64,000 nt of DNA, taken from NCBI RefSeq assembly GCF_016908315.1, contig NZ_JAFBDQ010000005.1:1-64000 (forward strand), written 5' to 3'. Position numbers and translations under genes: made by a program. This document shows, in pieces, positions 1 to 64,000 of the stretch. Source of the stretch: Halanaerobacter jeridensis. GTDB lineage: Bacteria; Bacillota; Halanaerobiia; Halobacteroidales; Halobacteroidaceae. Each line of letters begins with the position of its first letter. The stretch's first letter is position 1. The notes beneath the pieces are model-generated. The model was not told the origin of the DNA. It saw only the letters and a program-made list of their open reading frames with translations, and ran no database searches.

Positions 1-534
1 ACCACTAGAAGTGCTCTTATCCCTCAGCTGATTAATCGCCTTAAACTTATCAATCAACAGATTGAAGAAATCAAAGAACAATTAGCTGAAAAAATTGATG
101 ATAACCCCTATCAATTAACTACTATACCTGGATTAGGTTACACTTTAGCAGCTCAATTCATTGCTGAAATCGGTCATATTGACCGTTTTGATTCTGCTAA
201 TGAATTAGCTAGGTATGCTGGATTAGCACCAGCTGAATACAGCTCAGGCAAATCTCAGCAAAGTTCTAGGAAAAAATACGGCTGTCGTAACCTAAACCGG
301 GCTTTCTATCTACTAGCTTTACAACAAATTGGCACTACTAGAAATAACAGACCTAAAAATCCAGTTGCCTATAAATACTATCAGAAAAAATTAGCTGAGG
401 GTAAATCACGCAAAGCTGCTTTAGTCTGCTTAAAAAGACGCTTAGTTGATATTATTTATGCTATGATGCGAGACAAATCTACCTATGAATTACCTGAAAC
501 TCCTGAGTACGAAGTCTTAAATCAAGCCAGTTAA
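1..534 (+). CDS. IS110-family transposase, C-terminal part (5' end lies outside the window)
   Basis: Frame 1 is open from base 1 to the TAA at 532-534; it is absent from the ORF track because it has no start codon in the window. The translation ...TIPGLGYTLAAQFIAEIGHIDRFDSANELARYAGLAPAEYSSGKS...KAALVCLKRRLVDIIYAMMRD resembles the C-terminal helix-hairpin-helix module of IS110/IS1111-type transposases. Confidence 0.75.
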   Translation, partial: TTRSALIPQLINRLKLINQQIEEIKEQLAEKIDDNPYQLTTIPGLGYTLAAQFIAEIGHIDRFDSANELARYAGLAPAEYSSGKSQQSSRKKYGCRNLNRAFYLLALQQIGTTRNNRPKNPVAYKYYQKKLAEGKSRKAALVCLKRRLVDIIYAMMRDKSTYELPETPEYEVLNQAS

Positions 535-673
535 TTGATAATCTCTGAATTAGCTGCCATTAGTTAAAAAATCTATAATTATTGCTTTGGGGATTGCTAG
601 GTCAAATTAGTTTCCATTTTTTAACTTGTAAAACTTTTACTTGACATAAGACGTCTTATATTTCACTTTAAAT

Positions 674-1255
674 TCAAAATTTATTACACAACTCATCTAA
701 CTTATCTCTTAATTCTTTTACCTTTTCTTTACTAACTTCGAAATTAACCTTTTTACTTTCCCCATCATTACAAGCGATATCTAATTCAATTAAAGCTGTA
801 GTAATATTATGTCCTAATTCTTCTTTTTTTATTACTTGATAATTTAATGACCTTAACTTATCATTTAAACACGAAATATGAAATAATAATTTTTGTTTGA
901 ATTCATCAGTCAAAATAATTTCACGTAATTTTTCAATTAAGTATGAATTTAATTCAATAAAATCTTTATCAAAATTCTTTTCTCCTAAAGATTTTTTCTC
1001 TATAAATGCTTCAATAAGTTCAGTTAAAATATGTAACGTATATTTTAAATAAAATTCATTCAAATCATATTCTTCTATATATTCATTATATGAAGTCTCT
1101 GATACTCCTATTCCGTATGACATATAATTTACATCCAATCCTATAATCCCTTTTTTATTCATTTCATCTAAACAATTTACAATTTCATCACACTTTTCTT
1201 TATCTGTTAATAAATTTTCTATTTCTTCTTGTTTTTCAAAATTAATTTCTGACAT
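674..1255 (-). CDS. hypothetical acidic protein (193 aa)
   Basis: ORF-track ORF in which I recognise no family. It lies between attC-like site 1 and the IS110 fragment, so it may be the remnant of a further cassette whose own attC-like site is missing. Confidence 0.45.
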   Translation of the reverse strand: MSEINFEKQEEIENLLTDKEKCDEIVNCLDEMNKKGIIGLDVNYMSYGIGVSETSYNEYIEEYDLNEFYLKYTLHILTELIEAFIEKKSLGEKNFDKDFIELNSYLIEKLREIILTDEFKQKLLFHISCLNDKLRSLNYQVIKKEELGHNITTALIELDIACNDGESKKVNFEVSKEKVKELRDKLDELCNKF

Positions 1256-1500
1256 ATTATTCCTCCTCGCATAAGTTTATAATTTGAATTTTTTATAAAC
1301 TATACTCATATGTAAGTAATACTATATATAAGTATATTTTCCTGCATATATAGATAACTTTTTTATTTTCTTATTTTTAATAATAACAAAAATATTAATG
1401 AATTTACAGTTAAAATTATATTTTAAAAATAAAATTTTTATTAGAACCATTAATAAAAATATTCAAAACTACATAAAAAACAAAACTTCTAAAATAGGAT

Positions 1501-1636
1501 TTCGGATAACGTCCCTGCGATTCGCGACGTCTCGCTACTGCTCCTATACTTTGCCTATTCTCCTAAATTTCATAAGTCAGTGCTTAACCCTGCACTATCC
1601 TCTAGACCTAGATGTCGCTAATCGCATGTTATATGA
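1501..1636 (-). repeat. attC-like cassette recombination site, copy 1
   Basis: Plus-strand 5' arm TTCGGATAAC-GTCCC-TGCGATT-C-GCGACGTCT; 3' arm AGATGTCGC-T-AATCGCA-T-GTTATATGA. The heptads TGCGATT and AATCGCA are perfectly complementary. About 85 nt of pyrimidine-rich loop lies between the arms. Confidence 0.8.
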
Positions 1637-2522
1637 TGGAGCGACCCGGAACCACAAAGATAAAATTCTGCTTTTGCTATTATCTTAGCTAAAAATCATT
1701 TCTTACGCATCACAAAGCAGTTCTATTCCTAGCCCAAAACTATTTACCTGAGGGAAAGGGGGCGAAACTTCTATCTTCCTAATAAGTGAATCTTTTCTCT
1801 CAATTATGTAATTCTTGCTAATATGTATAAACCCTTCATAAAATAATCCAATTTTCAAAAAGATAAAAATGGGTTTTCAACTTTCACATTCAAAATGAAA
1901 TTAAGGAGTTAGCTAATACAATTTTGCCATGCTATTCCAAGTTTTTTATCGTCTATCACAATGCTCTTTACTAACAAATTAAAAAGCTCTCCATTTAGCC
2001 TAACTCCTGTCCAGCACCGCACTGGTTTTCCTAACGAAAAGACTAGCCTAATAATTCCTAATCAAGGATAAAGAAAGGTTTTCTTCTGCCCCCTTTCCCT
2101 TTTCCAATTTTCTCTGCAAGATAGAAGTTGACTACATCAATCTAGCCATGCTATACCACAGATTATTTAATAACTCTTATGCTCTTTATTCTGCATTGAA
2201 AATTTATAAGTAGTCACACTTCTATCCTAAGAATAATCCAAATAAATAAACTTGCACAATGATAAAGAGGTTAGGAAATGTTATAAAAATATTGCTGAAG
2301 CTTTTTTTGAATTGAATCTTTTACCTGAGGTTTTAATGAAAGATTTTTAACCCTAATTTGTTTTCTTTTTAAATAAGTAACTAAAAAAGCTCTATTATTT
2401 TCCCTAATTTGCTATTAAAAATCTTAAACCTATAAAAAAATCACTATTTCCTAACCTTCCCTCGAAAATAGTGATCTCTTACTGGTTGGATTCTATAACT
2501 GAAAATCAATATCTTAGCTCTT
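1637..2522 (-). other. ORF-poor cassette (886 bp between attC-like sites 1 and 2)
   Basis: No credible ORF of 60 aa or more. It contains two 12-nt complementarities: GGGAAAGGGGGC at 1752-1763 with GCCCCCTTTCCC at 2088-2099, and AACTTCTATCTT at 1766-1777 with AAGATAGAAGTT at 2118-2129. Confidence 0.5.
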
Positions 2523-2657
2523 TCATATAACGTCCCGCAGCTTCGCGACGTCCCATCAATGCTCTATAACCTAATCTAATGCAACCTTAATTTCATAAGT
2601 CAGTCCTAACCTCATTTATACTCTACAATTGGATGTCGCTAAGCTGCTGTTATGCGA
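2523..2657 (-). repeat. attC-like cassette recombination site, copy 2
   Basis: TCATATAAC-GTCCC-GCAGCTT-C-GCGACGTCC ... GGATGTCGC-T-AAGCTGC-T-GTTATGCGA. The heptads are complementary. The terminal pair has covaried (..GTCC/GGAT.. here versus ..GTCT/AGAT.. in the other copies). The 5' flank complements GTTATATGA of copy 1. Confidence 0.8.
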
Positions 2658-2679
2658 AGTGCTAAATCTCAGATAACAA

Positions 2680-4140
2680 CTATATATCACTTGAAAAATA
2701 ATTATCAATGATTTTCCGTAATTTCTTTACTCCCTTCTCTTTGGCTTTATTTCGAATTTCTTCTTTGGAAAAATAATTTATTTGATATTTATTAGTGCTT
2801 TGAGCGCGTTCTTTCAAATAATCTTCTGCTTCTTTTTCAAAACCACCAGTAGACCATAACTCAAAAATGAGCTCTTTATTTCTATGTTCATCTTCTTGAA
2901 AAGTCCAACTTCTTATTTTAGGAATATTATCTGTCACCCATTTTTTAGCAAACCCCTTTCCTATTGGGGCTTTCTTTCCCTTGCATTCAACAATCCTTAA
3001 TCTATCGGGATTATCATAAGCAAGAACATCAATTTCTCTTCTTTCCCCACTATCTTTATCAAGAACTACCTCATTGATTTTAATATATATAGATGATTGA
3101 GAATAATAATATCCTACAGCCAATTCAAAAAGTGCTCCTCTTAAATTAATAGACGCTCCTCTTAAATCAGATAATTTATCAAATAAATCAAAATATTTAT
3201 CAGGATTTTTACTAATAACTGCAGAAGCATTTTCGATTACATTTACTAATGACTTCAATACTTCAGTATATTGGTTATCAAATAATTCATTAACAAATCC
3301 AATAAATATTCCTCGAGATTTAAGCAACTGAAAAGCTTCCTTCTCTAAATCTTCTACTATAATAATAGGGATAAAAGAAGAAACATTATGATTCTGTTTG
3401 ATAATATCAATTTTATTTAAAAAATATTCAACATGCTCTTCTAATACTTCTTTTCCCAGTAAAATATCTGCCACAATAAATCCTGGTGAATCTTCATTTC
3501 TTAAATTAAGAATATAAGATGGAGCTGTAAAACCCCACTGAAATTTATAAAATTCCGCATTATTAGATAACTTTTCTGCATCATTATAAGAAGTGAAATT
3601 TATTTTTTTCGCCCAATCTTCAAAATTAGAAATAGTTAGTTCTTTTGCTAACTCAATTGCTTTAAATCTGGTATGAGTTGAACTAACTTCTATTAATGAA
3701 TTCAACTGATATATATCATCAGTATATTCAACTAAAACATCTAATTGTAGCAAATCATCAATAATAGAGCTAGCCGGTTTATGTCCTTTTAACTTTTTAA
3801 TCGGAGAACAAGTATAACTAGGTAATTGATTCATATCTATAAATCCATCATGAAATAATACTGCTTGTATAAAAAAATGATACGCTTTAGCATGAGTTTC
3901 AAAACTGTTTACTAAATTTTGATAAAAAAGTTGAGTCTTAAAATGATCACTTAAATAAATAAATTGTTGGTTATTATTAAAAGAAATAGTCTTCATTTTT
4001 TTCACAGGAGAATTTGCCCGGGAAATAGCTTTTCTAGCTGCATCATTAGTTATTTCATGTTTTTCTTCTAATTTTTTAGCTAATACTCCGGAAACCATTG
4101 GACCATCATCTTGAAGAATCTTTTCTATACGTGTTGTCAT
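2680..4140 (-). CDS. wHTH-like N-terminus plus Mrr/PD-(D/E)xK-like nuclease C-terminus (486 aa), single-gene cassette
   Basis: The C-terminal pattern GALFELAVGYYY...REIDVLAYD...LRIVECKGKK resembles the Mrr-type restriction endonuclease core. The N-terminus MTTRIEKILQDDGPMVSGVLAKKLEE... looks like a winged helix. It is the only ORF between sites 2 and 3. Confidence 0.55.
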   Translation of the reverse strand: MTTRIEKILQDDGPMVSGVLAKKLEEKHEITNDAARKAISRANSPVKKMKTISFNNNQQFIYLSDHFKTQLFYQNLVNSFETHAKAYHFFIQAVLFHDGFIDMNQLPSYTCSPIKKLKGHKPASSIIDDLLQLDVLVEYTDDIYQLNSLIEVSSTHTRFKAIELAKELTISNFEDWAKKINFTSYNDAEKLSNNAEFYKFQWGFTAPSYILNLRNEDSPGFIVADILLGKEVLEEHVEYFLNKIDIIKQNHNVSSFIPIIIVEDLEKEAFQLLKSRGIFIGFVNELFDNQYTEVLKSLVNVIENASAVISKNPDKYFDLFDKLSDLRGASINLRGALFELAVGYYYSQSSIYIKINEVVLDKDSGERREIDVLAYDNPDRLRIVECKGKKAPIGKGFAKKWVTDNIPKIRSWTFQEDEHRNKELIFELWSTGGFEKEAEDYLKERAQSTNKYQINYFSKEEIRNKAKEKGVKKLRKIIDNYFSSDI

Positions 4141-4316
4141 TTTATGTCACACCTCACTATTTATAAATAAACAATCAATCAAGCGATCAATTAATTTTTT
4201 TAGTTTTTCAATACCGACAATTCAATAGTTCATAGAGCTGGAAAAAAATACAATGTCACACTTTCCTTTTCAAACTAAAAAATTGTCACTAAAATATGTA
4301 ACTAAGATTTAGCATT

Positions 4317-4453
4317 TCGCATAACGTCCCTGGGCTTCGCGACGTCTAGGCACTGCTCCTATACTTTTGCCTATGCTCCTAAATTTCATAAGTCAGTGCT
4401 GCAACCCTGCCATATCCTCTGTGCCTAGATGTCGCTAAGCCCATGTTATCTGA
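4317..4453 (-). repeat. attC-like cassette recombination site, copy 3
   Basis: TCGCATAAC-GTCCC-TGGGCTT-C-GCGACGTCT-AGGCAC ... GTGCCT-AGATGTCGC-T-AAGCCCA-T-GTTATCTGA. An extra 6-bp stem (AGGCAC/GTGCCT) is present. The flank TAGCATTTCGCATAAC complements GTTATGCGAAGTGCTA of copy 2. Confidence 0.8.
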
Positions 4454-4489
4454 CGTAGCCATTGTCGAATAAAAACTACTGTACTTACA

Positions 4490-6280
4490 TCAAAAATTTT
4501 GGTTATAATTAAGATTAGGTAAGGCAATTAAACAACTTGCTTTTTTATGATATCCATAGCGATTAAGCCCCATATTAGCAAATAAAAACACATCCTTCTT
4601 GGCTCTGGTAATCCCAACATAAAAAATGCTAAGCACTTCTTCAAATTCTTCTCTTAAAGAAGACAAAAACTGGAATTTACAACATTTATCAAACTCTTCC
4701 TTCCCTTGTTTAGCACTACACAACTTGCAAAGTCCTTTTGAAGTAGGAAATGAGTATGCTGTAACTCTAGGAATGTATACATAATCCCATTCTAATCCTT
4801 TGGCACCATGTATTGTAGTTATTGTTATCCTTTCATCAATTTCATTCATTAAATGCTTTAAAGATTCATTTTCTAACACAAAAGAAATCTTTTCAAACTT
4901 TTTATTTTTTGATATATTTTCTGCTTTAGTTTTTTGAAACAATTTTTTTAATAACCTTAACAAGGAATTATATATATACATTGTATCATCTTCATATATA
5001 TCTTCAGTAAGCAATTCCTCCATTCTATCAACAACTCTACTTAGTACACGTTTTGCAATAGATTGATTGATACCACTTTCTTCCAAAAACACATCTAAAG
5101 CTTTCTCATGAAAAGCTACATATTCTCTGTCAGTATCATTGAATAATCCATTAAAATAGGAAATAGATTGTTCTTCTAATTTTTCAATTACCTCATTAGT
5201 ACAATAACTAGCTCGACACAAAATAGATACATCATCAGAATCACTAATCTTATCTTTAATATGTTCTACAATAAACTCGGCTTCTTTATGATTGCTCTTA
5301 AAAAATTTAAAATTCATTTCAGCTTCTTTATCAAAAGAATCCATCTCACTATAATTTAAAAAGATACTACGAATATAACTGTCTAATTTTTTCATCTTTT
5401 CATTATCATCAAATCTATGATTTGTTTTGAATCTCATTTCTTCCATATTAAATTCCTCAGCCATATGGTCAAACAAATCAGGAATAGCTCCAATAAAGCC
5501 ATAAATTTTCTGAATTTTATCTCCCATTAAAATAATTTCGTTTTCTCCCATTAATTTTGTAAGCAATCTATATGATAAATAATTAGTATCTTGAAATTCA
5601 TCAACAATAATCATTTTATAATATTGCTGATAAAAATTTCTAATTGATTTCTTATTTAATAAATAATAGGAAAAAAGCAATAATCCATTAAATGTAATAA
5701 CTTCATTAGGGATTAATATTTCGTTTAAAATCTCAAAATAATTGCTTTCTAACTTTTCAACATTATCAATATTTTCTTTTTCAAACCCATTAAAATTTTT
5801 AATACATTTGTCATACTCTGATAAAATGTCCATTTCCGAAGATGATAGATAATCCTTTAGCACTGCTGAATAATCGGATACTATTCTAAAAGAATCCATA
5901 GCCCCCAAATTTTTATTTAATAAATATCCATGTTTTTTTAACAAAATTCTTGCTAAATTATGATAATTTGCTACATCAAGTTTCTTGGATAAATCAACAT
6001 TTTCATCATCTAATAATTCAGGTAATAATTCATTAGTATCTTTTTTAATTTTATTAGCTGCATTTACGCTAAATGTAAGGGCTAATATTTTTTTATGATG
6101 TATTGTCGGATCTGTAACTATTTTGTAAGCAATTTTACTAATCATTGTTTTGGTTTTCCCATATCCAGCTGGAGCAGTTACAATTATTCTTTGTTTTTGA
6201 CTGAAAATAAAATCAAGTTGCTCTTCATCTTTTCCATGAATATCCTCAATTGATTTAGAAATAGCTTTTTTATTCTTCAT
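4490..6280 (-). CDS. gajB: UvrD/PcrA-like SF1 helicase, Gabija GajB-like (596 aa)
   Basis: Walker A VTAPAGYGKTKT, motif II IIVDEFQDTN, TIHGAKGLEWDYVYIP and YVGITRAKKDVFLF. It overlaps the upstream OLD-family gene by 11 nt. Confidence 0.8.
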   Translation of the reverse strand: MKNKKAISKSIEDIHGKDEEQLDFIFSQKQRIIVTAPAGYGKTKTMISKIAYKIVTDPTIHHKKILALTFSVNAANKIKKDTNELLPELLDDENVDLSKKLDVANYHNLARILLKKHGYLLNKNLGAMDSFRIVSDYSAVLKDYLSSSEMDILSEYDKCIKNFNGFEKENIDNVEKLESNYFEILNEILIPNEVITFNGLLLFSYYLLNKKSIRNFYQQYYKMIIVDEFQDTNYLSYRLLTKLMGENEIILMGDKIQKIYGFIGAIPDLFDHMAEEFNMEEMRFKTNHRFDDNEKMKKLDSYIRSIFLNYSEMDSFDKEAEMNFKFFKSNHKEAEFIVEHIKDKISDSDDVSILCRASYCTNEVIEKLEEQSISYFNGLFNDTDREYVAFHEKALDVFLEESGINQSIAKRVLSRVVDRMEELLTEDIYEDDTMYIYNSLLRLLKKLFQKTKAENISKNKKFEKISFVLENESLKHLMNEIDERITITTIHGAKGLEWDYVYIPRVTAYSFPTSKGLCKLCSAKQGKEEFDKCCKFQFLSSLREEFEEVLSIFYVGITRAKKDVFLFANMGLNRYGYHKKASCLIALPNLNYNQNF

Positions 6281-7997
6281 TATCTTCTACTCCATTCATT
6301 AATTCTTCTATAATATCTTTAAAAACTTCAGGCACATTAGTAACATATTTTGCTAAAAGAGAACCATTTAAAGCATTTTTTTTATTCCTTAATTGTTTTA
6401 TTTCTTCTTCTTGATAATTTAGCATAATTCTATTTTTAACTTCCTCAGGAACCTCATATTCTTCAGGAGCTTCTATAAAAAGTCTGGGACTAAATTCTTC
6501 CATCTCCTTTTTTAAATAATTTATAAAAGGAGTAATTTTATCTGCTTCCTTTTGATAAAGCAAATAATCATTAAAATCAAAACTATTATATATTTCTGCT
6601 TCAAAATCTATTTCATTTGTGAAAAATATTCCATCTTCATTTTTATATTTTTCTTCTTGATCTTTATCAATTATAGCTATAGCTCTAATATCATATGCAT
6701 CATAAAGTTTCATACATCTAAGAACACTACCAGCCCCATCAAGTTTTATAATTCCAATACTTTCTTCATCAATATCATATCCTATTCTTTCAATAAGTAC
6801 TGGTAAAGCTCCGAATTCTGTATCACCTTCTACAAGAACTACAGCTTTACTAAACATAGCTTCTTTAATATACATAAAACTTCTTATTAAGTGTTTATGA
6901 GTTTTATCATTAAAATCTATATTTCTACCACACTTTACATTAACTTTATCATTAACCTTATATAATCTAGTAATTTGTTTATAGTTATTTAATAATATAT
7001 TAGGAGAATGTGTAACAACAAACACTTGTCCAATCAAACCATCTATTTCAAATAATTCTTCGAGAAGTTTGATAAAGTCTTCATTCTTATTATCAATAAT
7101 TCTTTTTATACCTTTAATTAATGCTCTTTGTCTATATGGATGTTGGTGTATTTCAGGTTCATCTAAAGCAATTACAATTGGTAAATATCTATTTCCCTCA
7201 TCATCATTAATTAAAATATTATTAAATTTTTCTTCTTTCTTATTAGTTTTTAATTTTATTAACAAATCTAAAATATATAAAAATATATTAAATGAATATT
7301 GTAAGCCATCACCAAGTTCATTTAAACTTTTACCTGTATTGTCTCCTACCTCTAAAATTCGACTAACAATATTCTGCTCATCATCATCCACAAATGCTTC
7401 AATTACTTCTCCTTTTAACCCATTTATTTTATATATTTTTTTATTTAAATCATCAACAATTTCATTAACATCACTAATATTAATTAAATCTAAATTTTCT
7501 ATATCTCTTTCCTCCAAAATGTTTTCAACTAAGTAATTTAAAACTTTTCCAGTTCCAGTGTTTTTTGAAAAATCTATTTCTTTGCTAGGATTCCTTAATG
7601 ACGAATAATAAATAAAATTGATTTTTTTAATAGTTATTGGATTTATATATGTATCTGCCGGAGATGCATGTTTATATTCAATTCGACTATAAATATCTTC
7701 TTGAGTTGCTATAATAGTTAAACTATATTCATCATCAATATCAAAATTATTTTCAAAAAAACCCAATTCATCTTTATTGTAACTTATAGTGAATTTAACA
7801 GATATCTCCTTCTTTGTATCATCAAAATGTTCTTCATAGAATTTACCCTTACGTAATAAACAATTAAGCAACTCCATTACATTAGTTTTACCAACATTAT
7901 TTTCTCCAACTAAAAAATTAATTTCCTCATCAAATTTAAAATTTAGTCCGCTTAAATTCTTGAAATTTTTTACTTCTTTTATTTCACTTACAAACAT
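6270..7997 (-). CDS. gajA: OLD-family ATPase-TOPRIM nuclease, Gabija GajA-like (575 aa)
   Basis: N-terminal ABC-like ATPase (FLVGENNVGKTNVMELL; LDEPEIHQHP) and a C-terminal TOPRIM (AVVLVEGDTEFGALPVL; IAIIDKD). It is immediately followed by the UvrD-like gene, which is the class-2 OLD/Gabija arrangement. Confidence 0.8.
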   Translation of the reverse strand: MFVSEIKEVKNFKNLSGLNFKFDEEINFLVGENNVGKTNVMELLNCLLRKGKFYEEHFDDTKKEISVKFTISYNKDELGFFENNFDIDDEYSLTIIATQEDIYSRIEYKHASPADTYINPITIKKINFIYYSSLRNPSKEIDFSKNTGTGKVLNYLVENILEERDIENLDLINISDVNEIVDDLNKKIYKINGLKGEVIEAFVDDDEQNIVSRILEVGDNTGKSLNELGDGLQYSFNIFLYILDLLIKLKTNKKEEKFNNILINDDEGNRYLPIVIALDEPEIHQHPYRQRALIKGIKRIIDNKNEDFIKLLEELFEIDGLIGQVFVVTHSPNILLNNYKQITRLYKVNDKVNVKCGRNIDFNDKTHKHLIRSFMYIKEAMFSKAVVLVEGDTEFGALPVLIERIGYDIDEESIGIIKLDGAGSVLRCMKLYDAYDIRAIAIIDKDQEEKYKNEDGIFFTNEIDFEAEIYNSFDFNDYLLYQKEADKITPFINYLKKEMEEFSPRLFIEAPEEYEVPEEVKNRIMLNYQEEEIKQLRNKKNALNGSLLAKYVTNVPEVFKDIIEELMNGVEDNEE

Positions 7998-8128
7998 TTT
8001 TTTTGCCCCCGTTTCAATTTAAGTAATTAATCTTCTAATTTAAATAAAATTAGTTCATCGATTAAAATCAAGAAAAATTATATTTGATCTTAATCTCTTT
8101 GGATAACCTCTTTTTCAAAATGGCTATG

Positions 8129-8263
8129 TCAGATAACGTCCCTGGGGTTCGCGACGTCTCGGGACTGCTCCTCTATTCTGCTCATCATCCTAAATTTCAT
8201 AAGTCAGTGCTACAACCCTGCCCTATCCTCTTACCTAGATGTCGCTAAGCTCATGTTATGTGA
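8129..8263 (-). repeat. attC-like cassette recombination site, copy 4
   Basis: TCAGATAAC-GTCCC-TGGGGTT-C-GCGACGTCT ... AGATGTCGC-T-AAGCTCA-T-GTTATGTGA. The heptads pair with one G:T and one mismatch. The flank AATGGCTATGTCAGATAAC complements GTTATCTGACGTAGCCATT of copy 3. Confidence 0.8.
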
Positions 8264-8749
8264 TGTAGTTAGCAAAAGATATTTTCTATATTCTCCAAAA
8301 CCTATGCAAACACTTCTAAACTATGCTAAACCTATTCTACTCACCTTTGCTAATGAGACTTTTCTTTCACAATCCTTCCCAAACAGCTCTAATTAGAGTT
8401 CTCTTACAACTATAATTCTATAACTTTAAAAAAAGAATAAACCGAAAGAGATAGAGTAGATATCCTTCCCTAAAATGGTTTCTAAATGTGTTTTTAACTT
8501 CACTATACTCAAAAATTTGCCTCTAAACCTGAGCATTTTCGCCGAAAAATTATACCAACGCCCAAAATATAGCCTAGGCATCGCTACTGGACTAACTTCA
8601 AACAAATATACTTCCACATAACTTATATAAGCCTTAACTCTATATTTCTTTTCCTTAATATAAAAAAGCATCTACTCTATCTCTTGACCGGTTATAGAAT
8701 TCTGCAGCATTTTCTATTCTAATACAAACAAACCCATTTGCTAACTATG

Positions 8750-8886
8750 TCACATAACGTCCCTGGGCTTCGCGACGTCTCGGGACTGCTCCTATACTTT
8801 TGCTTATCCTCATAAATTTCATAAGTCAGTGCTGCAACCCTGCCCTATCCTCTATACCTAGATGTCGCTAAGCCCATGTTATCCGA
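8750..8886 (-). repeat. attC-like cassette recombination site, copy 5
   Basis: TCACATAAC-GTCCC-TGGGCTT-C-GCGACGTCT ... AGATGTCGC-T-AAGCCCA-T-GTTATCCGA. The flank TTTGCTAACTATGTCACATAAC complements GTTATGTGATGTAGTTAGCAAA of copy 4. Confidence 0.8.
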
Positions 8887-8923
8887 CGCCCGGCTTCTAT
8901 AAAAAATATATCCCTCTTTTAAC

Positions 8924-9781
8924 CTAGTAACTTTTTAATATATCTAAATATTCACTTTTTGTTTCATTATCATATAAACCCTTCGCTTCATTTAGAGTTT
9001 CTATAGCCCAGTCTACATATTTTTGATTTACTTTTTTACTATTTTCTATTTTTTCTATAAATCTTTCTATTTTATTTCTCAATTTATTGTTTACTGATTT
9101 TAATTTTTCTTCCAATTGTTCATTCTCTTCTGCTAGTTCTTCATTCTCTTCTGCTAGTTCTTCATTCTCTTGCTCTAATTGTTCTTCAATTTCTTTTAAC
9201 ATTTCTAATCTTTGTTTTAACCGTTGTGTTTCCTTCTTTTCTTGTTGTGTTTCCTTCTTTTCTTGTTGTGTTTCCTTCTTTTCTTGTTGTGTTTCCTTCT
9301 TTTCTTGTTGTAATTTCTTATCAGACTGCTCAACTGCCTCATCTAATGCACTTAACTCTTCATCACTCCATTCAGTACTTTCCTTACTACTCTCACCTTC
9401 ATTTAATATTTCTTTTATTTTGCTTTTAACCCAACTAGGAGCTTCTATAAAATCTTTTCTCAATCTTTTATTCTCTGATTTCAACAACTCTTTATAAGCT
9501 AAATCTAAATTAGAAAGATTATCTTTAGTCAATATATCTATTTCAATTAAATTTTCTGCGAATTCTCCTGGTTTCATAAATTTATCTTCTAATTTGCTTA
9601 TTTCTTCTAATTCGTCATATAATTTAGTTTTAGCCTTATTAGTACTTAATTCAGCTTGTTTTAGTTTCTCTTCTGTTAAACCATAATCCTCATTTAACTT
9701 AGTAGTTACATCATCTGCTAAAACATTCACTGTCAAAACCAATAGCAATACAATCAATAATAAAACACTTAACTTCTTCAT
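8924..9781 (-). CDS. secreted coiled-coil protein with tandem heptapeptide repeats (285 aa)
   Basis: N-terminal signal-like segment MKKLSVLLLIVLLLVLTVNVLA. It carries a QQEKKET x4 repeat and an ELAEENE repeat, is strongly charged and looks helical. It is the sole ORF of the cassette between sites 5 and 6. Confidence 0.6.
   Translation of the reverse strand: MKKLSVLLLIVLLLVLTVNVLADDVTTKLNEDYGLTEEKLKQAELSTNKAKTKLYDELEEISKLEDKFMKPGEFAENLIEIDILTKDNLSNLDLAYKELLKSENKRLRKDFIEAPSWVKSKIKEILNEGESSKESTEWSDEELSALDEAVEQSDKKLQQEKKETQQEKKETQQEKKETQQEKKETQRLKQRLEMLKEIEEQLEQENEELAEENEELAEENEQLEEKLKSVNNKLRNKIERFIEKIENSKKVNQKYVDWAIETLNEAKGLYDNETKSEYLDILKSY
9224..9307 (-). repeat. 4 x 21-bp perfect tandem repeat inside the coiled-coil gene
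   Basis: The unit ttgtgtttccttcttttcttg is repeated four times on the plus strand and encodes QQEKKET x4. A second 21-bp unit (ttcattctcttctgctagttc) is repeated just over twice at about 9121-9170. Confidence 0.85.
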
Positions 9782-9860
9782 AATCTGCCTCCCCTAAATT
9801 ATGGTTTTTAATGTTTTTAATATGTATTTCTTTCAATAAAAATAGCAGCTAAGCCGGGTT

Positions 9861-9994
9861 TCGGATAACGTCCCTAGGGTTCGCGACGTCTAGCTAAACC
9901 CTCCTATAACTTGTCCATCCTCTAAAACTCAATATTCAATTCCTAACCTTCCCTAACCTCTCAACCTAGATGTCGCTAACCCTATGTTAGACGA
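9861..9994 (-). repeat. attC-like cassette recombination site, copy 6 (divergent loop subfamily)
   Basis: TCGGATAAC-GTCCC-TAGGGTT-C-GCGACGTCT ... AGATGTCGC-T-AACCCTA-T-GTTAGACGA. The heptads are complementary. The loop differs from copies 1-5. The flank AAGCCGGGTTTCGGATAAC complements GTTATCCGACGCCCGGCTT of copy 5. Confidence 0.8.
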
Positions 9995-10014
9995 TGTTTG
10001 CTTGATAAAAATCA

Positions 10015-11046
10015 TTACCTTCTCTCTATTTCTTCAATTATTAATTTTGGGAATTTATATTCAATTACAGCAATAGCTTCTTTTAAAAGCGGATAAGAAA
10101 AATCTCCTTTTGAACTAGTAATCATTGACATCCAATGAGTTGGATAATATCGAACTAACATACCAATCGCATATGAAATAATGTAAATAGTTAATAAAGA
10201 AGAAAAATTTAAATTATCAGCTAAAGGGGCAACAGCAAATATATTATTTTTTCTATCATTTTTTACAAACGGAACTCTATTATAAAACTCTTCATTAGAA
10301 GAATGAATTATTCTAAAAGATATATTTTCTAAATTACCTGCAAAATTATGTTTTTCCTTCTTTCTCGTTTTAATGTCTTTTGGTAAACCAAAGTCATCTC
10401 TAACTAATTCCTTATTAGGTAACCCAATACTAGTTTCTAACACTGCAATATCTGTTTGTTCAGATAAACAAAAAACAATTGCATTATAACATTTAGAATA
10501 ATCATCAAAAGTATTCTCATATATATTTTGTAATTCCGGAATCCTCGCTAATATTTCTTTAATAGTAATTAAATTATTACTATCTTCTTTACCCCCATAT
10601 TGTTTTATTTTAGTTCGATTTGGATATGGAGCTATATATATTGAACTTCTCTCAATATTTTCTGTAACCTCCCATAACTTAGAAAATGTGCCAGAAGTAA
10701 TCTCAACATTCAAATTAGGTACTTCTTCTATTCCATCTGAAAGTTTTTGGGTCCAATTTTTCACTCTTAATCCATGAGATGGTTTAAGGCTAGTTACTCT
10801 TGCAAAAGGATCTAAAAATAAAATTAATCCACGACAAAATGCAACTACTCCGTAATAAAACAATAGAGGAGATACAACATTATCAGCCTGTTTTGCACTG
10901 GAAAAATATTCTCTTCCTTGAGTAATATGAGAAACTATTTCCTCTGCTTTTCCAGCCGAAAGTTCTCTATCATGCTTCTCTTCATAAAATTTTGAAACTA
11001 AATCTTTGCTTTCATACAAAGATATCTTAGACCAAACATTTTTCAT
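10015..11046 (-). CDS. YaaC-like protein (343 aa), second gene of a two-gene cassette
   Basis: The N-terminal region ...EIVSHITQGREYFSSAKQADNVVSPLLFYYGVVAFCRGLILFLDP... resembles my recollection of the B. subtilis YaaC family. The family assignment was not verified by any search. Confidence 0.45.
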   Translation of the reverse strand: MKNVWSKISLYESKDLVSKFYEEKHDRELSAGKAEEIVSHITQGREYFSSAKQADNVVSPLLFYYGVVAFCRGLILFLDPFARVTSLKPSHGLRVKNWTQKLSDGIEEVPNLNVEITSGTFSKLWEVTENIERSSIYIAPYPNRTKIKQYGGKEDSNNLITIKEILARIPELQNIYENTFDDYSKCYNAIVFCLSEQTDIAVLETSIGLPNKELVRDDFGLPKDIKTRKKEKHNFAGNLENISFRIIHSSNEEFYNRVPFVKNDRKNNIFAVAPLADNLNFSSLLTIYIISYAIGMLVRYYPTHWMSMITSSKGDFSYPLLKEAIAVIEYKFPKLIIEEIERR

Positions 11047-11069
11047 TATTTACCTCCCTTTTTCCCTTG

Positions 11070-11528
11070 TCACAAATTTACTTTTTCTAACTGTGTAGGC
11101 CAAGCTCCTTGACCATTTCCTCCTTTAAAATAAACTCTATAATTTTTTCCTATAGAAGAAACAACATGTTTAGTAATATACTTCTTTTCTTCACCATCAA
11201 TTTCAACTTTACTTTTCTTTTTAACTTTGTCTCCAGGCTTTAAATTTAATTCTTCAATTGCTTGCTTATTATTTTCTTTTAATTTATCCTCAATTTTTGC
11301 TGAGGCAACTCTCAACGAATTGTTTTTAAGATCTAAACCCAATTCTTCTCCAAATTCAATTTGTTTTTCAGTAGACTCATTAAATTCCATATTAGGATCA
11401 ATTGCTGGTTCAACTGCATCATAAATCCTTGCACTTGCTACATTACGAGTATCATTAGAAATATCAACTTCTAATTTAATTGCTATATTCTTTTGAAATG
11501 GTGTTGGTTTTTTATGAACATCATTCAC
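11070..11528 (-). CDS. hypothetical protein with an internal duplicated ~32-aa motif (152 aa), first gene of the two-gene cassette
   Basis: The two repeats are TPFQKNIAIKLEVDISNDTRNVASARIYDAV and STEKQIEFGEELGLDLKNNSLRVASAKIEDKL. The lysine-rich C-terminal segment ends in ...YRVYFKGGNGQGAWPTQLEKV. It lies 23 nt upstream of the YaaC-like gene. Confidence 0.5.
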   Translation of the reverse strand: MNDVHKKPTPFQKNIAIKLEVDISNDTRNVASARIYDAVEPAIDPNMEFNESTEKQIEFGEELGLDLKNNSLRVASAKIEDKLKENNKQAIEELNLKPGDKVKKKSKVEIDGEEKKYITKHVVSSIGKNYRVYFKGGNGQGAWPTQLEKVNL

Positions 11529-11573
11529 AAATAAATTTCCTCCTTTAAAAAATATAATATAACAAAAGCAAAT

Positions 11574-11709
11574 GTCGTCTAACGTCCCTGGGGTTCGCGA
11601 CGTCTAGCTCAACCCTCTTATAACTTGTCCTTCCTATAAAACTTTCATATGTAATCTCTACCTTCACCCATCCTCCTAGCCTAGATGTCGCTAACCCCAT
11701 GTTATGTGA
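11574..11709 (-). repeat. attC-like cassette recombination site, copy 7 (divergent loop subfamily)
   Basis: TCGTCTAAC-GTCCC-TGGGGTT-C-GCGACGTCT ... AGATGTCGC-T-AACCCCA-T-GTTATGTGA. Its CTAAC core matches the GTTAG of copy 6 rather than its own GTTAT. Confidence 0.8.
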
Positions 11710-11845
11710 TGCTTCTGATCGGTTAATAAAAAATAATCCCCAATAAAATTAAAACCCTCATTAAAATTTAGCATAATAATAAATACTCATATCAAACAAC
11801 TATAATTCGAATTATTTTATACTAATATTATATTCAACCTTACTT

Positions 11846-12648
11846 TTACTCCTCAATTTGCAACTCAACTCCTGGTATATAAACATTAATCCTTTCTATT
11901 TTAAATCTAATTCTATTTTCTAATTCTTTTTTCACAATATCTTGAATTGTTTGCCCTACTTTATAAACTTTTTTCTAGAATCAACAATTATATTTAAGTT
12001 AACAGTAATTCTTTCACCTTGTCTTTCAATCTCAACACCTTTAGATAAATCTTTTAAACCTAATATATCCTTAAGCGCATTCAAAAAACTACCTCCATTA
12101 GTATCTACTACCCCATCTATCTCTCTAACAACTATTCCCACTAACTCTTCTATCTTGTTATATTTTTCATCTTCAATACTAATTGAATTCAATTCAATAT
12201 TATTTTCATTTCCTAATTTATATTTAGGAAATAATCTATTACTTGGATCATCTGGTTCAGTATAATCAAATTTTTTTATATTAACTTTAACCTTGTTAAC
12301 TTCAATTCCTGTTTTATGTTTCAATCTATATTTTACAGTATCTCTTATTTCTTGGGCTACTATATTACTTTGCATTTCATCTTTTATTATTGCATTAATT
12401 TCAATAATAAATCCGTCATCAATTATTCTATATTCTATTCCCTTAGATAAATTATTTATTCCTAATAATACACGAATATCATCAAAAAAACTTCCCTGCG
12501 TATCAATTACTCCATCTATTTCTCTAACAATAACCCCAATTAAAATTTTTATTACTTCTTTAGAAATCCTAATCTTTCCTTTGTTATTTTTTTGTTCAAT
12601 ATCAATATCCTTAGATTTTTTCATAATTGTTTTGCTCTCCTTTTGCAA
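11846..12648 (-). pseudogene. tandem-domain Asp23/Gls24-like protein, frameshifted in a homopolymer (first cassette next to the attI-like site)
   Basis: There are two Asp23-like halves (VIKILIGVIVREIDGVIDTQG... and IEELVGIVVREIDGVVDTNGG...). The ORF-track ORF stops at 11956, but the second domain continues in another frame (KVYKVGQTIQDIVKKELENRIRFKIERINVYIPGVELQIEE, stop at 11846-11848). The frame change is at the T6 run at 11969-11974. Confidence 0.6.
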
Positions 12649-12675
12649 TATAGATAAAAAGTTTTATAAGAAGTT

Positions 12676-12760
12676 TCACATAACTTATTTTTTAACGACA
12701 CAAAAATCATAATTTATAGTTGTTCCTTATATTTACGATGATTGTGTCGTTAAAATCAGA
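12676..12760 (-). promoter_or_regulatory. attI-like primary recombination site abutting the recombinase stop codon
   Basis: TCACATAAC at 12676-12684 complements GTTATGTGA at the right end of copy 7. An inverted pair of boxes follows: TTAACGACACA at 12692-12702 and TGTGTCGTTAA at 12743-12753. The box TGTCGTTAA matches TGTCGCTAA of the attC-like arms at 8 of 9 positions. Confidence 0.6.
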
Positions 12761-13801
12761 TTAGTTGATTAAATTATCTAACGGACTTTCTATGTTTGCA
12801 ATATCTCTTTTGCTGACATGAGTATATATTTCAGTAGTAGTAGAACTCTTATGTCCTAATAATTTTTGGATGTATCGTAAATCAGTTCCTTGCTCTAATA
12901 AATGTGTTGCAAAAGAATGTCTTAAAGTATGTACAGAAACATCTTTAGTAATATTAGCTTTTCTACAGGCTTTTTTGAATATTCTTTGTACTGATCTTGT
13001 AGTTAAGTGTTCTCCTTCTTTGCCTCCAGGAAACAACCTCTTTTCGGGTTGATATAATTGATGATACATTTTTATCTGTTTCAGACAAGATTCTGATAAG
13101 ATCGTATAGCGATCTTTTCTCCCCTTCCCTTGATTAATTTTAATTAGCATTCTATCACTATTAATATCATCCATTTTTAGTTTAACAACTTCACTAACCC
13201 TTAATCCAGCAGAATAAACTACATACAAAATTGTTTTATGTTTGGGGTTATCTAGACTATCTAAAATCTTCGCTACTTCTTTTTTACTTAATACTTCCGG
13301 TAACTTTTTTTCTTTTTGTGGTCGTGATAAAACAACTGAAATATCTTTATTATCCAATACTTCCCGGGCCAAGAACTTAATAGCACTAATCCCCTGGTTA
13401 ACAAATGAATGTGATAAATCTTGGTCTAATAAATCCAACAAATAATCCTTAATCTCAGCATCAGTCACTCGTGATAACTTCTTATTAATAAATCGTGCAA
13501 ACTGCCTAATATGACTCATATAAACTTTTTCCGTCTTTTCACTATAACCTTCTAAATTTAACTGATTTTTTAGTTCATTAATTACTAGTTCATTTTCTAA
13601 AGCACTGGAAATTATAATTCTTTCATTAACAAATTTCTCTTTTAACTGTTCTAAAATATCATAATCATAAGGTACTAACCATGCTCTAGCTTTAGGGGCC
13701 CATTCCCGCTTATTAATTTCTTTAATTTTTTTAATTTTTCTTTCCGAATAATCAAATTTAACAGCTAGTTGTCCTTCTAACTTTTCAATTCTTAATGTCA
13801 T
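12761..13801 (-). CDS. tyrosine recombinase (Xer/integrase family, 346 aa) with a ~70-aa N-terminal extension; candidate cassette integrase
   Basis: Catalytic motifs are present: AGLRVSEV, HTLRHSFATHLL and LLGHKSSTTTEIYTHV. Only about 55 aa separate GKGRKDRYTIL from HTLRHSF, so the ~100-aa spacing I recall for IntI1 and VchIntIA is absent. The N-terminus is MTLRIEKLEGQLAVKFDYSERKIKKIKEINKREWAPKARAWLVPYDY... Confidence 0.85.
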   Translation of the reverse strand: MTLRIEKLEGQLAVKFDYSERKIKKIKEINKREWAPKARAWLVPYDYDILEQLKEKFVNERIIISSALENELVINELKNQLNLEGYSEKTEKVYMSHIRQFARFINKKLSRVTDAEIKDYLLDLLDQDLSHSFVNQGISAIKFLAREVLDNKDISVVLSRPQKEKKLPEVLSKKEVAKILDSLDNPKHKTILYVVYSAGLRVSEVVKLKMDDINSDRMLIKINQGKGRKDRYTILSESCLKQIKMYHQLYQPEKRLFPGGKEGEHLTTRSVQRIFKKACRKANITKDVSVHTLRHSFATHLLEQGTDLRYIQKLLGHKSSTTTEIYTHVSKRDIANIESPLDNLIN

Positions 13802-14036
13802 AAATTAGCTCCTCTCTCGCACGCATAAAATTAAATCTAACAAAAAATAGATTTTATAACATTATAACCAAATTTAAGAGCTAATATACATTAAAATATA
13901 TTTGCAACTAGCTTTTCTTATTATATTATTGATTATATACATTTATAGCATATTCTAGTTATACTTTTATTTTTCTCCACTAAAAAATATTTTCCTGCAC
14001 ATTCATCGTTAAAATCAATTTATTCTACTTATTTTT

Positions 14037-14073
14037 ACAAAAAAATAAAAGCTATCAAAATAATTTTGATAGC
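14037..14073 (-). terminator. intrinsic terminator after the MCP remnant
   Basis: Stem GCTATCAAAA (14051-14060) with TTTTGATAGC (14064-14073). On the minus strand it is followed by a T-run (A-run at 14037-14050 on plus). Confidence 0.6.
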
Positions 14074-14154
14074 AAATTAAAGTTTATATTCTTTTTTATC
14101 TATAAACTAGGGCCAACAACAAATAAGTTACTCAATCAAAATTAATATTTATTA

Positions 14155-14820
14155 TTAAACATCATTCTTCTGAACTAATTGATTTAAACCTTCAGCTACA
14201 TCTGCTAATTGCTGAGAAGAAGCTGCAATGTCATCAGACATATGAGTTATTTCTTGTGATACATCCAAAACTTCATCACTATTTTCAGCTAAAGTTTGGG
14301 TGGAATTGTTTATAGCTTCTATTGCTGCATTTAAAGCTAATAAATTAGTCTGTTCTGCTATATTATCAATCAATTTAATTATTTTCCCAACTTCTTCAGA
14401 ATTATGATCAAGCTGATTAATCGTTTTTACTGTTTGACTTACAGAATCAGTAATGTCTTCCATACTGTCAATTGCTTTTTGAACTTTTTTGCTACCCAAC
14501 TGAACTCTCTTATTAGTTTTTTGAGCAAATTCTGCTACTTCGTTAATACTATTAGATATACCGTGTATTTTAAGTGCCATTTTTTCAATCAAAGAAGAAC
14601 TAGTTTCAATTGAGGCATTCCCTTCTTCAGCAGCAGCTGATAATTGTTGACTAGTAGCAGTAACTTCTCCAACTTTTTCTTTTATATTATTAATAATGAT
14701 ATTTAAATTCTGACTTAAATCTAAAGCTTCAGCCTGTTTTTCTTCTGCCAAATTTATTAAATGAATTGATTTATTAATTAACAAAATAGCAACAATTCCA
14801 GTGAAAATAAAAATAACCAT
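14155..14820 (-). pseudogene. methyl-accepting chemotaxis protein remnant (221 aa)
   Basis: It aligns by eye to the signalling domain of the 531-aa MCP at 37424-39019 ([17 protein letters not shown]..., [16 protein letters not shown]). It lacks the sensor region and the conserved hairpin tip ([18 protein letters not shown]...). Confidence 0.6.
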
Positions 14821-14991
14821 AATTAAAATCTAAGTAGTAGGGCCAAACATAGCTAATATAGTATCTGTAATTATATAATATTCAACTAATAATTAGTGGA
14901 ATTAAGGTAATTGAGTTTAAAAATAGATATTGTTTTGTTACTAAGGATACTTGATAAGTTTTTAATTTATTCCCTTTAACTACTAAAAATA

Positions 14992-15780
14992 TTATTCTAT
15001 CATATCTTCTAATGATATTTGCTTATTATGATCTCTTTGTTTACCTATACTAACTTCTTGATATTGAATTGCTTCTTCTGGACACCACTGTATACAGGCA
15101 AAACACAATTCACAATCGTCTCCCCAGACTGGACTATCATCAACTAAACTAATATTACCTCTAGGACAAAGTTCTACGCACTTACCGCATAAATTACAAT
15201 CTTCAGTTGACCAAAAATCAGCTGCGGCTTCTTTGAATTGCTTAATTGCACCTTTATGGATCATTCCCCCCAAAAAATTAGCTAATTTTGAGCTAGTTTC
15301 TAATTTGTGCTGCTGCTTATTCTCAACTACCTCAATAATCTCTGATAATCGTTCTGCAAATGGAAGAGGCGGTTCTCCTGCAATATTCCTCATTATTTTC
15401 ATAAAAATATTTTCCTCTAAAAAAGTATAACTAGCCTCTCTTACTGCAAATCCCGCTTTTAAATCTCCTCCACTTTTATTCAACAACTCTTTTAGCTGAA
15501 TCAAAGTATTTCCTGGTGTTCCTCCACAAGTAGCTACAGCAAAAGTATACTCTTCCCCACTTAGTTTAATCTGTTTCACAAAATCTGCAACAATCCTCGG
15601 CAGACCCCAAGCATAAACTGGAAAGACAAAACCTATTCTTTCTGCTTCTAAACTATCACAATTATTCATAGCTTCAGAAATAGCTACTAACTCAACATTA
15701 TCAAGTTTCTCTACTATCTGACGAGCAGCAAATAAAGAATTCCCTGTTCCGGAAAAATAAAATATTTTGTTTAGCATCAT
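14992..15780 (-). CDS. flavodoxin-like plus 2x[4Fe-4S] ferredoxin-domain protein (EFR1-like, 262 aa)
   Basis: N-terminal IFYFSGTGNSLFAARQI and C-terminal cysteine clusters CNLCGKCVELCP and CELCFACIQWCP. Confidence 0.7.
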   Translation of the reverse strand: MMLNKIFYFSGTGNSLFAARQIVEKLDNVELVAISEAMNNCDSLEAERIGFVFPVYAWGLPRIVADFVKQIKLSGEEYTFAVATCGGTPGNTLIQLKELLNKSGGDLKAGFAVREASYTFLEENIFMKIMRNIAGEPPLPFAERLSEIIEVVENKQQHKLETSSKLANFLGGMIHKGAIKQFKEAAADFWSTEDCNLCGKCVELCPRGNISLVDDSPVWGDDCELCFACIQWCPEEAIQYQEVSIGKQRDHNKQISLEDMIE

Positions 15781-15811
15781 TGATCACCTTTATTCAATTA
15801 ATTTTACTACC

Positions 15812-16630
15812 TTATTTACTTTTTTCTCTTCCTTCCTGATCATAAACAATAGCTGTCTTATCAAACTCATACAACAAACCATCACCAGCAAAGGTTCTAT
15901 GTTCTTTTCCACTAATTTCACCAGCTAAAACTCCTTCTATTCCTATTATCAATTCATCAACTATATCTGCTTCTAAAGGGGTCCTTCTGTGCGCTGGTAA
16001 AACCATATCAAATTCATCTATTCTACTTTTTATCTTCTTGAGTCCGGCTAAAAATGTATTTAATGACTTTGAACTTCCTAACTGCAACCAAATGTGCCCC
16101 TCTACTATTGCATCTCCAGTAAATAATGCTTTATCTTCTTTATCAAGCAAACAAATACTACCTGCAGAATGACTAGGCAGGGCAATTACTTCAATATTTT
16201 TATCTCCCAAGTCAAATTGATGACCATCTTTTATGAAAATTAAATTATTATAATCTGCTTCAAGCCATCCCTCTACATCAAATTGTGGGGGATAAGGTCC
16301 CCGTTGTGCTTTCTCTAAAGCCCACTCCCTACTTTCTCGTTCAAAACATCCTTTTAATAATTTTGCATCAGCTTTAGTGATGTGAACATTATCAAATTGA
16401 TAAGCTCCACCTACATGGTCAGGATGACCGTGAGTATTAACTACTACTATTGGCAGTTCTGTCAATTCAGAAATTAATTCTTTTAAATCTCCTATACCCC
16501 AGCCAGTATCAATTAATAAAGCTCGCTTACTACCTCTAACTAAATAAATAGTATTATCACCATTATCATCAATTGCTAAAATATCATCTGTTATTTCTTG
16601 TACTTCAAACCACTGCTCTTTCGTCTTCAT
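15812..16630 (-). CDS. MBL-fold metallo-hydrolase (272 aa)
   Basis: VVNTHGHPDHVGG motif, with downstream His and Asp positions typical of the metallo-beta-lactamase fold. Confidence 0.8.
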   Translation of the reverse strand: MKTKEQWFEVQEITDDILAIDDNGDNTIYLVRGSKRALLIDTGWGIGDLKELISELTELPIVVVNTHGHPDHVGGAYQFDNVHITKADAKLLKGCFERESREWALEKAQRGPYPPQFDVEGWLEADYNNLIFIKDGHQFDLGDKNIEVIALPSHSAGSICLLDKEDKALFTGDAIVEGHIWLQLGSSKSLNTFLAGLKKIKSRIDEFDMVLPAHRRTPLEADIVDELIIGIEGVLAGEISGKEHRTFAGDGLLYEFDKTAIVYDQEGREKSK

Positions 16631-16716
16631 TGAAAAAAACCTCCACTAATTTAATTACTTTTAATCCAAGCAACAATATATTCCACTGAATTAATTTATT
16701 CTCCCTTACTAATATT

Positions 16717-16951
16717 TTATTCTTTGTTCTGGGCCAACAACTTACGAAATCCTCTTTCATCAAAATACGTTACTGCTTCAAAATTAGCCGGATGATTATA
16801 GGCACCTTCCTCAAAATATTCTGTCCTTCCCCTCTTGCTCCACTAAATATTGATTAACTGACCTTGATACAGTAGTCTTTCCTGCACTAGGCAGCCCTTC
16901 TACTAAAATTAAATTTTCTTCCCCTAACACTTCACCTCTCAGTTTTATCAC
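16717..16951 (-). pseudogene. remnant of a P-loop kinase/ATPase-like gene (frameshifted, truncated)
   Basis: The minus-strand translation gives VIKLRGEVLGEENLILVEGLPSAGKTTVSRSVNQYLVEQEGKDRIF, then a stop. It continues in another frame as EYFEEGAYNHPANFEAVTYFDERGFRKLLAQNKE. It is not in the ORF track. Confidence 0.4.
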
Positions 16952-17029
16952 ATAAAACTCTAATTACTATAATATTTCTCTGTAAAACTTAATTCTCATT
17001 CAATTGATTCAACTAAAACTGCACACCAG

Positions 17030-17260
17030 TTAATCAAATTCCGCAAAGTTCTGCGCAAAAACAAAATTTAGTATCGGCTCCCCTTCTTGAAACTCCAACA
17101 TTTCTAATTTTAATTCTTTTCCAGCTAGTTCTTGTCTCGTCTTAATTATTTCTTTTTCTGGGGGAGTATTACTCATTCCTAACAACAAAATAGCTATTAT
17201 TAACATCAATCCTAACAACAATATCTTATTTTTGTTTAACATTTTATTCCCTCCAGTCAT
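17030..17260 (-). CDS. small membrane-anchored protein (76 aa; the start is probably at the internal MLNKNK)
   Basis: One hydrophobic helix (ILLLGLMLIIAILLLG). It overlaps the stop of the TetR gene by 4 nt. Confidence 0.4.
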   Translation of the reverse strand: MTGGNKMLNKNKILLLGLMLIIAILLLGMSNTPPEKEIIKTRQELAGKELKLEMLEFQEGEPILNFVFAQNFAEFD

Positions 17261-17898
17261 TTTCTAATAGACCGCTTAGCAAAATCGAACATAGCTGTTA
17301 TGATCTCTTCTACTTCTCGCTGATGATATCCTTCTAAATAAGCTTTCTTTTTAGCCACCAAACTATTAACTCCCATAATATTGGCCCACAGAATTAATGC
17401 TGTATCAGTAACATCTATATCTTCTCTAATACTTCCATCTGCTATTCCTTCTTTTACCGCAGTAGTTAAAAACTCAAAAGCCTGTTCTCCCTTTTGATAA
17501 TACTCCTGCATCAACTGATCATCACTACTAAAATCTTCTTTTTGGGTTTCATAATTAGCGATTGCCTTAAAGTAATCGGGATATTCTTGATACAACTCTA
17601 AAAAACTACGGCCAATTGTCTCAATCTTGACCCAACCATTTTGTTCAGACATAGCTTCTAAATTCTGTTCTATCAACTTAATAAATTGTTCAAAAGCCCG
17701 AATAATCACTGCTAAATACAACTGCTGTTTACTATTGAAATAAACATAAATAGTTCGTTTACTAAATTATGCTTCTTGGGCTACTTCACTCATGGTAGTA
17801 TCTTCATAACCGTAGGCAAAAAATAATTTTTCTGCCGCATCAACAATCTCTGTTCTATTTATTTCTTTTGCTTTTTCTTTTCTTGATTCAACGCCCAT
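17257..17898 (-). pseudogene. TetR-family regulator with an in-frame TAA
   Basis: The reading frame is continuous from the ATG at 17896-17898 (MGVESRKEKAKEINRTEIVDAAEKLFFAYGYEDTTMSEVAQEA) to the stop at 17257. It is broken only by the TAA at 17767-17769, inside the HTH (..EVAQEA*FSKRTIYVYFNSK..). Confidence 0.75.
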
Positions 17899-17981
17899 AA
17901 TCTATCTCCTTTCATGAAAGTGTAATTAAATAAACTAATAGTTTACTTAATTACATTTTACTCTTTTTTTAATTATTATCA

Positions 17982-18018
17982 AGAAAAAAAGAACATATCT
18001 AATCTCAGACATGTTCTT
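17982..18018 (-). terminator. intrinsic terminator after the 1624-aa gene
   Basis: Stem AAGAACAT (17989-17996) with ATGTTCTT (18011-18018), followed on the minus strand by T7. Confidence 0.65.
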
Positions 18019-18034
18019 AATTACATATTAATTA

Positions 18035-21000
18035 TTAATTTTTTAAACTACTACCAATCAACTTTAAATTTTCTCCAATGTTATTTAATTCATTGACCAC
18101 TTGGATTACTTTTTGCCCGTCTTGATTGGACTTTTTCTTACGGTAGATTTCTTTTATTTCCTGCCATCTTTCTTCTTTCTCTGCTGTCATCCGTCCAGTA
18201 ATTTCATGAAACTTTAACAAACTAGCTTCAGCATGAGTTGCTAAGGTCTGAGCATCATTAATATAACTATTAACTATCAACTTATCCAATTCATCTTCAT
18301 TCATAATCGGGACTACTTTTTCTACAATTTTATTCATATTCCGGTAAGACCCCTGCAGTTTAAATGGTGGTTCTGTTCTATAATCATCATTTTGCGAAGC
18401 AGATTTGATATATTCCATATTAACTCTTAGCACTTCATCTCTAATCTGGAGACAACTTTCTAATACCTTTTGGGCTTCTTCTAACTCTTCTTCAGTATAA
18501 CTACCCTGCAAATTCATTTCTTCTTGCGTCTTAGTTGTAATATCCTCTAATAGTTGATAGATATCTGTTTGATTTTTCATATAAATATTATTTAAATATT
18601 GATTAGACGTGATAGCATTTTCAATATAACTAAGTTTAAAAGCCGATTCATTTTCTCTTAACATATCACCTAAATTATAGACATCAGCCCGATTGGCTAA
18701 CATATCAGGAATCTTAAATTTATCTCCACTTTCAGTATAAGGGTTACCGCCCATTACTACAGCTACCTTTTTACCTCTAAATTGATAAGTTTTACTTTGG
18801 CCTTGATAGACACCATCTATCTTTCTCTGACCGTCGCATAAAGAGATAAACTTCTGTAAAAACTCAGGGTTAGAATGCTGGATATCATCTAAATAAATCA
18901 TCACATTATTACCAATCTCCAGGGCCAAATTCAACTTCGCGAGTTCCTCCCTCGCACTAGCATTTTCAGCTTCCGCCGGATCAAGTGAGGTTACCCCATG
19001 CCCAATTGTCGGACAATTGACTTTAACCAGCATCATACTTAAGCGGTTAGCCACATATTCCACCAAAGTCGTCTTCCCATAACCCGGCGGAGAAATCATC
19101 AACAGCATTCCCATGTTATCAGTCCGCTTATCTTTACCAGCCGTTCCAATCTGTTTAGCTAGATTATCACCAATTAACGGCAGATAAACTTTATCGATTA
19201 ATTTATTGCGGACAAAAGAAGTCAGCACACTCGGCTTTAAATCCTCAAAATTAAACCTACTTTTAAGTTCCGCAATTTTAGCAAACTTTAACTGCTGAAA
19301 CTCCTGATACTGGGGCACAATATTGTTTTTAAAATTATCTAACTTAGCTAAAAAATCCGTTAAGCTAATTTGATACTGCCCATTATCAAGCTGAGGATGA
19401 GTACCTACTAAATTATCAATCTCAATTTGCGATTCTTCATTAATTATACGCCGCTGCTCATAATCATCAACCATTAAAATAGATAATACTTCATCAACAT
19501 AATGATTAAAACTCACTTCTTCTTCATGTAAATAAGACTGCAGCCATTCACTAATTAAAATATACTTTCCTTCCAAATCATCTGCTAATTTTTCCACTGA
19601 ACTATCAAAATCACTTTTAGCACTCTTAGCAATTAGAAAATCAGCAAACTGCTGGTGGATTTCTGCTGCTTCTTTACTAATTGCAAAAGCCTCATTTTGA
19701 CTTATTTCTTTGGCTAAATATTCTGCTGTTTTGTGATACTGACTACATTTAATCCATTCATTATCTGCTGTAAATGATTTGATTTCAGCCGCTAAGATAG
19801 GGATAAAACTAGCCACTAACTCCCGCTGCGAATACTTAGCTATGACATTAACTGTTTTTAATCTCCGCTGCAACTTTTCTTTTTTCTCTGATGCTAAACC
19901 AAACTCCCAAAACAAGTTTGCTACTGCTCTAACTTGAGGACTGTAAGCTGCTAATTCTAATTCACGGTATTTCTCTACTACTGCCTTTAGTATTTTTCGT
20001 CCATCATGATCGTGAACTCCAGTGGTATAATATTCATTAGAATGCTGCTGCATATAATCTTTAATGATTTTAGTTAAAGCCTGCTCATCTTTTTGATAGA
20101 GGTTATCTAATTGATTTTGCTCCTCATATTTTTTAAAGATATTATAGGCTAAAAACTCAGCTCGGTAAACTTCTTTATTTTCAGAAATTACTTCCTGCTC
20201 CCACACCTGCTCGTAAGCACTAAATTCTTCTTGTTCAATCGCTTCCCAAAAGTCAGTACCGGAAATGTGAAAATAAAAGCCGTCATCTTTACGCATTAAA
20301 CTTAACTCAGCTTCTTGATTATTAACTAAGAAATGATGATTGCCGAGCTTAATTGTATTCTCATCTAAAAATAATTCCTGCTTATCTTTTAACTGCTTGA
20401 TACTAGTTTCCCTTAACGATTTAAGTTTGTTTTCAATATCATCTGCTTTGGTGCTCGCTCCAAGGTCAATTAATTCTGCAATAATATCTCTTATCTTATC
20501 AACCATTGGACTAGTAGATAGTAGTTCATTAATCTCTGCTACTTCATCACAAGAATGAACCCGATTCTTTAAACTTTTAAAAATTCTATCCGCCGCATTA
20601 CCTAAAGAATCAATTTTTCGATTCTTCTGTTCCATTAGCTGCTGCTTTTTAGCTTCAAAAGTAGATACTATCTCTTCTCTTTTTTCAGTCAGTAGCACTA
20701 TAAACTCATCAAATTCAGAAAATTTACTCTCTAACTCATCAATTTGGATAATAATTTTAGACATATATGATTCAGTTTTCTCAACAGTAGTTGATAGTTC
20801 TAAATAATTAGCTACAGAATGAGTTAAAAGATTTAACTTAGAATAAAACTCAGCTTCTTTCTCCTGCGCACTTAAATTATCTATTTTGTTTTTGAGCTGT
20901 GACTTGTGCTGATTTAAATTAGAGAATAACGCCGAAATTTTATCAATAATCACTGAAGTTTTAGTCGCATCTTTGATCTTTAGATTATTAACTATATTAA

Positions 21001-22909
21001 TTAACATTTCTAATTCTTCAGAGACTTTTTTTATCTTTTTATTTAATTCTTCACCATCTACTACTTTCTCAATCTCCGGTAATTTATCCTTAATTTCTTG
21101 TACTTCTTCTTGATAGGGTTTTAAACTATTCTCCTGCAGCAGGAAGTTAATACAATCTTGGGCCAAGGTCTCCTGCTTTTCCTTAATCTCTTCCGCTAAT
21201 TCCTCCACCTGCTCTTCTTCCATAAACTGCAGGTCCTTTAGCCCCGCTATTTCGCCTCTCACCTGTCTAATTTGCGTTAGATATTTGACAAAGTCATTAA
21301 TATTCTCAAAACTAGCATAGCTAATTGCTTTTGTAATCTTAGTTACTTTTTCCTTAACTTGCTGATACTGCTGCTCGGTGTTTTCCTTGATTTTGCTGAC
21401 CTTATCAAACTCTTTAATCGCAATTGCTCCTGCTTCTTTAATCTTTAGGAGAGACTCTTTAATCTTAAAAGCTTCCGGTTTATCAAGCCAGAAATAGTTA
21501 TTAATAATATTTTCGGCATCATTAACTATATCTACATACAAACCATAGTAACTGTCATCTTTTTTAGATAAATTATACAGCGAATAACAATCTGCCATGA
21601 CCCTAACTATCTGCTTATTGCCGATATTATATAGAAATTCATCACTTTTCTCTGCAGCATCAGTGCCTACTTCTTTACCAAAAGGCGTTTCCCAAATTTG
21701 GATCGTATGGTTCCGTTTCGCCTCTTGAGCGGCAGTAAAAATTATCATCTCTCCATTATCAAAATGAGTGTAGCCATTACACATAATCGGCGTCTCAATA
21801 TCTTGATGAATAATATTATAATTATGAATTGAATATTCACCAGTTACGCGGTCATAAAAAATATACTGATAGTCTTCTCCATTGAGCGAAGCCTTTTTAT
21901 TTTGAAAAACCATATTGGCATAATTTAACTGAAAACGCTTGAATTCTCCTGACTGCAGAAAAATACCGTCAGGAAAGATCAAGCCTTGGTCTTCTGGTAA
22001 TAAAACCACTGATTTACCAATCGAGTCTATGCGCTCTACTTCTTCTGTCTTTTCATTAAAGACAATATAACGATAATTCTCTTCTTGATAAGGTTTAATC
22101 TTTAGTAAAATAAAGTTACCTACTACAGCGTAAAAGATAGTTGCATCATCAAGCTTTTGGTCTTTCCGTTCTACTTCATCAGAATAAATTCCCTTCCCTG
22201 AATTTGTATTATTCTCTATTTTTAGGGTTACATCGCCATTAATAGTTTCTACAAACAAACGATCGTCAATTGAAATATGGGGATAAAGACCAGCCACCTG
22301 GTCTTCTCTTGTCGTTTCAATCCATTCAATCTCCTGTTGAGGTGGATAAGAGATCTCATGACTAAATCTATTTCCTAAGTATTCTATAGTTTGATTATCT
22401 TTAACTAACCACTTGAAACTTTTAATATCATCTACATTATCCCCGGTTTGAAAGACCATATACAGAAAACCGTTCTTTTCATAAAACTTAGCAAAAAAAC
22501 TTTCTTTATAGTATTGATACAACTCTTTAAAGTCTGCTTTAAAACTCTCATCATCCAGCAGCGTATAATCCGATTTAACAAATCTAGTCCCATTATACTG
22601 ATAAAGAGAAAAGACATCGCTTAATTTAGTTTCAGATTTTAGGCCTAAGTGCACATTATAACCTAAAATAACCTGCTCCCCAACCGAAACTATATCACGC
22701 GGTATACAACTATTTTCTGTTACAATTGCTTCACTATTCTTTAATTTATTCTTTGTTTCTCCATAGATTTCTATTCGCTTTTCTTCTAATTTAGTTAATT
22801 TTTCTTGCAATTCTTCCGCTCGTTCTACTAACCGGTTTCTAATCACATTATAAGAAGCAAAACTATCCTGTTTTTCTTCTGTTGTAGATTCTTTAGCCAC
22901 TTTAACCAC
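18035..22909 (-). CDS. giant AAA+ ATPase-domain protein (1624 aa)
   Basis: The C-terminal third contains Walker A LLMISPPGYGKTTLVEY and Walker B NVMIYLDDIQH. A long central coiled-coil and an N-terminal beta-rich region are also present. The start lies 1 nt after the stop of the flotillin-like gene. Confidence 0.75.
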   Translation of the reverse strand: MVKVAKESTTEEKQDSFASYNVIRNRLVERAEELQEKLTKLEEKRIEIYGETKNKLKNSEAIVTENSCIPRDIVSVGEQVILGYNVHLGLKSETKLSDVFSLYQYNGTRFVKSDYTLLDDESFKADFKELYQYYKESFFAKFYEKNGFLYMVFQTGDNVDDIKSFKWLVKDNQTIEYLGNRFSHEISYPPQQEIEWIETTREDQVAGLYPHISIDDRLFVETINGDVTLKIENNTNSGKGIYSDEVERKDQKLDDATIFYAVVGNFILLKIKPYQEENYRYIVFNEKTEEVERIDSIGKSVVLLPEDQGLIFPDGIFLQSGEFKRFQLNYANMVFQNKKASLNGEDYQYIFYDRVTGEYSIHNYNIIHQDIETPIMCNGYTHFDNGEMIIFTAAQEAKRNHTIQIWETPFGKEVGTDAAEKSDEFLYNIGNKQIVRVMADCYSLYNLSKKDDSYYGLYVDIVNDAENIINNYFWLDKPEAFKIKESLLKIKEAGAIAIKEFDKVSKIKENTEQQYQQVKEKVTKITKAISYASFENINDFVKYLTQIRQVRGEIAGLKDLQFMEEEQVEELAEEIKEKQETLAQDCINFLLQENSLKPYQEEVQEIKDKLPEIEKVVDGEELNKKIKKVSEELEMLINIVNNLKIKDATKTSVIIDKISALFSNLNQHKSQLKNKIDNLSAQEKEAEFYSKLNLLTHSVANYLELSTTVEKTESYMSKIIIQIDELESKFSEFDEFIVLLTEKREEIVSTFEAKKQQLMEQKNRKIDSLGNAADRIFKSLKNRVHSCDEVAEINELLSTSPMVDKIRDIIAELIDLGASTKADDIENKLKSLRETSIKQLKDKQELFLDENTIKLGNHHFLVNNQEAELSLMRKDDGFYFHISGTDFWEAIEQEEFSAYEQVWEQEVISENKEVYRAEFLAYNIFKKYEEQNQLDNLYQKDEQALTKIIKDYMQQHSNEYYTTGVHDHDGRKILKAVVEKYRELELAAYSPQVRAVANLFWEFGLASEKKEKLQRRLKTVNVIAKYSQRELVASFIPILAAEIKSFTADNEWIKCSQYHKTAEYLAKEISQNEAFAISKEAAEIHQQFADFLIAKSAKSDFDSSVEKLADDLEGKYILISEWLQSYLHEEEVSFNHYVDEVLSILMVDDYEQRRIINEESQIEIDNLVGTHPQLDNGQYQISLTDFLAKLDNFKNNIVPQYQEFQQLKFAKIAELKSRFNFEDLKPSVLTSFVRNKLIDKVYLPLIGDNLAKQIGTAGKDKRTDNMGMLLMISPPGYGKTTLVEYVANRLSMMLVKVNCPTIGHGVTSLDPAEAENASAREELAKLNLALEIGNNVMIYLDDIQHSNPEFLQKFISLCDGQRKIDGVYQGQSKTYQFRGKKVAVVMGGNPYTESGDKFKIPDMLANRADVYNLGDMLRENESAFKLSYIENAITSNQYLNNIYMKNQTDIYQLLEDITTKTQEEMNLQGSYTEEELEEAQKVLESCLQIRDEVLRVNMEYIKSASQNDDYRTEPPFKLQGSYRNMNKIVEKVVPIMNEDELDKLIVNSYINDAQTLATHAEASLLKFHEITGRMTAEKEERWQEIKEIYRKKKSNQDGQKVIQVVNELNNIGENLKLIGSSLKN

Positions 22910-22910
22910 C

Positions 22911-24950
22911 TTACTCCATTATCTTTTTAATTGGAGTATTAGCTAGCCCTAGCTCTTTAGCTTTACTTAACACATGATTTAATACAGTTTTCTTAGTACC
23001 AGTGGCGTCATTCATATAATTCATAATTGCACTAGAAATAGTTAAGTTCTTAATTGCTTCTGAATCTAAATTAAAACTATCAATTAAAGATTTAACCTCT
23101 TGTTTAAACTCGTCTCTATCTCCACTGAAAAATGTATCTTTAACATCAGTTAAGACATCAGAATTATCAACTAATCTATCTACCTGTTTTCCTCTCGTAA
23201 TCGAATTAATTAAGTTATCAAAGAACATAGACTCGCCACCGACAATATCCACATTAGCATTCTGTAAGCCGTCTTTCAGGATTTCAGCCTGCGCTTGGGC
23301 AATTTGAGGTTGGATATTGATTTCGGCTAACTCTATTTCTTTATCTTTATTTAATCTCAACTTGAATTCTTCGTGTTCTTTACCAACAGAGTCTAATCGT
23401 TTCATTGCTTCCGCTTTCTTATTAATCCCCTCTGCCTCTGCTACAGCTTTGCCTTTAACTACCTCTGCTTCAGATTCTCCTGTTAACTTGATTGCTTTAG
23501 CTTCTGCTTCAGCCTGCATTTCTTTCACTTTAGCTTGAGTAGCACCTTCTTTTTCAGACGCTTCAGCTTTAGCCTTCATCACTCGAGCATCAGAAATACC
23601 TTCTACAGCAGATTCTTCGGCATTAGCATCAGCCATAATCTTAATCGATTCTGCCTTTTTGCGCGAAGTCTTTAATTCAGTATCAGCCTTAATAACCTCT
23701 TTTTCAGCTAATTCCGATTCACTTTGCTTCTCTGCTTCCGCTAATTTAATCTTTTGCAGTGCCTCTACTTCTGCATCACCTTCTGCAGTAGTAATATTCA
23801 CATCTTTAGCCCGCTTAGCTGCTGCTAATTCTTTAGTATCTTTGATCTTTTCTTCTTCCTCAGCTACCGACTTTTCCACCATCACTCGTTCGCGAATTAC
23901 TTCCTGCATATCTTTCTTTTCTTTCTCTAAGTTCTTATCTTTTTCTATTTGGGCCAAAGAAACTACCTTTTCTCGTTCCGTCTTTTCAATTTCTTGTTCC
24001 TTAGTCACCCGCTCTTCTTCCACAGCTTCAGTCGCCTCTTTAGACTTTTTGGCAACAATTATCTGACGATCCTTATTCTCTTCTGCAATTGCGATTTCTT
24101 CATCAGTTTTAATTCTCGCATTTTCAGACTTTAATCTCTCTTCTTCTTCCACAGTCTTGATTTGCGCACTTTCTCTAGACTTCATATTAGCAATTTCTCG
24201 CTTCTGTTTTTCCTCTGCTTCAGCCTGCTGGCGTTCTAATTCTAAAACTGCCTCTTTAGCACTGACATCCTGTTTGACAATTGTTTTTTCTTTGTTGCGC
24301 TGAATTTCATTTGCTTCCATAGCCTGCGTAGCAGTTAATTCTGTAATCTTTTTAATTCCTTCTGAATCAAGGACATTATTTTCATCTAAGTAATCCAATT
24401 TTGTCTGTTCTAAGTAATCAATCGCTGCATCATCTAAGACATAACCATTTAAATCAGTGCCAATCACCTGTAAAATTTCTTCTTTAAAGGTATCTCGTTC
24501 TGTATATAATTGAGTAAAATCAAACTTCTTTCCTACAGTTTTTAGAGCTTCAGAAAACTTAGCATCAAAAAATCTCATTAACGTATCCGTATCAGAAGCT
24601 TTTTTAGTCCCTAAAGACTTTGCTACCCGCAGCACATCTTCTTCAGTATGGTTAACCCGCACGAAAAAAGCTACTTTAATATCAGCTCGTAAATTATCTT
24701 TACAGACCAACCCATCTTTGCCGTCACGATGAATCTCTACTCTTTTTACTGAAACATCCATTGTCTCCCAGCGGTGCAGGATAGGAACCATCCAAGTTCC
24801 AGTGAAAGAAACTTTCGCTCCCCCAATTCCATTTCTGACAATTGCTGTTCCCTGACCTACTTTCTTGTAAAATAAGAGTAATAATAAAGGAAATCCAATA
24901 AAAACAAGAAATAAAATACCTCCTACTACATACAACACCATCTCTAACAT
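22911..24950 (-). CDS. flotillin-like SPFH/Band-7 protein (679 aa)
   Basis: N-terminal TM helix, then an SPFH-like core (GTAIVRNGIGGAKVSFTGTWMVPILHRWETMDVSVKRVEI...), then a long E/K/A-rich coiled-coil as in YqiK/FloT-type flotillins. Confidence 0.8.
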   Translation of the reverse strand: MLEMVLYVVGGILFLVFIGFPLLLLLFYKKVGQGTAIVRNGIGGAKVSFTGTWMVPILHRWETMDVSVKRVEIHRDGKDGLVCKDNLRADIKVAFFVRVNHTEEDVLRVAKSLGTKKASDTDTLMRFFDAKFSEALKTVGKKFDFTQLYTERDTFKEEILQVIGTDLNGYVLDDAAIDYLEQTKLDYLDENNVLDSEGIKKITELTATQAMEANEIQRNKEKTIVKQDVSAKEAVLELERQQAEAEEKQKREIANMKSRESAQIKTVEEEERLKSENARIKTDEEIAIAEENKDRQIIVAKKSKEATEAVEEERVTKEQEIEKTEREKVVSLAQIEKDKNLEKEKKDMQEVIRERVMVEKSVAEEEEKIKDTKELAAAKRAKDVNITTAEGDAEVEALQKIKLAEAEKQSESELAEKEVIKADTELKTSRKKAESIKIMADANAEESAVEGISDARVMKAKAEASEKEGATQAKVKEMQAEAEAKAIKLTGESEAEVVKGKAVAEAEGINKKAEAMKRLDSVGKEHEEFKLRLNKDKEIELAEINIQPQIAQAQAEILKDGLQNANVDIVGGESMFFDNLINSITRGKQVDRLVDNSDVLTDVKDTFFSGDRDEFKQEVKSLIDSFNLDSEAIKNLTISSAIMNYMNDATGTKKTVLNHVLSKAKELGLANTPIKKIME

Positions 24951-25163
24951 TAAATTTTCCTCCTCATAATAATATAGCTTTTATTTTTTAAGTTGATCCA
25001 ATTTATTTAAGGTTTAAATTTGCTTTAATTATTAAAACATAATTTTGCATATTTTTATATTTTATCCATTTAACATTAAAAAAATAATTAAATTAAATCA
25101 ACTTATTAACAGATATTCAAACTCTAGTTTTATTAAGAATCACCTTAACTCTTGTCCTAGAAT

Positions 25164-25778
25164 TTAATTAAGCAATTTTTCTTTAACTATATATAAATCC
25201 TTTTCTTCCACTTTAGATACTACCACCGCAGCACTACCTTTTAGGATTGTATCTCCTACAGATTTAACATTAATCACAATCGGATAGCCATCAACCATAA
25301 TTTCTGCCTGCCCTATATTTTCTGCATTAATAGTAGATTTCAACACACAATCTTTTCCCACTATCTCTACACTGCTGCTATCTTCCATGGCGGCAAAAAA
25401 TCCTGTTAACGGCTCAGTTAAAGCCTTGGTAAGCAAAACTGCTATAATTATATTTTGCCCAAAAATTAAAAATCCCCCGAACGATTGGGGAGAAATATTA
25501 GTATAATACACTAACATACTTAAGACCCACAATACAAGAAATAAAATAGTCCCATAAATCATAATTGGTACCGCACCAATATTAAGAAACTTAATTATTT
25601 TAACACCGCCGTCAAAATACAGATTCGAAGAACAATCCAGGTCGAAATCAAGATCAAAATCTATCACATTAACTGAAAAGACTCCTAATATCACTGACAG
25701 CCAATAAAAAATAACTATCATTAACAACATCGACGGCAGTATATTTATCCCACTAAACGCAAATGCAATATACTCCAT
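25164..25778 (-). CDS. NfeD/YqiJ-like membrane protein (204 aa)
   Basis: Several N-terminal TM helices and a C-terminal OB-like tail (GQAEIMVDGYPIVINVKSVGDTILKGSAAVVVSKVEEKDLYIV). It lies upstream of the flotillin-like gene, the usual NfeD-SPFH pairing. Confidence 0.7.
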   Translation of the reverse strand: MEYIAFAFSGINILPSMLLMIVIFYWLSVILGVFSVNVIDFDLDFDLDCSSNLYFDGGVKIIKFLNIGAVPIMIYGTILFLVLWVLSMLVYYTNISPQSFGGFLIFGQNIIIAVLLTKALTEPLTGFFAAMEDSSSVEIVGKDCVLKSTINAENIGQAEIMVDGYPIVINVKSVGDTILKGSAAVVVSKVEEKDLYIVKEKLLN

Positions 25779-25960
25779 AAACCTTCATTCTCCTTTTGGC
25801 TTAATGATATTCTCTTGTGTAACTTTCTCGTTACTCATAACTCATCATTGTTATTTTTGTTTTAATTACACTTGGCAGTATTGTAATAAAACCTACAACC
25901 TAGACTTGGCAATGCAAAGTCTCTACAACAGTTAGAATCTCCACAAAACCGGAGTTACTG

Positions 25961-26400
25961 TTTTTGTTTTTTCTGTTTTACTCTTCACTGATTATTATTT
26001 TTCTTGTTACTTTTTACTTGTTACTCTTTTCTTGTCACTGCTTTTTCTTGTTACTGCTTTACTCTTGCACTTGACTTTTATTTTGTGTCTCTTTACTGAT
26101 CACTGTTTTACTGTTTTTATGCTTTATTCTTGAATTTGACTTTTATCTTATCTCTTCACTGATTACTTGTTACTCATCACTGTTTTACTGTTGCACTTGA
26201 CTTTTATTTTGTGTCTCTTTACTGATCACTCATTACTCCTCACTTTTTTTTATCTCTTCACTGATTACTTATTATTGTTTTTCTATTTCACTGTCTTTTG
26301 TGTTTTTTACTGATTATTTGTTACTGATTACTCATCACTATTATTCTGCTTTACTCTTGTATTTGACTTTTATCTCTTCACTAGTCACTCATTACTAATT
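25961..26400 (-). repeat. strand-asymmetric modular degenerate repeat array (purine-rich on the minus strand)
   Basis: GCACTTGACTTTTATTTTGTGTCTCTTTACTGATCACT occurs at about 26067 and about 26192. TTTGACTTTTATCT..TCTCTTCACT(G/A)(A/G)T.AC occurs at about 26134, 26246 and 26362. The region is built from the words TCACT, TTACT and GATTAC. Stop codons are dense in all minus-strand frames. Confidence 0.7.
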
Positions 26401-27192
26401 ACTATTATTACCTTCGTATTTATTCAAACTAGCTGCCATTTTTCTCAAATTGACAATACTTAAATCTAATTCACTATCAGCATGTTGGGAAATTGTTTTT
26501 AACTTTGCTAATTTTATTTTCATATTATCTAAGTCTGTAATTGCTTGTTCATTAATTGAAAGATATTTATTAATTGCCTGCAATTCAGTTAAAATCATCT
26601 CTTTTTTCTCTTTTAATGAGTTAAGTTCATCTCCCATCTCTGCAGTTAACTCATCTTTAGTTTCTAGTAACTCAATTCTTGAATTAATATAATTAAGGTT
26701 AATATCCTCTATCGATTGATAAATATCTTTAACTTGGGCCAAATTATCTAAAATATTATAGTATACTTCTTCTGTGACCCTCATGAATTTTTGATAAGTA
26801 ATTCCGTTTTTATCTAATTTGATATCTAAAATATTCTTAAACTTTTCAAACTTTTCAATCACTCTTAATAATTGATTTAAAGCCAAACGAGCACTTTCCT
26901 GATAATGATTAGTATTTGTCAAATCACTAAATTGAGTCTTTAATTCAGCAATAAAGGAAATTATCTCCTGCTTATAAGAAACATTACCTGTTCGCATTTT
27001 ACTCTCATCTATATCTACTTTTAATTTTTCTTCTTTTTTATATCCATTGCTTAACGACAAATTTAGCACCTCCACTAATAAGGCACCTGCTAAAATCCCC
27101 CATCCAAACTGCTGCAGAGAGTCAACAAACAAAATGATTTCTACGCTCACTACAATTGGAACCAACTTTTGAATAAGCAATTTTTTAATCAA
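26395..27192 (-). CDS. membrane protein with a C-terminal coiled-coil (265 aa)
   Basis: Two N-terminal hydrophobic helices, then a helical region. The architecture reminds me of XpaC/TelA-associated proteins, but I cannot verify this. Confidence 0.45.
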   Translation of the reverse strand: MIKKLLIQKLVPIVVSVEIILFVDSLQQFGWGILAGALLVEVLNLSLSNGYKKEEKLKVDIDESKMRTGNVSYKQEIISFIAELKTQFSDLTNTNHYQESARLALNQLLRVIEKFEKFKNILDIKLDKNGITYQKFMRVTEEVYYNILDNLAQVKDIYQSIEDINLNYINSRIELLETKDELTAEMGDELNSLKEKKEMILTELQAINKYLSINEQAITDLDNMKIKLAKLKTISQHADSELDLSIVNLRKMAASLNKYEGNNSN

Positions 27193-27290
27193 CTTTACTC
27201 CCCTATCTTTTATTACATTATTTTGAAAAATATACTGTTTTTAGAATACCATTTAATATTTTAGATGTCAAGTAATATCTAAGTTACTGC

Positions 27291-27333
27291 AAAAATTCAA
27301 TAACTCCCTGTAATCAATGATTGCAGGGAGTTA
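27291..27333 (-). terminator. intrinsic terminator after the PfkB kinase gene
   Basis: Stem TAACTCCCTG (27301-27310) with CAGGGAGTTA (27324-27333), with a T-rich tail on the minus strand. Confidence 0.6.
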
Positions 27334-27362
27334 CATTAATATTATTATATTGCTGATAAAGG

Positions 27363-28253
27363 CTATTTATAATATTTATTATACTCTTCTTTTAATCTAG
27401 TAGGACTCAATTCTCCAGCAGTCAATTCTTTAGAAGTTACTGCTAATCCAGCAGCAATGGTTCCCAGTTTAGCTCCTTCAGCCCAACTGAAATTATTAAG
27501 ATAACCATATAATAAACCAGCAGTGAAATTATCTCCTGCTCCATTAGTATCTACTACCTCATAATCTAAACTAGATTCTTCTATCCACTCTCCTTTAGCT
27601 GACAAAAGAGTTGAGCCTGCTGCTCCATGAGTGCAGGCGACTAATTCTTTCCCTTCCTCTATCCAACTTTTCATAATTTCTCTATAATTATCAACTTTTT
27701 CAGAACTAAAGATTAATTTATCAGCACACTTGATAAAGGGCTCACAATAATCATCTTGATCATCATAAGAATGTAAATCACACCAAATTTCTGCCTCACA
27801 TTTTTCTATTAACGAAATAAATCTTTTACAATAGGGAGCTATATTTAATAATATGATATCACTATTCTTAATCATTTCTTCTATTCTTGCTTCATCTAAC
27901 TTTATATCGTATGGCGGTGTATGTAAAAAGATTGAAGTTCTTTCGGTATTTTGGTTAGTCATTAAATTAACATGTCGTTCTGTTCCTTCGGGATCAATAT
28001 CATAAATAAAATCAATTCCTTCCTCAATTAAATAATCTTCTACTATTCTTCCGTAACGATCATCTCCAATTACACCATGGAGAGTTAAATCTATTCCTAG
28101 TCTATTTAATGCTAAAGCCTTTCCAGCTCCAGTAGAACCAACTGTTTCATGATAATCTGCTGCTGATAACGAGCTTTGATTAAGAGTTACAGTTTCTCCT
28201 AACTCAACCATAGTATTATAAGAAACTCCACCAAAGACTAATACTTTTTTCAT
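27363..28253 (-). CDS. PfkB-family carbohydrate kinase (296 aa)
   Basis: N-terminal GG motif and the C-terminal signature VVDTNGAGDNFTAGLLYG. Confidence 0.8.
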   Translation of the reverse strand: MKKVLVFGGVSYNTMVELGETVTLNQSSLSAADYHETVGSTGAGKALALNRLGIDLTLHGVIGDDRYGRIVEDYLIEEGIDFIYDIDPEGTERHVNLMTNQNTERTSIFLHTPPYDIKLDEARIEEMIKNSDIILLNIAPYCKRFISLIEKCEAEIWCDLHSYDDQDDYCEPFIKCADKLIFSSEKVDNYREIMKSWIEEGKELVACTHGAAGSTLLSAKGEWIEESSLDYEVVDTNGAGDNFTAGLLYGYLNNFSWAEGAKLGTIAAGLAVTSKELTAGELSPTRLKEEYNKYYK

Positions 28254-28389
28254 TATTATTCTAACTCCTTTCTAAAATAGTTTTCTTACTTATATTATAA
28301 CGAACATTTGTTACTCTAGCGAATAAAATAAGCAATAATTGTTCAAACTATTATTATCCTTACAACTTTATTAAAAAGGAAGTGACCTT

Positions 28390-29434
28390 ATGAACAAAAA
28401 TCAAAAAAATAATTTTAATAAATTTAATTTTACTTTGCGGACTTACTGCTATAATCTTAATTGCTTGTTCTAATCATCAATCACCTAATCATTCTAATAA
28501 AAACAATAATCTCTCTCCTACCCCACAAACACCAGCTAAAATTATTACAGCCCAAAAAGAATATAACTACCAAAAAATGCAGCAGGATATTAAACAACTA
28601 AGCAAACACTACGATTCTCTAGCTCTAAGTTCCTTCGGTAGATCACTAACTAATAAAAAACTATACCTGCTCAAATTAGGTACAGGTCCTAAAAAAATTA
28701 CAGTTGTCGGCGGTGTTCACGGTCGTGAAAGTATCACTTCATTACTGATTCTAAAATTAATTGAAGATCATATCCAAAAAGACAACATTGCTAACTATAA
28801 ATTAGATAATATTTTAAAAGAAATTAGTTTTTATTTTATCCCGATGCTCAATCCCGACGGGATTGAAATAGCTACTCAGGGCCTCACTAATATAAATTTA
28901 AAAAGCAAAGAATTTTATCTGAAAGCTAATGAAGGGAGTAATGACTTTCAACGTTGGAAAGCTAATGGACGAGGTGTTGACCTCAATAAACAATTTCCAG
29001 CTCATTGGGGAGAACTTAAATCAAAAACAGAGCCTCATTTTGCTCATTACAAAGGACCACGCCCTGAAAGCGAGCCGGAAAGTAAAGCTTTAGCAAACCT
29101 CACGCGGCAAGAAGATTTTGCTGCAGTAGTTGCTTTTCACAGTAGTGGGCAGGTCATTTATTGGTACTATAATCAAAGCAAGCAGCAGTACCACCACGAT
29201 TATCAGTTGGCCCAGAAATTAAGCCAAGCTGCCGGTTATAAACTAGTCTCACCACAAGAAAGTGATAAGTACGCAGCTGGATATAAAGACTGGTTTATCA
29301 AAGAATTCAAACGCCCTGGTTTTACTATTGAAATTGGTGAAAAAAATGGGGATAAATCTTTACCCTTTGACAACCTAGAACAATACTGGCACAATACACG
29401 GACTATTTTGCTTACTTTAGCTGCTAATATCTAA
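28390..29434 (+). CDS. M14 zinc carboxypeptidase-family lipoprotein (gamma-D-glutamyl-diamino-acid peptidase-like) with an apparent frameshift in A7 near the start
   Basis: HGRESITS, NPDG and FHSSG zinc and fold motifs lie in the ORF at 28577-29434. The same frame continues upstream through a lipoprotein signal (..ILINLILLCGLTAIILIACSNHQ). The only ATG with a context (28390) is out of frame by one base across the A7 run at 28403-28409. Confidence 0.7.
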
Positions 29435-29732
29435 TAAAAATGTTCGTCTACCCATTTTTATCTTTTTTTAGTTTTTTCTTTTTAAATTTTGAATTTACTC
29501 TTTACTTTTTATTTTTTAATTGTCACTCTTCACTAATTACAACTGGGCACTACCAGTTTCTCATTCTTTAAGAATACTTTGCCCAGGAGCAACTATTTTT
29601 ATTTGACCGCCAGTAGAACACATTAATTTAGAACCTTCCAATAAAGCAGACTGTTGACCAACTTTCACGTTTTCTTTCACCTTAGTCCATGGTGAGGGAA
29701 GACTAGGCGTACAAGAGCTTTCAGTAATTTTG

Positions 29733-29925
29733 CAATGACCTACTTGAAGGGCAAGCCCGTTCAGGTTTCTTCATTCATTGAAACGAGCCTAATCTAAACC
29801 TACCGAAATGGTAAGACAAATCAGGTCTTACAGTTTCTAGACCAGCCAAAAGACTGGTTGAGGCAACTTACAATGCCTCCAGAAGCTTGAATTCCCGTCA
29901 GCCCGACGGTATGTATTATATTTTA
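29733..29925 (-). ncRNA. predicted TnpB omega/right-end RNA scaffold (orphan copy)
   Basis: Near-identity to the segment between the tnpB stop and the right end of the full IS. This is by analogy to the known origin of TnpB guide RNAs in the IS right end. Expression was not assessed. Confidence 0.45.
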
Positions 29926-30087
29926 ACCCTTTTCTAATTTTATAGAGCAGCTTGGTTGTCGCTTACTCTTTATCGTAGGGTTTCATTTTTTTGACTTATA
30001 TTTAGTATATCTTATTTTAGAAATAATATTCAATTATTTCTAAAATGTTGTCATTTAACCCAAAGGCAAGCCCATTAGGGTTTTCTG
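29733..30087 (-). mobile_element. non-autonomous IS200/IS605-derived miniature element (PATE/MITE-like, 355 bp)
   Basis: Bases 29733 to about 29925 are about 95% identical by eye to the right end of the full IS at 44814 to about 45005. The left-end hairpin CCCAAAGGCAAGCCCATTAGGG resembles CCCAAGGGCAAGCCCGTTGGG of the full copy. Both copies are inserted 3' of TTGT on the minus strand. Confidence 0.8.
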
Positions 30088-30906
30088 ACAACTAATGCAA
30101 TAACATTTGCAATTAAATTACCACAGACTTTAGAATTATGTCCTGATACTACTTGTAATTGACTGGGGGTACTTCCAGCGCTACATTTCAGCCTTGCACC
30201 AGAACAGACATACAACTGACCTCCTCCACTAGAACTTCCTTGACTATTACCGCCGCTATTATTTTTGCTCGTCTGACTATAACTTGCTCTATTATTACTG
30301 TTCCTATTAGTTGCTGCACCTTGTTTTCCTTTCTCTTTCTCACTACTGCTACCAACACTAGCAGCAACTTGACCTTGAGCTTTACTTTGTTCTTTGTTTT
30401 GCTGCTTTTTATTTTCTTCTTTTTCTTCCGGAAAGACTATCTTATCGCCTCGGTAAATCCATAAAAAATTATTTTTTATTCGTTTTTCTTCTTTTAAGTA
30501 TTGATTTTCTTTCACTCCTAGTACTGCACCTTTAGTATCTTCTTCTTCCGCACTTTGCTCAAATATCTTTCCTTGCTCTAAATAATAAGGAGCAGGTTTA
30601 TCTAGCCACAAACCATAATCCCCTTCTTTAAAATCATCAATTAAAGCCCAATTTAATTCATTATTCTGATCTAAATATAACATCACTAAGTTACCATCTT
30701 CTTTACGGTATTTATTATCATATTGATCTTTATAATCTATATCTTCTTCCTCTGTTTCTTTAATCCCCGGGCCAATCAAATTGCCATTAATCTTAATTTT
30801 AGTTTTTCTTTTTTCTAAATCAATATTAATTTCACGCTCATCTTTAGCTAGTTTAGTCTTTTGATATTCATTCTTTCCTGTCATTTTACCCCACCCTCAA
30901 ATAATT

Positions 30907-33900
30907 TTAAGCATAACAAATTAGTTTATCCCTTTCTTTACGATTGAATTTAGAATTAGCTCCAGCTATTTCATCAATCCTATTAAGCGGTAATTTAATT
31001 CCATAATCACCGTTCCGAAACTTCTTAATCATTATCTTCCACTGCTGATTCGAACCATATTTAATTACTAAATCATACTTGTCGTCATAACAATTTTGGC
31101 TATACTCACAATATAAAGTGGCCGTTTTATATTTCTTGACTTTAACTTCATAAAAAGTCTTTATTCCATAAGTATTACCATCTGAATTAGCTATTCTTTT
31201 CAGCTTAGGTAACTGCTTAAAATTAAGTTCAGCTAAATTATGCAGTTGTCCAAATAATTTTAGTAGGATCTTGCCGCTGCCGTCTGATTCCATAACGACG
31301 CCGTTAAAACTACTTGTTCCTTCATCTTCTCGTTTGTAAGTTGGAGTTGATTCTCCGTTATAAAATATATATTGGTCTGGTGACTGACCTCGGTTATCTT
31401 GAAACTTGAATTTAGCATGGTTCAGACCGTAGTCTCCATTTTCAAAACCATTAATTAATAAGGCATTGTTATAGTCACCAAAATTAATTACTAAATTGCC
31501 CAGCTCTTTTAGATAAGTAAAAGTGATCTTATCACCATTTAAACAGACATTTTTTTGCGTATCCTTTGCAACTTCAGTCTTACTTAATAAACTAGCTGCA
31601 TCCCTATAGTCCTGCTTTCCAAACTTCAGCAGTATCTTTCCACTGCCGTTACTTTCCTCTTCTACAGTATTATTATGCTGCCAAAAACCGCTGCTGCCTG
31701 CAGTAAATTTATATTCACAGTTACTTCTATCCAGTTGGACTACCAAATTCCGACTGCCGTAGAGGACTGTGGCATAATTAACTACTTCATCTTCAAGATC
31801 GTATCTTCTCCTACTACCGTATAACACATCTTCCGGCACGATAAATTCTAAACCAAAGTCACCATATTGATAGTTATCTATTATGACTTTACCGCCGTAC
31901 TTAGAAAAGTACTGTTTGTTATTGCCAAAACTTGCCCCATAACTATAATTAACTTCTACAGTAGACTCTTCAGGAATATAAGCATAATAAAAGCCGAACT
32001 TATCCGTGAATTCATACTTTAATTTATTCTCTATAAGTTCTACTTCATTTTTAAATTCTAAGTCTTGACCTAATAACTTCTGCTCGCCATTCGGTAGAGC
32101 AATTTTCAATCCATCACCACTAATTTTAGAGTTTTCCTGTTGGCGGTGGGCATAAATCTCATAATACTGCAGTTCTCTGATTCCATCATCAACTATCTCC
32201 GCCTCTAAACTACCTTCTACTCTATGTACACGCGGGAGATAGATGCCATAATCTCCATTCACAAACTCATCTATTCTTGTCCTATTTAACTTTTCTGTCG
32301 TAAATTCAGTCACACCATCTTTAGTTGCGCTTGGCCCGTAATAAGCAATCAGTACGTTTTCTTCTGGTTGACTAAAATTAGGCTGTAAGTGATATTCTAC
32401 TTTAAAATCTTGCTCTGCAAATACTTCTTCATATATTTCAGTGCCATAATACTTATCTTCATCTTCTTTTAGATTATTTAAATACTCCTCTTGAATCTCA
32501 ATTTTCTTTCCTAACTGTACTTCATTAATTATGATATCAGTCTGGGGATCACTGTCTTGATTATAAGTATCTATTTGGCCCATGCCCATCACAAACTCAA
32601 ACGGATCTCTTTGAGACTTACTATTCTCTTCTAGTTTACTGCTGCCAAATAAATTATGCCTATTTGGTGGAGCCGTAATGTTCATTTTTATCTGTTGGGA
32701 AGAATTAGTAATTGGAGTGCTGTGGTAGATTGTTTCTTCCTCCTGCGTTACCCCTGCTGTCCCTAAGAATAACTGCTTGATGTTTCCAGATGATGACCAG
32801 CGCCATAATTTTTTCCTGTCTTGTTCATCTATTTTCTTTAGTTGCGCTAAAATAGCAGTATCTAAGCTATACTCACTATTATTTTCATCAATTACTATTG
32901 TATATTTACATTCATTATAAATAGTTATTAATATTTTTAGCAAAGAAGACTCCTCTATTGTTATCCATTCTTCATTTAAATCCTGGTTAATATTATTTTT
33001 AGTAACTTCATCTAACTTCCGACCTTGCTGTTTAACACTATTAAATAAAGTTGCCTTAGATAATTTAAATAAATTATCTTGAAAAGTTTCTTCAGTCTTC
33101 TTTCTACTAGCTGATTTATATTTTAAATATAACTCTTCTAATTCTTTTAAATCATTACCATCATCAGTTATTTCTAAAATTATATATTTTATTATTGAAC
33201 GCAAATAATCATAACTCAAACTATCTGTTAACTCTCCGATTTCTGCTGTCCCGCCTTTATAATTTTCTGGTTCTCCTATGTTACCTTTCTTTTCTAATAA
33301 TATATAAGGGTAAAATATATTAACACCATGCTGCTTAGCTAATTCTAATTCTTCTCCTCCTATTTCACCTGCCCCATCTTTAAGAGAACCTTCTTCTATT
33401 AAATCCGAATATTTTATTTCGCTATTATCTTTAAATTCTTTATCTACTAAATAGCAGTTACCTACATGCTTAAAAATTGTTCCCGTAATATCATAAGAAT
33501 TAGCATAATTTTGGAGATTTGACTTATCCAATTTTTTATATTTTTCAGCAAAACGTAATTTTCTATTTGCAAGTTCAAATGCTATCTCTTCTAATTCCTC
33601 AGCCTCTTCAATCGGCATAATTAAAGATAAACCAGATTCTTTTATCAAACTATCCTCTATTAATGCTTGTTTATAATCTTTCTGCAGTGCTAATAACTGC
33701 TCAGTAAATTGATCAGTATCACTAATATCTTCAAATTGTTGATAACCCTCACTAAGCAACTCATCTTTTAAGTTGTCAATCTTACCTTGGAGTAAACTTT
33801 TTTTATTTAAATCATTATTCAACTCCATCTGATAAGTAAATTGATTATAATCTCCTGCTTCCATTCTCTCTTCAATTGCTTTGATTTCTTGCTTGAACTT

Positions 33901-35025
33901 TTTTACTTTATCTGCTGCTTCATCAATCATATCTAATCTATGTTTTACTAATTCTCTAATAAATTTAATCCTATCTATTTCCGGAATTCCTGCCTCATTC
34001 TTTTTTACAAATTTAGAATTTATACTAGTTCCTTGAATAATATCTGACTTTTGAATTTCCTGATAGACCCTCTTATCAAGTTCATCTCTTAAGTCTCTTT
34101 CCCCTATTAAAACTTTATTAACTAAAAAGAGCAAAGCATCCTTATAGCCTAAAAACTCATTACCATAGAAATTCTTAAAATGTTTAATTCCAATTCCATT
34201 CCACGTCTTACAATAAACATGATGACCATTCCCTTGAGCCATAACTGCTGCATACTGAGCTAATCCTCCAGCTAAGGAATGTCCAGTGAAAGTGAAAGAG
34301 TAATTCTTATATTCCGAATGATCTTTTAAAATAAGTTTATAAAAATTTTCTGCCTTATCAAATTGCTCACTAGGAATACCAGCAGCAATCAAAGAATTAG
34401 TCATTGTATGATCTCTAGTTTCATTTGTCCCCCGATAAGCAATGATTATTTCTTTATCACCTTCATTTACAAAAGCTGCTGCATAAAATCCATCGCCTGC
34501 ACCTAAATCTCCTTCCAAGAACTTATCTATTTTACTATAAACTAAATCTTCTAATTGATTGACCAACGCCCAATTAGTCAAATTAAAAGAAATTGCCGCT
34601 TTATTTAATTTTGCTAGCACAGGTAACAGAGGTACTTGTTTTATAACTAATGATAATACATCCGGGTCAGTTCCTGCATCGATCATAGGACCTGCTTGAC
34701 CCATTACAAAATTCATAATTACAGATTTTATTTTATAAAATAAATTATTTGGCTCTTCTTTTCTTTCTAAATTATTTTCTCCATCTTTCATTAAAAATTT
34801 CCAATTACTTAATTGATCATAGTTAGTATAATTAACTTCCAATCTATTCTTTCTATATTTGGGATCATCTTTAAATCTATTTTCCGCTGAATTAAAAAAT
34901 ATTTCTTCTATAGTAGAATTTTCATCTCCCCCATCCGCTTTTTTACCATTATAAAAATCTTCATAAACCATATCACTAAAAATCAAACTTAAATAATCAT
35001 TTGCTTTTGGCTTTTTTCCACTCAT
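30907..35025 (-). CDS. large class-3 lipase-domain protein with C-terminal GDYG repeat modules (1372 aa); toxin-like
   Basis: Alpha/beta-hydrolase serine motif FTFTGHSLAGGLAQYAAV, preceded by IIIAYRGTNETRD. No signal peptide. The repeated modules end in FVNGDYGIYL, YQYGDFGLEF, FENGDYGLNH and FRNGDYGIKL. The same module (FKEGDYGLWL) is in the downstream DUF4280 protein. Confidence 0.7.
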   Translation of the reverse strand: MSGKKPKANDYLSLIFSDMVYEDFYNGKKADGGDENSTIEEIFFNSAENRFKDDPKYRKNRLEVNYTNYDQLSNWKFLMKDGENNLERKEEPNNLFYKIKSVIMNFVMGQAGPMIDAGTDPDVLSLVIKQVPLLPVLAKLNKAAISFNLTNWALVNQLEDLVYSKIDKFLEGDLGAGDGFYAAAFVNEGDKEIIIAYRGTNETRDHTMTNSLIAAGIPSEQFDKAENFYKLILKDHSEYKNYSFTFTGHSLAGGLAQYAAVMAQGNGHHVYCKTWNGIGIKHFKNFYGNEFLGYKDALLFLVNKVLIGERDLRDELDKRVYQEIQKSDIIQGTSINSKFVKKNEAGIPEIDRIKFIRELVKHRLDMIDEAADKVKKFKQEIKAIEERMEAGDYNQFTYQMELNNDLNKKSLLQGKIDNLKDELLSEGYQQFEDISDTDQFTEQLLALQKDYKQALIEDSLIKESGLSLIMPIEEAEELEEIAFELANRKLRFAEKYKKLDKSNLQNYANSYDITGTIFKHVGNCYLVDKEFKDNSEIKYSDLIEEGSLKDGAGEIGGEELELAKQHGVNIFYPYILLEKKGNIGEPENYKGGTAEIGELTDSLSYDYLRSIIKYIILEITDDGNDLKELEELYLKYKSASRKKTEETFQDNLFKLSKATLFNSVKQQGRKLDEVTKNNINQDLNEEWITIEESSLLKILITIYNECKYTIVIDENNSEYSLDTAILAQLKKIDEQDRKKLWRWSSSGNIKQLFLGTAGVTQEEETIYHSTPITNSSQQIKMNITAPPNRHNLFGSSKLEENSKSQRDPFEFVMGMGQIDTYNQDSDPQTDIIINEVQLGKKIEIQEEYLNNLKEDEDKYYGTEIYEEVFAEQDFKVEYHLQPNFSQPEENVLIAYYGPSATKDGVTEFTTEKLNRTRIDEFVNGDYGIYLPRVHRVEGSLEAEIVDDGIRELQYYEIYAHRQQENSKISGDGLKIALPNGEQKLLGQDLEFKNEVELIENKLKYEFTDKFGFYYAYIPEESTVEVNYSYGASFGNNKQYFSKYGGKVIIDNYQYGDFGLEFIVPEDVLYGSRRRYDLEDEVVNYATVLYGSRNLVVQLDRSNCEYKFTAGSSGFWQHNNTVEEESNGSGKILLKFGKQDYRDAASLLSKTEVAKDTQKNVCLNGDKITFTYLKELGNLVINFGDYNNALLINGFENGDYGLNHAKFKFQDNRGQSPDQYIFYNGESTPTYKREDEGTSSFNGVVMESDGSGKILLKLFGQLHNLAELNFKQLPKLKRIANSDGNTYGIKTFYEVKVKKYKTATLYCEYSQNCYDDKYDLVIKYGSNQQWKIMIKKFRNGDYGIKLPLNRIDEIAGANSKFNRKERDKLICYA

Positions 35026-35178
35026 TGATCTCCTCCTCTGTAATTAAATAATTATTTCTATAACTATTTTTTATCTCTTCTATTTCTTTTTTATATCCCT
35101 CCCAACCAGTTTTTGAAATGCAATCCTCTTGAATATCACTAACAGAATTGATTTTTTTATAATCTTCACTTCTAATTT

Positions 35179-35934
35179 TTAAGTTATATTTTTTTCTGCC
35201 ATGTATATTCTAGCTCTACTATACTTTGCATGACCATCATAACCATCTTTCATTAAATCTATGTCATTACTAAATACATCTGTCGCATTCAGTAACCAAT
35301 TTACATCTATATCTTTAAATAATTCTCCTCTATATATATAAATATATATGCCTGACCTCTTTAAATCTTGTCCTTCTAGCTTTTCTTTGAGTCGTAAAAC
35401 ACTTCTTAAAAAATTTTCTTTATCTTTTTTTATTACATTTTTAAATATGTGAATATGCGGCAATATATAAGTGTTTTCGTGATCTTCTTCAAATAATTCT
35501 TTTTGGGAAGGAATATGGTCCCAATTTGAATAAGTACCCCCATTAACATAAAAAACTTTTTTTTCATAAGGAAAAAGGTCTTCAATCATATTTTCGTAAT
35601 ATTGATTAATATTGTGCCCTACTCGTCTTCTCCCATATCTATCCCAAACTGAATTACCGTATTTATGACCGCCTGTCCGAGCTTCAAATACAAATTCTTT
35701 ATCATCCACTGGATTACAATAAGCTACATAAACATTTGTCTCACTTATGTATCTCATCTTTTTCATCTCAAATTTTTCATGATAACCACTTTCTAAGTTT
35801 TCTTTTATCCGTTGATATATCTCAGGATAATCTCGCTTAGGATTTCTGGTGACACTTGGTTGAAAACTACAGCCCATAATGCTAATCATTAACAATAATA
35901 AAATCAACATTTTCTTTATTCCATTTACTTTCAC
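35179..35934 (-). CDS. lipoprotein of unknown function (251 aa)
   Basis: Signal peptide with lipobox MKVNGIKKMLILLLLMISIMGC. It lies directly upstream of the lipase-domain gene on the same strand. Confidence 0.6.
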   Translation of the reverse strand: MKVNGIKKMLILLLLMISIMGCSFQPSVTRNPKRDYPEIYQRIKENLESGYHEKFEMKKMRYISETNVYVAYCNPVDDKEFVFEARTGGHKYGNSVWDRYGRRRVGHNINQYYENMIEDLFPYEKKVFYVNGGTYSNWDHIPSQKELFEEDHENTYILPHIHIFKNVIKKDKENFLRSVLRLKEKLEGQDLKRSGIYIYIYRGELFKDIDVNWLLNATDVFSNDIDLMKDGYDGHAKYSRARIYMAEKNIT

Positions 35935-36146
35935 TTTATCACCTCATTACTCCAATTTTTTATCTCCCTTCAATTAACAGCAGACTCTCATTTATTAACG
36001 GATTCCTAAAATTACTGTGAACATGTTTCGCAGTGAATCTAAATTTGCTACCCAAAGAATAGTTCATTAAATTTATTTTACCATTTTATTCTAATCTTTT
36101 CAACTATAGTAAGTCATATATTGAGAGAACTTATGTGAAATAAAAA

Positions 36147-36404
36147 TTATAATTTAATTTTTGTTCCCAACATCTCTAAAAACTTAGCTAACCATTCCGG
36201 ATGAGCCGGCCACGCAGGAGCAGTAACTAAATTATCATCTACATGAGCAGCATCAACATCTTTATCTACCCAACTTCCTTTAGAATTAACAACTTCTGTT
36301 TTTACCGCAGGATAGGCAGTACACTCTTTATTTTCTAATACATTAGCAGCAGCTAATACTTGAATCCCATGACAAATAGCAGCTATCGGTTTATTAGTTT
36401 TCAT
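36147..36404 (-). pseudogene. DJ-1/PfpI-family C-terminal fragment (85 aa)
   Basis: KPIAAICHGIQVLAAANVL contains the nucleophile-elbow Cys-His. The roughly 100 N-terminal residues expected for the family are missing. Confidence 0.6.
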
Positions 36405-36482
36405 AATATGTATTTAAATACCATTCTTTGCATTCCTGCAAAGCTCAATTCTTTATTATTACCTAAATCCTTTGCTTTATAC

Positions 36483-36521
36483 AAAATAAAAATCTCCCGA
36501 GAATAATCTAGGAGATTTTTT
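36483..36521 (-). terminator. hairpin terminator after the Mut7-C gene (T/A runs on both sides)
   Basis: Stem AATCTCC (36491-36497) with GGAGATT (36511-36517). It is flanked by an A-run upstream and a T-run downstream on the plus strand. Confidence 0.55.
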
Positions 36522-36549
36522 AAACTTACTATTTACTTTTTATCTTTTG

Positions 36550-37293
36550 CTATTTCTTTAAACCAGCAATCCCTGCTAACATATTTTGATAATGCGACCC
36601 CTTCCAATATACTTTATTACACTGCTGACATAAATAAAACTCCTGATAATACTGCTTTGTTTTGGGTTCTAATTTATCAATTATTTTTTCTTTCTCTACT
36701 GCTTTTAGAAGCGTATTACATTCAGTACACCGGCCTCGCTGACCAACTTTGCCAAATAAATCATAGCGGCTTAAGACTGAATGCAGCTGCCGGCGCGGAT
36801 CATCTTCACGGACAAAGTAGCCGTAATTTACTCTACTTCTTTTCAATAGTCCATGGTCCCTAGTTAATAAAATCCTATCTTCTTCATCAGAAATTTGAGC
36901 CAATTCTGGATCATCATAATCATTGCGATACCAGCTATCAAAACCAAGCATTCTCATATAACGGGCCAATTTACCTAAATGAGCATCTAATACAAATTGA
37001 TACGGTGGCTCATATAGAGGGCGGAGCCTAATATCAGAAATAAGAGCAAAAGTTCTAAAAGCCGGATAAACACTAATCGAATCTTCAGCTTGGACATGAT
37101 AAGAAAAATCAACCGGTTCTCCATTACTCAAAATCAAACTCACCTCAGGGTGTGGTACACCAATACTCTCAATTCTATCTTTCACTGACTGGATACCTTT
37201 AAATTGATGATGATGCCAAGTTCCGGACTGTCCAGGTGGGAAGAAATCATTCAATTCAGCATAAAATCTAAAATAAGCCGTTTTCATCTTCAA
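36550..37293 (-). CDS. Mut7-C RNase-domain protein with a ubiquitin-like N-terminus (247 aa)
   Basis: FVLDAHLGKLARYMRMLGFD (PIN-like Mut7-C pattern) and a C-terminal zinc ribbon (CTECNTLL...CQQCNKVYWKGSH). Confidence 0.65.
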   Translation of the reverse strand: MKMKTAYFRFYAELNDFFPPGQSGTWHHHQFKGIQSVKDRIESIGVPHPEVSLILSNGEPVDFSYHVQAEDSISVYPAFRTFALISDIRLRPLYEPPYQFVLDAHLGKLARYMRMLGFDSWYRNDYDDPELAQISDEEDRILLTRDHGLLKRSRVNYGYFVREDDPRRQLHSVLSRYDLFGKVGQRGRCTECNTLLKAVEKEKIIDKLEPKTKQYYQEFYLCQQCNKVYWKGSHYQNMLAGIAGLKK

Positions 37294-37371
37294 TACGCCC
37301 TCCTTAATACAATTTACATATTTTCTCTGTATTATTATAACTTCTAGCTAATAATTAATTCTTCCTCTTGC

Positions 37372-37405
37372 AAATAAAAAACTTCTGGAGTTCAACCCCC
37401 AGAAG
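37372..37405 (-). terminator. intrinsic terminator after the MCP gene
   Basis: Stem CTTCTGG (37382-37388) with CCAGAAG (37399-37405), followed on the minus strand by TTTTTTATTT. Confidence 0.65.
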
Positions 37406-37423
37406 TAACTCTGCTTATCTTGA

Positions 37424-39019
37424 TTAAATTTTAAAGTAAGCAACTTCTTCTTGTAATTCTTGCGACATGGTTGCTAATTCTTGTGCTGATTCAGAAACTT
37501 CTTCTGACATAGTATCGATATCTTCAGCAGCATTCATCACTTCATCAGTATCTTTAACTAATGTCTGAGAAGCATGAGCAGTTTCTTCAATTTGAGCAGA
37601 AGTTTCTCCACTAGCATTTTTTATCTCAGCAAAAACTTCTCCTGTATTTTCAGCAATAGTTTGTCCTGTTTGGGCTTTTTCTTCTACTTCTCTAATAGCC
37701 TTAAGGCCAACTTTAGTTTTACTCTGTGTCTTATCAATTAGATTAGCAATCTTATCCGTAGCTTGAGAAGTTTCTTGAGCTAATTCTCTAATTTCATCCG
37801 CTACTACAGCAAATCCCTGTCCGTGTTCTCCGGCTCGAGCAGCTTCAATAGCAGCATTTAAAGCTAATAAATTAGTTTGCTCAGCAATACTATTAATTAA
37901 ATTAATTATATTCTCAATCTCTTCAGAATTATTATCTAAATCATCAATAGCATTTACTGCTTTAGAAACTAACTGATTAATATTATTTACATTAGTAATT
38001 GTGTCTTGAATATTTTTATCTCCTGTTTCTGTTTGGGCATTAGCTTCTTGAGCAAAACCAGCTACTTCTTCTGTACTAGCTGAAATCTGTTGAATACTAG
38101 AAGCCATCTTTTCAATTAAGTGTTTCGTAGTATCAATTGAAGCATTCCCCTCTTCTGCCGCAGCTGATAATTGCTGGCTATAAGCTGATAAATCTTCTGT
38201 CTTATCTAATAAATTAGTAATAATCTTTTTTAACTTATCCTGCATTTGAGTTAAAGCAGTTACTAAATCACTAACTTCATCATTAGATTTAACTTCTATC
38301 GCCTCTATAGTTAAATTACCCGATGCTATTTCATCAGCAAAATTAACAGCTTTATTTATAGGGCCAGAAATTCTTTTATTAATCAATAATGCAATTCCTA
38401 ATCCAATTATAATTGCTATAATAGTACTAATTAATATCACCTTTTGAGCTAAATTAACTTTCGTTTTTGCTATATTAAGGTTTCTTTCTTGCTCAGTAGT
38501 TAAATAATTTTGATATTGATTAAAATTGCTTTGTACTTTCTTTAAACTTTCATGCGTTTGATTATTATAAATTTCTAAGGCTAATTGATAGCCTTGCCCA
38601 TTTTGTATCCCTTGATTTTCTTTAATCTCAATAATTTTTTTAGCTGACTGATGAAGTTCTTTATGAGGCTGTTCAATATCTTTTAAAGTTTTCTGTATTT
38701 CAGACGGCATTTTCTTAAATTCTTCTGTATCCAATAATTGATAATATGTTTTCCCGAAAGCACATTGAGTATGGTCTAATTCTCCCGAAAAATCTTCTTG
38801 ATGTAAAATTACATCTGCTAAAGAATTCACCCATTCTAAATGATCAATCTCTCTTTCTAAAACATTTATTTTTTCAGCAGTTGAATTTTCCGCTTTTGAA
38901 TTAAAATTTTCAATTTCACCTATAAAATAAAAAGAAACTCCTCCCATAATTACCATCAATAACAAAACAATACCAAAACCACCTAAAATCTTTTGTTTAA
39001 TAGTTAATCTCATTATCAA
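37424..39019 (-). CDS. methyl-accepting chemotaxis protein (531 aa)
   Basis: Two TM segments, a HAMP-like region and a conserved signalling hairpin ([36 protein letters not shown]). The sensor region contains a [12 protein letters not shown] motif. Confidence 0.85.
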
Positions 39020-39228
39020 CCCTCCAACACTTCCAATTTATTTAATAATTTTATTGGCCTTAACAAAAATAATAATCATTATCATAATTATATCATAAAT
39101 TACATAAAATTTCAGCAATTATTTTTTAAATTTAAGTTAAATTATAATAATTAACAGGAATTTTTGTTATCTATAACGAAATTAAGATAATGAACTCTTA
39201 AACCAAATCATTTATGGAGGTGGCAATT

Positions 39229-40907
39229 TTGAAGAAAAAACACTTTTATTGTCCTTAGTCCTTTGTTTATTAGTATCTTTTTCTGTGACTGCAGCAGCAG
39301 ACGACTTACAGCTGAAAATTTTCCACACAAATGATACTCATGCCCGAGTGGAAGCAGGCAAATATGCTGGTATGGGATTTGCCAAAATTTCTAGTCTAGT
39401 CAAAGAAGCTCGCAATGAATCCGATAATGTTTTCGTTATTGATGCGGGAGATGCTTTTCACGGTCAAATCATTGCTAATCTAGTCGAAGGAAAAAGTATT
39501 GCTCAAATTTATAATGCTATTGGCTATGATGTGATGACACCTGGTAATCATGATTTCAACTATGGTGTTAAACGATTAAAAGAATTAAATGAAATGACTG
39601 ATTTTCCAGTTATCGCTGCTAATATTACTAACAAAGATGACACTCAAGACTATCCCTTCCCTCCAGGAGAAATTAAAACAATTGATGGAGTTAAAATTGC
39701 CTTTATTGGTTTAGCTACTCCAGAAACTGCTTATAAAACTCATCCAAAAAATGTACAAGGTATTACTTTCCAAGATCCAATTCAATCAGCTCAAAAGATG
39801 GTAGATAGACTACAAAAACAAGAAAATCCCGATATTATTATTGCTGTCAGCCATTTAGGTTTAAGTGAAGGTAGTAAATATACTAGTGCTGATGTAGCTA
39901 AAAAAGTAGATGCCATTGATTTAATTGTTGATGGTCACAGCCATCATGAATTAAAAGAAGGACGAGTCATCAATGATACCCCAATTGTTATGGCAGGAGA
40001 ACATACTAAGAACTTAGGTGTTGTTAACTTAACTATTGAGAATAAAAAATTAGTTAATAGCGAAGCCAATCTAATTACTAAAAAAGAAGCTGCAGATGTT
40101 AAGCCTGATCCAGAAATTACAAAGCTAGTCCAAGAAATCAAACAAGAACAGGACAAAATCACTTCTGAAGTGATTGGTAAAACTGCCGTAGAACTAAATG
40201 GAGCCCGGGCAAATATTCGGACTGGTGAAACTAACTTAGGTAATTTAGTTGCCGATGCAATGTTAAGTGCAGCTGATGCTGACGTGGCACTTACTAACAG
40301 TGGAGGTATTAGAGATTCTATTGCTCAAGGTGAAATAACTAAAGGTGATATCATCCGCGTCTTACCACTTGGTAACTATGTAGTTGTTAAGAAAATGAAA
40401 GGTAAAACTCTAATGGAAGCAGTTGAACACGGTTTAACACAATATCCAGCTCACGAAGGATTATTCCCACAAGTTGGCAATATGTCTATTATCTTTAACC
40501 GTTCTAAGCCAGCGGGAGATAGAGGGATGTTTCTTCACGTAAATGGAGAGTTTGTTAAACCTAATAAATACTACCGCGTAGCTACCAATGACTTTATGGC
40601 TGCTGGTGGGGATGGATATGATATGCTTAAAGACACAGAAACAGTGCAAGAAGCAGACGGTTTAGCAGAAATAGTAATTGATTATATTAAAGACAAAGGT
40701 ACTATAGCCCCTACTCAAAATGGAAGAATTCTATCTGTAGCTAAAGATAATAACCACTATATTTACAAAGTTGAAGCAGGAGATACATTATCAGAAATTT
40801 CTAACTGGTTTGGTGTTGAAATGTCTAAGATCATTAAATTAAATAATATTGAAAATCCAAATTTAGTTTATCCAGATACTAAAATAAAATTACCTCCAGC
40901 ACAATAA
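39229..40907 (+). CDS. secreted 5'-nucleotidase/metallophosphoesterase with a C-terminal LysM; apparent frameshift in A6 near the start
   Basis: NDTHAR, GDAFHG and GNHDFN motifs and a C-terminal LysM (YKVEAGDTLSEISNWFGVEMSKIIKLNNI). A TTG at 39229 is well spaced from GGAGGTG. It would give MKKKTLLLSLVLCLLVSFSVTAAAD only if the A6 run at 39235-39240 had one more A. The ORF-track start is the TTG at 39249. Confidence 0.75.
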
Positions 40908-40918
40908 ATACTAATCTC

Positions 40919-40950
40919 GGGATAAGTCTTTACGGCTTATCCCTTTTTTT
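40919..40950 (+). terminator. intrinsic terminator after the 5'-nucleotidase gene
   Basis: Stem GGGATAAG (40919-40926) with CTTATCCC (40936-40943), followed by T7. Confidence 0.7.
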
Positions 40951-41950
40951 AACAAAGACGCGGTAATAATTGCTTTTGCAATGGCCTTAAAATTCTCGTC
41001 CCTCCTAAATTAGTTGTCAAGCAGACTCTTGATTTATCTCCTGTAACTTCTCCAATTACTGCAGTGCCTGTTCCTATAGGGCTATCTTTCATAGCATTAA
41101 CTACTGCTTCCGCTTCTTCTGCAGCAGCAACACATAACACCCGCCCTTCACTTGCTAAATAAAGTGGATCGATTCCTAAGATTCCTCCTAAGCCTTGGAC
41201 CTCTTTTTTTATCGGTAGTATTTCTTCTTCTAAATTAATCGTAACCTGCTTTTGCTGAGCTATTTCATGTAGTGCAGTAGCTAATCCACCTCGTGTTGGA
41301 TCAGTTAAAAATTTAATTCCACCACTAGAGCTTAAAATTTGAGCAGTTAAATTATTTAATAAAGCACAGTCACTCGTTAATGCACTACTCACTTCAAATT
41401 CTTCTCGGCTAGCTAAAATAGCTGCTCCATGATCACCTATAGAACCACTAATTATTATTTTATCCCCTGTTTCTATTTTAGCATCTTGTAAATTGATATC
41501 CGGGCCAACTACTCCTAATCCAGTAGTATTAATATAAATCCCTCCTCCTTTACCCTGCGGCACTACCTTAGTATCTCCTGCTGCTATCTTAACCCCTGCC
41601 TTCCGTGCAGTTTCAGCTACTGACTTAATAATACGTTTTAATTTATCTATCTCCAACCCTTCTTCCAAAATCAATCCCAAAGTTAAATATAACGGGTGCG
41701 CTCCATTCACAGCCAAATCATTAACAGTACCGCAGACAGCTAATTTACCAATATCCCCCCCAGGAAAAAAGATGGGATCAACGACAAAAGAATCTGTAGT
41801 AGTTACTAATTCCCCTTCTACTTCAGGCAAATAAGCAGCATCATCCTGCTGCAATAAGATATCATTACCGCAATAATAATAAATAATATCTTTAATTAAC
41901 TCCTGCATTAACTCCCCACCATTACCGTGGGCCAAAGTTATCGTTTTCAC
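40949..41950 (-). CDS. hypE: hydrogenase maturation protein HypE
   Basis: ITLAHGNGGELM near the N-terminus and a C-terminal ...LLPRLC. The likely start is the GTG at 41950, after AGGAAAGGAG; the ORF-track start at 41989 is probably too far upstream. Confidence 0.85.
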   Translation of the reverse strand: MKTITLAHGNGGELMQELIKDIIYYYCGNDILLQQDDAAYLPEVEGELVTTTDSFVVDPIFFPGGDIGKLAVCGTVNDLAVNGAHPLYLTLGLILEEGLEIDKLKRIIKSVAETARKAGVKIAAGDTKVVPQGKGGGIYINTTGLGVVGPDINLQDAKIETGDKIIISGSIGDHGAAILASREEFEVSSALTSDCALLNNLTAQILSSSGGIKFLTDPTRGGLATALHEIAQQKQVTINLEEEILPIKKEVQGLGGILGIDPLYLASEGRVLCVAAAEEAEAVVNAMKDSPIGTGTAVIGEVTGDKSRVCLTTNLGGTRILRPLQKQLLPRLC

Positions 41951-42008
41951 TTTGCTCACTCCTTTCCTAAATTCTATATAAATCTTCACTTTTTAGTGAA
42001 GATTTATA

Positions 42009-42150
42009 GTAATTAGTAACAAGTAAAGAGTGATGAGTAGAAAATCAAAAACAAAGTCAAAACCAAGTTCAAAAACTATAATCTTAGTGGTTGTGTCTTT
42101 TTTAAGATTTTGATTTTATGGTTTTGACTCATTACTGATTACTCTTTACT
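42009..42150. repeat. imperfect inverted copy pair of the AGTRA-word repeat family in the hypD-hypE spacer
   Basis: The left arm AGTAATTAGTAACAAGTAAAGAGTGATGAGTAGAAAATCAAAAACAAAGTCAAAACC and the right arm GATTTTGATTTTATGGTTTTGACTCATTACTGATTACTCTTTACT share their vocabulary (AGTGATGAGTA, GTAATCAGTAA, AAAGTCAA) with 25961-26400. Confidence 0.6.
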
Positions 42151-43263
42151 ATAAAGTTTCATTTTCACTGAAACTTTATATAGGTACGCCGCGCAACTCC
42201 CCTCCTGCGAGACCATACATGGGCCCAGAGGATGTGATGGAGTACATTTTGTCCCAAATAACTCACAATCAGTTGGCTTTTTTATTCCCATCAACACCTC
42301 TCCACAACTACACCCCGACTGTTTTGCTACTTTACCAGTTGCAGAAGCAAAATCAAATTTATTCTCAGCAGCAAATTCTTGATATTCCGGCCTTAATTCT
42401 AACCCTGAATTAGTTATCTTTCCCAAACCACGCCACCGACTTACAGTAGAGGTGAAAACTTGCTCCATAATCTTTAAAGCCTTTGGATTTCCTTTCTGTT
42501 CGACAACTCTAGGATAGGCATTGACTACTTTAGCTTCCTGTCTTACAATCATCTCCATAATTTGCTCTAAAGCAAAGAGAATATCACCTACTTCAAAACC
42601 AGCTACAACAGCAGGTAAATCATATTCTTTAGCCAAAAACTGAAAAGGTTCTACTCCAATGATACTAGCTACATGCCCCGGACACAAAAAGCCATCTATA
42701 TCTAAGTACTGATTTAAAACTAACTCTTCCATCACCGGCGGCATTGTTTTGAGAGCTTGTAACAAAGAATAGTTAGTCAGATTCTTTTTTTGCGCGTCTA
42801 AAATACTTAACGCAATCACAGGCGCAGTAGTTTCAAAACCAACAGCTAAAAATACAACTTCTTGTTCAGGATTATTTTCAGCAATCTTGACAGCATCTAG
42901 CGGTGAATATACTGTTTTAACATTTGGCCCCTGGGCTTGTTCTAATTCCAAAGTACTGTTACTACCCGGCACTTTTAAAAAATCAGCAAAAGTTGCTACC
43001 ATTACTCCTTCTTGCTGAGCCAAACTAATAGCAGTATCTATATAACTAAACGGCGTTACACAAATTGGGCAGCCTGGACCTGTCAATAATTCTACATTAG
43101 ACGGCAGTAGTTCCCGCAGCCCAATCTTCGAGATAGCCTGCGTATGAGTACCGCAAACTTCCATTATTTTAATCTTTCCTTTAACTACTGTGAATTCTTG
43201 CTGCAATTTTTCTAAGAGTTTACTGTTTATCTTTGCAGCCCTAAATTGTTCTAAGTAATTCAT
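42139..43263 (-). CDS. hypD: hydrogenase maturation protein HypD
   Basis: 374 aa with the CGTHT-type motif (EVCGTHTQAI), GPGCPICVTP and FLCPGHVASIIG. Confidence 0.85.
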   Translation of the reverse strand: MNYLEQFRAAKINSKLLEKLQQEFTVVKGKIKIMEVCGTHTQAISKIGLRELLPSNVELLTGPGCPICVTPFSYIDTAISLAQQEGVMVATFADFLKVPGSNSTLELEQAQGPNVKTVYSPLDAVKIAENNPEQEVVFLAVGFETTAPVIALSILDAQKKNLTNYSLLQALKTMPPVMEELVLNQYLDIDGFLCPGHVASIIGVEPFQFLAKEYDLPAVVAGFEVGDILFALEQIMEMIVRQEAKVVNAYPRVVEQKGNPKALKIMEQVFTSTVSRWRGLGKITNSGLELRPEYQEFAAENKFDFASATGKVAKQSGCSCGEVLMGIKKPTDCELFGTKCTPSHPLGPCMVSQEGSCAAYLYKVSVKMKLYSKE

Positions 43264-43493
43264 CTTTCTTCCCCCGCATCTTGGGCCAAATCTCTAAAAG
43301 CAGCTAAAGTTTCCTGGGCTGCAGATTGATTTAACTTTTGAATCGCACATCCCGAATGAAGCAGCACATAGTCTCCTACCTCTACTTCCGAAATCAAAGT
43401 AATATTGACTGTCTTTCTAACTCCTTTTACTGCTCCTACAGCCTCTGTATCATTAACAATTTCTATAACTTTAACCGGCACAGCAATACACAT
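43260..43493 (-). CDS. hypC: hydrogenase maturation protein HypC
   Basis: 77 aa beginning MCIAVPVKV. It overlaps hypD by 4 nt. Confidence 0.85.
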   Translation of the reverse strand: MCIAVPVKVIEIVNDTEAVGAVKGVRKTVNITLISEVEVGDYVLLHSGCAIQKLNQSAAQETLAAFRDLAQDAGEER

Positions 43494-44813
43494 TACAAAT
43501 GACCCCTCTCTTGATAATTAGCTACTGCTAATTGTCCTACTGCTAAGCCCTCATCAGTACAAGGAATCTTATGAGGTAGATGAACTTTAAATCCCCCAGC
43601 TGTTAACTTGCGATAAACCTCAATCAATAAGATCTGATTCTGCCATACCCCTCCACTTAATACTACATGATCTAATTTGAATTGTAGTCGCAATATCTCA
43701 CATAACCTAACACTAAAATTAATCACTGTATTATGAAATTTACGAGCAATCATACCTGCATCTACTCCCGCTCTTAAATCAGCAGCAATTTCTTTTATCA
43801 AAGTGGTAATCAAAATCTGATACTGACCTGCTCTCTTGCTGATTTGATAATTATAACTATCATTATTATTAACAGTTTGAGCTGCAGTTTCTAACTTAAG
43901 AGCAGCCTGCCCTTGATAACTCCTTTTTAAACACAATCCTAATAGAGCTGCTACTGCCGCAAATAATCGTCCAAGACTAGAAGTAAGAGGACAATTAATA
44001 TCTTGTTCTAACATTTGCTCTACTGCAGCTAATTTATCAGGCTTTATTTGAGACATATTTTGAGTAAAGATTTCAGTTACTTCTATTCCCGCCTGGTGGA
44101 GATAACTAACTGCCATCCGCCATGGTTCCTTAACTGCTTGATCTCCGCCGGGTTGAGCTACATACTGCAAATGACCTACACGCATAAAATCACTATAATC
44201 ACAAATAAAAAACTCCCCCCCACAAGTGACCATCAGTTCCTAAACCTACTCCATCAAAAGCAATTCCAATCACCGGTTGTTGGAGTTGATGTTCAACCAT
44301 AGAACTGACTAAATGGGCATGATGATGCTGCACTGCTATCTTCTCACCTGGTAATTGCTGAGCATAATGAGTAGAATAATAACCCTCATGTAAATCATGA
44401 ACAATTAACTCCGGTTCTATATCATACAACTGCTCTAAATGTTCAATATTATCTTGATAACGTTGGTAAGTCTCTAAGTTACTTAGACTGCCTGTGTACT
44501 GACTTACAAAAGCAAATTCTCCTTTGCTGAGACAGAATGTATTCTTTAAATCTCCTCCACAGGCCAAAGTAGCTACCTCTGAGCTTACTTTAATCACTTG
44601 TGGTGCAAAACCACGGCCGTGTCTAATTACTCGTTCATGACCAAGGGCTACATTGGTTACTGCATCATCTACCGGCACCTCTATCTTGCGATTATGTAAT
44701 AAACAGTAGTCAGCTACTGCAGTTAATTCTTCTCCTGCTCTTTGATTAGTATATTCTAACGGTAGTCCACTTAAATTTCCACTTGTCGCTACTAATACAT
44801 CAAGTCCATGGGC
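43493..44813 (-). pseudogene. hypF: hypF, C-terminal (Kae1-like) part, itself frameshifted
   Basis: ..AHGLDVLVATSGNLSGLPLEYTNQRAGEELTAVADYCLLHNRKIEVPVDDAVT.. then ..GLGTDGHLWGG, with a frame change in the C7 run at 44215-44221 (G7 on minus), then EFFICDYSDFMRVGHLQYVAQPGGDQAVKEPWRMAVSYL... The first codons of the ORF-track ORF 44199-44855 derive from the IS right end. Confidence 0.8.
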
Positions 44814-45047
44814 CAATGACCTACCTGAAGGGCAAGCCCGTTCAGGTTTCTTCATTCATTGAAACGAGCCTAATCTGAACCTACCGTAAATGGCAAGACA
44901 AATCAGGTCTTACAGTTTCTAGACCAGCCAAAAGACTGGTTGAGGCAACTTACAACGCCTCCAGAAGCTTGATTTCCCGTCAGCCCGACGGTAAATATGT
45001 TTTTTATGAGCTTCACGAAAAGTCCGTTAGGACTTGTAGGATGTGGA
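44814..45047 (-). ncRNA. predicted TnpB omega/right-end RNA region
   Basis: A structured, comparatively GC-rich 234 bp lies between the tnpB stop and the IS right terminus, and is conserved in the orphan copy. By analogy to characterised TnpB systems the guide would be read from the flank beginning at 44813. The boundaries are not determined. Confidence 0.45.
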
Positions 45048-46181
45048 CTAACCTGCTAACAGTTTCTTTCCTTCTTGGAGGATATTCAAACTTGCGTTAA
45101 GGTCACGATCATGTTCAGCACCACATTCACAGGTCCAGTTTCTTACAGATAGATCTTTAACATTTGGATTTTTAGTTCCACATTCGTTGCAAGTTTGAGA
45201 ACTTGCGAAAAATCTATCTACCTTTTGAATGATACAATTATACCAGTCACCTTTATATTCTAGCATATCTGTAAATTTGCCCCAAGATACATCTGTTATA
45301 TGTTTGCCAAGTTTGCTGTTTTTGACCATACCTTCAATGTTTAAGTTTTCAAGACAGATAAATTGATTTTCTTTAACTAGTCTTGTACTTAATTTATGGA
45401 GGAAATCAGTTCGTACATTTTTGATCTTTTCATGTACTTTAGCAATCTTATGTTTGAGCTTTTGCCAGTTATTAGAACCTTCTTTTTTACGAGCTAATTG
45501 TTTTTGTAATCTGGCTAGTTTATTTTCATATTTAGAAAGATGTTTAGGATTTTCTATCTTTTCGCCCTCTGATGTAATAGCAAAATCTTTGAGACCTAGA
45601 TCAATTCCTATCTGACCATCATTGGAATAATTAACTTCTACAACTTTAATTTTTTCAACATTGATAGAGATATAATACTTTCCTGTTCTTGATTTAGAGA
45701 CTGTAACATTATTTAATTTACCTCCAATATTTTCTTCACTATAATTAGAAAATTTGATCCAAGAAACTTTAGGAAGTTTGATTTTATTTCCTTTGATTTC
45801 TATACTTTCAGTTCCGCTAGATCGTTTAAAATATTCGGTACGATATGATAGTCGAGAACCTTTCTTGCTTTTGAAATTAGGGAATCCTTTATCACCGTTA
45901 AAGAAATCTTGGAAAGCTTTATCTAGATCTCTAATTGATTGCTGCAAAGCTATAGAATCAGCATTTTTAAGCCATGAAGTTTCTTCCTGATTTTTAAGTT
46001 TAGGAAGATCTTTAATATATTGAGTTTTATTTGCATAGCCATTTTGTTTAGCTTTGTCTAAAAAATAATTATATACCCATCGGCTAGACCCTATAGTTTG
46101 GTTGATTATATCTTTTTGCTTTTGATTTGGATATATCCGACATTTATATCCCCGTTCGATAGGAACAAATCGCTTAATCAT
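45048..46181 (-). CDS. tnpB: TnpB (RuvC-like RNA-guided nuclease family, 377 aa)
   Basis: RuvC motifs IGIDLGLKDFA, ICLENLNIEGM and DRDLNASLNI, and the zinc ribbon CNECGTKN...CECGAEHDRD. Confidence 0.9.
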   Translation of the reverse strand: MIKRFVPIERGYKCRIYPNQKQKDIINQTIGSSRWVYNYFLDKAKQNGYANKTQYIKDLPKLKNQEETSWLKNADSIALQQSIRDLDKAFQDFFNGDKGFPNFKSKKGSRLSYRTEYFKRSSGTESIEIKGNKIKLPKVSWIKFSNYSEENIGGKLNNVTVSKSRTGKYYISINVEKIKVVEVNYSNDGQIGIDLGLKDFAITSEGEKIENPKHLSKYENKLARLQKQLARKKEGSNNWQKLKHKIAKVHEKIKNVRTDFLHKLSTRLVKENQFICLENLNIEGMVKNSKLGKHITDVSWGKFTDMLEYKGDWYNCIIQKVDRFFASSQTCNECGTKNPNVKDLSVRNWTCECGAEHDRDLNASLNILQEGKKLLAG

Positions 46182-46197
46182 AATTTGACCTCATTCC

Positions 46198-46602
46198 CTA
46201 TTTAAGGTTTTGATTTTTTATATAATTTCTAATAGTTTCAATATTAGCATTACCTACTGTATCTACAAAATATCCTTTGCTCCACAAAGAACCACAACGA
46301 TCATAAAAAATCTTTAATTTAGGATGTTCCTTGAAAAGTTTAATTGCTGATATGCTTTTAATAGTTCTTACTATATCAGTAGGAGCAACTGTGGGTCTAG
46401 CAGATACAAAAATATGAATGTGATCTGGCATTACTTCTAACTCTAATATTTTATAGTTATATCTGTTACAAATATTAATGATAATATCTTTTAAAGATAA
46501 AGCTATATCGCCATTTAAAACTTCAAATCTGAATTTAGGACACCAAACTAAATGATATTTGATGGAATATTTACAATGGTTAGTAGAATTATATTCATTC
46601 AT
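46198..46602 (-). CDS. tnpA: IS200-type Y1 (HUH) transposase TnpA (134 aa)
   Basis: HUH motif PDHIHIFVS and a C-terminal catalytic-Tyr region (ETIRNYIKNQ). Confidence 0.9.
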   Translation of the reverse strand: MNEYNSTNHCKYSIKYHLVWCPKFRFEVLNGDIALSLKDIIINICNRYNYKILELEVMPDHIHIFVSARPTVAPTDIVRTIKSISAIKLFKEHPKLKIFYDRCGSLWSKGYFVDTVGNANIETIRNYIKNQNLK

Positions 46603-46756
46603 TTAAATCATACTTTTCTTTGATACTTCTACGCATTAAATCTAAATAGCTTAGTGTAGTCTCTTCTTCAACTGAATAAATACTAGCTAAATTTTCTAAT
46701 TCCCGATCAAAAGGAATTGCAATATTAATTTTAGTATTATCTTTACTTGAAGACAT
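46595..46756 (-). CDS. small ORF inside the IS left end, possible ribbon-helix-helix protein (53 aa)
   Basis: MSSSKDNTKINIAIPFDRELENLASIYSVEEETTLSYLDLMRRSIKEKYDLNE. It overlaps the tnpA start by 8 nt. A beta-strand-like INIAIPFD is followed by helical segments. It is below the ORF-track size cut-off. Confidence 0.35.
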   Translation of the reverse strand: MSSSKDNTKINIAIPFDRELENLASIYSVEEETTLSYLDLMRRSIKEKYDLNE

Positions 46757-46854
46757 TTTATTTGCTCCTTTAACACATATTATCCCACAATAGATTATAT
46801 ATTATGTGAATAGTTGTGTTCTTGACCCAAGGGCAAGCCCGTTGGGTTTTTTAC

Positions 46855-47434
46855 ACAAAAACAATAACTGTGGCCCACAATCAGGGCAGGCATTTGGCTG
46901 AGCATGAAAGCGCCTGCTAGTCGGATCTTGATATTCACTAAGGCAATCTTCACACATACTAAAATCAGACATAGTAGTTGACTCCCTGTCATATGGTATA
47001 CTCTCAATAATTGAAAAGCGTGGGCCGCAGTTCGTGCAATTAATAAACGGATATCTATATCTTCTATCATCTCCATCTAATAATTCCTCTTGGCATTGTG
47101 AACATAAAGCTGCATCTGGAGTCACAAAGGTTAACTGTTCATTATCATCTGTACTATCTTTGATTTTAAAATGTTGATAATTCGTAGATTGCAGCTGGTT
47201 GATTATTATCTCTTCTATTTGGGCCAAGGTTGGCGGATTAGATTTAATTTGATTAATCAAATTAGTTACTCCCCGCAGCGAGCCCTGCACATCAATTTCT
47301 ACCCCCTGCTGAGTATTATTAACTTCTCCTTGTACATCATAATGCTGAGCTAAATTATAAACAAAGGGTCTAAAGCCAACTCCTTGTACTATGCCCTTTA
47401 CTATCACAAACTTACGAATTACTTGCTCATTCAT
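46855..47434 (-). pseudogene. hypF: hypF, N-terminal part (acylphosphatase plus zinc fingers)
   Basis: VIVKGIVQGVGFRPFVYNLA (acylphosphatase-like), then CSQC...CTNCGPRFSII...CEDC...CPDCGPQLLF, where the IS begins. The tail of ORF 46802-47434 is IS-derived. Confidence 0.8.
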
Positions 47435-48080
47435 TTTGCTTAATCCTTTCTTTTAAATAACTGCAAAATTCTTTTAATCCCTGCTGATTACTACAAGAAA
47501 CAGGAAACACTCTTAACTCCGGCTGCAGAGATCTCAAATCAGATTCAACTTCGGAAAGAGAAAAATTGCTCTGCTCTAATAAATCCAACTTGTTGATGAC
47601 TACTGCATCAGATTGCTGGAATAAAGCAGGATACTTAAGCGGTTTATCATTACCTTCTGGAACGCTAAGTACAGTAATTGTCATTGCCGTACCTAGAGCA
47701 AATGAAGCAGGGCAGACTAAGTTACCTACGTTTTCAATAATTAAACAATCTAACTGCTATAAATCCAATTTTTTTAATACCTGTTGAATTGATAATGCTT
47801 CTAAATGACACGCCCCCTGCGTATTAATTTGAATTACTTGACTACCATAACCCTCTAGTCGCTCGGCATCTCTTCTCGTATATAAATCCCCTTCAATTAC
47901 TGCTAGATTAATCTCTTGACCTAATTCACTTAATAAATATTCTAATAAAGTCGTCTTACCACAGCCAGGAGAACCAACTATATCAAAAGCAAAAACATCT
48001 GCTTGCTCTAAAATGCTTTTATTTTCTTGTGCCCTTTGCTCATTTTTAGCTAATAAATTTTTCTCTACTTCTACTTTCAT
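47427..48080 (-). pseudogene. hypB: hypB with a single in-frame TAG
   Basis: GSPGCGKTTLLEY P-loop upstream; ..QQVLKKLDL-TAG-QLDCLIIENVGNLVCPASFALG.. downstream. The TAG at 47757-47759 is in frame with both ORF-track fragments (47757-48080 and 47427-47684). Confidence 0.8.
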
Positions 48081-48424
48081 GCTGATTCCCCCTCAATGGT
48101 ACTTAAATATAATTCATCCCCCGATAACAATTGTTGACAAAAACTATTACAATTAGGGCAATATTTATTTCGCTTCTTCACTTTAAACTGAGTCCCACAA
48201 TTTTTACACTTAGCTTGAGCCGTGACCCACTCTATCTTCAATTCAGCCTCCTCCATTCCAGTACTAGCAGCAAAAGCAGAAAAGGCAAATCTTAATGCAC
48301 TTTCTTCTATACAAGTTAGTTGGCCTATTTTTAATTCTACACTATTAATTTTTTCTAACTGCTGCTCAACTTTAGTCGCAGTTATAATTTCAAATACCCG
48401 AGCCATAATTGACATTTCATGCAT
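48077..48424 (-). CDS. hypA: hydrogenase nickel-insertion protein HypA
   Basis: MHEMSIM start and the zinc motif CKNCG...CPNC. It overlaps hypB by 4 nt. Confidence 0.85.
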   Translation of the reverse strand: MHEMSIMARVFEIITATKVEQQLEKINSVELKIGQLTCIEESALRFAFSAFAASTGMEEAELKIEWVTAQAKCKNCGTQFKVKKRNKYCPNCNSFCQQLLSGDELYLSTIEGESA

Positions 48425-48502
48425 CTTAATCACCCTTTATTTCCTATTAACATTTCAAACAATAATTTTTTCTATTCTCCATTATTAATTTTCAATTATC
48501 AA

Positions 48503-49894
48503 TCAAAACGTAACCTTTTCTTCTATCTCTCCTTCAACATTAAGCACATGAGTAGCACAGGAAATACAAGGATCAAAAGAGCGAATAATCCGTCCTAAAA
48601 TCGTAGTTAATAAATTAGCATTAGGAATTTTAGTTCCGACTAAAGCATTTTCTACTGGTTCCCGCCGGCCCAATTTATCTTTAGGAGAAAAATTCCAAAC
48701 GGTAGGCGTTATAATTTGATAACTTGATACTTCTTCTCCTTCAATTTCTGCCTGATGCAATAGCGCTCCCCGCATCGCATCAGTAGTAGCTGTGACCTTA
48801 GTCTTAACTGGCTTTTCACTTTGACTAATTGGAGGTGGACCAGGTTCTAATTGAGCCAACCATTTCTCCATTAATTCTGCAATCTGCAGTGTTTCTCGTG
48901 AGCGGGCTACAATACGATCCATAGTTGAAGTCTTTAACGGATAGTCACCTCTGATAATTGCCCGCGCTAAAGGACCAGTTTCAAAAAAATCTCCGTCATA
49001 CTACACAGATTTAGTCCAACTATAAGCTCCTGGTTTATCTGGAGCCGGCTCTAACTGACCATCTTCTTCTTCAAACCAAGAATTAGCTACTGTTTCTTCA
49101 ATTTTATCCACATCAGGCTGGGCAAACTGCCGCCCGTTAATTACTCCCCTAGGCCAAAAATCATCTTGATTCTGTTCACCAAACTTAAATAAGCCACAAG
49201 AAATTAACCGCTTAGGAGTAACCCCAATCTTAAAATAATCATTATAAACTTGGGCCAACAATTCTGTATCTGGAATCAGTTTTTCTCTAATAAATTGCAA
49301 AATATTAGCTAATAATGCTTGAGCTCGATTAATCTTATCAGCAGTAGGAGCTACTGCTACACCACCTTGCACAAAACTATGTTGATGCGGTGCTTTCCCG
49401 CCAAATAAAGCTAATATCTCATGCGCTTCCTGCGCAACCTTGACAGCATCAAAGTAATGACCTACTAAGCGCTGATTATCTTTAGGCTTCAAACGCCCAT
49501 CAACAAGATTTTGATTTTGCCACGGAGGCCGATTAGGAAACTCAACAAAATCAGGCAAGCTAAAAAAATAAAAATGGCGGATATGATTTTGTAAGAAATC
49601 AGCAACCAGCATAATATTTCTTAAATACTGAGCCCGCTGAGATAAAGTACTACCATATAACTCATCTAATAAATAACTACCCACTGCTCCATGGGCCAAA
49701 GAACAAATCCCACATACCCGCTGCGTCAGATATACAGCATCAGTTACTTTCCGGCCCTGCATAATTTTTTCATAACCTCTAAACATCGTACCTTTAGCAT
49801 TAGCCTCTTTGATCCAACCATCATCTATAACTACCTTGACTGATAGTAATCCACTTAATCGCGTAACAGGACTAAAATTAATCGTCTGACTCAT
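48503..49894 (-). pseudogene. [NiFe]-hydrogenase large subunit with a single in-frame TAG
   Basis: N-terminal RVCGICSLAHG and C-terminal DPCISCATH. The two ORF-track fragments are joined in frame by ..YSWTKSV-TAG-YDGDFFETGPLARAIIRG.. (TAG at 49001-49003). Total length is 464 codons. Confidence 0.8.
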
Positions 49895-49978
49895 ATTCTC
49901 TAACCCCCTTCTTTAATATAATAAAGATTGAGTTTAAGTCTAAGAATTAGGCTTTATCTTCTCTTTTGTCTTGACTGT

Positions 49979-50899
49979 TTATTCATTACTGTTTTCAGAT
50001 AGCGGAGTAAAAAATGGCGTCGAACCATCGGGAAAATCGGGATTAGTACAGCCGATACAAGGAGTATTAGCTTCGACTGGCCAATTAACATTAATCCACT
50101 TCCGATAAGGGCAATCTGCTCTAGTTTTAGGCCCTACACATCCTTGACTGAACATACATTCAATCTCACCTAAATTTTCAGCAAAGTTACCATTATCAAA
50201 ATAAGAGCGACGCTGACAATGGCGGTGAATAGTATAACCATAAAATAAAGTTGGTCGATTGCGGTTATCAAGTTCTGGCCGTCCATACATTAATAAATGC
50301 GCTAAAGTTCCAACAAACCAATCAGCATTCACCGGGCAACCACTGACATTAATAACTTCCCGGTCTAATACCTCACTGACTGCTACACTTTGACTGAGAT
50401 TAGGTCGAGCTGCACTAGGGCCACCGAAACTAGCACAAGTTCCTAGTGCTACTACATATTTAGCCAAGCCACCTAACCACTTTACTGCTTCTAAAGCACT
50501 AACTTCTCCTTGGGAAGTAATGAAGACAACATTGTACTCTTCTTGTAAAGGAATTGCTCCTTCTACTACTAAAGTAAATTGACCGGCTTTTTTATTAGCA
50601 GCAGCTTTGAGATTATTAACCGCATCTTGGCCCTGGGCAGCCATAAAAGTATTACTGTATAACAAATCAATTGTTTCCTCCAAAAATCGGTCTAAATAGG
50701 GATATGTTGTATTCATGATTGAAATATTATTATCACAACTACAATTTGTTTCTAACCAAATTACAGGTAATTTTTCAGTTTGAGAATCATGATAACTACT
50801 TACTTCTGCTAAGATTTTATGAGTTAAAGAACTATGCCCTTTATTACCTTGGTAAGGAGAATAATTCTGACAAAGATTGATAAACTCATTTCGCTTCAC
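49979..50899 (-). CDS. [NiFe]-hydrogenase small subunit (306 aa, no obvious Tat signal)
   Basis: Cysteine pattern for the proximal, medial and distal FeS clusters (..NCSCDNNIS.., GTCASFGG, ..CPYRKW..CIGCTNPDFPD). It lies directly upstream of the large subunit. Confidence 0.8.
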   Translation of the reverse strand: MKRNEFINLCQNYSPYQGNKGHSSLTHKILAEVSSYHDSQTEKLPVIWLETNCSCDNNISIMNTTYPYLDRFLEETIDLLYSNTFMAAQGQDAVNNLKAAANKKAGQFTLVVEGAIPLQEEYNVVFITSQGEVSALEAVKWLGGLAKYVVALGTCASFGGPSAARPNLSQSVAVSEVLDREVINVSGCPVNADWFVGTLAHLLMYGRPELDNRNRPTLFYGYTIHRHCQRRSYFDNGNFAENLGEIECMFSQGCVGPKTRADCPYRKWINVNWPVEANTPCIGCTNPDFPDGSTPFFTPLSENSNE

Positions 50900-51270
50900 A
50901 AATATACCTCCCCTTTTTATGTCTCTAATAATATTATGTTTTCAAATTATCTATTATTAAAATTATTTATACTCTATTTTAGTAACGAAAGAACATTTAT
51001 CTAATATGCTGTATTAAAAAGCTTATGGGGGGAGTCTAACTTGAAAAGTATAAAAACAATATTCAAAAATATGAAGACAAATATAATACATATAGCAATT
51101 CTACAATTAACTCTGACTGCTTAATCAATTGTTTATCACTATTAATTGATTATAGTCTTAAAAAACGAAAATTTTCCAAGCAAAAATAAAAGAGACAAAA
51201 AATATTAACTTTATTTATTAATTGACGCTAGCAATGTATAATTAATTCAACTTATTAATAAATATTAACT

Positions 51271-51747
51271 ATGGAAAAAATCAATTATAAAGTTACAATT
51301 ATAGGACTTGGTAATATCTTAATGTCAGATGATGGTTTAGGAGCAACTGTAATTAAACAATTAAAGCAAGAAACCTGGAGTAGAGAAATTTTAATTGTAG
51401 ACTGCGGTACTTGTCCCCTAGTTTATCTTGAACAATTGAGTACATCGCAGCACGTAATTGTAATTGATGCTATTAAAAAAGGTAAACCGGCTGGGACCAT
51501 TTATCACTTTAATTTAGCAAAACACAGATCAAAAAATAGACTTAAAAGAACCACTCATAATTATTCTTTACCTCAAGTTATTGCCTTAGCTCGCGAAATT
51601 AACAATTTACCTCACACAGTAATCTATTATGGCATTGAACCTGCTAATCTAAATTTAGGAACAGAACTTTCTCATCCACTAAGACAGTCTATCCCCAAAT
51701 TAATTAGACTGATTAAAAAACAAATCAATCAGTTAAGCAAAAAATAA
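51271..51747 (+). CDS. hydrogenase maturation endopeptidase (HyaD/HybD family, 158 aa)
   Basis: VTIIGLGNILMSDDGLG N-terminal motif and DAI..G..G pattern. It is divergent from the hydrogenase operon. Confidence 0.8.
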   Translation: MEKINYKVTIIGLGNILMSDDGLGATVIKQLKQETWSREILIVDCGTCPLVYLEQLSTSQHVIVIDAIKKGKPAGTIYHFNLAKHRSKNRLKRTTHNYSLPQVIALAREINNLPHTVIYYGIEPANLNLGTELSHPLRQSIPKLIRLIKKQINQLSKK

Positions 51748-51807
51748 TCCAGGAGCAGCTCAAGGCTACTCCTGGATTATGCTAGTTATTATGAACTTTT
51801 AAAATTA

Positions 51808-51848
51808 CAAAAAATTAAAAAAGCTCTGGGGAAATTCCCCAGAGCTTT
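51808..51848 (-). terminator. intrinsic terminator after the cold-shock gene
   Basis: Stem AAAGCTCTGGGG (51820-51831) with CCCCAGAGCTTT (51837-51848), with a T-rich tail on the minus strand. A second hairpin, TAATCCAGGAG/CTCCTGGATTA at 51745-51779, follows the plus-strand peptidase gene. Confidence 0.65.
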
Positions 51849-51881
51849 GTAAGGTCGCAATTTATGTTAGTTAGAGCTTAT

Positions 51882-52085
51882 TTACAGCTTAACAACATCT
51901 TCAGCTTGCAATCCACGATCGCCTTCTACTACTTCAAATTCTACCTCTTGATCTTCTTCTAAAGTTTTGTAACCTTCTTCTTCAATTGCAGAAAAGTGAA
52001 CGAATACGTCATCTCCTGCTTCTCTTTCGATAAATCCATAACCTTTTTTCCCGTCAAACCATTTTACATTACCTTGTTCTTTCAT
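51882..52085 (-). CDS. cold-shock protein (CspA family, 67 aa)
   Basis: [34 protein letters not shown] contains the RNP1/RNP2-like motifs. The ORF-track start at 52139 is probably upstream of the real ATG at 52085. Confidence 0.9.
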
Positions 52086-52228
52086 TATAAAATTCCTCCT
52101 AAGTTTTTTAAAACAGTTGATAAGAAGTTTTTTTATCAACCTAAATAAATAATAGCACAGGATTAGCTATTTGTCAAAGGATTTATTCATTAATTATAAA
52201 TTATTACAACTGCTATAATAATAATTAC

Positions 52229-53416
52229 TTAATTTTCACCATCAGCCAACCATCTCTCTCCTGTTAACTTAATACCTAATGCTCCTAGAGGTGAAGTTAC
52301 TACAATCGATAAGACTGCTAATGCTAAAATTAATTCCCCCGACTCAACTCCTGCAGCTAACGGTACTGCCCCTACAGCAGCCTGTACTGTTGCTTTAGGT
52401 AGATAAGCGATCACACAAAATAATCTCTCTTTCCACTCTAAATTAGTATTAATTAATGAAATTAAAACCCCAATCGATCTAGCTAAAAGACCAACCGCAA
52501 TAATTACTAGCCCGACTAAGCCTGATTGTAAAGCCACCTCAATATTAACCTCAGCACCAATTAACACAAATAATAATAATTCAGCAAACACCCAGATTTT
52601 ATTAAACTTAGCCGCTAACCTCTGCCCTACTTCCTTATATTTTTCCATAATTACAAAACCAATTGTCATTACTCCCAATAAACTAGCAATTGATATAATT
52701 CCTTCGAGCGCTTCTTTAGATACATCCAGAAATATAGCCACACTTAAAATCAACAATACCTTTTTAGTATCACGCATATGATACTTTTTAAACAAATAAA
52801 TCAAGAATAAAGCTACCACAACTCCAATTGCTACTCCTAGGATAATTGAAATCGGAATATTTAAAAGTTTCCAAGTTAAATTAACACTCTGTCCCCCATA
52901 AAATCCTAGAAAAGTAGAAAATAGAGTAATTGCGACTATATCATCGATTGATGCTCCCGCTAAAACTAAAGTTGGAATCCCCTTAGCTGCTCCTTTACCC
53001 CGATCAATCAAATTTAACATTTGAGGAACTATTACAGCAGGAGATACAGCAGCAATAATAAAAGCTAAAATTCCTGCTTCAATTAACGAGATATCTAATA
53101 AATAATTAGCCACAAACAAAATCGTAAAACCTTCCATTAGCCCCGGAATAAAACTCATCTTAACTGCAGGAACTCCTATTTTCTTTAGCGTTTCTTTCTT
53201 TAAGCCTAGTCCGGCTCGAATTAAAATAATAATCAAGGCTATTTTTCTTAAATCCGGCGAAACCTGCAGTAATTCTTGACTCATTACATCAAAACCATAC
53301 GGACCAATTGCTACTCCCAAAATCAACATTCCTAATAACCCTGGTAAACTAACATGGTCAAAAGCCTTATTAAGTATTAGACCAAACAAAATTATAATTG
53401 CTAAACTTAACGCCAT
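52229..53416 (-). CDS. cation:proton antiporter (Na+/H+ exchanger family, 395 aa)
   Basis: A polytopic membrane protein (about 10-12 predicted helices by eye) with the glycine-rich and charged loop patterns typical of CPA-type antiporters. Confidence 0.7.
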   Translation of the reverse strand: MALSLAIIILFGLILNKAFDHVSLPGLLGMLILGVAIGPYGFDVMSQELLQVSPDLRKIALIIILIRAGLGLKKETLKKIGVPAVKMSFIPGLMEGFTILFVANYLLDISLIEAGILAFIIAAVSPAVIVPQMLNLIDRGKGAAKGIPTLVLAGASIDDIVAITLFSTFLGFYGGQSVNLTWKLLNIPISIILGVAIGVVVALFLIYLFKKYHMRDTKKVLLILSVAIFLDVSKEALEGIISIASLLGVMTIGFVIMEKYKEVGQRLAAKFNKIWVFAELLLFVLIGAEVNIEVALQSGLVGLVIIAVGLLARSIGVLISLINTNLEWKERLFCVIAYLPKATVQAAVGAVPLAAGVESGELILALAVLSIVVTSPLGALGIKLTGERWLADGEN

Positions 53417-53662
53417 TTTTTATCCCACTCCCTTTTCTATATAAGTAAGACAGTTAAAGTTAAAAGAATCTTTGCTAAAGATATTTTCTTTTAAAAGAGA
53501 ATATCTCTATAAGACCATTCCTGCCCCACACTATTAAAGTAAGATTACCTTAGATGTAGATGAAATTTTTTCGCAGCGACTTTAAATCTAGTTTGCAATA
53601 AGTCTTAACGCAGAATAATAAAAAATCATTTTATCTACATCTGGAAAGCTACACTTTATATA

Positions 53663-53714
53663 AAAAAGACCCCTACTCGCTGAGAAGATAAAGTAATCCC
53701 CAAGCAAGTAGGAG
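53663..53714 (-). terminator. intrinsic terminator after LysM paralogue 1
   Basis: On the minus strand, CCTACTTGCTTGGGGATTACTTTATCTTCTCAGCGAGTAGGGG is followed by TCTTTTTT. Confidence 0.6.
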
Positions 53715-53835
53715 CCATCAATTGCTATATTTAGCAATAGTTAAAGGCGAGCTCCATCGCCTACCATTTAATTTTAGCAGATTAATTATAAGATTGCAAT
53801 CAAAATTTGTAGACTAATTATTTTACTGCCTTTTT

Positions 53836-54990
53836 TCACCTTTTACATTTCCCCAACATACCATCTAACAAAGGATTAGTTCGTACCCCAGTATCTCTAG
53901 AATACGGCATGACAGATATTCTAGTTCCCGGCACAGCAAATGGATCTTCAGGAATAACTTTTGTTCCACTCCAGGTTGATTGCTCCCCAGAAAAAGTTGA
54001 TTCTTCTAAAATAATAGAATAACTCCGCCCTTCGCCAGTACCAATGCCAATTCCCACTCCAGCTACATAAGAATCAAACTGCCCATCAAATATTGATTCT
54101 GGAGCCGGCAAACCAGTAGCACCAACAGTCAGAGCATAGCTGTTTTCTGCTAATTTCTGCACTAAAACAACACCACCTCGTCGAGCAGGCACAGGTCTCA
54201 AATATTCAGGTGCAGTCAGTATCACAACACATTTTTCCGGTACGATTGCTTCTGTAGGTATACATATCTTTTCTCCCACAGAAATTTGGTTAGGATTTTC
54301 TATTTGAGGATTAGCAGCAATTAAATTATCTACCGTAATTCCATATCTTTGGGCTATTTCATATAAAGTATCTCCTGCTTGGACAGTATAAGTTTTCCCT
54401 ACACAATCAGTTGTTTGATCGGCTGAATACTGATTTTCTACTAACACAAAAGAGCCCGGCACAAAAGCAACTGAATCATAAGGCACAATTCCTACTATTT
54501 TTGTATTAGACAAATTTATTCCACCTAAAGCCAAACTCCAGGTTGGTTCTTGATTTCCCACAGCAGTCTGCTTTAATTCAGAGTAAAAAGTTCCTCCGCG
54601 TTCTCGACTAAAAAATCTAGTCATGACTGCATAGGAATCAAAATCAAGCTGAGATTCTAGCAATTCTGGTTCCGGCAGCCCAGCAGCAAAAACAGTCACA
54701 TCATAACTATCTTCTGTTAGCTGCTGTAGTAAAATCACTCCTCCAGCTCGGTTTGAAACTGAAGGATATTCAGTATTTTGAGGTCGAGTTAGTACTGTTG
54801 ACCATTTTTCACTTCCCTCAATTTCTTCAATTGGAATACAGATTACCTGACCAACAAAAATAAAATTAGGATTTTCTATCTGCGGGTTAGCAGCCAGTAA
54901 ATCATCTACTGCAACTTCATATTTCTGAGCTATCTTGTTTAAAGTATCGCCCGGCTGCACAGTATATCTAGTCCCTGGACAATCATTCAT
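53836..54990 (-). CDS. double [LysM + ~130-150-aa unknown domain] protein, paralogue 1
   Basis: The LysM repeats are YTVQPGDTLNKIAQKYEVAVDDLLAANPQIENPNFIFVGQVICIP and YTVQAGDTLYEIAQRYGITVDNLIAANPQIENPNQISVGEKICIP. The likely start is the ATG at 54990 (MNDCPG) after AGCAGGA; the ORF-track start is 55044. Confidence 0.75.
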   Translation of the reverse strand: MNDCPGTRYTVQPGDTLNKIAQKYEVAVDDLLAANPQIENPNFIFVGQVICIPIEEIEGSEKWSTVLTRPQNTEYPSVSNRAGGVILLQQLTEDSYDVTVFAAGLPEPELLESQLDFDSYAVMTRFFSRERGGTFYSELKQTAVGNQEPTWSLALGGINLSNTKIVGIVPYDSVAFVPGSFVLVENQYSADQTTDCVGKTYTVQAGDTLYEIAQRYGITVDNLIAANPQIENPNQISVGEKICIPTEAIVPEKCVVILTAPEYLRPVPARRGGVVLVQKLAENSYALTVGATGLPAPESIFDGQFDSYVAGVGIGIGTGEGRSYSIILEESTFSGEQSTWSGTKVIPEDPFAVPGTRISVMPYSRDTGVRTNPLLDGMLGKCKR

Positions 54991-55179
54991 ATAATTCCTG
55001 CTTATAATATAAAATCCTATGCATAATGCATAGACCACAATCATACAAGATTAGATTGTGTTAGCTATAATCCTATGCACAGTTTTTCTTATAAGCAGGA
55101 TTTTCACCACCTTTCTTTTTGTTTGAATTAAAATTTTTACTAAAAGTCAATTTATCTAACCTTTAATCAGGTCATAATC

Positions 55180-56367
55180 CTAAAATTCCTCCGCTATCTT
55201 GCCAGATAATAAAATTTCTGCTCCTGATATCTCATCCGGTTGATAATATGGTCTAATATTGACCTCCGCTCCCTGCACACTATATGGCAATTCCGGAGGT
55301 AAAATTACTGTTCCTGCCCAGATTGAACCCTGGACTGGAGTAACAACTCGTTCTAAAACAGCATAATAAGAAAGCTGCTGTTCAAACCCAAGTTGAATAT
55401 TGATCGTAGCTAAATAGCTATCATACTCTAACTCATCACCTATAACCTCAGGCACAGGCGGTATCCCCACTGCACCAAATGTTACAACATATCCTCTGTC
55501 AGGTGTATATTGAGCTAAAACTACTCCCCCAGTCCAAGGTGGAACAGGCTTAAAATAATCTGAAGCAGTCATTACTGCCGTATATTTTCTCGGTATAGAA
55601 GCTTCCGGCGGCAGCACAATCGTTTGACCTACAAAAATTTGGCTTGGATCTCCTATATCAGGATTTACAGCTAGTAATTGGTCCAAAGTCAAATTATATT
55701 TTTCTGCTACTTTACTTAAAGTATCTCCGGCTTGAATTCGATAAGTTGTTCCATATTCAGAATAATCTTCCTCAATTAAAATATTTCCTTCTGATGTTCG
55801 ACCAGTGGTCTGATGTAAAGCAAAAACCCTGATCAAATATTCCTCCGGATCTATCGTACCTAAAGTTCCTGACCAAACTGGTTGCAGAGAACCACCAGCT
55901 GTTCGGGTAGTTTTTTTCAAAACTTTAGTATATCTATAGTTTCCAATTTCCGGAGGAGAATCATATTCATTCATCCTAGTTACTAAAGTCACATAAGAAT
56001 CAAAATTTCCTAACTCTTCTAAACTAGGCAGCCCTGTAGCAAATATGACTGCCTCATAAGCATCATCATCTATCTGCTGTAACAACATTGTTCCGCCTAA
56101 ATCATAGGGGATAGGAAGATTATTTTCTTCAAGAGTAGGCAACATTGGCGGCAGCAGTAATACCGCTTCTTTTATAAACTCATCACCCCCATTGGCAGTA
56201 GGAATACAGAGTTTCTGCCCTACATCAATCTGACTAGAACCTCCCAACTGTGGATTAGCTGCATACAAACTTTCTAGGGTAATTCCATATCTTTGAGCAA
56301 TTTTATATAATGTATCTCCTGCTCTCACAAGTATAACTTCTCCTTTACACTTTCTGCCGTCACTCAT
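55180..56367 (-). CDS. double [LysM + unknown domain] protein, paralogue 2
   Basis: Same architecture as paralogue 1 and the shared motifs GG.(L/V)L.Q, A.G(L/I)P, (F/Y)DSY and W(S/A)GT. The likely start is the ATG at 56367, after AGAGGTGA. Confidence 0.75.
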   Translation of the reverse strand: MSDGRKCKGEVILVRAGDTLYKIAQRYGITLESLYAANPQLGGSSQIDVGQKLCIPTANGGDEFIKEAVLLLPPMLPTLEENNLPIPYDLGGTMLLQQIDDDAYEAVIFATGLPSLEELGNFDSYVTLVTRMNEYDSPPEIGNYRYTKVLKKTTRTAGGSLQPVWSGTLGTIDPEEYLIRVFALHQTTGRTSEGNILIEEDYSEYGTTYRIQAGDTLSKVAEKYNLTLDQLLAVNPDIGDPSQIFVGQTIVLPPEASIPRKYTAVMTASDYFKPVPPWTGGVVLAQYTPDRGYVVTFGAVGIPPVPEVIGDELEYDSYLATINIQLGFEQQLSYYAVLERVVTPVQGSIWAGTVILPPELPYSVQGAEVNIRPYYQPDEISGAEILLSGKIAEEF

Positions 56368-56552
56368 TTCAATCACCTCTAACTAGTAGTTTATATTATT
56401 ATATGCCTGATAAAATATTTTGGTTATTGCATTGATAGGCAGAAACTGCTAATAGGCTCCCCACTGAGCTGAATAACAACAGTTTAGAAACAATTTGATA
56501 TTATTTCTAAACTGTGATGAAAGTAAAAACTACTTATTTATCATTTTTAAAT

Positions 56553-57755
56553 TTATAAATTTCGGATGATCTTCTGCCTATCAGCAGTTCCACTTAAGAT
56601 AACATCACCTCTAGATTTAGTTATCTTATTAACCGGAAACACGTTTAATCTACTATTTTGAGGCTCCACAGACTGATTATTGGAAATCACAACTACTCCC
56701 GCCCAAGTTGGTTCTTGGTTGCTGGAAGTAGTCTTTTTCAGAATACTAGTATATTCTTCCCCAGCAATTTCGACTACAGCTAAATAATCATTAAACTCAG
56801 CAGTTTCCAATTCTTCCGGAGCAGGCACTCCAGTAACAACAAAGGTTGCAGCATAATTATTCTCCTCTAATTTATCCAGCAAAGCTACTCCACCAGCTAA
56901 AGAAGACAATTCTCTACCTGCAGGAGGAGCTAATACTACAGCCCATTTGCTCAGCGGAACAACTCCTTCTGGAATACAAAGCGGCTGCCCAATATAAAGT
57001 TGACTAGGGTCTTCTAACTGTGGATTAGCTGTAAGTAACATTTCAACTGAAATATTAAGTTTCTGAGCTATCTGATAAAGCGTATCTTCTGGTTGAATAA
57101 CATAACTTATTCCTTCACAGCTATGCTTTAGTTCATCTTTAATTACTCTACCTACTAATAAAGAATCAGACATTACCCTTTCAACTTGATTATAGAGCTT
57201 AATGGCTATTTTGCTTTTAAATACAGCAAACGGATTATCCGGAATGACTATTGTTCCCACTAAAATCGGCTTCTCAATAGTAATTGTTCCGCTCTGAATA
57301 AAATAACTAAATTCTTCTATCACAATCTCTAAATTAGCAAAATAACGTTCATCAGCAATATTTATCTCGCCTAAATAAGAATCAAACGCATCTCCTTTTA
57401 ATTCTTGGGGAGCAGGTAACCTGGCACCAAAAAAAGTCACAACCGCTTTCCCATTTTCTAACTCCTGCACTAAAACCAATCCTTCAACTGTGCGAGCAAT
57501 AAATTGAGAAATAGATGCTAAATATTCAGTATAAGTCATTAAAATTATATTTTTTTTAGGTACTACAGCTACACTTGGAATACAAATTATCTGACCAACA
57601 AAAATAAGATTAGGATTTTCTATTTGCGGATTAACAGCTAATAATTCCTCTAAAGTTACCCTATATTTTTGCGCTATCTGATTTAAAGTATAGCCCGCTT
57701 GAACAGTATAAGTTTCTCCTTTACAATTAACTTCTTGCTCACTCAAACCAACCAC
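56553..57755 (-). CDS. double [LysM + unknown domain] protein, paralogue 3
   Basis: Same architecture as paralogues 1 and 2. The start is ambiguous: the GTG at 57755 lies inside the Shine-Dalgarno-like GAGGTGG, and a TTG follows at 57746. Confidence 0.7.
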   Translation of the reverse strand: MVGLSEQEVNCKGETYTVQAGYTLNQIAQKYRVTLEELLAVNPQIENPNLIFVGQIICIPSVAVVPKKNIILMTYTEYLASISQFIARTVEGLVLVQELENGKAVVTFFGARLPAPQELKGDAFDSYLGEINIADERYFANLEIVIEEFSYFIQSGTITIEKPILVGTIVIPDNPFAVFKSKIAIKLYNQVERVMSDSLLVGRVIKDELKHSCEGISYVIQPEDTLYQIAQKLNISVEMLLTANPQLEDPSQLYIGQPLCIPEGVVPLSKWAVVLAPPAGRELSSLAGGVALLDKLEENNYAATFVVTGVPAPEELETAEFNDYLAVVEIAGEEYTSILKKTTSSNQEPTWAGVVVISNNQSVEPQNSRLNVFPVNKITKSRGDVILSGTADRQKIIRNL

Positions 57756-58448
57756 CTCAATTAATATGATATAGTACTCTCGGCTAAATTAGTTGCTTAA
57801 TTCATAGTCTTGAGCCCAACTACTAACATTTTAAATATGAAAATTATTATAAATTTAGCCGAGAATCCTTATGATTTATTATATAATATATGTGCTTGAG
57901 ATGATTATAGTAGAGAAAAGTGGTTTATTACCCGTTATAAATCTATTGGACCAAATAATTTTCTGCATAGTTTAGTTGTTTAAATGAAAATTATGTTGCT
58001 CATATCTTCTCTGTGACCAGAATAATTAATAGCTATTTTAAAAATTAATATTCTTTCTTCCACTAGAGAATAATATTCAAGTTCTATTTTAAACGCTCAA
58101 GAAATAATTAATACTACTTCACTAACCCTAGTTTTATATTATTTATCCGCTACACTGTATGGCATGATTGCCGCTTATATTTTAAATTTAATCTACCAAA
58201 AATGCGGTCCAGTGAATTAAATCTTAGTTTAACCTACACTTTATTTTTAATAAATTGCAGGTTTTTCACTGCTTATCAGCAATTTATTAGTTACAAGGAC
58301 ATTAATCTTTGTTTTTTATTTCGAATATAATTTTCGGTTAAAAGCAAAATATTATAGTTGCTATCTGTAATCATTTCATTTTTTGCTTTTAATGGTCTTG
58401 AATTTAATTATCTATTATCCATTATTACTTAAACCTGGAGGTGAAATT

Positions 58449-59504
58449 TTGCTTTACACACAAAAAGATTATATGAAATTTGCTTTAATTGTGAGCGATT
58501 ATGAACAGAAAAAATATCCGCAGTCAAAATTAAGTTTGCACCTTTTAACTACTATCTTTCAGCATTCACTCAGGCAAGAAATAAATATTTTTTCCTGTAG
58601 CAAACAGCAGCGTGAAAATATAATCACCACTGCTTTTGATCATAATCAATACTATGAAAGCCGCGTTAAAAAGGCTAAGCAGGTGTTTTTAAATCAAGAA
58701 TATCTCAACAAATTAACATCTCAAGTAGAAACCGAATTAGAACTTTGTCAAAAAAATAATATCAATTTTTTAGAATATGAAAGCAAAGATTATCCGGCAC
58801 CACTGCAAGAAATTGCTACGCCACCTGTAGTCTTATTTTACCAGGGCCAACTCCCATCTGATGCCGCCCTGCAGCAATCCTTAGCCGTAGTAGGCTCGCG
58901 CGACTGTGAACAGTACGGTCAGAATATTGCCCATTCAGCCGGCAGAATCTTAAGTGAACACGGTTGGTGGAATATCAGCGGTTTAGCCGCTGGGTGTGAC
59001 ACGAATGGTCACTGGGGGTCACTAGAAGCCAACGGTTTAACCGGGGCAGTCTTGGCCCACGGCTTGGCAGCAGATATTTATCCCCCGGAAAATAAAGATT
59101 TAGCTGCAGAAATTATAAGTAGCGGCGGTTTTTTATTGTCCGAAGTTGCTCCTTCAACCTCCACAGCCCCCCACTTTTTCAAATGGCGGGATAGACTGCA
59201 GAGTGGGTTAACTAAAGGTATCTTTGTTGTAGAAACTGGCCGAACTGGAGGTACACTACACACAACTAACTATGCACTGCGGCAGGGAAAGCAAGTTTAT
59301 GTCTGGGAACCGACTACGCCAAGTATTTTACCTGAAGAAAAAATTGAAGGTAATTTGATGTTAGTCGGCCTTAAAGAACCAAATGACAATTTTAAGATTA
59401 AATCACAACAGCGCTTAGATAAAATTAACTCCCTTTCTTGTCCTCGGGAGTTAATAGACGAGTTTGAAAGATTACAGCAAGAAGAATTAACGTTTCAGTT
59501 TTAG
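58449..59504 (+). CDS. DprA/Smf-like Rossmann-fold DNA-processing protein
   Basis: LAVVGSRDCEQYGQNIAHSAG, ISGLAAGCDTNGHWGSL, YPPENKDLAAEI and FFKWRDRLQSGL match the DprA core pattern. The likely start is the TTG at 58449, 5 nt after GGAGGTG; the ORF-track start is 58383. Confidence 0.65.
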   Translation: MLYTQKDYMKFALIVSDYEQKKYPQSKLSLHLLTTIFQHSLRQEINIFSCSKQQRENIITTAFDHNQYYESRVKKAKQVFLNQEYLNKLTSQVETELELCQKNNINFLEYESKDYPAPLQEIATPPVVLFYQGQLPSDAALQQSLAVVGSRDCEQYGQNIAHSAGRILSEHGWWNISGLAAGCDTNGHWGSLEANGLTGAVLAHGLAADIYPPENKDLAAEIISSGGFLLSEVAPSTSTAPHFFKWRDRLQSGLTKGIFVVETGRTGGTLHTTNYALRQGKQVYVWEPTTPSILPEEKIEGNLMLVGLKEPNDNFKIKSQQRLDKINSLSCPRELIDEFERLQQEELTFQF

Positions 59505-59685
59505 AATCTGTCAGCGTTCAGTTGTCAACCTTCAACGGTTAGACGAAGACTCTATGAGCTCTGAGCAGTGAGGCAGGAGTTGAAATATTACTAGTTGAAA
59601 GCTCTTAGTTGTCAGCTCTCAGCACTTAGAAGAAAAGATAGGATATTGAAGTTAAGAACATAAAGGCAAACTCTTTTTAAGACAA

Positions 59686-59718
59686 AGAAGCCATGCCCTT
59701 TCGGGCATGGCTTCTTTT
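59686..59718 (+). terminator. intrinsic terminator between the convergent DprA-like and ATPase genes
   Basis: Stem AGAAGCCATGCCC (59686-59698) with GGGCATGGCTTCT (59703-59715), followed by TTT. Confidence 0.65.
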
Positions 59719-59779
59719 AGCTAGTTCTTTTTTAGCTTTTAGCTGACTACTACTGATAGTTGACAGCTAATTACAGCTA

Positions 59780-62485
59780 TTAAGTGCTGCTTTGTCTAAT
59801 CTTCAGTACCTGAATTATTACATTCGGAATAATAAATCCTAGTGAAATAGCCGGCCACATTCCTAACGGAATAGCCGTAGTCTTTAAAACTGTCTGTAAA
59901 AACGGATTATAAATAGCTAGTATCTGTAATAGAAAACTAACTACAATCGACAAGATCAAATATGGATTTTCTAATACTGACTTGTCATATCCAGTTCCCT
60001 TTTGCCGTCGAACATTAAAGGCATGCAGCAACTGGGTAAAGGAGAACACAGCAAAACTAATGGTGCGACTTAACTCCACACTATATCCGCTGTTTAAGAC
60101 TATTAAATAAGTAACCAAGGCTCCAGCAGCAATCAAACTACTGTGCAGCAAAATTTCTTTCTTAAAATCATCATGTAAAATCGGCTTATCAGGGTCACGC
60201 GGTGACCTGCTCATGACATTAGGTTCTGCTACTTCCCATCCTAAAGATAAAGCTGGGAAGACATCAATTACTAGGTTTAACCATAAAATCTGTAACGCTA
60301 ACATTGGAACAGGCACTTGTAGTACTATACCTAAGAAAATAAGAATAATTTTACTTAAGTTACTTGAAAAGAGATAGTACATAAACTTCTTAATATTATC
60401 AAAAATAATTCGCCCTTGCTTAATAGCACTAACAATTGTACTAAAGCTGTCATCAAGCAGGACTATATCTGCCGTATTCTTAGCTACAGAAGTACCGCGT
60501 TGGCCCATAGCTACTCCAATATCAGCTTTTTTCAAAGCTGGAGCATCATTAACGCCGTCACCAGTCATAGCCGTAATCTCATTATTTTGATTTAAAGCAT
60601 CAATAATTTCTAATTTATTTTCCGGCGACACTCTCGTAAATACCGAATGAGTCTTAATTGCACTACTACGCTCTGCTGTCGTCATAGCATCAAATTCTTG
60701 CCCTGATAAATCAGAGTTGCTATCTTTGCTAATCCCAACTTTTTCAGCAATAGAAACAGCAGTATCGCGTTGATCACCAGTAATCATTTTAGTTTCAATT
60801 CCTGCTGCTTGCGCTTCTTGAATTGCATTAGCTGCTTCTTGCCGCGGGGGATCCATAATACCAGCTAATCCTGCAAAAACCAAACTAGATTCAATTGCTT
60901 CCTCAATTTCAGCTTCAGTTTCCGCCCTCACATCGGCTCGATAAGCAACAGCTAAGACACGCAGGCCATTTTGGGCCAAGGCTTGATTGCGCTCGGTTAG
61001 CTCATCAATCCTCTGTTCGGTTAGTTCTTTCTTTCCGTCAGTAGTTAATTCCTGATCACACATTTCTAAAACTACATCCGGCGCACCTTTAACAAAAATA
61101 TAATCGCCGTCGGGAATCTCATAAGAGACAGCCATATATTTCAATTCCGAGCTAAAAGGAATCTCTTCTAAACGTTGATAATCATTATCTTCCATTTTTT
61201 CTTTATCATAACCAGCCTTGTGGGCAGCAGTTACTAATGCCCCTTCAGTTGGATCGCCTACTACTTTCCAAGCTCCTGTTTCATCTTGATTAATCGCAGC
61301 ATTGCTGCATAAAGCTCCTGACTGTAAAAAGAGATCTAAATTCTTTTTCTCAGTTGCAGTTAACTGACTACCGTCTGCATCTTCAAACTCACCCTGCGGC
61401 TCATAGCCCGTGCCCGTTACATTTATCTCAGCATCAGGCAGTATAATCTGGCGTAAAGTCATTTGATTTTCAGTAATTGTACCTGTTTTATCAGTACAAA
61501 TAGTAGTCGTTGAACCCAGTGTTTCTACTGCCGACAAACGCCTAACTAAGGCATTTTTATCTACCATTTTGTTCATGCCAATTGCTAAAGTGATAGTTGC
61601 TACAATTGGTAATCCCTCAGGCACAGAAGCAATTGCTAAGGCAATACCTGTTTTAATCATTTCTTTGATTGGCTGTCCGACCAAAATTCCAATCCCTGTC
61701 ACAATCACTGCCACTACCAAAGTGATTTTAACTAAGGCTTTACCCATTGTATCCAATCTTTCTTCGAGCGGAGTTTCTTCTTGTTCAGTCTCTTGCAGCA
61801 TGTCACTAATTTGGCCCATTTCAGTGTCAGTACCGGTTCCAGTTACCAGTACTTCCGCATTACCTCTGGTCACTGAAGTTCCCATATAGACCATATTCTC
61901 TCTTTCAGCTAAAGCTATCTCTTCATCAACCGTGAAATTATGGTCTTTCGCTACCGTCTCCGATTCTCCTGTTAAAAGTGATTCGTTAATCTGCAGTTTA
62001 TCCGCATCAAGCAGTCGACCATCAGCCGCAACCCGGTCCCCTTCTTCAATTACTAAGATATCACCAGGGACTACTTCAGTTGCTTCAATTTCAATCGTTT
62101 TTCCGCCGCGGATTACTTTTGCAGTTGGTGAAATCACCTCTTTTAAAGCGGCAAGAGATTTTTCAGCTTTATACTCAGTAATAAATCCAAAGGCTCCATT
62201 AAATATAATAACTGCTAACACAGCCGCCCCTTCTATTACATCACCAATCGCAAAAGCAGCAATTGCAGCAACTAACAAAATTAATACAATTATATCTTTA
62301 AACTGCTCTAATAGTACTTCCCAAATTGAGACTTCACTTTTTTCTTCTAACTTATTTGGCCCATATTCTTTTAATTTTTGTTGAGCTTCACTACTGCTCA
62401 GACCAGTTTCTGTATCAACTGCGAAGTTCTCTATTAATTGCTCTAAATCCTGTTGATAATAATCTTCAGTAGATTTAGATATAAT
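59780..62485 (-). CDS. P-type cation-transporting ATPase (Ca2+/type II-like, about 901 aa), apparent non-ATG start
   Basis: ICTDKTGTITENQM, MITGDQRDTA and TGDGVNDAPALKKADIGVAMG. The frame stays open upstream of the ORF-track start (..STEDYYQQDLEQLIENFAVDTETGLSSSEAQQKLKEYGPNKLEE..) back to ATT/ATA codons at 62485/62482, 4-7 nt after AAGGAGGG. There is no in-frame ATG, GTG or TTG there. Confidence 0.8.
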   Translation of the reverse strand: MISKSTEDYYQQDLEQLIENFAVDTETGLSSSEAQQKLKEYGPNKLEEKSEVSIWEVLLEQFKDIIVLILLVAAIAAFAIGDVIEGAAVLAVIIFNGAFGFITEYKAEKSLAALKEVISPTAKVIRGGKTIEIEATEVVPGDILVIEEGDRVAADGRLLDADKLQINESLLTGESETVAKDHNFTVDEEIALAERENMVYMGTSVTRGNAEVLVTGTGTDTEMGQISDMLQETEQEETPLEERLDTMGKALVKITLVVAVIVTGIGILVGQPIKEMIKTGIALAIASVPEGLPIVATITLAIGMNKMVDKNALVRRLSAVETLGSTTTICTDKTGTITENQMTLRQIILPDAEINVTGTGYEPQGEFEDADGSQLTATEKKNLDLFLQSGALCSNAAINQDETGAWKVVGDPTEGALVTAAHKAGYDKEKMEDNDYQRLEEIPFSSELKYMAVSYEIPDGDYIFVKGAPDVVLEMCDQELTTDGKKELTEQRIDELTERNQALAQNGLRVLAVAYRADVRAETEAEIEEAIESSLVFAGLAGIMDPPRQEAANAIQEAQAAGIETKMITGDQRDTAVSIAEKVGISKDSNSDLSGQEFDAMTTAERSSAIKTHSVFTRVSPENKLEIIDALNQNNEITAMTGDGVNDAPALKKADIGVAMGQRGTSVAKNTADIVLLDDSFSTIVSAIKQGRIIFDNIKKFMYYLFSSNLSKIILIFLGIVLQVPVPMLALQILWLNLVIDVFPALSLGWEVAEPNVMSRSPRDPDKPILHDDFKKEILLHSSLIAAGALVTYLIVLNSGYSVELSRTISFAVFSFTQLLHAFNVRRQKGTGYDKSVLENPYLILSIVVSFLLQILAIYNPFLQTVLKTTAIPLGMWPAISLGFIIPNVIIQVLKIRQSST

Positions 62486-62567
62486 TAATCCCTCCTTAGT
62501 AATTAGTAATTAAACATTATTAAGGAAATATATCTTTTTATTATTTTCTCTATCTGACAGAAATACT

Positions 62568-64000
62568 TTAATTCAAACTTTCTTCTATCCTTCGTTTGAG
62601 CTGCCTTTTGCACTGTTCAGCATTAAGGTAAAAACTAGCCCCCTGCAGGTTATAAATATCCCAGCCAACTCTAATTAACTGCCGCTGTTTTCTCTTATCC
62701 TCCCACCATTGTTCAGGCGAATAAAATTGATCACCAGCACACTCAATCGCCATTCGATTTTGTTCTCCTTTAACTACTAGGTCAAGCACATGATTGCCGA
62801 TTTGTTCCTTAACCGTTACATTGTATCCTTCAGCTTTTAACCACTGATAAACATCCTTTTCTAACTGTGTTTCACACTTAACGCTTCTGTTTTTCTGCTC
62901 TAAGTACTGATGATTTTTAATATAATCTAATAATTTATAGCGCATATCATCTTCATTATCTAATTCCTGCTCTAATTTAACCGAATGCACTAAAATCACT
63001 TGATCTCTAGCTCGACTAACTGCTACATTAAAACGCTGCCGGGCACTACTTCGCGTTAAAGCTCTAAAGCGCCGATTACTAGCAACCACCATTGATAATA
63101 GCATTACATCTCTTTCGTCTCCCTGGAATGTATAAGCATCACCAGCTAAAAATTTATGCTCTTCTTGCTCTTGGGGAGTTAGATAATCATCAATTTTAGC
63201 AGCAATATATTCCGCCTGCTTCTTTCCTTTAAGAGAGACAACCCCAAAAGTTTTATCCTGATACATTGGATCTTGGCTTAATTCCTTCACTTTCTCACAA
63301 ATAACTTCTGCTTCTCGTTTATTTACTTTACCCTTACTATCAATTTCTCCCTCTTTGAGGTAAATATTTTCTAAAGTTGGCTTTAATCTTTGCTCTTCGC
63401 GTACATTACGCAGCGGTAATATCTTTCCTTCATAGAAATTTTGATTGCTAAATTCAATAATTTCAGGCAGTGAGCGGAAATGTTCTTTTAACATTAAATT
63501 ATAGCGTCCGTCAAAGGTAGCTTTAGCAATATCATAAAGACTCGTCTTTAAATCCATCATATTTTTATTAGCTAAATCTTTTAAATGCTGTTCAATAAAG
63601 ACCTCAATCTTATCCCGAGAAATTCCTACTACGCTAGGGCTAATCTGTTTTTCATCTCCCACAACAATCACCTTTTTAGCCCGGGCCAAAGCCAATAATG
63701 CTGTGATATTCGACTGGCTAGCTTCATCAATGATTAGCACATCAAAAGAATTCATCTCCCGCGTAATCGTCTCCGACACACGATAAAGCGGCATAATCCA
63801 CGTGGGAACAGCATTTTTAGCCTTTTTCATATACTTTTGCGCTTCTTTACTCCATTTAGCAGCATTCTTCCCCGTACCTTTACCAATTCTATTAACTGCA
63901 TGTTTCCATTTCTTCAAGGCATTAATATCAGCCTGTGAAGTATTTTCTTTTAATTTCAATTTCACTTTAGCTAAAACTAATTTACGCTTTAAATTAGTTA
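62568..64000 (-). CDS. SF1 (Upf1/DNA2-like) helicase C-terminal half fused to a Vsr/DUF559-like endonuclease domain (5' end outside the window)
   Basis: VLIIDEASQSNI, VVGDEKQISP and RFNVAVSRARDQVILV helicase motifs. The C-terminal EKDVYQWLKAEGYNVTVKEQIGNHVLDLVVKGEQNRMAIECAGDQFY has a PD-(D/E)xK-like pattern. The frame is open to base 64000. Confidence 0.7.
   Translation of the reverse strand, partial: TNLKRKLVLAKVKLKLKENTSQADINALKKWKHAVNRIGKGTGKNAAKWSKEAQKYMKKAKNAVPTWIMPLYRVSETITREMNSFDVLIIDEASQSNITALLALARAKKVIVVGDEKQISPSVVGISRDKIEVFIEQHLKDLANKNMMDLKTSLYDIAKATFDGRYNLMLKEHFRSLPEIIEFSNQNFYEGKILPLRNVREEQRLKPTLENIYLKEGEIDSKGKVNKREAEVICEKVKELSQDPMYQDKTFGVVSLKGKKQAEYIAAKIDDYLTPQEQEEHKFLAGDAYTFQGDERDVMLLSMVVASNRRFRALTRSSARQRFNVAVSRARDQVILVHSVKLEQELDNEDDMRYKLLDYIKNHQYLEQKNRSVKCETQLEKDVYQWLKAEGYNVTVKEQIGNHVLDLVVKGEQNRMAIECAGDQFYSPEQWWEDKRKQRQLIRVGWDIYNLQGASFYLNAEQCKRQLKRRIEESLN

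Follow-up and report, generated by a model that had tools for sequence, protein, structure and literature searches.

A 64,000-nucleotide stretch of the Halanaerobacter jeridensis genome (the window) contains three co-oriented minus-strand genes, a lipoprotein-like ORF, a 1372-aa ORF and a 269-aa ORF, read in turn as a lipoprotein that is a candidate immunity factor, a large effector of lipase type and a PAAR-like spike-tip carrier; cassettes of this type are rare and found in salt-loving anaerobes. A previously undescribed module, GDYG, is common to the last two and appears to join the effector to the carrier. We think it reasonably probable that the locus represents, in degenerate form, a polymorphic-toxin cassette nearly restricted to the Halanaerobiales and acting by the mechanism proposed below; the copy in the window is probably defective. 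The first-pass annotation had recognised the lipoprotein, lipase-domain and DUF4280 gene trio, and all three ORFs were recovered here on the same strand, but it overlooked a disruption of the carrier gene and a frameshift in the lipoprotein gene.

35179..35934, minus strand: lipoprotein-like ORF, 251 aa as it stands (ORF call)
34997..35194, minus strand: out-of-frame continuation of the lipoprotein, last ~63 codons (tblastn with the L001 and L003 lipoproteins)
30907..35025, minus strand: effector ORF, 1372 aa, intact (ORF call)
34264..34284, minus strand: effector GHSLAGG nucleophile elbow, aa 248-254, with Ser250 (motif and alignment)
32230..32550, minus strand: GDYG module 1, aa 826-932, ending FVNGDYGIYL (HMM E=1.4e-13)
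31837..32148, minus strand: GDYG module 2, aa 960-1063, ending YQYGDFGLEF (HMM E=6.9e-11)
31411..31650, minus strand: GDYG module 3, aa 1126-1205, ending FENGDYGLNH (HMM E=2e-14)
30985..31272, minus strand: GDYG module 4, aa 1252-1347, ending FRNGDYGIKL (HMM E=2.1e-18)
30075..30884, minus strand: truncated carrier ORF, 269 aa, reading on into an inserted element (ORF call, Pfam, family alignment)
30597-30812, minus strand: carrier GDYG module (within the 269-aa ORF)
30426-30596, minus strand: carrier conserved post-module domain (within the 269-aa ORF)
30219-30425, minus strand: carrier Gly/Ser/Asn/Gln linker (within the 269-aa ORF)
30099-30218, minus strand: carrier DUF4280 profile positions 1-37 (within the 269-aa ORF)
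29733..30097, minus strand: 365-bp miniature IS200/IS605-family element inside the DUF4280 gene (end similarity to a full IS)
29561..29732, minus strand: displaced 3' part of DUF4280, profile positions 56-109 and stop codon (Pfam E=9.8e-14)

The effector has an N-terminal phospholipase-like alpha/beta-hydrolase, followed by a helical, conserved middle region and the four C-terminal GDYG modules. The class-3 lipase motif GHSLAGG noted previously is present, and Pfam Lipase_3 matches (E=9.3e-5) over 36 residues only, its score of 22.8 bits barely exceeding the cut-off of 22. An identical protein has the precomputed database annotation PF26363 (Phospholipase-like) and the NCBI name DUF2974, and the best matches in a PDB sequence search are weak ones to fungal class-3 lipases (E=0.09). 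The N-terminal ~780 aa are homologous to the phage spike protein P0018, to Orenia P0019 and to an Orenia 1143-aa protein, and P0017 (1365 aa) is related over its full length (76% identity). GHSLAGG, YRGT, D512, H520, D528 and H566 are invariant in an alignment of the effector with P0017, P0018 and P0019, and the candidate catalytic Ser, Asp and His are invariant among the aligned homologues.

A six-frame scan of the window finds the pattern GD[YF]G[ILV] at exactly five places, aa 924, 1055, 1197 and 1339 of the effector and aa 88 of the 269-aa ORF. An HMM of the module matches only these two proteins in the window (E=2e-53 and 2e-19; next best E=0.4), and BLASTP of the carrier ORF against the effector aligns the module core (E=2e-6) with effector module 3 as its best match, so that motif scan, HMM and BLASTP agree with the earlier description of four modules in the C-terminal half of the effector and one at the N-terminus of the next protein. 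It had been suggested that the module might turn out to be a common cell-wall-binding repeat, but an exhaustive profile search of 1.84 billion (1.84e9) proteins recovered 27 cluster representatives, nearly all from Halanaerobiales; the named sources are Iocasia, Selenihalanaerobacter, Halanaerobacter and one Fusobacteriota MAG. Its place is almost always where a variable cargo (phospholipase-like, Ntox44 or unknown) meets a spike component. The carrier N-domain and the module array gave mediocre structure models (pLDDT 58 and 68.5 respectively) that matched no known fold, and a docking role therefore draws no support from them.

The adjacency of cargo and carrier is conserved with few exceptions. 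A GDYG-DUF4280 gene directly follows a gene for a large variable protein at 11 GTDB loci as well as at L001 (the orthologous locus of a close relative), L021 and others, and there are several paralogous cassettes per genome. The upstream proteins have phospholipase-like, Ntox44 toxin or unknown domains, and most end in GDYG modules. Single proteins in which cargo, GDYG, LysM, GDYG N-domain and DUF4280 are fused occur in several genomes: P0020, P0023, P0027, P0029, P0040, P0025, P0036 and one ORF each from the loci L010 and L016. In the Orenia 1143-aa protein the cargo is a homologous lipase, inactivated by loss of its nucleophile (GDGLGG), followed by one GDYG module (aa 612-666) and a VgrG-like spike domain (aa 675-1142) with 64% identity to a neighbouring 480-aa protein, which itself matches Phage_GPD (1.6e-7) and PDB chain 7b5h_AJ (3.5e-5). 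In the phage protein P0018 the same lipase domain as in the effector is fused to a central spike of gp138 type, which belongs to a myovirus baseplate module.

The DUF4280 assignment of the carrier made in the first-pass annotation holds (E=9.8e-14 for the C-terminal fragment and 5.9e-20 for the joined halves), but the gene is not intact, being split by the 365-bp element and short of 40 bp. The displaced 3' part (profile positions themselves at 29564-29731) lies in a different frame from the 5' part, and relative to the intact orthologue at L001 the 40 bp missing between the halves code for (M)DYQAMTNVQSFGY(C). Residues of this segment, MD..N..FG.C, are invariant in a carrier family alignment that included the intact homologues P0002-P0015. 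Because of the deletion, excision of the element would not restore the reading frame.

By eye, the lipoprotein N-terminus, MKVNGIKKMLILLLLMISIMGC, has a signal peptide and lipobox; the protein matched no Pfam or NCBIfam family. A frameshift lies in the gene near 35185, at an A7 run for which the orthologues imply A8, and the continuation overlaps the start of the effector gene, as it does in the orthologues; the shift may also reflect an error of sequencing. In every context the related lipase genes are immediately preceded by lipoprotein homologues (L001, L003, L007 and phage L006), with two copies at L007, each with a lipobox, and accessory genes co-vary with cargo, a different ~350-385-aa family preceding the other main cargo class. 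This arrangement is consistent with the previous suggestion of an immunity factor, and we regard the lipoprotein as the candidate immunity partner of the lipase effector. Genes proposed to confer immunity usually follow their toxins rather than precede them, and the position of the lipoprotein gene counts against an immunity role.

With the DUF4280 gene disrupted and the lipoprotein gene frameshifted, only one of the three genes, that of the effector, is intact, and the window copy is probably not a working delivery unit. Given the damage to two genes out of three in this copy and the splitting of the effector gene at L001 by another IS (a TnpB element), the cassette is perhaps dispensable or decaying.

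Pfam scans of the ~30 neighbouring ORFs in the window revealed no sheath, tube or baseplate genes, in keeping with the earlier remark that no secretion-system genes are visible there. The window as a whole and the 10 kb around each related cassette contain no sheath, tube, baseplate or T6SS membrane-complex genes. Orenia alone gives hints of a spike or tube close by, with two VgrG-like proteins and one sub-threshold TssD/Hcp match (E=0.011). The Halanaerobiales are diderm (PMC5007114), and a survey of the order reported T1SS and T5bSS only (PMC4793230).

In the mechanism that we propose, a large cytoplasmic effector would be made without a signal peptide, its cargo in this case being the N-terminal class-3-lipase/phospholipase-like hydrolase, and its C-terminal GDYG modules would dock on the GDYG-containing N-terminal domain of the downstream DUF4280 protein. 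The PAAR-like cone of the latter would cap a trimeric spike (VgrG- or gp138-like) belonging to a contractile, phage-tail-like machine encoded elsewhere; upon firing, the lipase would cross the outer membrane of a neighbour and attack its membrane phospholipids, and the exported lipoprotein encoded upstream would protect sister cells. The adaptor or cargo-loading role put forward in the first-pass annotation is backed by comparative genomics as to effector, carrier and shared module, but not as a working unit in the window, where the carrier is disrupted. If still delivered, the window effector would need a paralogous carrier such as P0008, an intact 280-aa GDYG-DUF4280 protein of the same species.

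The damage raises the question of whether the locus is a dead relic, with all three genes heading to loss, the 1372-aa ORF now functionless and the shared module reflecting only duplication ancestry. This would account for the window copy only and not for the family, and is in accord with the interrupted and partly deleted carrier, the lipoprotein frameshift, the IS-rich genome in which hypF is likewise destroyed, the split effector at L001 and the lack of a carrier gene at L003. We consider it rather unlikely, as the 4.1-kb effector ORF is still open with 76% identity to an intact orthologue and has kept its catalytic motif, which points to recent or continuing selection, an intact paralogous carrier (P0008) is present in the species, and the A7/A8 difference may be an error. 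A quite unlikely origin is a prophage or tailocin tail-tip remnant, in which the lipase would be a virion-associated envelope-penetration enzyme rather than half of an interbacterial toxin/immunity pair, and the lipoprotein a phage-encoded self-protection or superinfection-exclusion factor. The sole context with an identifiable machine is indeed the myovirus baseplate module of P0018 (lipase and gp138-like spike), split lipoprotein homologues lie just upstream of P0018, and phage gp5.4 proteins are relatives of DUF4280 and PAAR proteins (PMC5349215). However, there are no phage structural genes near the cassette in the window, L001, L003, L019, L021 or L022, GDYG-DUF4280 genes were not found among 2.9 million IMG/VR viral contigs, and cassettes occur as several paralogues per genome; the variable cargo, which includes the dedicated toxin domain Ntox44, is better explained by a polymorphic toxin system.

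It is also very doubtful that GDYG is a generic extracellular beta-repeat or stalk, possibly Ca2+- or cell-wall-associated, with export by a non-injection route such as T1SS and a DUF4280 domain that is not a spike tip. Two large RTX proteins with '..I.NF.NG.FGI.L' motifs do appear in the search tail (P0038, E=2.9e-6; P0044, E=9.3e-4), but the similarity spans only ~20-27 profile positions, and the window proteins have neither RTX nonapeptides nor a Pfam secretion signal, nor does the effector have a signal peptide (judged by eye). LysM peptidoglycan-binding domains in many family members and the report of T1SS but not T6SS in Halanaerobiales (PMC4793230) would fit such a repeat, whereas the consistent location of the module at PAAR-like/VgrG-like junctions, direct fusions included, argues against it.

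The GDYG cassette is in our view a variant form of the effector cassettes linked to PAAR proteins. Specialised ('evolved') PAAR/VgrG effectors and PAAR-Rhs toxins similarly have a variable toxin attached to or beside a conserved spike-tip protein (PMC8651086, PMC7376260), with fused and split versions coexisting and several cassettes per genome, but the fused GDYG proteins have the reverse order, with cargo N-terminal and DUF4280 C-terminal, and as connector the GDYG module takes the place of Rhs/YD repeats or the known adaptor families DUF4123, DUF1795 and DUF2169. Francisella IglG is a DUF4280 PAAR-like protein whose N-terminal extension binds IglF (PMC5014421, PMC5349215), and resembles the carrier in having DUF4280 at the C-terminus and an N-terminal extension proposed as an adaptor. 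The IglG extension, however, is a short, Francisella-specific alpha-helix, whereas that of the carrier is ~150 aa, mostly beta, and contains a module also repeated in the cargo; moreover, IglG lies within a full T6SS island, unlike the GDYG cassettes, which have no accompanying machine genes, and the window carrier is disrupted. T6SS Tle pairs (e.g. the class-3-lipase TseL/Tle2) share with the cassette a lipase-type GxSxG effector lacking a signal peptide, a neighbouring exported lipoprotein (here the candidate immunity protein), linkage to spike-complex genes and a host outer membrane, and the T6SS phospholipase Tle3 has as its immunity protein Tli3, a lipoprotein of the outer membrane (PMC9860674). 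They differ in that the effector and lipoprotein here have no detectable sequence relation to them beyond a generic lipase core, the candidate immunity gene is upstream, the effector far exceeds theirs in size and has four novel modules at its C-terminus, and T6SS is not known in Halanaerobiales (PMC4793230). Orphan DUF4280 (PAAR_H2) and Phage_GPD modules in Firmicutes also lack eCIS/T6SS genes (PMC8651086), the PAAR-like genes having no adjoining sheath, tube or baseplate genes, and the Orenia cassette likewise has Phage_GPD-like spike proteins; that survey does not describe the GDYG module, lipase cargo or lipoprotein partner, and the GDYG family occurs in diderm lineages only (Halanaerobiales and one Fusobacteriota MAG). 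Phage central spikes with enzymatic extensions (gp138-type, PF18352; P0018) have the same phospholipase-like domain and conserved middle region, with lipoprotein homologues upstream, but in P0018, which has neither GDYG modules nor DUF4280, the cargo is fused straight to the spike beta-helix and, unlike the window effector, is set in a complete baseplate gene set.

The element in the carrier gene has a full-length relative in the window.

44814..46861, minus strand: full-length IS200/IS605-family element, in hypF (Pfam and shared ends)
46198-46602, minus strand: tnpA of the full IS (Pfam Y1_Tnp 1.5e-40)
45048-46181, minus strand: tnpB of the full IS (Pfam OrfB_IS605 and Cas12f1-like_TNB)

The miniature element is strongly structured (z=-5.2) and was rejected as a recognisable intron, matching no Rfam family. 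Over the last ~190 nt at its 3' end it shares 93-96% identity with the right end of the full IS, its left end is like that of the full IS and a solo end at 56423-56518, and both copies are preceded by GTTATTG and terminate in GGTCATTG; from these shared ends, the full IS is the likely parent of the miniature element.

The three genes of the cassette lie on the minus strand in the order lipoprotein, lipase-type putative effector and carrier, the last of which encodes a GDYG module followed by a PAAR-like DUF4280 domain. Identical proteins are already on record for H. jeridensis, a member of the Halanaerobiales, an order of Firmicutes with an LPS outer membrane (PMC5007114).

35179-35934, minus strand: lipoprotein ORF, 251 aa
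30907-35025, minus strand: effector ORF, 1372 aa
30075-30884, minus strand: carrier ORF as it stands, 269 aa

The effector ORF (4.1 kb) is unbroken and shares 76% identity along its full length with its relative P0017. It contains GHSLAGG at aa 248-254 and has a marginal Pfam match to Lipase_3 (PF01764; 22.8 bits against a cut-off of 22, over 36 residues), which by this small margin places it with the class-3 lipases / alpha-beta hydrolases; the Pfam match to Mbeg1-like/DUF2974 is weaker and under the cut-off, the precomputed database annotation is PF26363 'Phospholipase-like', and the NCBI name is DUF2974. Only three other relatives of the N-terminal ~780 aa were detected, and alignment of the effector with these shows that YRGT, the GHS(L)xGG elbow, D512, H520, D528 and H566 are invariant, the last four being candidates for the acid and His of the catalytic triad, with several possible assignments. 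GHSLAGG itself is invariant in the active-looking relatives; an Orenia paralogue has GDGLGG and has lost the serine.

GD[YF]G[ILV] is found at five places across the six frames of the window, four in the C-terminal 450 aa of the effector and one at aa 88 of the carrier. It belongs to a core of ~45-55 aa ('Y.K...GNL.I.Y......L.I..F.NGDYG(I/L).L'), so the unit exceeds the motif, and a '(S)NG.GKI.I.G..IG' strand often precedes this core. The carrier ORF matches the effector by BLASTP (E=2e-6), and within the window a module HMM matches the effector and carrier genes only. The motif count, BLASTP and HMM results therefore bear out the observation, made in the first-pass annotation, that the two genes share a module beyond chance.

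The module is rare. A word-indexed search of proteins using the 55-aa alignment of the module gave no match, and an exhaustive HMMER search was then used: of 1.84 billion cluster representatives, 27 reached E<=1e-3 with the 55-position profile; named sources include Iocasia fonsfrigidae, Selenihalanaerobacter shriftii and one Fusobacteriota MAG. Neither the module nor the lipoprotein belongs to a family in Pfam, NCBIfam or PHROGs, and weak matches to Cpn10/GroES and pYEATS in the family-library search were dismissed as sub-threshold. AlphaFold2 gives a moderate, all-beta model of the four-module region (pLDDT 68.5, pTM 0.55), and the model of the carrier N-domain (pLDDT 58) is too poor for use.

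Intact carrier homologues (P0002-P0015; 280-351 aa) have four parts in common. A GDYG N-domain of ~100-150 aa is followed by another conserved stretch ('APY.IE.G...VL.L.EN.FLK.E.RIK..FLWI...E.IVFP') and a linker of low complexity, and the C-terminus is DUF4280. When each GTDB species was scanned through one genome, 11 carrier loci were located, all in Halanaerobiales and at no more than three per genome. The proteins matched by the module profile have three architectures: (a) large proteins that vary in the N-terminal region and have 2-5 modules at the C-terminus; (b) short proteins with the N-domain and DUF4280; and (c) single polypeptides in which cargo, one or more modules, a LysM domain, the carrier N-domain and DUF4280 are all joined (P0020, P0023, P0027, P0029, P0040, P0025, P0036, and ORFs in loci L010 and L016). 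Where cargo and carrier are encoded separately, the gene that directly precedes the carrier is phospholipase-like (window and the metagenomic locus L001), Ntox44 (L009 and L011; E~1e-19), or has unknown domains, and it usually ends in at least one GDYG module, sometimes degenerate. Phospholipase-like cargo is also present in L003, a second metagenomic locus, and a separate large N-terminal class with LysM is found in P0020-P0029. Across the relatives, conserved GDYG modules and/or DUF4280 are thus combined with variable cargo, as in polymorphic toxins, with the GDYG module consistently at the cargo/carrier junction. Fusion in other genomes of the products of adjacent genes is a classical sign of functional coupling.

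Relatives of the effector are also joined to spike proteins. The phage protein P0018 (1090 aa) is encoded among the tail and baseplate genes of a myovirus (with genes for a tail terminator, a sheath-like protein, a tube and Baseplate_J) and its C-terminus is a gp138-type central-spike domain; the phage is also found in IMG/VR. In Orenia marismortui the gene for P0019 (865 aa) is followed by one for a 1143-aa protein with the same cargo architecture, the paralogue lacking the nucleophile, which has one GDYG module (aa 612-666) and, from aa 675, a spike domain with 64% identity to a neighbouring 480-aa protein. The 480-aa protein has an above-threshold match to Pfam Phage_GPD (1.6e-7) and matches PDB 7b5h chain AJ ('All3320'; E=3.5e-5), the entry of the Anabaena contractile injection system. 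One cargo family is therefore tied to parts of a spike in three ways: it is fused directly to a phage spike in P0018, joined by a single GDYG module to a VgrG-like protein in Orenia, and, in the window cassette, predicted to be linked by GDYG modules to a separately encoded GDYG-PAAR-like protein.

The Orenia locus (L007; KB900620.1, 4224-22598) holds a 142-aa Hcp/TssD-like protein (E=0.011, sub-threshold), two lipoprotein genes, two lipase-family genes (one without the catalytic Ser), two VgrG-like proteins, and four large proteins (431, 229, 879 and 720 aa) without a detectable family. PHROGs and PDB searches of the unknown Orenia neighbours returned only the VgrG-like match and the sub-threshold TssD match. 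The cluster may belong to a locus related to injection that has yet to be described.

Every related lipase gene has a lipoprotein homologue immediately upstream (L001, L003, Orenia with two copies, and the phage, where split remnants are present). Lipoprotein and lipase occur together in five contexts, and the gene order, together with a signal peptide and lipobox recognized by eye (also in both Orenia lipoproteins), fits the pattern of the Tle/Tli pairs of T6SS lipase effectors and immunity proteins, although the lipoprotein has no sequence relation to known Tli families in Pfam or NCBIfam. Immunity proteins of T6SS phospholipases can be outer-membrane lipoproteins, such as Tli3 (PMC9860674). 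The candidate immunity gene of the lipase cassettes lies upstream of the toxin rather than immediately downstream, the place expected in a polymorphic toxin system, and a small ORF behind the toxin is present in the Ntox44 loci alone (165-166 aa; L011, L013); the other main cargo class is preceded by an unrelated family of ~350-385 aa. Because the accessory gene changes with the type of cargo and its product is exported, we infer that an immunity protein is a better fit than a chaperone of the cytoplasm.

The first-pass annotation overlooked the disruption of both the carrier gene and that of the lipoprotein; its observation otherwise holds. The carrier ORF matches only positions 1-37 of the ~109 of DUF4280 (PF14107), at 15.6 bits against a cut-off of 26.3, and a fragment corresponding to positions 56-109 (52.3 bits) is found ~350 nt downstream in another frame, at 29564-29731. 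An artificial join of the two parts scores 72.3 bits, and the DUF4280 ancestry is clear from the sequence; the present carrier gene is not intact. Between the two parts lies a 365 bp insert related to a complete insertion sequence elsewhere in the window.

29733-30097, minus strand: miniature IS200/IS605-derived element, 365 bp, between the two DUF4280 parts
44814-46861, minus strand: complete IS200/IS605-family element with tnpA (Y1_Tnp, 1.5e-40) and tnpB (OrfB_IS605), inserted in hypF

When the carrier gene is aligned at the nucleotide level with its intact L001 orthologue, 40 bp coding for (M)DYQAMTNVQSFGY(C) are seen to be absent as well. In the family alignment the M, D, N, F, G and C of this MD..N..FG.C segment are invariant. 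The conserved cysteines of DUF4280/PAAR-like proteins coordinate a metal ion (PMC5349215, PMC5014421); the 40-bp deletion takes one of them and the rest are split between two reading frames. Because the 40-bp loss shifts the frame, the gene would stay broken even after precise excision of the element. In the lipoprotein gene the frame shifts at an A7 run near 35185, where orthologues imply A8; its last ~63 codons are read in a different frame as far as ~34997 and, like those of the orthologues, overlap the start of the effector. A homopolymer sequencing error could account for this shift. The window copy is probably not a functional delivery unit, and at most the intact effector could use P0008, a paralogous carrier of the same species.

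The 3' ~190 nt of the insert share 93-96% identity with the right end of the complete element, and its left end ~76% identity with the corresponding left end. The GGGCTTGCCC hairpin motif is present at both ends, both complete copies terminate in GGTCATTG, and GTTATTG, a candidate target or transposon-adjacent motif, lies upstream of all three left ends in the window. The shared ends, subterminal hairpins and fixed 5' motif without target duplication are those of an IS200/IS605-derived miniature element. The insert is strongly structured (z=-5.2), as we would expect of a TnpB guide-RNA scaffold. We also considered an intron or group I IStron as the cause of the split DUF4280 gene; this is unsupported because the insert matches no Rfam family (29400-30300; no match even at E<=10, so no group I intron model), and the IS605-type ends and the frameshift after removal likewise led us to reject it. 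The third left end is a solo remnant (56423-56518, opposite strand; 76% complementary to 30009-30104) between two LysM-repeat genes. A flanking deletion accompanies both insertions that have a right end; hypF (43493-47434) lacks positions 1-109 of the YrdC-like domain beside the IS and has a further frameshift near 44200-44233. In L001, the closest three-gene orthologue, it is the effector gene rather than the carrier that is split by a different, TnpB-only IS605-type element (5843-7162). Independent IS insertions in the cassettes of two relatives may reflect chance in IS-rich genomes or counter-selection.

The reading of these genes as effector, spike-tip protein and adaptor module, put forward in the first-pass annotation, is supported in part: the position of the module at the junction, the fusions and the spike links speak for it, but the carrier and lipoprotein genes of the window are damaged. 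The best-supported interpretation of the sequences is a polymorphic-toxin cassette in which GDYG modules would link the cargo to a PAAR-like protein at the spike tip. Such a cassette is analogous to IglG-IglF of Francisella (PMC5014421), a PAAR-like protein and its partner, and to the Tle/Tli lipase pairs; the GDYG connector itself is new.

Three other explanations are less well supported than a polymorphic-toxin cassette. A prophage or tailocin remnant would be in keeping with the myovirus setting of P0018; there are no carrier-family genes in 2.9 million viral contigs. Bearing on the main interpretation as well, the window has, as the first-pass annotation had also seen for secretion systems, no sheath, tube, baseplate, T6SS membrane-complex or VgrG-like spike genes, its other genes including a Gabija-like pair, a DUF3686 ATPase, and chemotaxis and hydrogenase-maturation genes. 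Nor are machine genes found within 10 kb of the 12 related cassettes searched, where there are only housekeeping genes; VgrG-like proteins are seen at the related Orenia locus only. The modules might instead be generic extracellular repeats of proteins with a non-injection route of export, and in a systematic survey T1SS and T5bSS were the only systems reported for Halanaerobiales (PMC4793230). No RTX GGxGxD nonapeptide repeats (PF00353, HemolysinCabind) are matched in the window proteins, and the two RTX proteins among the last-ranked profile matches resemble the unit only at its '..I.NF.NG.FGI.L' end, in spacer segments; we therefore reject membership of the RTX / hemolysin-type Ca-binding repeats, the resemblance being at the level of the motif only. 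A plain relic would be consistent with the broken carrier and lipoprotein genes, but against it stand the unbroken effector ORF and the intact paralogous carrier P0008 of the same species.

A literature search returned no paper tying Halanaerobiales to T6SS or contractile injection systems. Firmicutes DUF4280 proteins without T6SS or eCIS neighbours have been noted and a phage-like system of unknown kind for translocation suspected (PMC8651086, PMC5349215). We raise tentatively, as a possibility we think rather unlikely, that GDYG is a coupling domain not described before that would tether diverse toxins to PAAR-like and VgrG-like spike components. It would then mark an injection system, contractile or resembling a phage tail, that has yet to be characterised in the diderm Firmicutes (Halanaerobiales) and perhaps also in Fusobacteriota; if so, the GDYG-marked system would be the one suspected for the Firmicutes DUF4280 proteins. 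We consider the GDYG family to be of moderate-to-good value because it offers a concrete handle on what these PAAR-like proteins ride on, and what fires them, in Firmicutes without a recognised T6SS or eCIS. Its module is a rare sequence-defined connector between cargo and spike, seen split, fused, and fused to a VgrG-like domain, and could be used as a marker for new effectors and as bait for the machine. The lipase and lipoprotein add a candidate effector-immunity pair, antibacterial in action, from a branch of the Firmicutes that has an outer membrane. Intact relatives, such as the Iocasia fonsfrigidae and Selenihalanaerobacter cassettes and L003, are better suited to experiments than the window copy.

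Several features elsewhere in the window are of separate interest. Seven copies of a ~135-nt element (starts 1499, 2503, 4314, 8126, 8747, 9858 and 11575; region 1499-11714) have conserved ends, ATAACGTCCCTGGGnTTCGCGACGTC ... CTAGATGTCGCTAAGCCCATGTTAT, and as ssDNA would form a 19-22-bp imperfect hairpin with single-base bulges. They divide small gene cassettes, including a Gabija-like OLD/TOPRIM and UvrD pair (4490-7997), and adjoin a tyrosine recombinase (12761-13801; Phage_integrase and Phage_int_SAM_4) whose best match of solved structure is IntI4, the integron integrase of Vibrio (2a3v, 1.2e-39), with a XerC-like protein nearly tied; the IntI-specific insert region does not align. The region looks like an integron-like cassette array with defence genes in a Firmicute. 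At 18035-24950 lie a 1624-aa DUF3686/DUF7902/AAA ATPase and, after it, a 679-aa protein without a family; they adjoin repeat-rich AT-rich spacers (25999-26406) and are possibly another defence system. A fluoride riboswitch (crcB motif) is located at 53702-53770 on the minus strand (48.7 bits, above the Rfam gathering score).

Follow-up and report, generated by a model that had tools for sequence, protein, structure and literature searches.

The [NiFe]-hydrogenase locus of the halophilic, fermenting bacterium Halanaerobacter jeridensis is very probably a vertically inherited, uptake-type operon (hydSL-hypABFCDE with a divergent endopeptidase gene) that has been disabled very recently, through four or more independent mutations. 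The evidence indicates recent pseudogenisation at the level of the strain and not amber read-through. A preliminary description of the window, by which we mean the whole 64,000-nt stretch that was analysed, had proposed several independent inactivating lesions and a recent loss of function, and this was borne out by the metagenome contig L047, which carries the intact operon, and by a balanced number of amino acid replacements outside the large subunit. The mapped coordinates also confirmed the operon order given there: on the minus strand, the small subunit is followed by the large subunit, hypA, hypB, hypF (in three pieces), hypC, hypD and hypE, and the endopeptidase is encoded divergently (Table 1).

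Table 1. Genes, pseudogenes, lesions and mobile element of the hydrogenase locus (window coordinates; bit scores are followed by the profile cut-off)
Feature	Position	Strand	Details
Maturation endopeptidase, intact	51271..51747	+	158 aa, divergent; TIGR00072, 124.8 bits (47.45)
Small subunit, intact	49979..50899	-	306 aa, GTG start; TIGR00391 (hydA), 220 bits (179.5)
Large-subunit pseudogene	48503..49894	-	463 codons, conceptual translation
Nonsense TAG, large-subunit codon 298	49001..49003	-	ancestral CAG (Gln298)
hypA, intact	48077..48424	-	115 aa; TIGR00100, 101 bits (88.1); length as in L047
hypB pseudogene	47427..48080	-	217 codons, translation
Nonsense TAG, hypB codon 108	47757..47759	-	ancestral Glu (GAR)
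hypF 5′ fragment	46862..47434	-	codons 1-191; acylphosphatase domain and two HypF zinc fingers, ends ..CPDCGPQLL
IS200/IS605-family element	44814..46861	-	2048 nt, inside hypF
IS left-end hairpin	~46826-46846
IS conserved small ORF	46595-46756
IS tnpA	46198-46602	-	NF033573, 156 bits (55); HIH and RNYIKNQ motifs visible
IS tnpB	45048-46181	-	NF038281, 462 bits (425), full length
IS right end, presumed omega-RNA region	44814 to ~45047		right-end hairpin ~44824-44845
hypF middle fragment	44215..44813	-	YrdC-like tail and first Kae1-like subdomain, resumes ..AHGLDVLVATSGNLSG
2-bp (AG) deletion, hypF frameshift	44212..44215 (~44213-44214)	-	directly 3′ of the G7 run 44215-44221
hypF 3′ fragment	43493..44211	-	second Kae1-like subdomain; PF22521, E = 4e-73; out of frame with the middle fragment
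hypC, intact	43260..43493	-	77 aa, starts MCIAVP; PF01455 match; length as in L047
hypD, intact	42139..43263	-	374 aa; TIGR00075, 431 bits (192.8)
hypE, intact	40949..41989	-	346 aa, ends PRLC; TIGR02124, 426 bits (251.6)

For the base-by-base mapping of the lesions, we used L047, which was found by protein search, as the reference. This contig shows a nucleotide identity of 97.3-97.9% to the window and an unchanged gene order, and every operon gene is intact (small subunit 306, large subunit 463, HypA 115, HypB 217, HypF 758 and HypC 77 aa); it likely represents a conspecific environmental genome. All genes are also intact in L048, L050 and L051, three relatives that are syntenic and more distant than L047, and L050 has the helicase, Na/H exchanger and CSD genes in its flanks, too. 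A GTDB genome scan returned only relatives of at most 69% identity, and H. jeridensis itself was absent from the matches. With disabled reading frames on one side and intact syntenic orthologues in a close relative, L047, on the other, the broken genes are unitary pseudogenes.

The in-frame TAG previously noticed in the large subunit was recovered (..WTKSV-stop-YDGDFFETGPLAR..), and the codon is CAG in all four relatives. The conceptual translation retains the RVCGICSLAHG and DPCISCATH motifs, and PF00374 matches both fragments. No single uninterrupted frame links the two metal motifs in the window, whereas this frame is intact in the 463-aa orthologue from L047 (P0001), which is 98% identical to the large subunit of the window. 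A database entry from H. jeridensis (P0013) is 100% identical to the large-subunit fragment over 297 aa, and annotators should be aware that this 297-aa 'Ni,Fe-hydrogenase I large subunit' is a pseudogene fragment. The in-frame TAG in hypB was equally confirmed (..KKLDL-stop-QLDCLIIENVGNL..); the corresponding codon is GAA in L047, GAG in L051 and AAA in L050, and the intact HypB of L047 scores 257 bits on TIGR00073. Thus, the comparison with orthologous loci that had been suggested as a check found sense codons at the TAG sites in L047, L048, L050 and L051, and no TAG was present in 43 loci.

The hypF gene is disrupted twice. Its 5′ fragment aligns to L047 and matches PF00708 and PF07503, and the middle fragment matches PF17788 and profile positions 110-178 only of PF01300. 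Compared with L047, 381 nt (127 codons, HypF residues 191-317) are missing, so that L047 positions 5804-6184 are without a counterpart in the window. The Pfam YrdC profile is covered from position 2 to 178 in L047 but only from 110 to 178 in the window; with positions 1-109, the deletion takes the N-terminal 60% of the YrdC-like carbamoyl-phosphate-processing domain. The preliminary description had correctly placed an IS200/IS605 element inside hypF and had recognized the loss of the YrdC-like region, although it put the loss at approximately 100 residues where we measured 127 codons. Its statement that precise excision would not restore the frame was wrong: the join CAG TTA TTG/GCC CAT GGA, translated as ..QLL/AHGLDV.., is in frame, and excision would therefore repair the reading frame with the 127 codons still absent.

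The second hypF lesion, a frameshift in the C-terminal part, was also correctly seen, but it is not a change in the length of the G7 run in which it had been placed. Through the loss of AG, ..GGGGGGGAGAGTTT.. becomes ..GGGGGGGAGTTT.. (TGGGGGGGAGAGTTTTTT in L047 and TGGGGGGGAGTTTTTT in the window). Because the G7 run is of equal length in the intact L047, the frameshift is not a homopolymer-length miscall; a homopolymer sequencing error was rejected from this alignment, and a sequencing artefact at this site, which had been raised as a possibility, is unlikely.

For the locus as a whole, it is very unlikely that some or all of the lesions are artefacts of sequencing or assembly that are absent from the living strain. 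The frameshift does adjoin the G7 run, and the sequence is known from one sequencing run only, but two assemblers gave the identical sequence: the Logan assembly of run SRR18704483 is 100% identical and contains both TAGs as well as the frameshift, with both assemblies probably derived from the same read set. Moreover, both stops are base substitutions, the hypF difference is the loss of 2 bp next to a run of unchanged length, and the IS junctions fit the canonical target and the right-end boundary of independent copies. On the right, the Logan contig stops exactly 30 nt within the IS, and on the left the break lies ~39 nt within it. A different objection accepts the sequence and supposes that pyrrolysine insertion or a suppressor tRNA carries translation through both TAGs and yields a full-length large subunit and HypB. 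Such read-through had already been considered the less likely alternative, and we regard it as exceedingly improbable, given the sense codons in relatives, a hypF gene beyond repair by read-through and the use of TAG as an ordinary stop. Both in-frame stops are indeed TAG, not a mixture of stop codons, and both lie at variable positions, occupied in relatives by Gln/Lys/Leu or Glu/Lys. The family Halobacteroidaceae also includes Acetohalobium arabaticum, which conditionally decodes UAG as pyrrolysine. However, CAG and GAR stand at these codons in the closest relatives, so the TAGs are newly arisen and do not mark conserved sites of recoding; unlike recoded UAG codons in A. arabaticum, they affect genes that have no link to methylamine metabolism and whose operon is also destroyed by other lesions. 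With its 127-codon deletion, IS insertion and frameshift, hypF in the same operon would leave read-through without a mature enzyme as its product. TAG terminates 17 of the 73 long stop-to-stop frames of the window, including tnpA, tnpB, dprA and a pfkB kinase gene, no other gene contains an internal TAG, and the two TAGs are the only stops with 70 or more open codons on each side (coding strand, 64 kb). A change of the genetic code or a general recoding of TAG was rejected on the grounds of this use of TAG and the lack of internal stops in other genes. The 64-kb window contains no tRNA gene, and hence neither a suppressor nor a Pyl tRNA gene, and our literature search for Halanaerobacter and pyrrolysine found nothing. 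Halanaerobacter makes trimethylamine and does not consume it, so there is no obvious need for Pyl-dependent methyltransferases.

The chance that the large subunit functions as two polypeptides, with the 297-aa N-terminal fragment assembling with a C-terminal one, is practically negligible. Naturally split large subunits exist, as VhuA and VhuU of Methanococcus illustrate, the C-terminal region gives a weak match to the NCBIfam VhuU profile, and an ATG at 48922 opens an ORF of 139 aa. Against this, a restart at that ATG would omit residues 299-324 with the conserved GPLAR segment, and the gene is unsplit in all relatives. HypF and HypB are broken as well, so that maturation would be unavailable to a split subunit, and on these grounds we rejected a functional split.

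The preferred reading, a recent loss of function, agrees with the small extent of further decay. Between the window and L047, dN/dS ranged from 0.05 to 0.45, and polarised replacements outside the large subunit were balanced, with 14 derived in the window and 18 in L047. Only one deviation affected a column conserved to at least 95%, which equals the median value for the family. Because the replacements outside the large subunit are balanced, decay has barely begun. In the large subunit itself, seven replacements are derived in the window versus one in L047, a marginal excess (two-sided binomial p ~0.07) that includes G412E in a column occupied by Gly in 114 of 119 homologues; this hints that the large subunit may have been hit first. 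As in other multi-hit bacterial operons pseudogenised under relaxed selection, independent disabling mutations fall within one functional unit, close relatives have intact orthologues and the neighbouring genes are untouched. Nothing about the case is unusual. The operon is at the very beginning of its decay, with the remaining ORFs and motifs intact and no general excess of replacements.

In this strain, Gln298 of the large subunit changed from CAG to TAG and Glu108 (GAR) of HypB to TAG, an IS608-like element inserted into hypF 3′ of its preferred 5′-GTTATTG with the loss of 381 bp, and the 2-bp AG deletion shifted the frame of the Kae1-like domain. Once any one essential step had been lost, selection on the remaining genes would have been relaxed and further hits could have accumulated. 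The [NiFe] enzyme would then not be made, and H2 uptake through it would be lost. The congeners H. salinarius and H. chitinovorans perform H2-dependent glycine-betaine reduction (PMC5023251), and the predicted phenotype is thus a strain without the [NiFe]-hydrogenase H2 uptake that congeners use to drive this reaction. The sequenced strain is probably the type strain, and the predicted defect concerns those who rely on its genome or physiology as the species reference. The locus represents ordinary gene loss and leaves current understanding unchanged, but it offers a clean case, open to dating, of an operon decaying within one species, in which the intact allele persists in the environment and the cultured strain has taken four independent hits.

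The element inside hypF is now delimited at both ends, together with its target GTTATTG. The right end was set by a solo copy at 29733-29911, and the left end and the target by 97%-identical metagenome copies (L052-L054), which share the same flank. The element is located 3′ of GTTATTG, is followed by GCCC and is without a target duplication. Its subterminal hairpins are CCCAA-C-GGGCTTGCCC-TTGGG and CCTGAA-C-GGGCTTGCCC-TTCAGG. It belongs to the IS200/IS605 family, in which TnpA is a Y1 HUH transposase and TnpB is an RNA-guided nuclease, as it possesses such a TnpA, a tnpB gene, subterminal hairpins, a fixed 5′ target and no terminal inverted repeats. An Rfam scan of the element and the locus yielded no omega-RNA or other family at the gathering score. 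The element resembles IS608-type elements in the shared orientation of tnpA and tnpB, the imperfect subterminal hairpins, one per end and each with a bulged base, the absence of terminal inverted repeats and of a target duplication, the insertion 3′ of a fixed short target, and a right end that closes with a target-like sequence (TCATTG compared with TTATTG in the target). It differs from the well-studied members in its target, which is TTAC for IS608 and TTGAT for ISDra2, in a conserved ORF of 53-55 aa that overlaps the start of tnpA, and in the coupling of the insertion to a flanking deletion of 381 bp. The element is probably active.

The target-like heptamer GTTAT(T/G)G flanks the 381-bp loss on either side, and one edge of the loss is the IS end; we infer the left GTTATTG repeat because L047 has GTTATGG at this site. 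Three routes could have led to the deletion: two IS copies, one in each target-like site, may have recombined, TnpA may have cleaved both sites, or slippage may have occurred between the 7-nt repeats. That the single-strand transposase TnpA catalysed the deletion by cutting both target-like sites is a tentative and rather unlikely proposal, to which ordinary recombination or slippage is the alternative. To our knowledge, IS200/IS605-mediated flanking deletions of such a form have rarely been documented, and a hypF loss made by TnpA would be an instance of them.

The hydrogenase itself is of the group 1 type and closest to the [NiFeSe]/Hys clade, with which it shares a PF00374 large subunit with RxCGxC and DPCxxCxxH motifs, a small subunit with PF01058 and PF14720, a C-terminal extension, a dedicated endopeptidase and the full set of hyp genes (hypABFCDE). 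[NiFeSe] enzymes contain selenocysteine at the C-terminal motif, whereas the site is Cys here (DPCISC) and the motif is without TGA. The profiles NF033181, NF045518 and NF045520 scored 420, 384 and 222 bits against NCBIfam cut-offs of 600, 780 and 470, respectively, and thus gave no [NiFeSe] assignment. A further difference is the pseudogene state of the large subunit, hypB and hypF in the H. jeridensis strain. The twin-arginine signal (RRxFxK) of periplasmic group 1 enzymes was not found at the N-terminus of the small subunit, which reads MKRNEFINLC.. in the window and in L047, with QRKEF in L048 and HKDEF in L050 and an RR pair in none of them. Because intact relatives also lack RR, this is a trait of the clade and not a lesion.

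The preliminary description had considered the small subunit, hypA, hypC, hypD, hypE and the endopeptidase intact, which agrees with lengths equal to those in L047 or the outgroups and with full-profile scores above the NCBIfam cut-offs. The set of maturation proteins encoded at this locus is nevertheless incomplete; HypA, HypC, HypD and HypE are undamaged and pass the cut-offs, but HypB and HypF are broken. A search for lesions in the intact genes by alignment to L047 and the outgroups found none, and a second copy of a 98-nt insertion in the promoter region was not found in the window. The match of hypE spans positions 2-332 of the 332 positions of TIGR02124, and the endopeptidase and the small subunit have the same length as in L047, the latter with a dN/dS of 0.05 and two amino acid differences upstream of its variable C-terminal tail. 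HypD differs from L047 in its last 10 codons and the small subunit in its last five; both stretches follow the conserved regions and vary among the outgroups.

The [NiFe]-hydrogenase operon on the minus strand (40949-50899), in which all genes are represented, was recently pseudogenised by multiple hits, among them a canonical IS200/IS605 insertion, a feature that is real and well characterised but ordinary. All four lesions of the preliminary description were found at the positions it had given, and its interpretation is upheld with two corrections, which concern the reading frame after excision of the insertion sequence (IS) and the nature of the hypF frameshift.

Features of the hydrogenase locus and other parts of the window; dN/dS (Nei-Gojobori, window versus the close relative L047) rests on small counts per gene
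Feature	Coordinates	Strand	dN/dS
Small subunit (SSU)	49979-50899	minus	0.05
Large subunit (LSU)	48503-49894	minus	0.34
hypA	48077-48424	minus	0.26
hypB	47427-48080	minus	0.15
hypF	three pieces within 43493-47434	minus	0.06 (N-terminal part); 0.41-0.45 (two distal parts)
hypC	43260-43493	minus	
hypD	42139-43263	minus	0.18
hypE	40949-41989	minus	
Maturation endopeptidase	51271-51747	plus, divergent	
Flanking exchanger and CSD genes			0.08-0.13
IS in hypF	44814-46861 (2048 nt)		
tnpA	46198-46602		
tnpB	45048-46181		
53-aa ORF in IS	46595-46756	minus	
Solo IS right-end copy	29733-29911		
98-nt promoter segment	51026-51123		
Fluoride riboswitch RF01734	53702-53770	minus	
Na+/H+-exchanger-family gene	52229-53416		
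Three tandem LysM paralogues	53836-57755		
LysM-tailed 5'-nucleotidase	39249-40907		
P-type ATPase, stop-to-stop frame	59780-62509	minus	
P-type ATPase, start region	62440-62520	minus	
Tyrosine integrase	12761-13801		

The conceptual translation of the LSU (..WTKSV*YDGDFFETGPLAR..) is interrupted by a TAG at 49001-49003, codon 298, which is CAG (Gln) in four of four relatives, and the lesion is a single C-to-T transition. The TAG of HypB (..KKLDL*QLDCLIIENVGNL..) lies at 47757-47759; this codon, 108, is GAA in L047, a metagenome contig from a close relative, and GAG and AAA in the more distant L051 and L050, so that one G-to-T change from GAG would account for it.

Amber read-through of both TAGs, previously named as the less likely alternative, keeps that rank with a small residual probability. 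Acetohalobium arabaticum, a member of the same family Halobacteroidaceae, decodes UAG as Pyl, which speaks for read-through. However, TAG is an ordinary stop that closes 17 of the 73 long frames in the window (tnpA, tnpB, dprA, a pfkB kinase and a LysM protein among them), and the operon's two TAGs are the only stops on the window's coding strand that are flanked on each side by 70 or more open codons. No tRNA genes were found within the window, the orthologues carry sense codons at both positions, and read-through would give no mature enzyme because hypF is beyond repair. A functional split LSU (compare VhuA/VhuU) was rejected, since a restart would drop the conserved GPLAR segment and none of the relatives has a split subunit.

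The right end of the IS that splits hypF (...CTTCAGGTAGGTCATTG) was set by a solo right-end copy whose homology ends at exactly the same base, and the left end by three metagenome contigs (L052-L054) with a 97%-identical element, beginning (AT)AGTTATTG followed by CTTTTGTGTGAAAAACCC. GTTATTG, conserved 5' of the IS copies, is thus the target site, and YTTTTGTGT opens the element itself. An imperfect hairpin with a bulged C is present at either end (CCCAA-C-GGGCTTGCCC-TTGGG and CCTGAA-C-GGGCTTGCCC-TTCAGG); the element has neither inverted terminal repeats nor a target duplication. In L047, a perfect GTTATTG (6180-6186, followed by GCCCATGG) lies exactly where the window's right flank picks up again and GTTATGG (5799-5805) where the left flank stops, and the 381 bp between these two GTTAT(T/G)G repeats (127 codons, HypF residues 191-317) are lost in the window. 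The Pfam Sua5/YciO/YrdC profile is matched over 2-178 in L047 HypF versus 110-178 only in the window. Thus, the IS and the YrdC-like loss stand as described, but the claim that excision would not restore the frame does not: because 381 is divisible by three and the IS falls at a codon boundary (CAG TTA TTG, IS, GCC CAT GGA), excision leaves an in-frame ..GPQLL followed by AHGLDVLVATSGN.., although such a HypF would still be without most of its YrdC-like domain. The sole mildly unusual aspect is that heptamers resembling the IS's own target border the deletion, which invites a transposase-mediated mechanism as a candidate.

The hypF frame shifts again near 44215, where L047 reads TGGGGGGGAGAGTTTTTT and the window TGGGGGGGAGTTTTTT, an AGAG repeat one AG short, which turns the canonical ..HLWGGEFF.. 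into ..HLWGGVFYL*. The C-terminal frameshift is therefore confirmed, but not its attribution to the neighbouring G7 run, which is G7 in L047 and the window alike; a sequencing artefact is unlikely because the 2-bp loss falls outside the homopolymer.

The solo copy (180 bp, 96.7% identical) is intergenic, with an M14 carboxypeptidase gene on one side and an unassigned ORF on the other. It holds the hairpin and the region 3' of tnpB that would encode the omega-RNA scaffold, without tnpA or tnpB, and represents a remnant of the IS in hypF or else a miniature version derived from it. The 53-aa ORF between the left end and tnpA, which overlaps the tnpA start (ATGAATGA), is kept as a 55-aa gene in the 97%-identical metagenome copies L052-L055 and had no Pfam match.

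The remaining genes are intact, as described: SSU, HypA, HypC and endopeptidase have the same lengths as in L047, and HypD and HypE agree with the outgroups. Over whole profiles, scores exceeded the NCBIfam equivalog or subfamily cut-offs for HypA (101 versus 88 bits), HypD (431 versus 193), HypE (426 versus 252), endopeptidase (125 versus 47) and SSU (220 versus 180). The LSU keeps RVCGICSLAHG and DPCISCATH, HypC MCIAVP and HypE ..PRLC; the last few codons of SSU and HypD differ from L047, outside conserved cores and at positions variable in outgroups too. The SSU-LSU spacer (~49895-49996) is 84 nt here versus 252 nt in L047 and is missing from L048 and L050; the 167 nt extra in L047 (2504-2670) are made up of ACAGTGA(A/G)-type octamer repeats and a hairpin (AGACTTGGCAGTGCCAAGTCT), and this indel also changes the final five SSU codons. 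The 98-nt segment in the hycI/SSU divergent promoter region is missing from L047 and occurs only once in the window; it may represent a fifth lesion, this one regulatory, or simply a neutral indel.

When the reconstructed LSU was used as a protein query, it matched at 100% identity a 297-aa entry, P0013 ('Ni,Fe-hydrogenase I large subunit [Halanaerobacter jeridensis]'), which assigns the window to this halophilic fermenter (Halanaerobiales). Exact-protein look-ups gave no source of the same genes other than Logan contigs assembled from run SRR18704483. These are 100% identical to 42114-44844, 44941-46400 and 46822-55119, so that a second assembler reproduced both TAGs and the frameshift, probably from the same reads. 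Logan contigs are built on a 31-mer graph; they end ~39 nt inside the left IS end and 30 nt inside the right, the latter as expected from a multi-copy repeat in such a graph.

The full-length LSU P0001 (463 aa, 98% identical) is located on L047 (ENA ERZ10759774, 8.9 kb), whose alignable parts share 97.3-97.9% nucleotide identity with the window and whose endopeptidase, SSU (306 aa), LSU (463), HypA (115), HypB (217), HypF (758), HypC (77) and HypD genes are uninterrupted. The comparison with orthologous loci that the preliminary description had proposed also found L048, L050 and L051 intact (LSU 76-81% identical), and in L050 the neighbouring helicase, Na+/H+ exchanger and cold-shock genes are shared as well. 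In this lineage the locus is thus ancestral and syntenic rather than a recent import. At ~97.5% identity L047 is probably conspecific with the H. jeridensis strain; in that case the operon was lost at the level of the strain.

Amino-acid differences were polarised with L048, L050 and L051. The LSU has seven window-derived changes (E20K, A153V, Q298*, Q321K, E348Q, E386G and G412E, the last at a position where 114 of 119 homologues have Gly) versus one L047-derived, and the other genes combined have 14 versus 18. Among columns conserved to 95% or more, the LSU departs at just one, as does the median family member. The bulk of the 2.5% divergence thus arose under purifying selection and decay has barely started, in agreement with the recent loss originally proposed. 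If anything, the LSU was the first to lose constraint (weak, binomial p ~0.07).

Among group 1 hydrogenases, the structural genes most resemble the [NiFeSe]/Hys branch, but they score under its equivalog cut-offs and their C-terminal motif contains Cys. The SSU N-terminus (MKRNEFINLC...), as in the intact L047, L048 and L050, looks like a vestigial Tat motif minus the twin-arginine pair, an absence that hints at a cytoplasmic enzyme in this clade. In other Halanaerobacter species, H2 serves as the electron donor for the reduction of glycine betaine to trimethylamine (PMC5023251). An uptake hydrogenase would be the obvious entry point for this H2; the strain is predicted to be unable to use H2 via this operon's [NiFe]-hydrogenase.

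Elsewhere in the window, the fluoride riboswitch (48.7 bits) precedes the Na+/H+-exchanger-family gene, and the tandem paralogues (~400 aa, two LysM domains each) are joined by a fourth LysM gene, the 5'-nucleotidase. In the P-type cation ATPase frame, the N-terminal Pfam domain begins 17 codons past the upstream stop, with no ATG, GTG or TTG before codon 78 and a strong AAGGAGG followed by ATT ATA, which points to either a rare ATT/ATA start or a lost start codon. Positions 1-16000, where the integrase lies, have a G+C content of 25-31% versus ~37% at the hydrogenase locus and are possibly an integrated mobile element.
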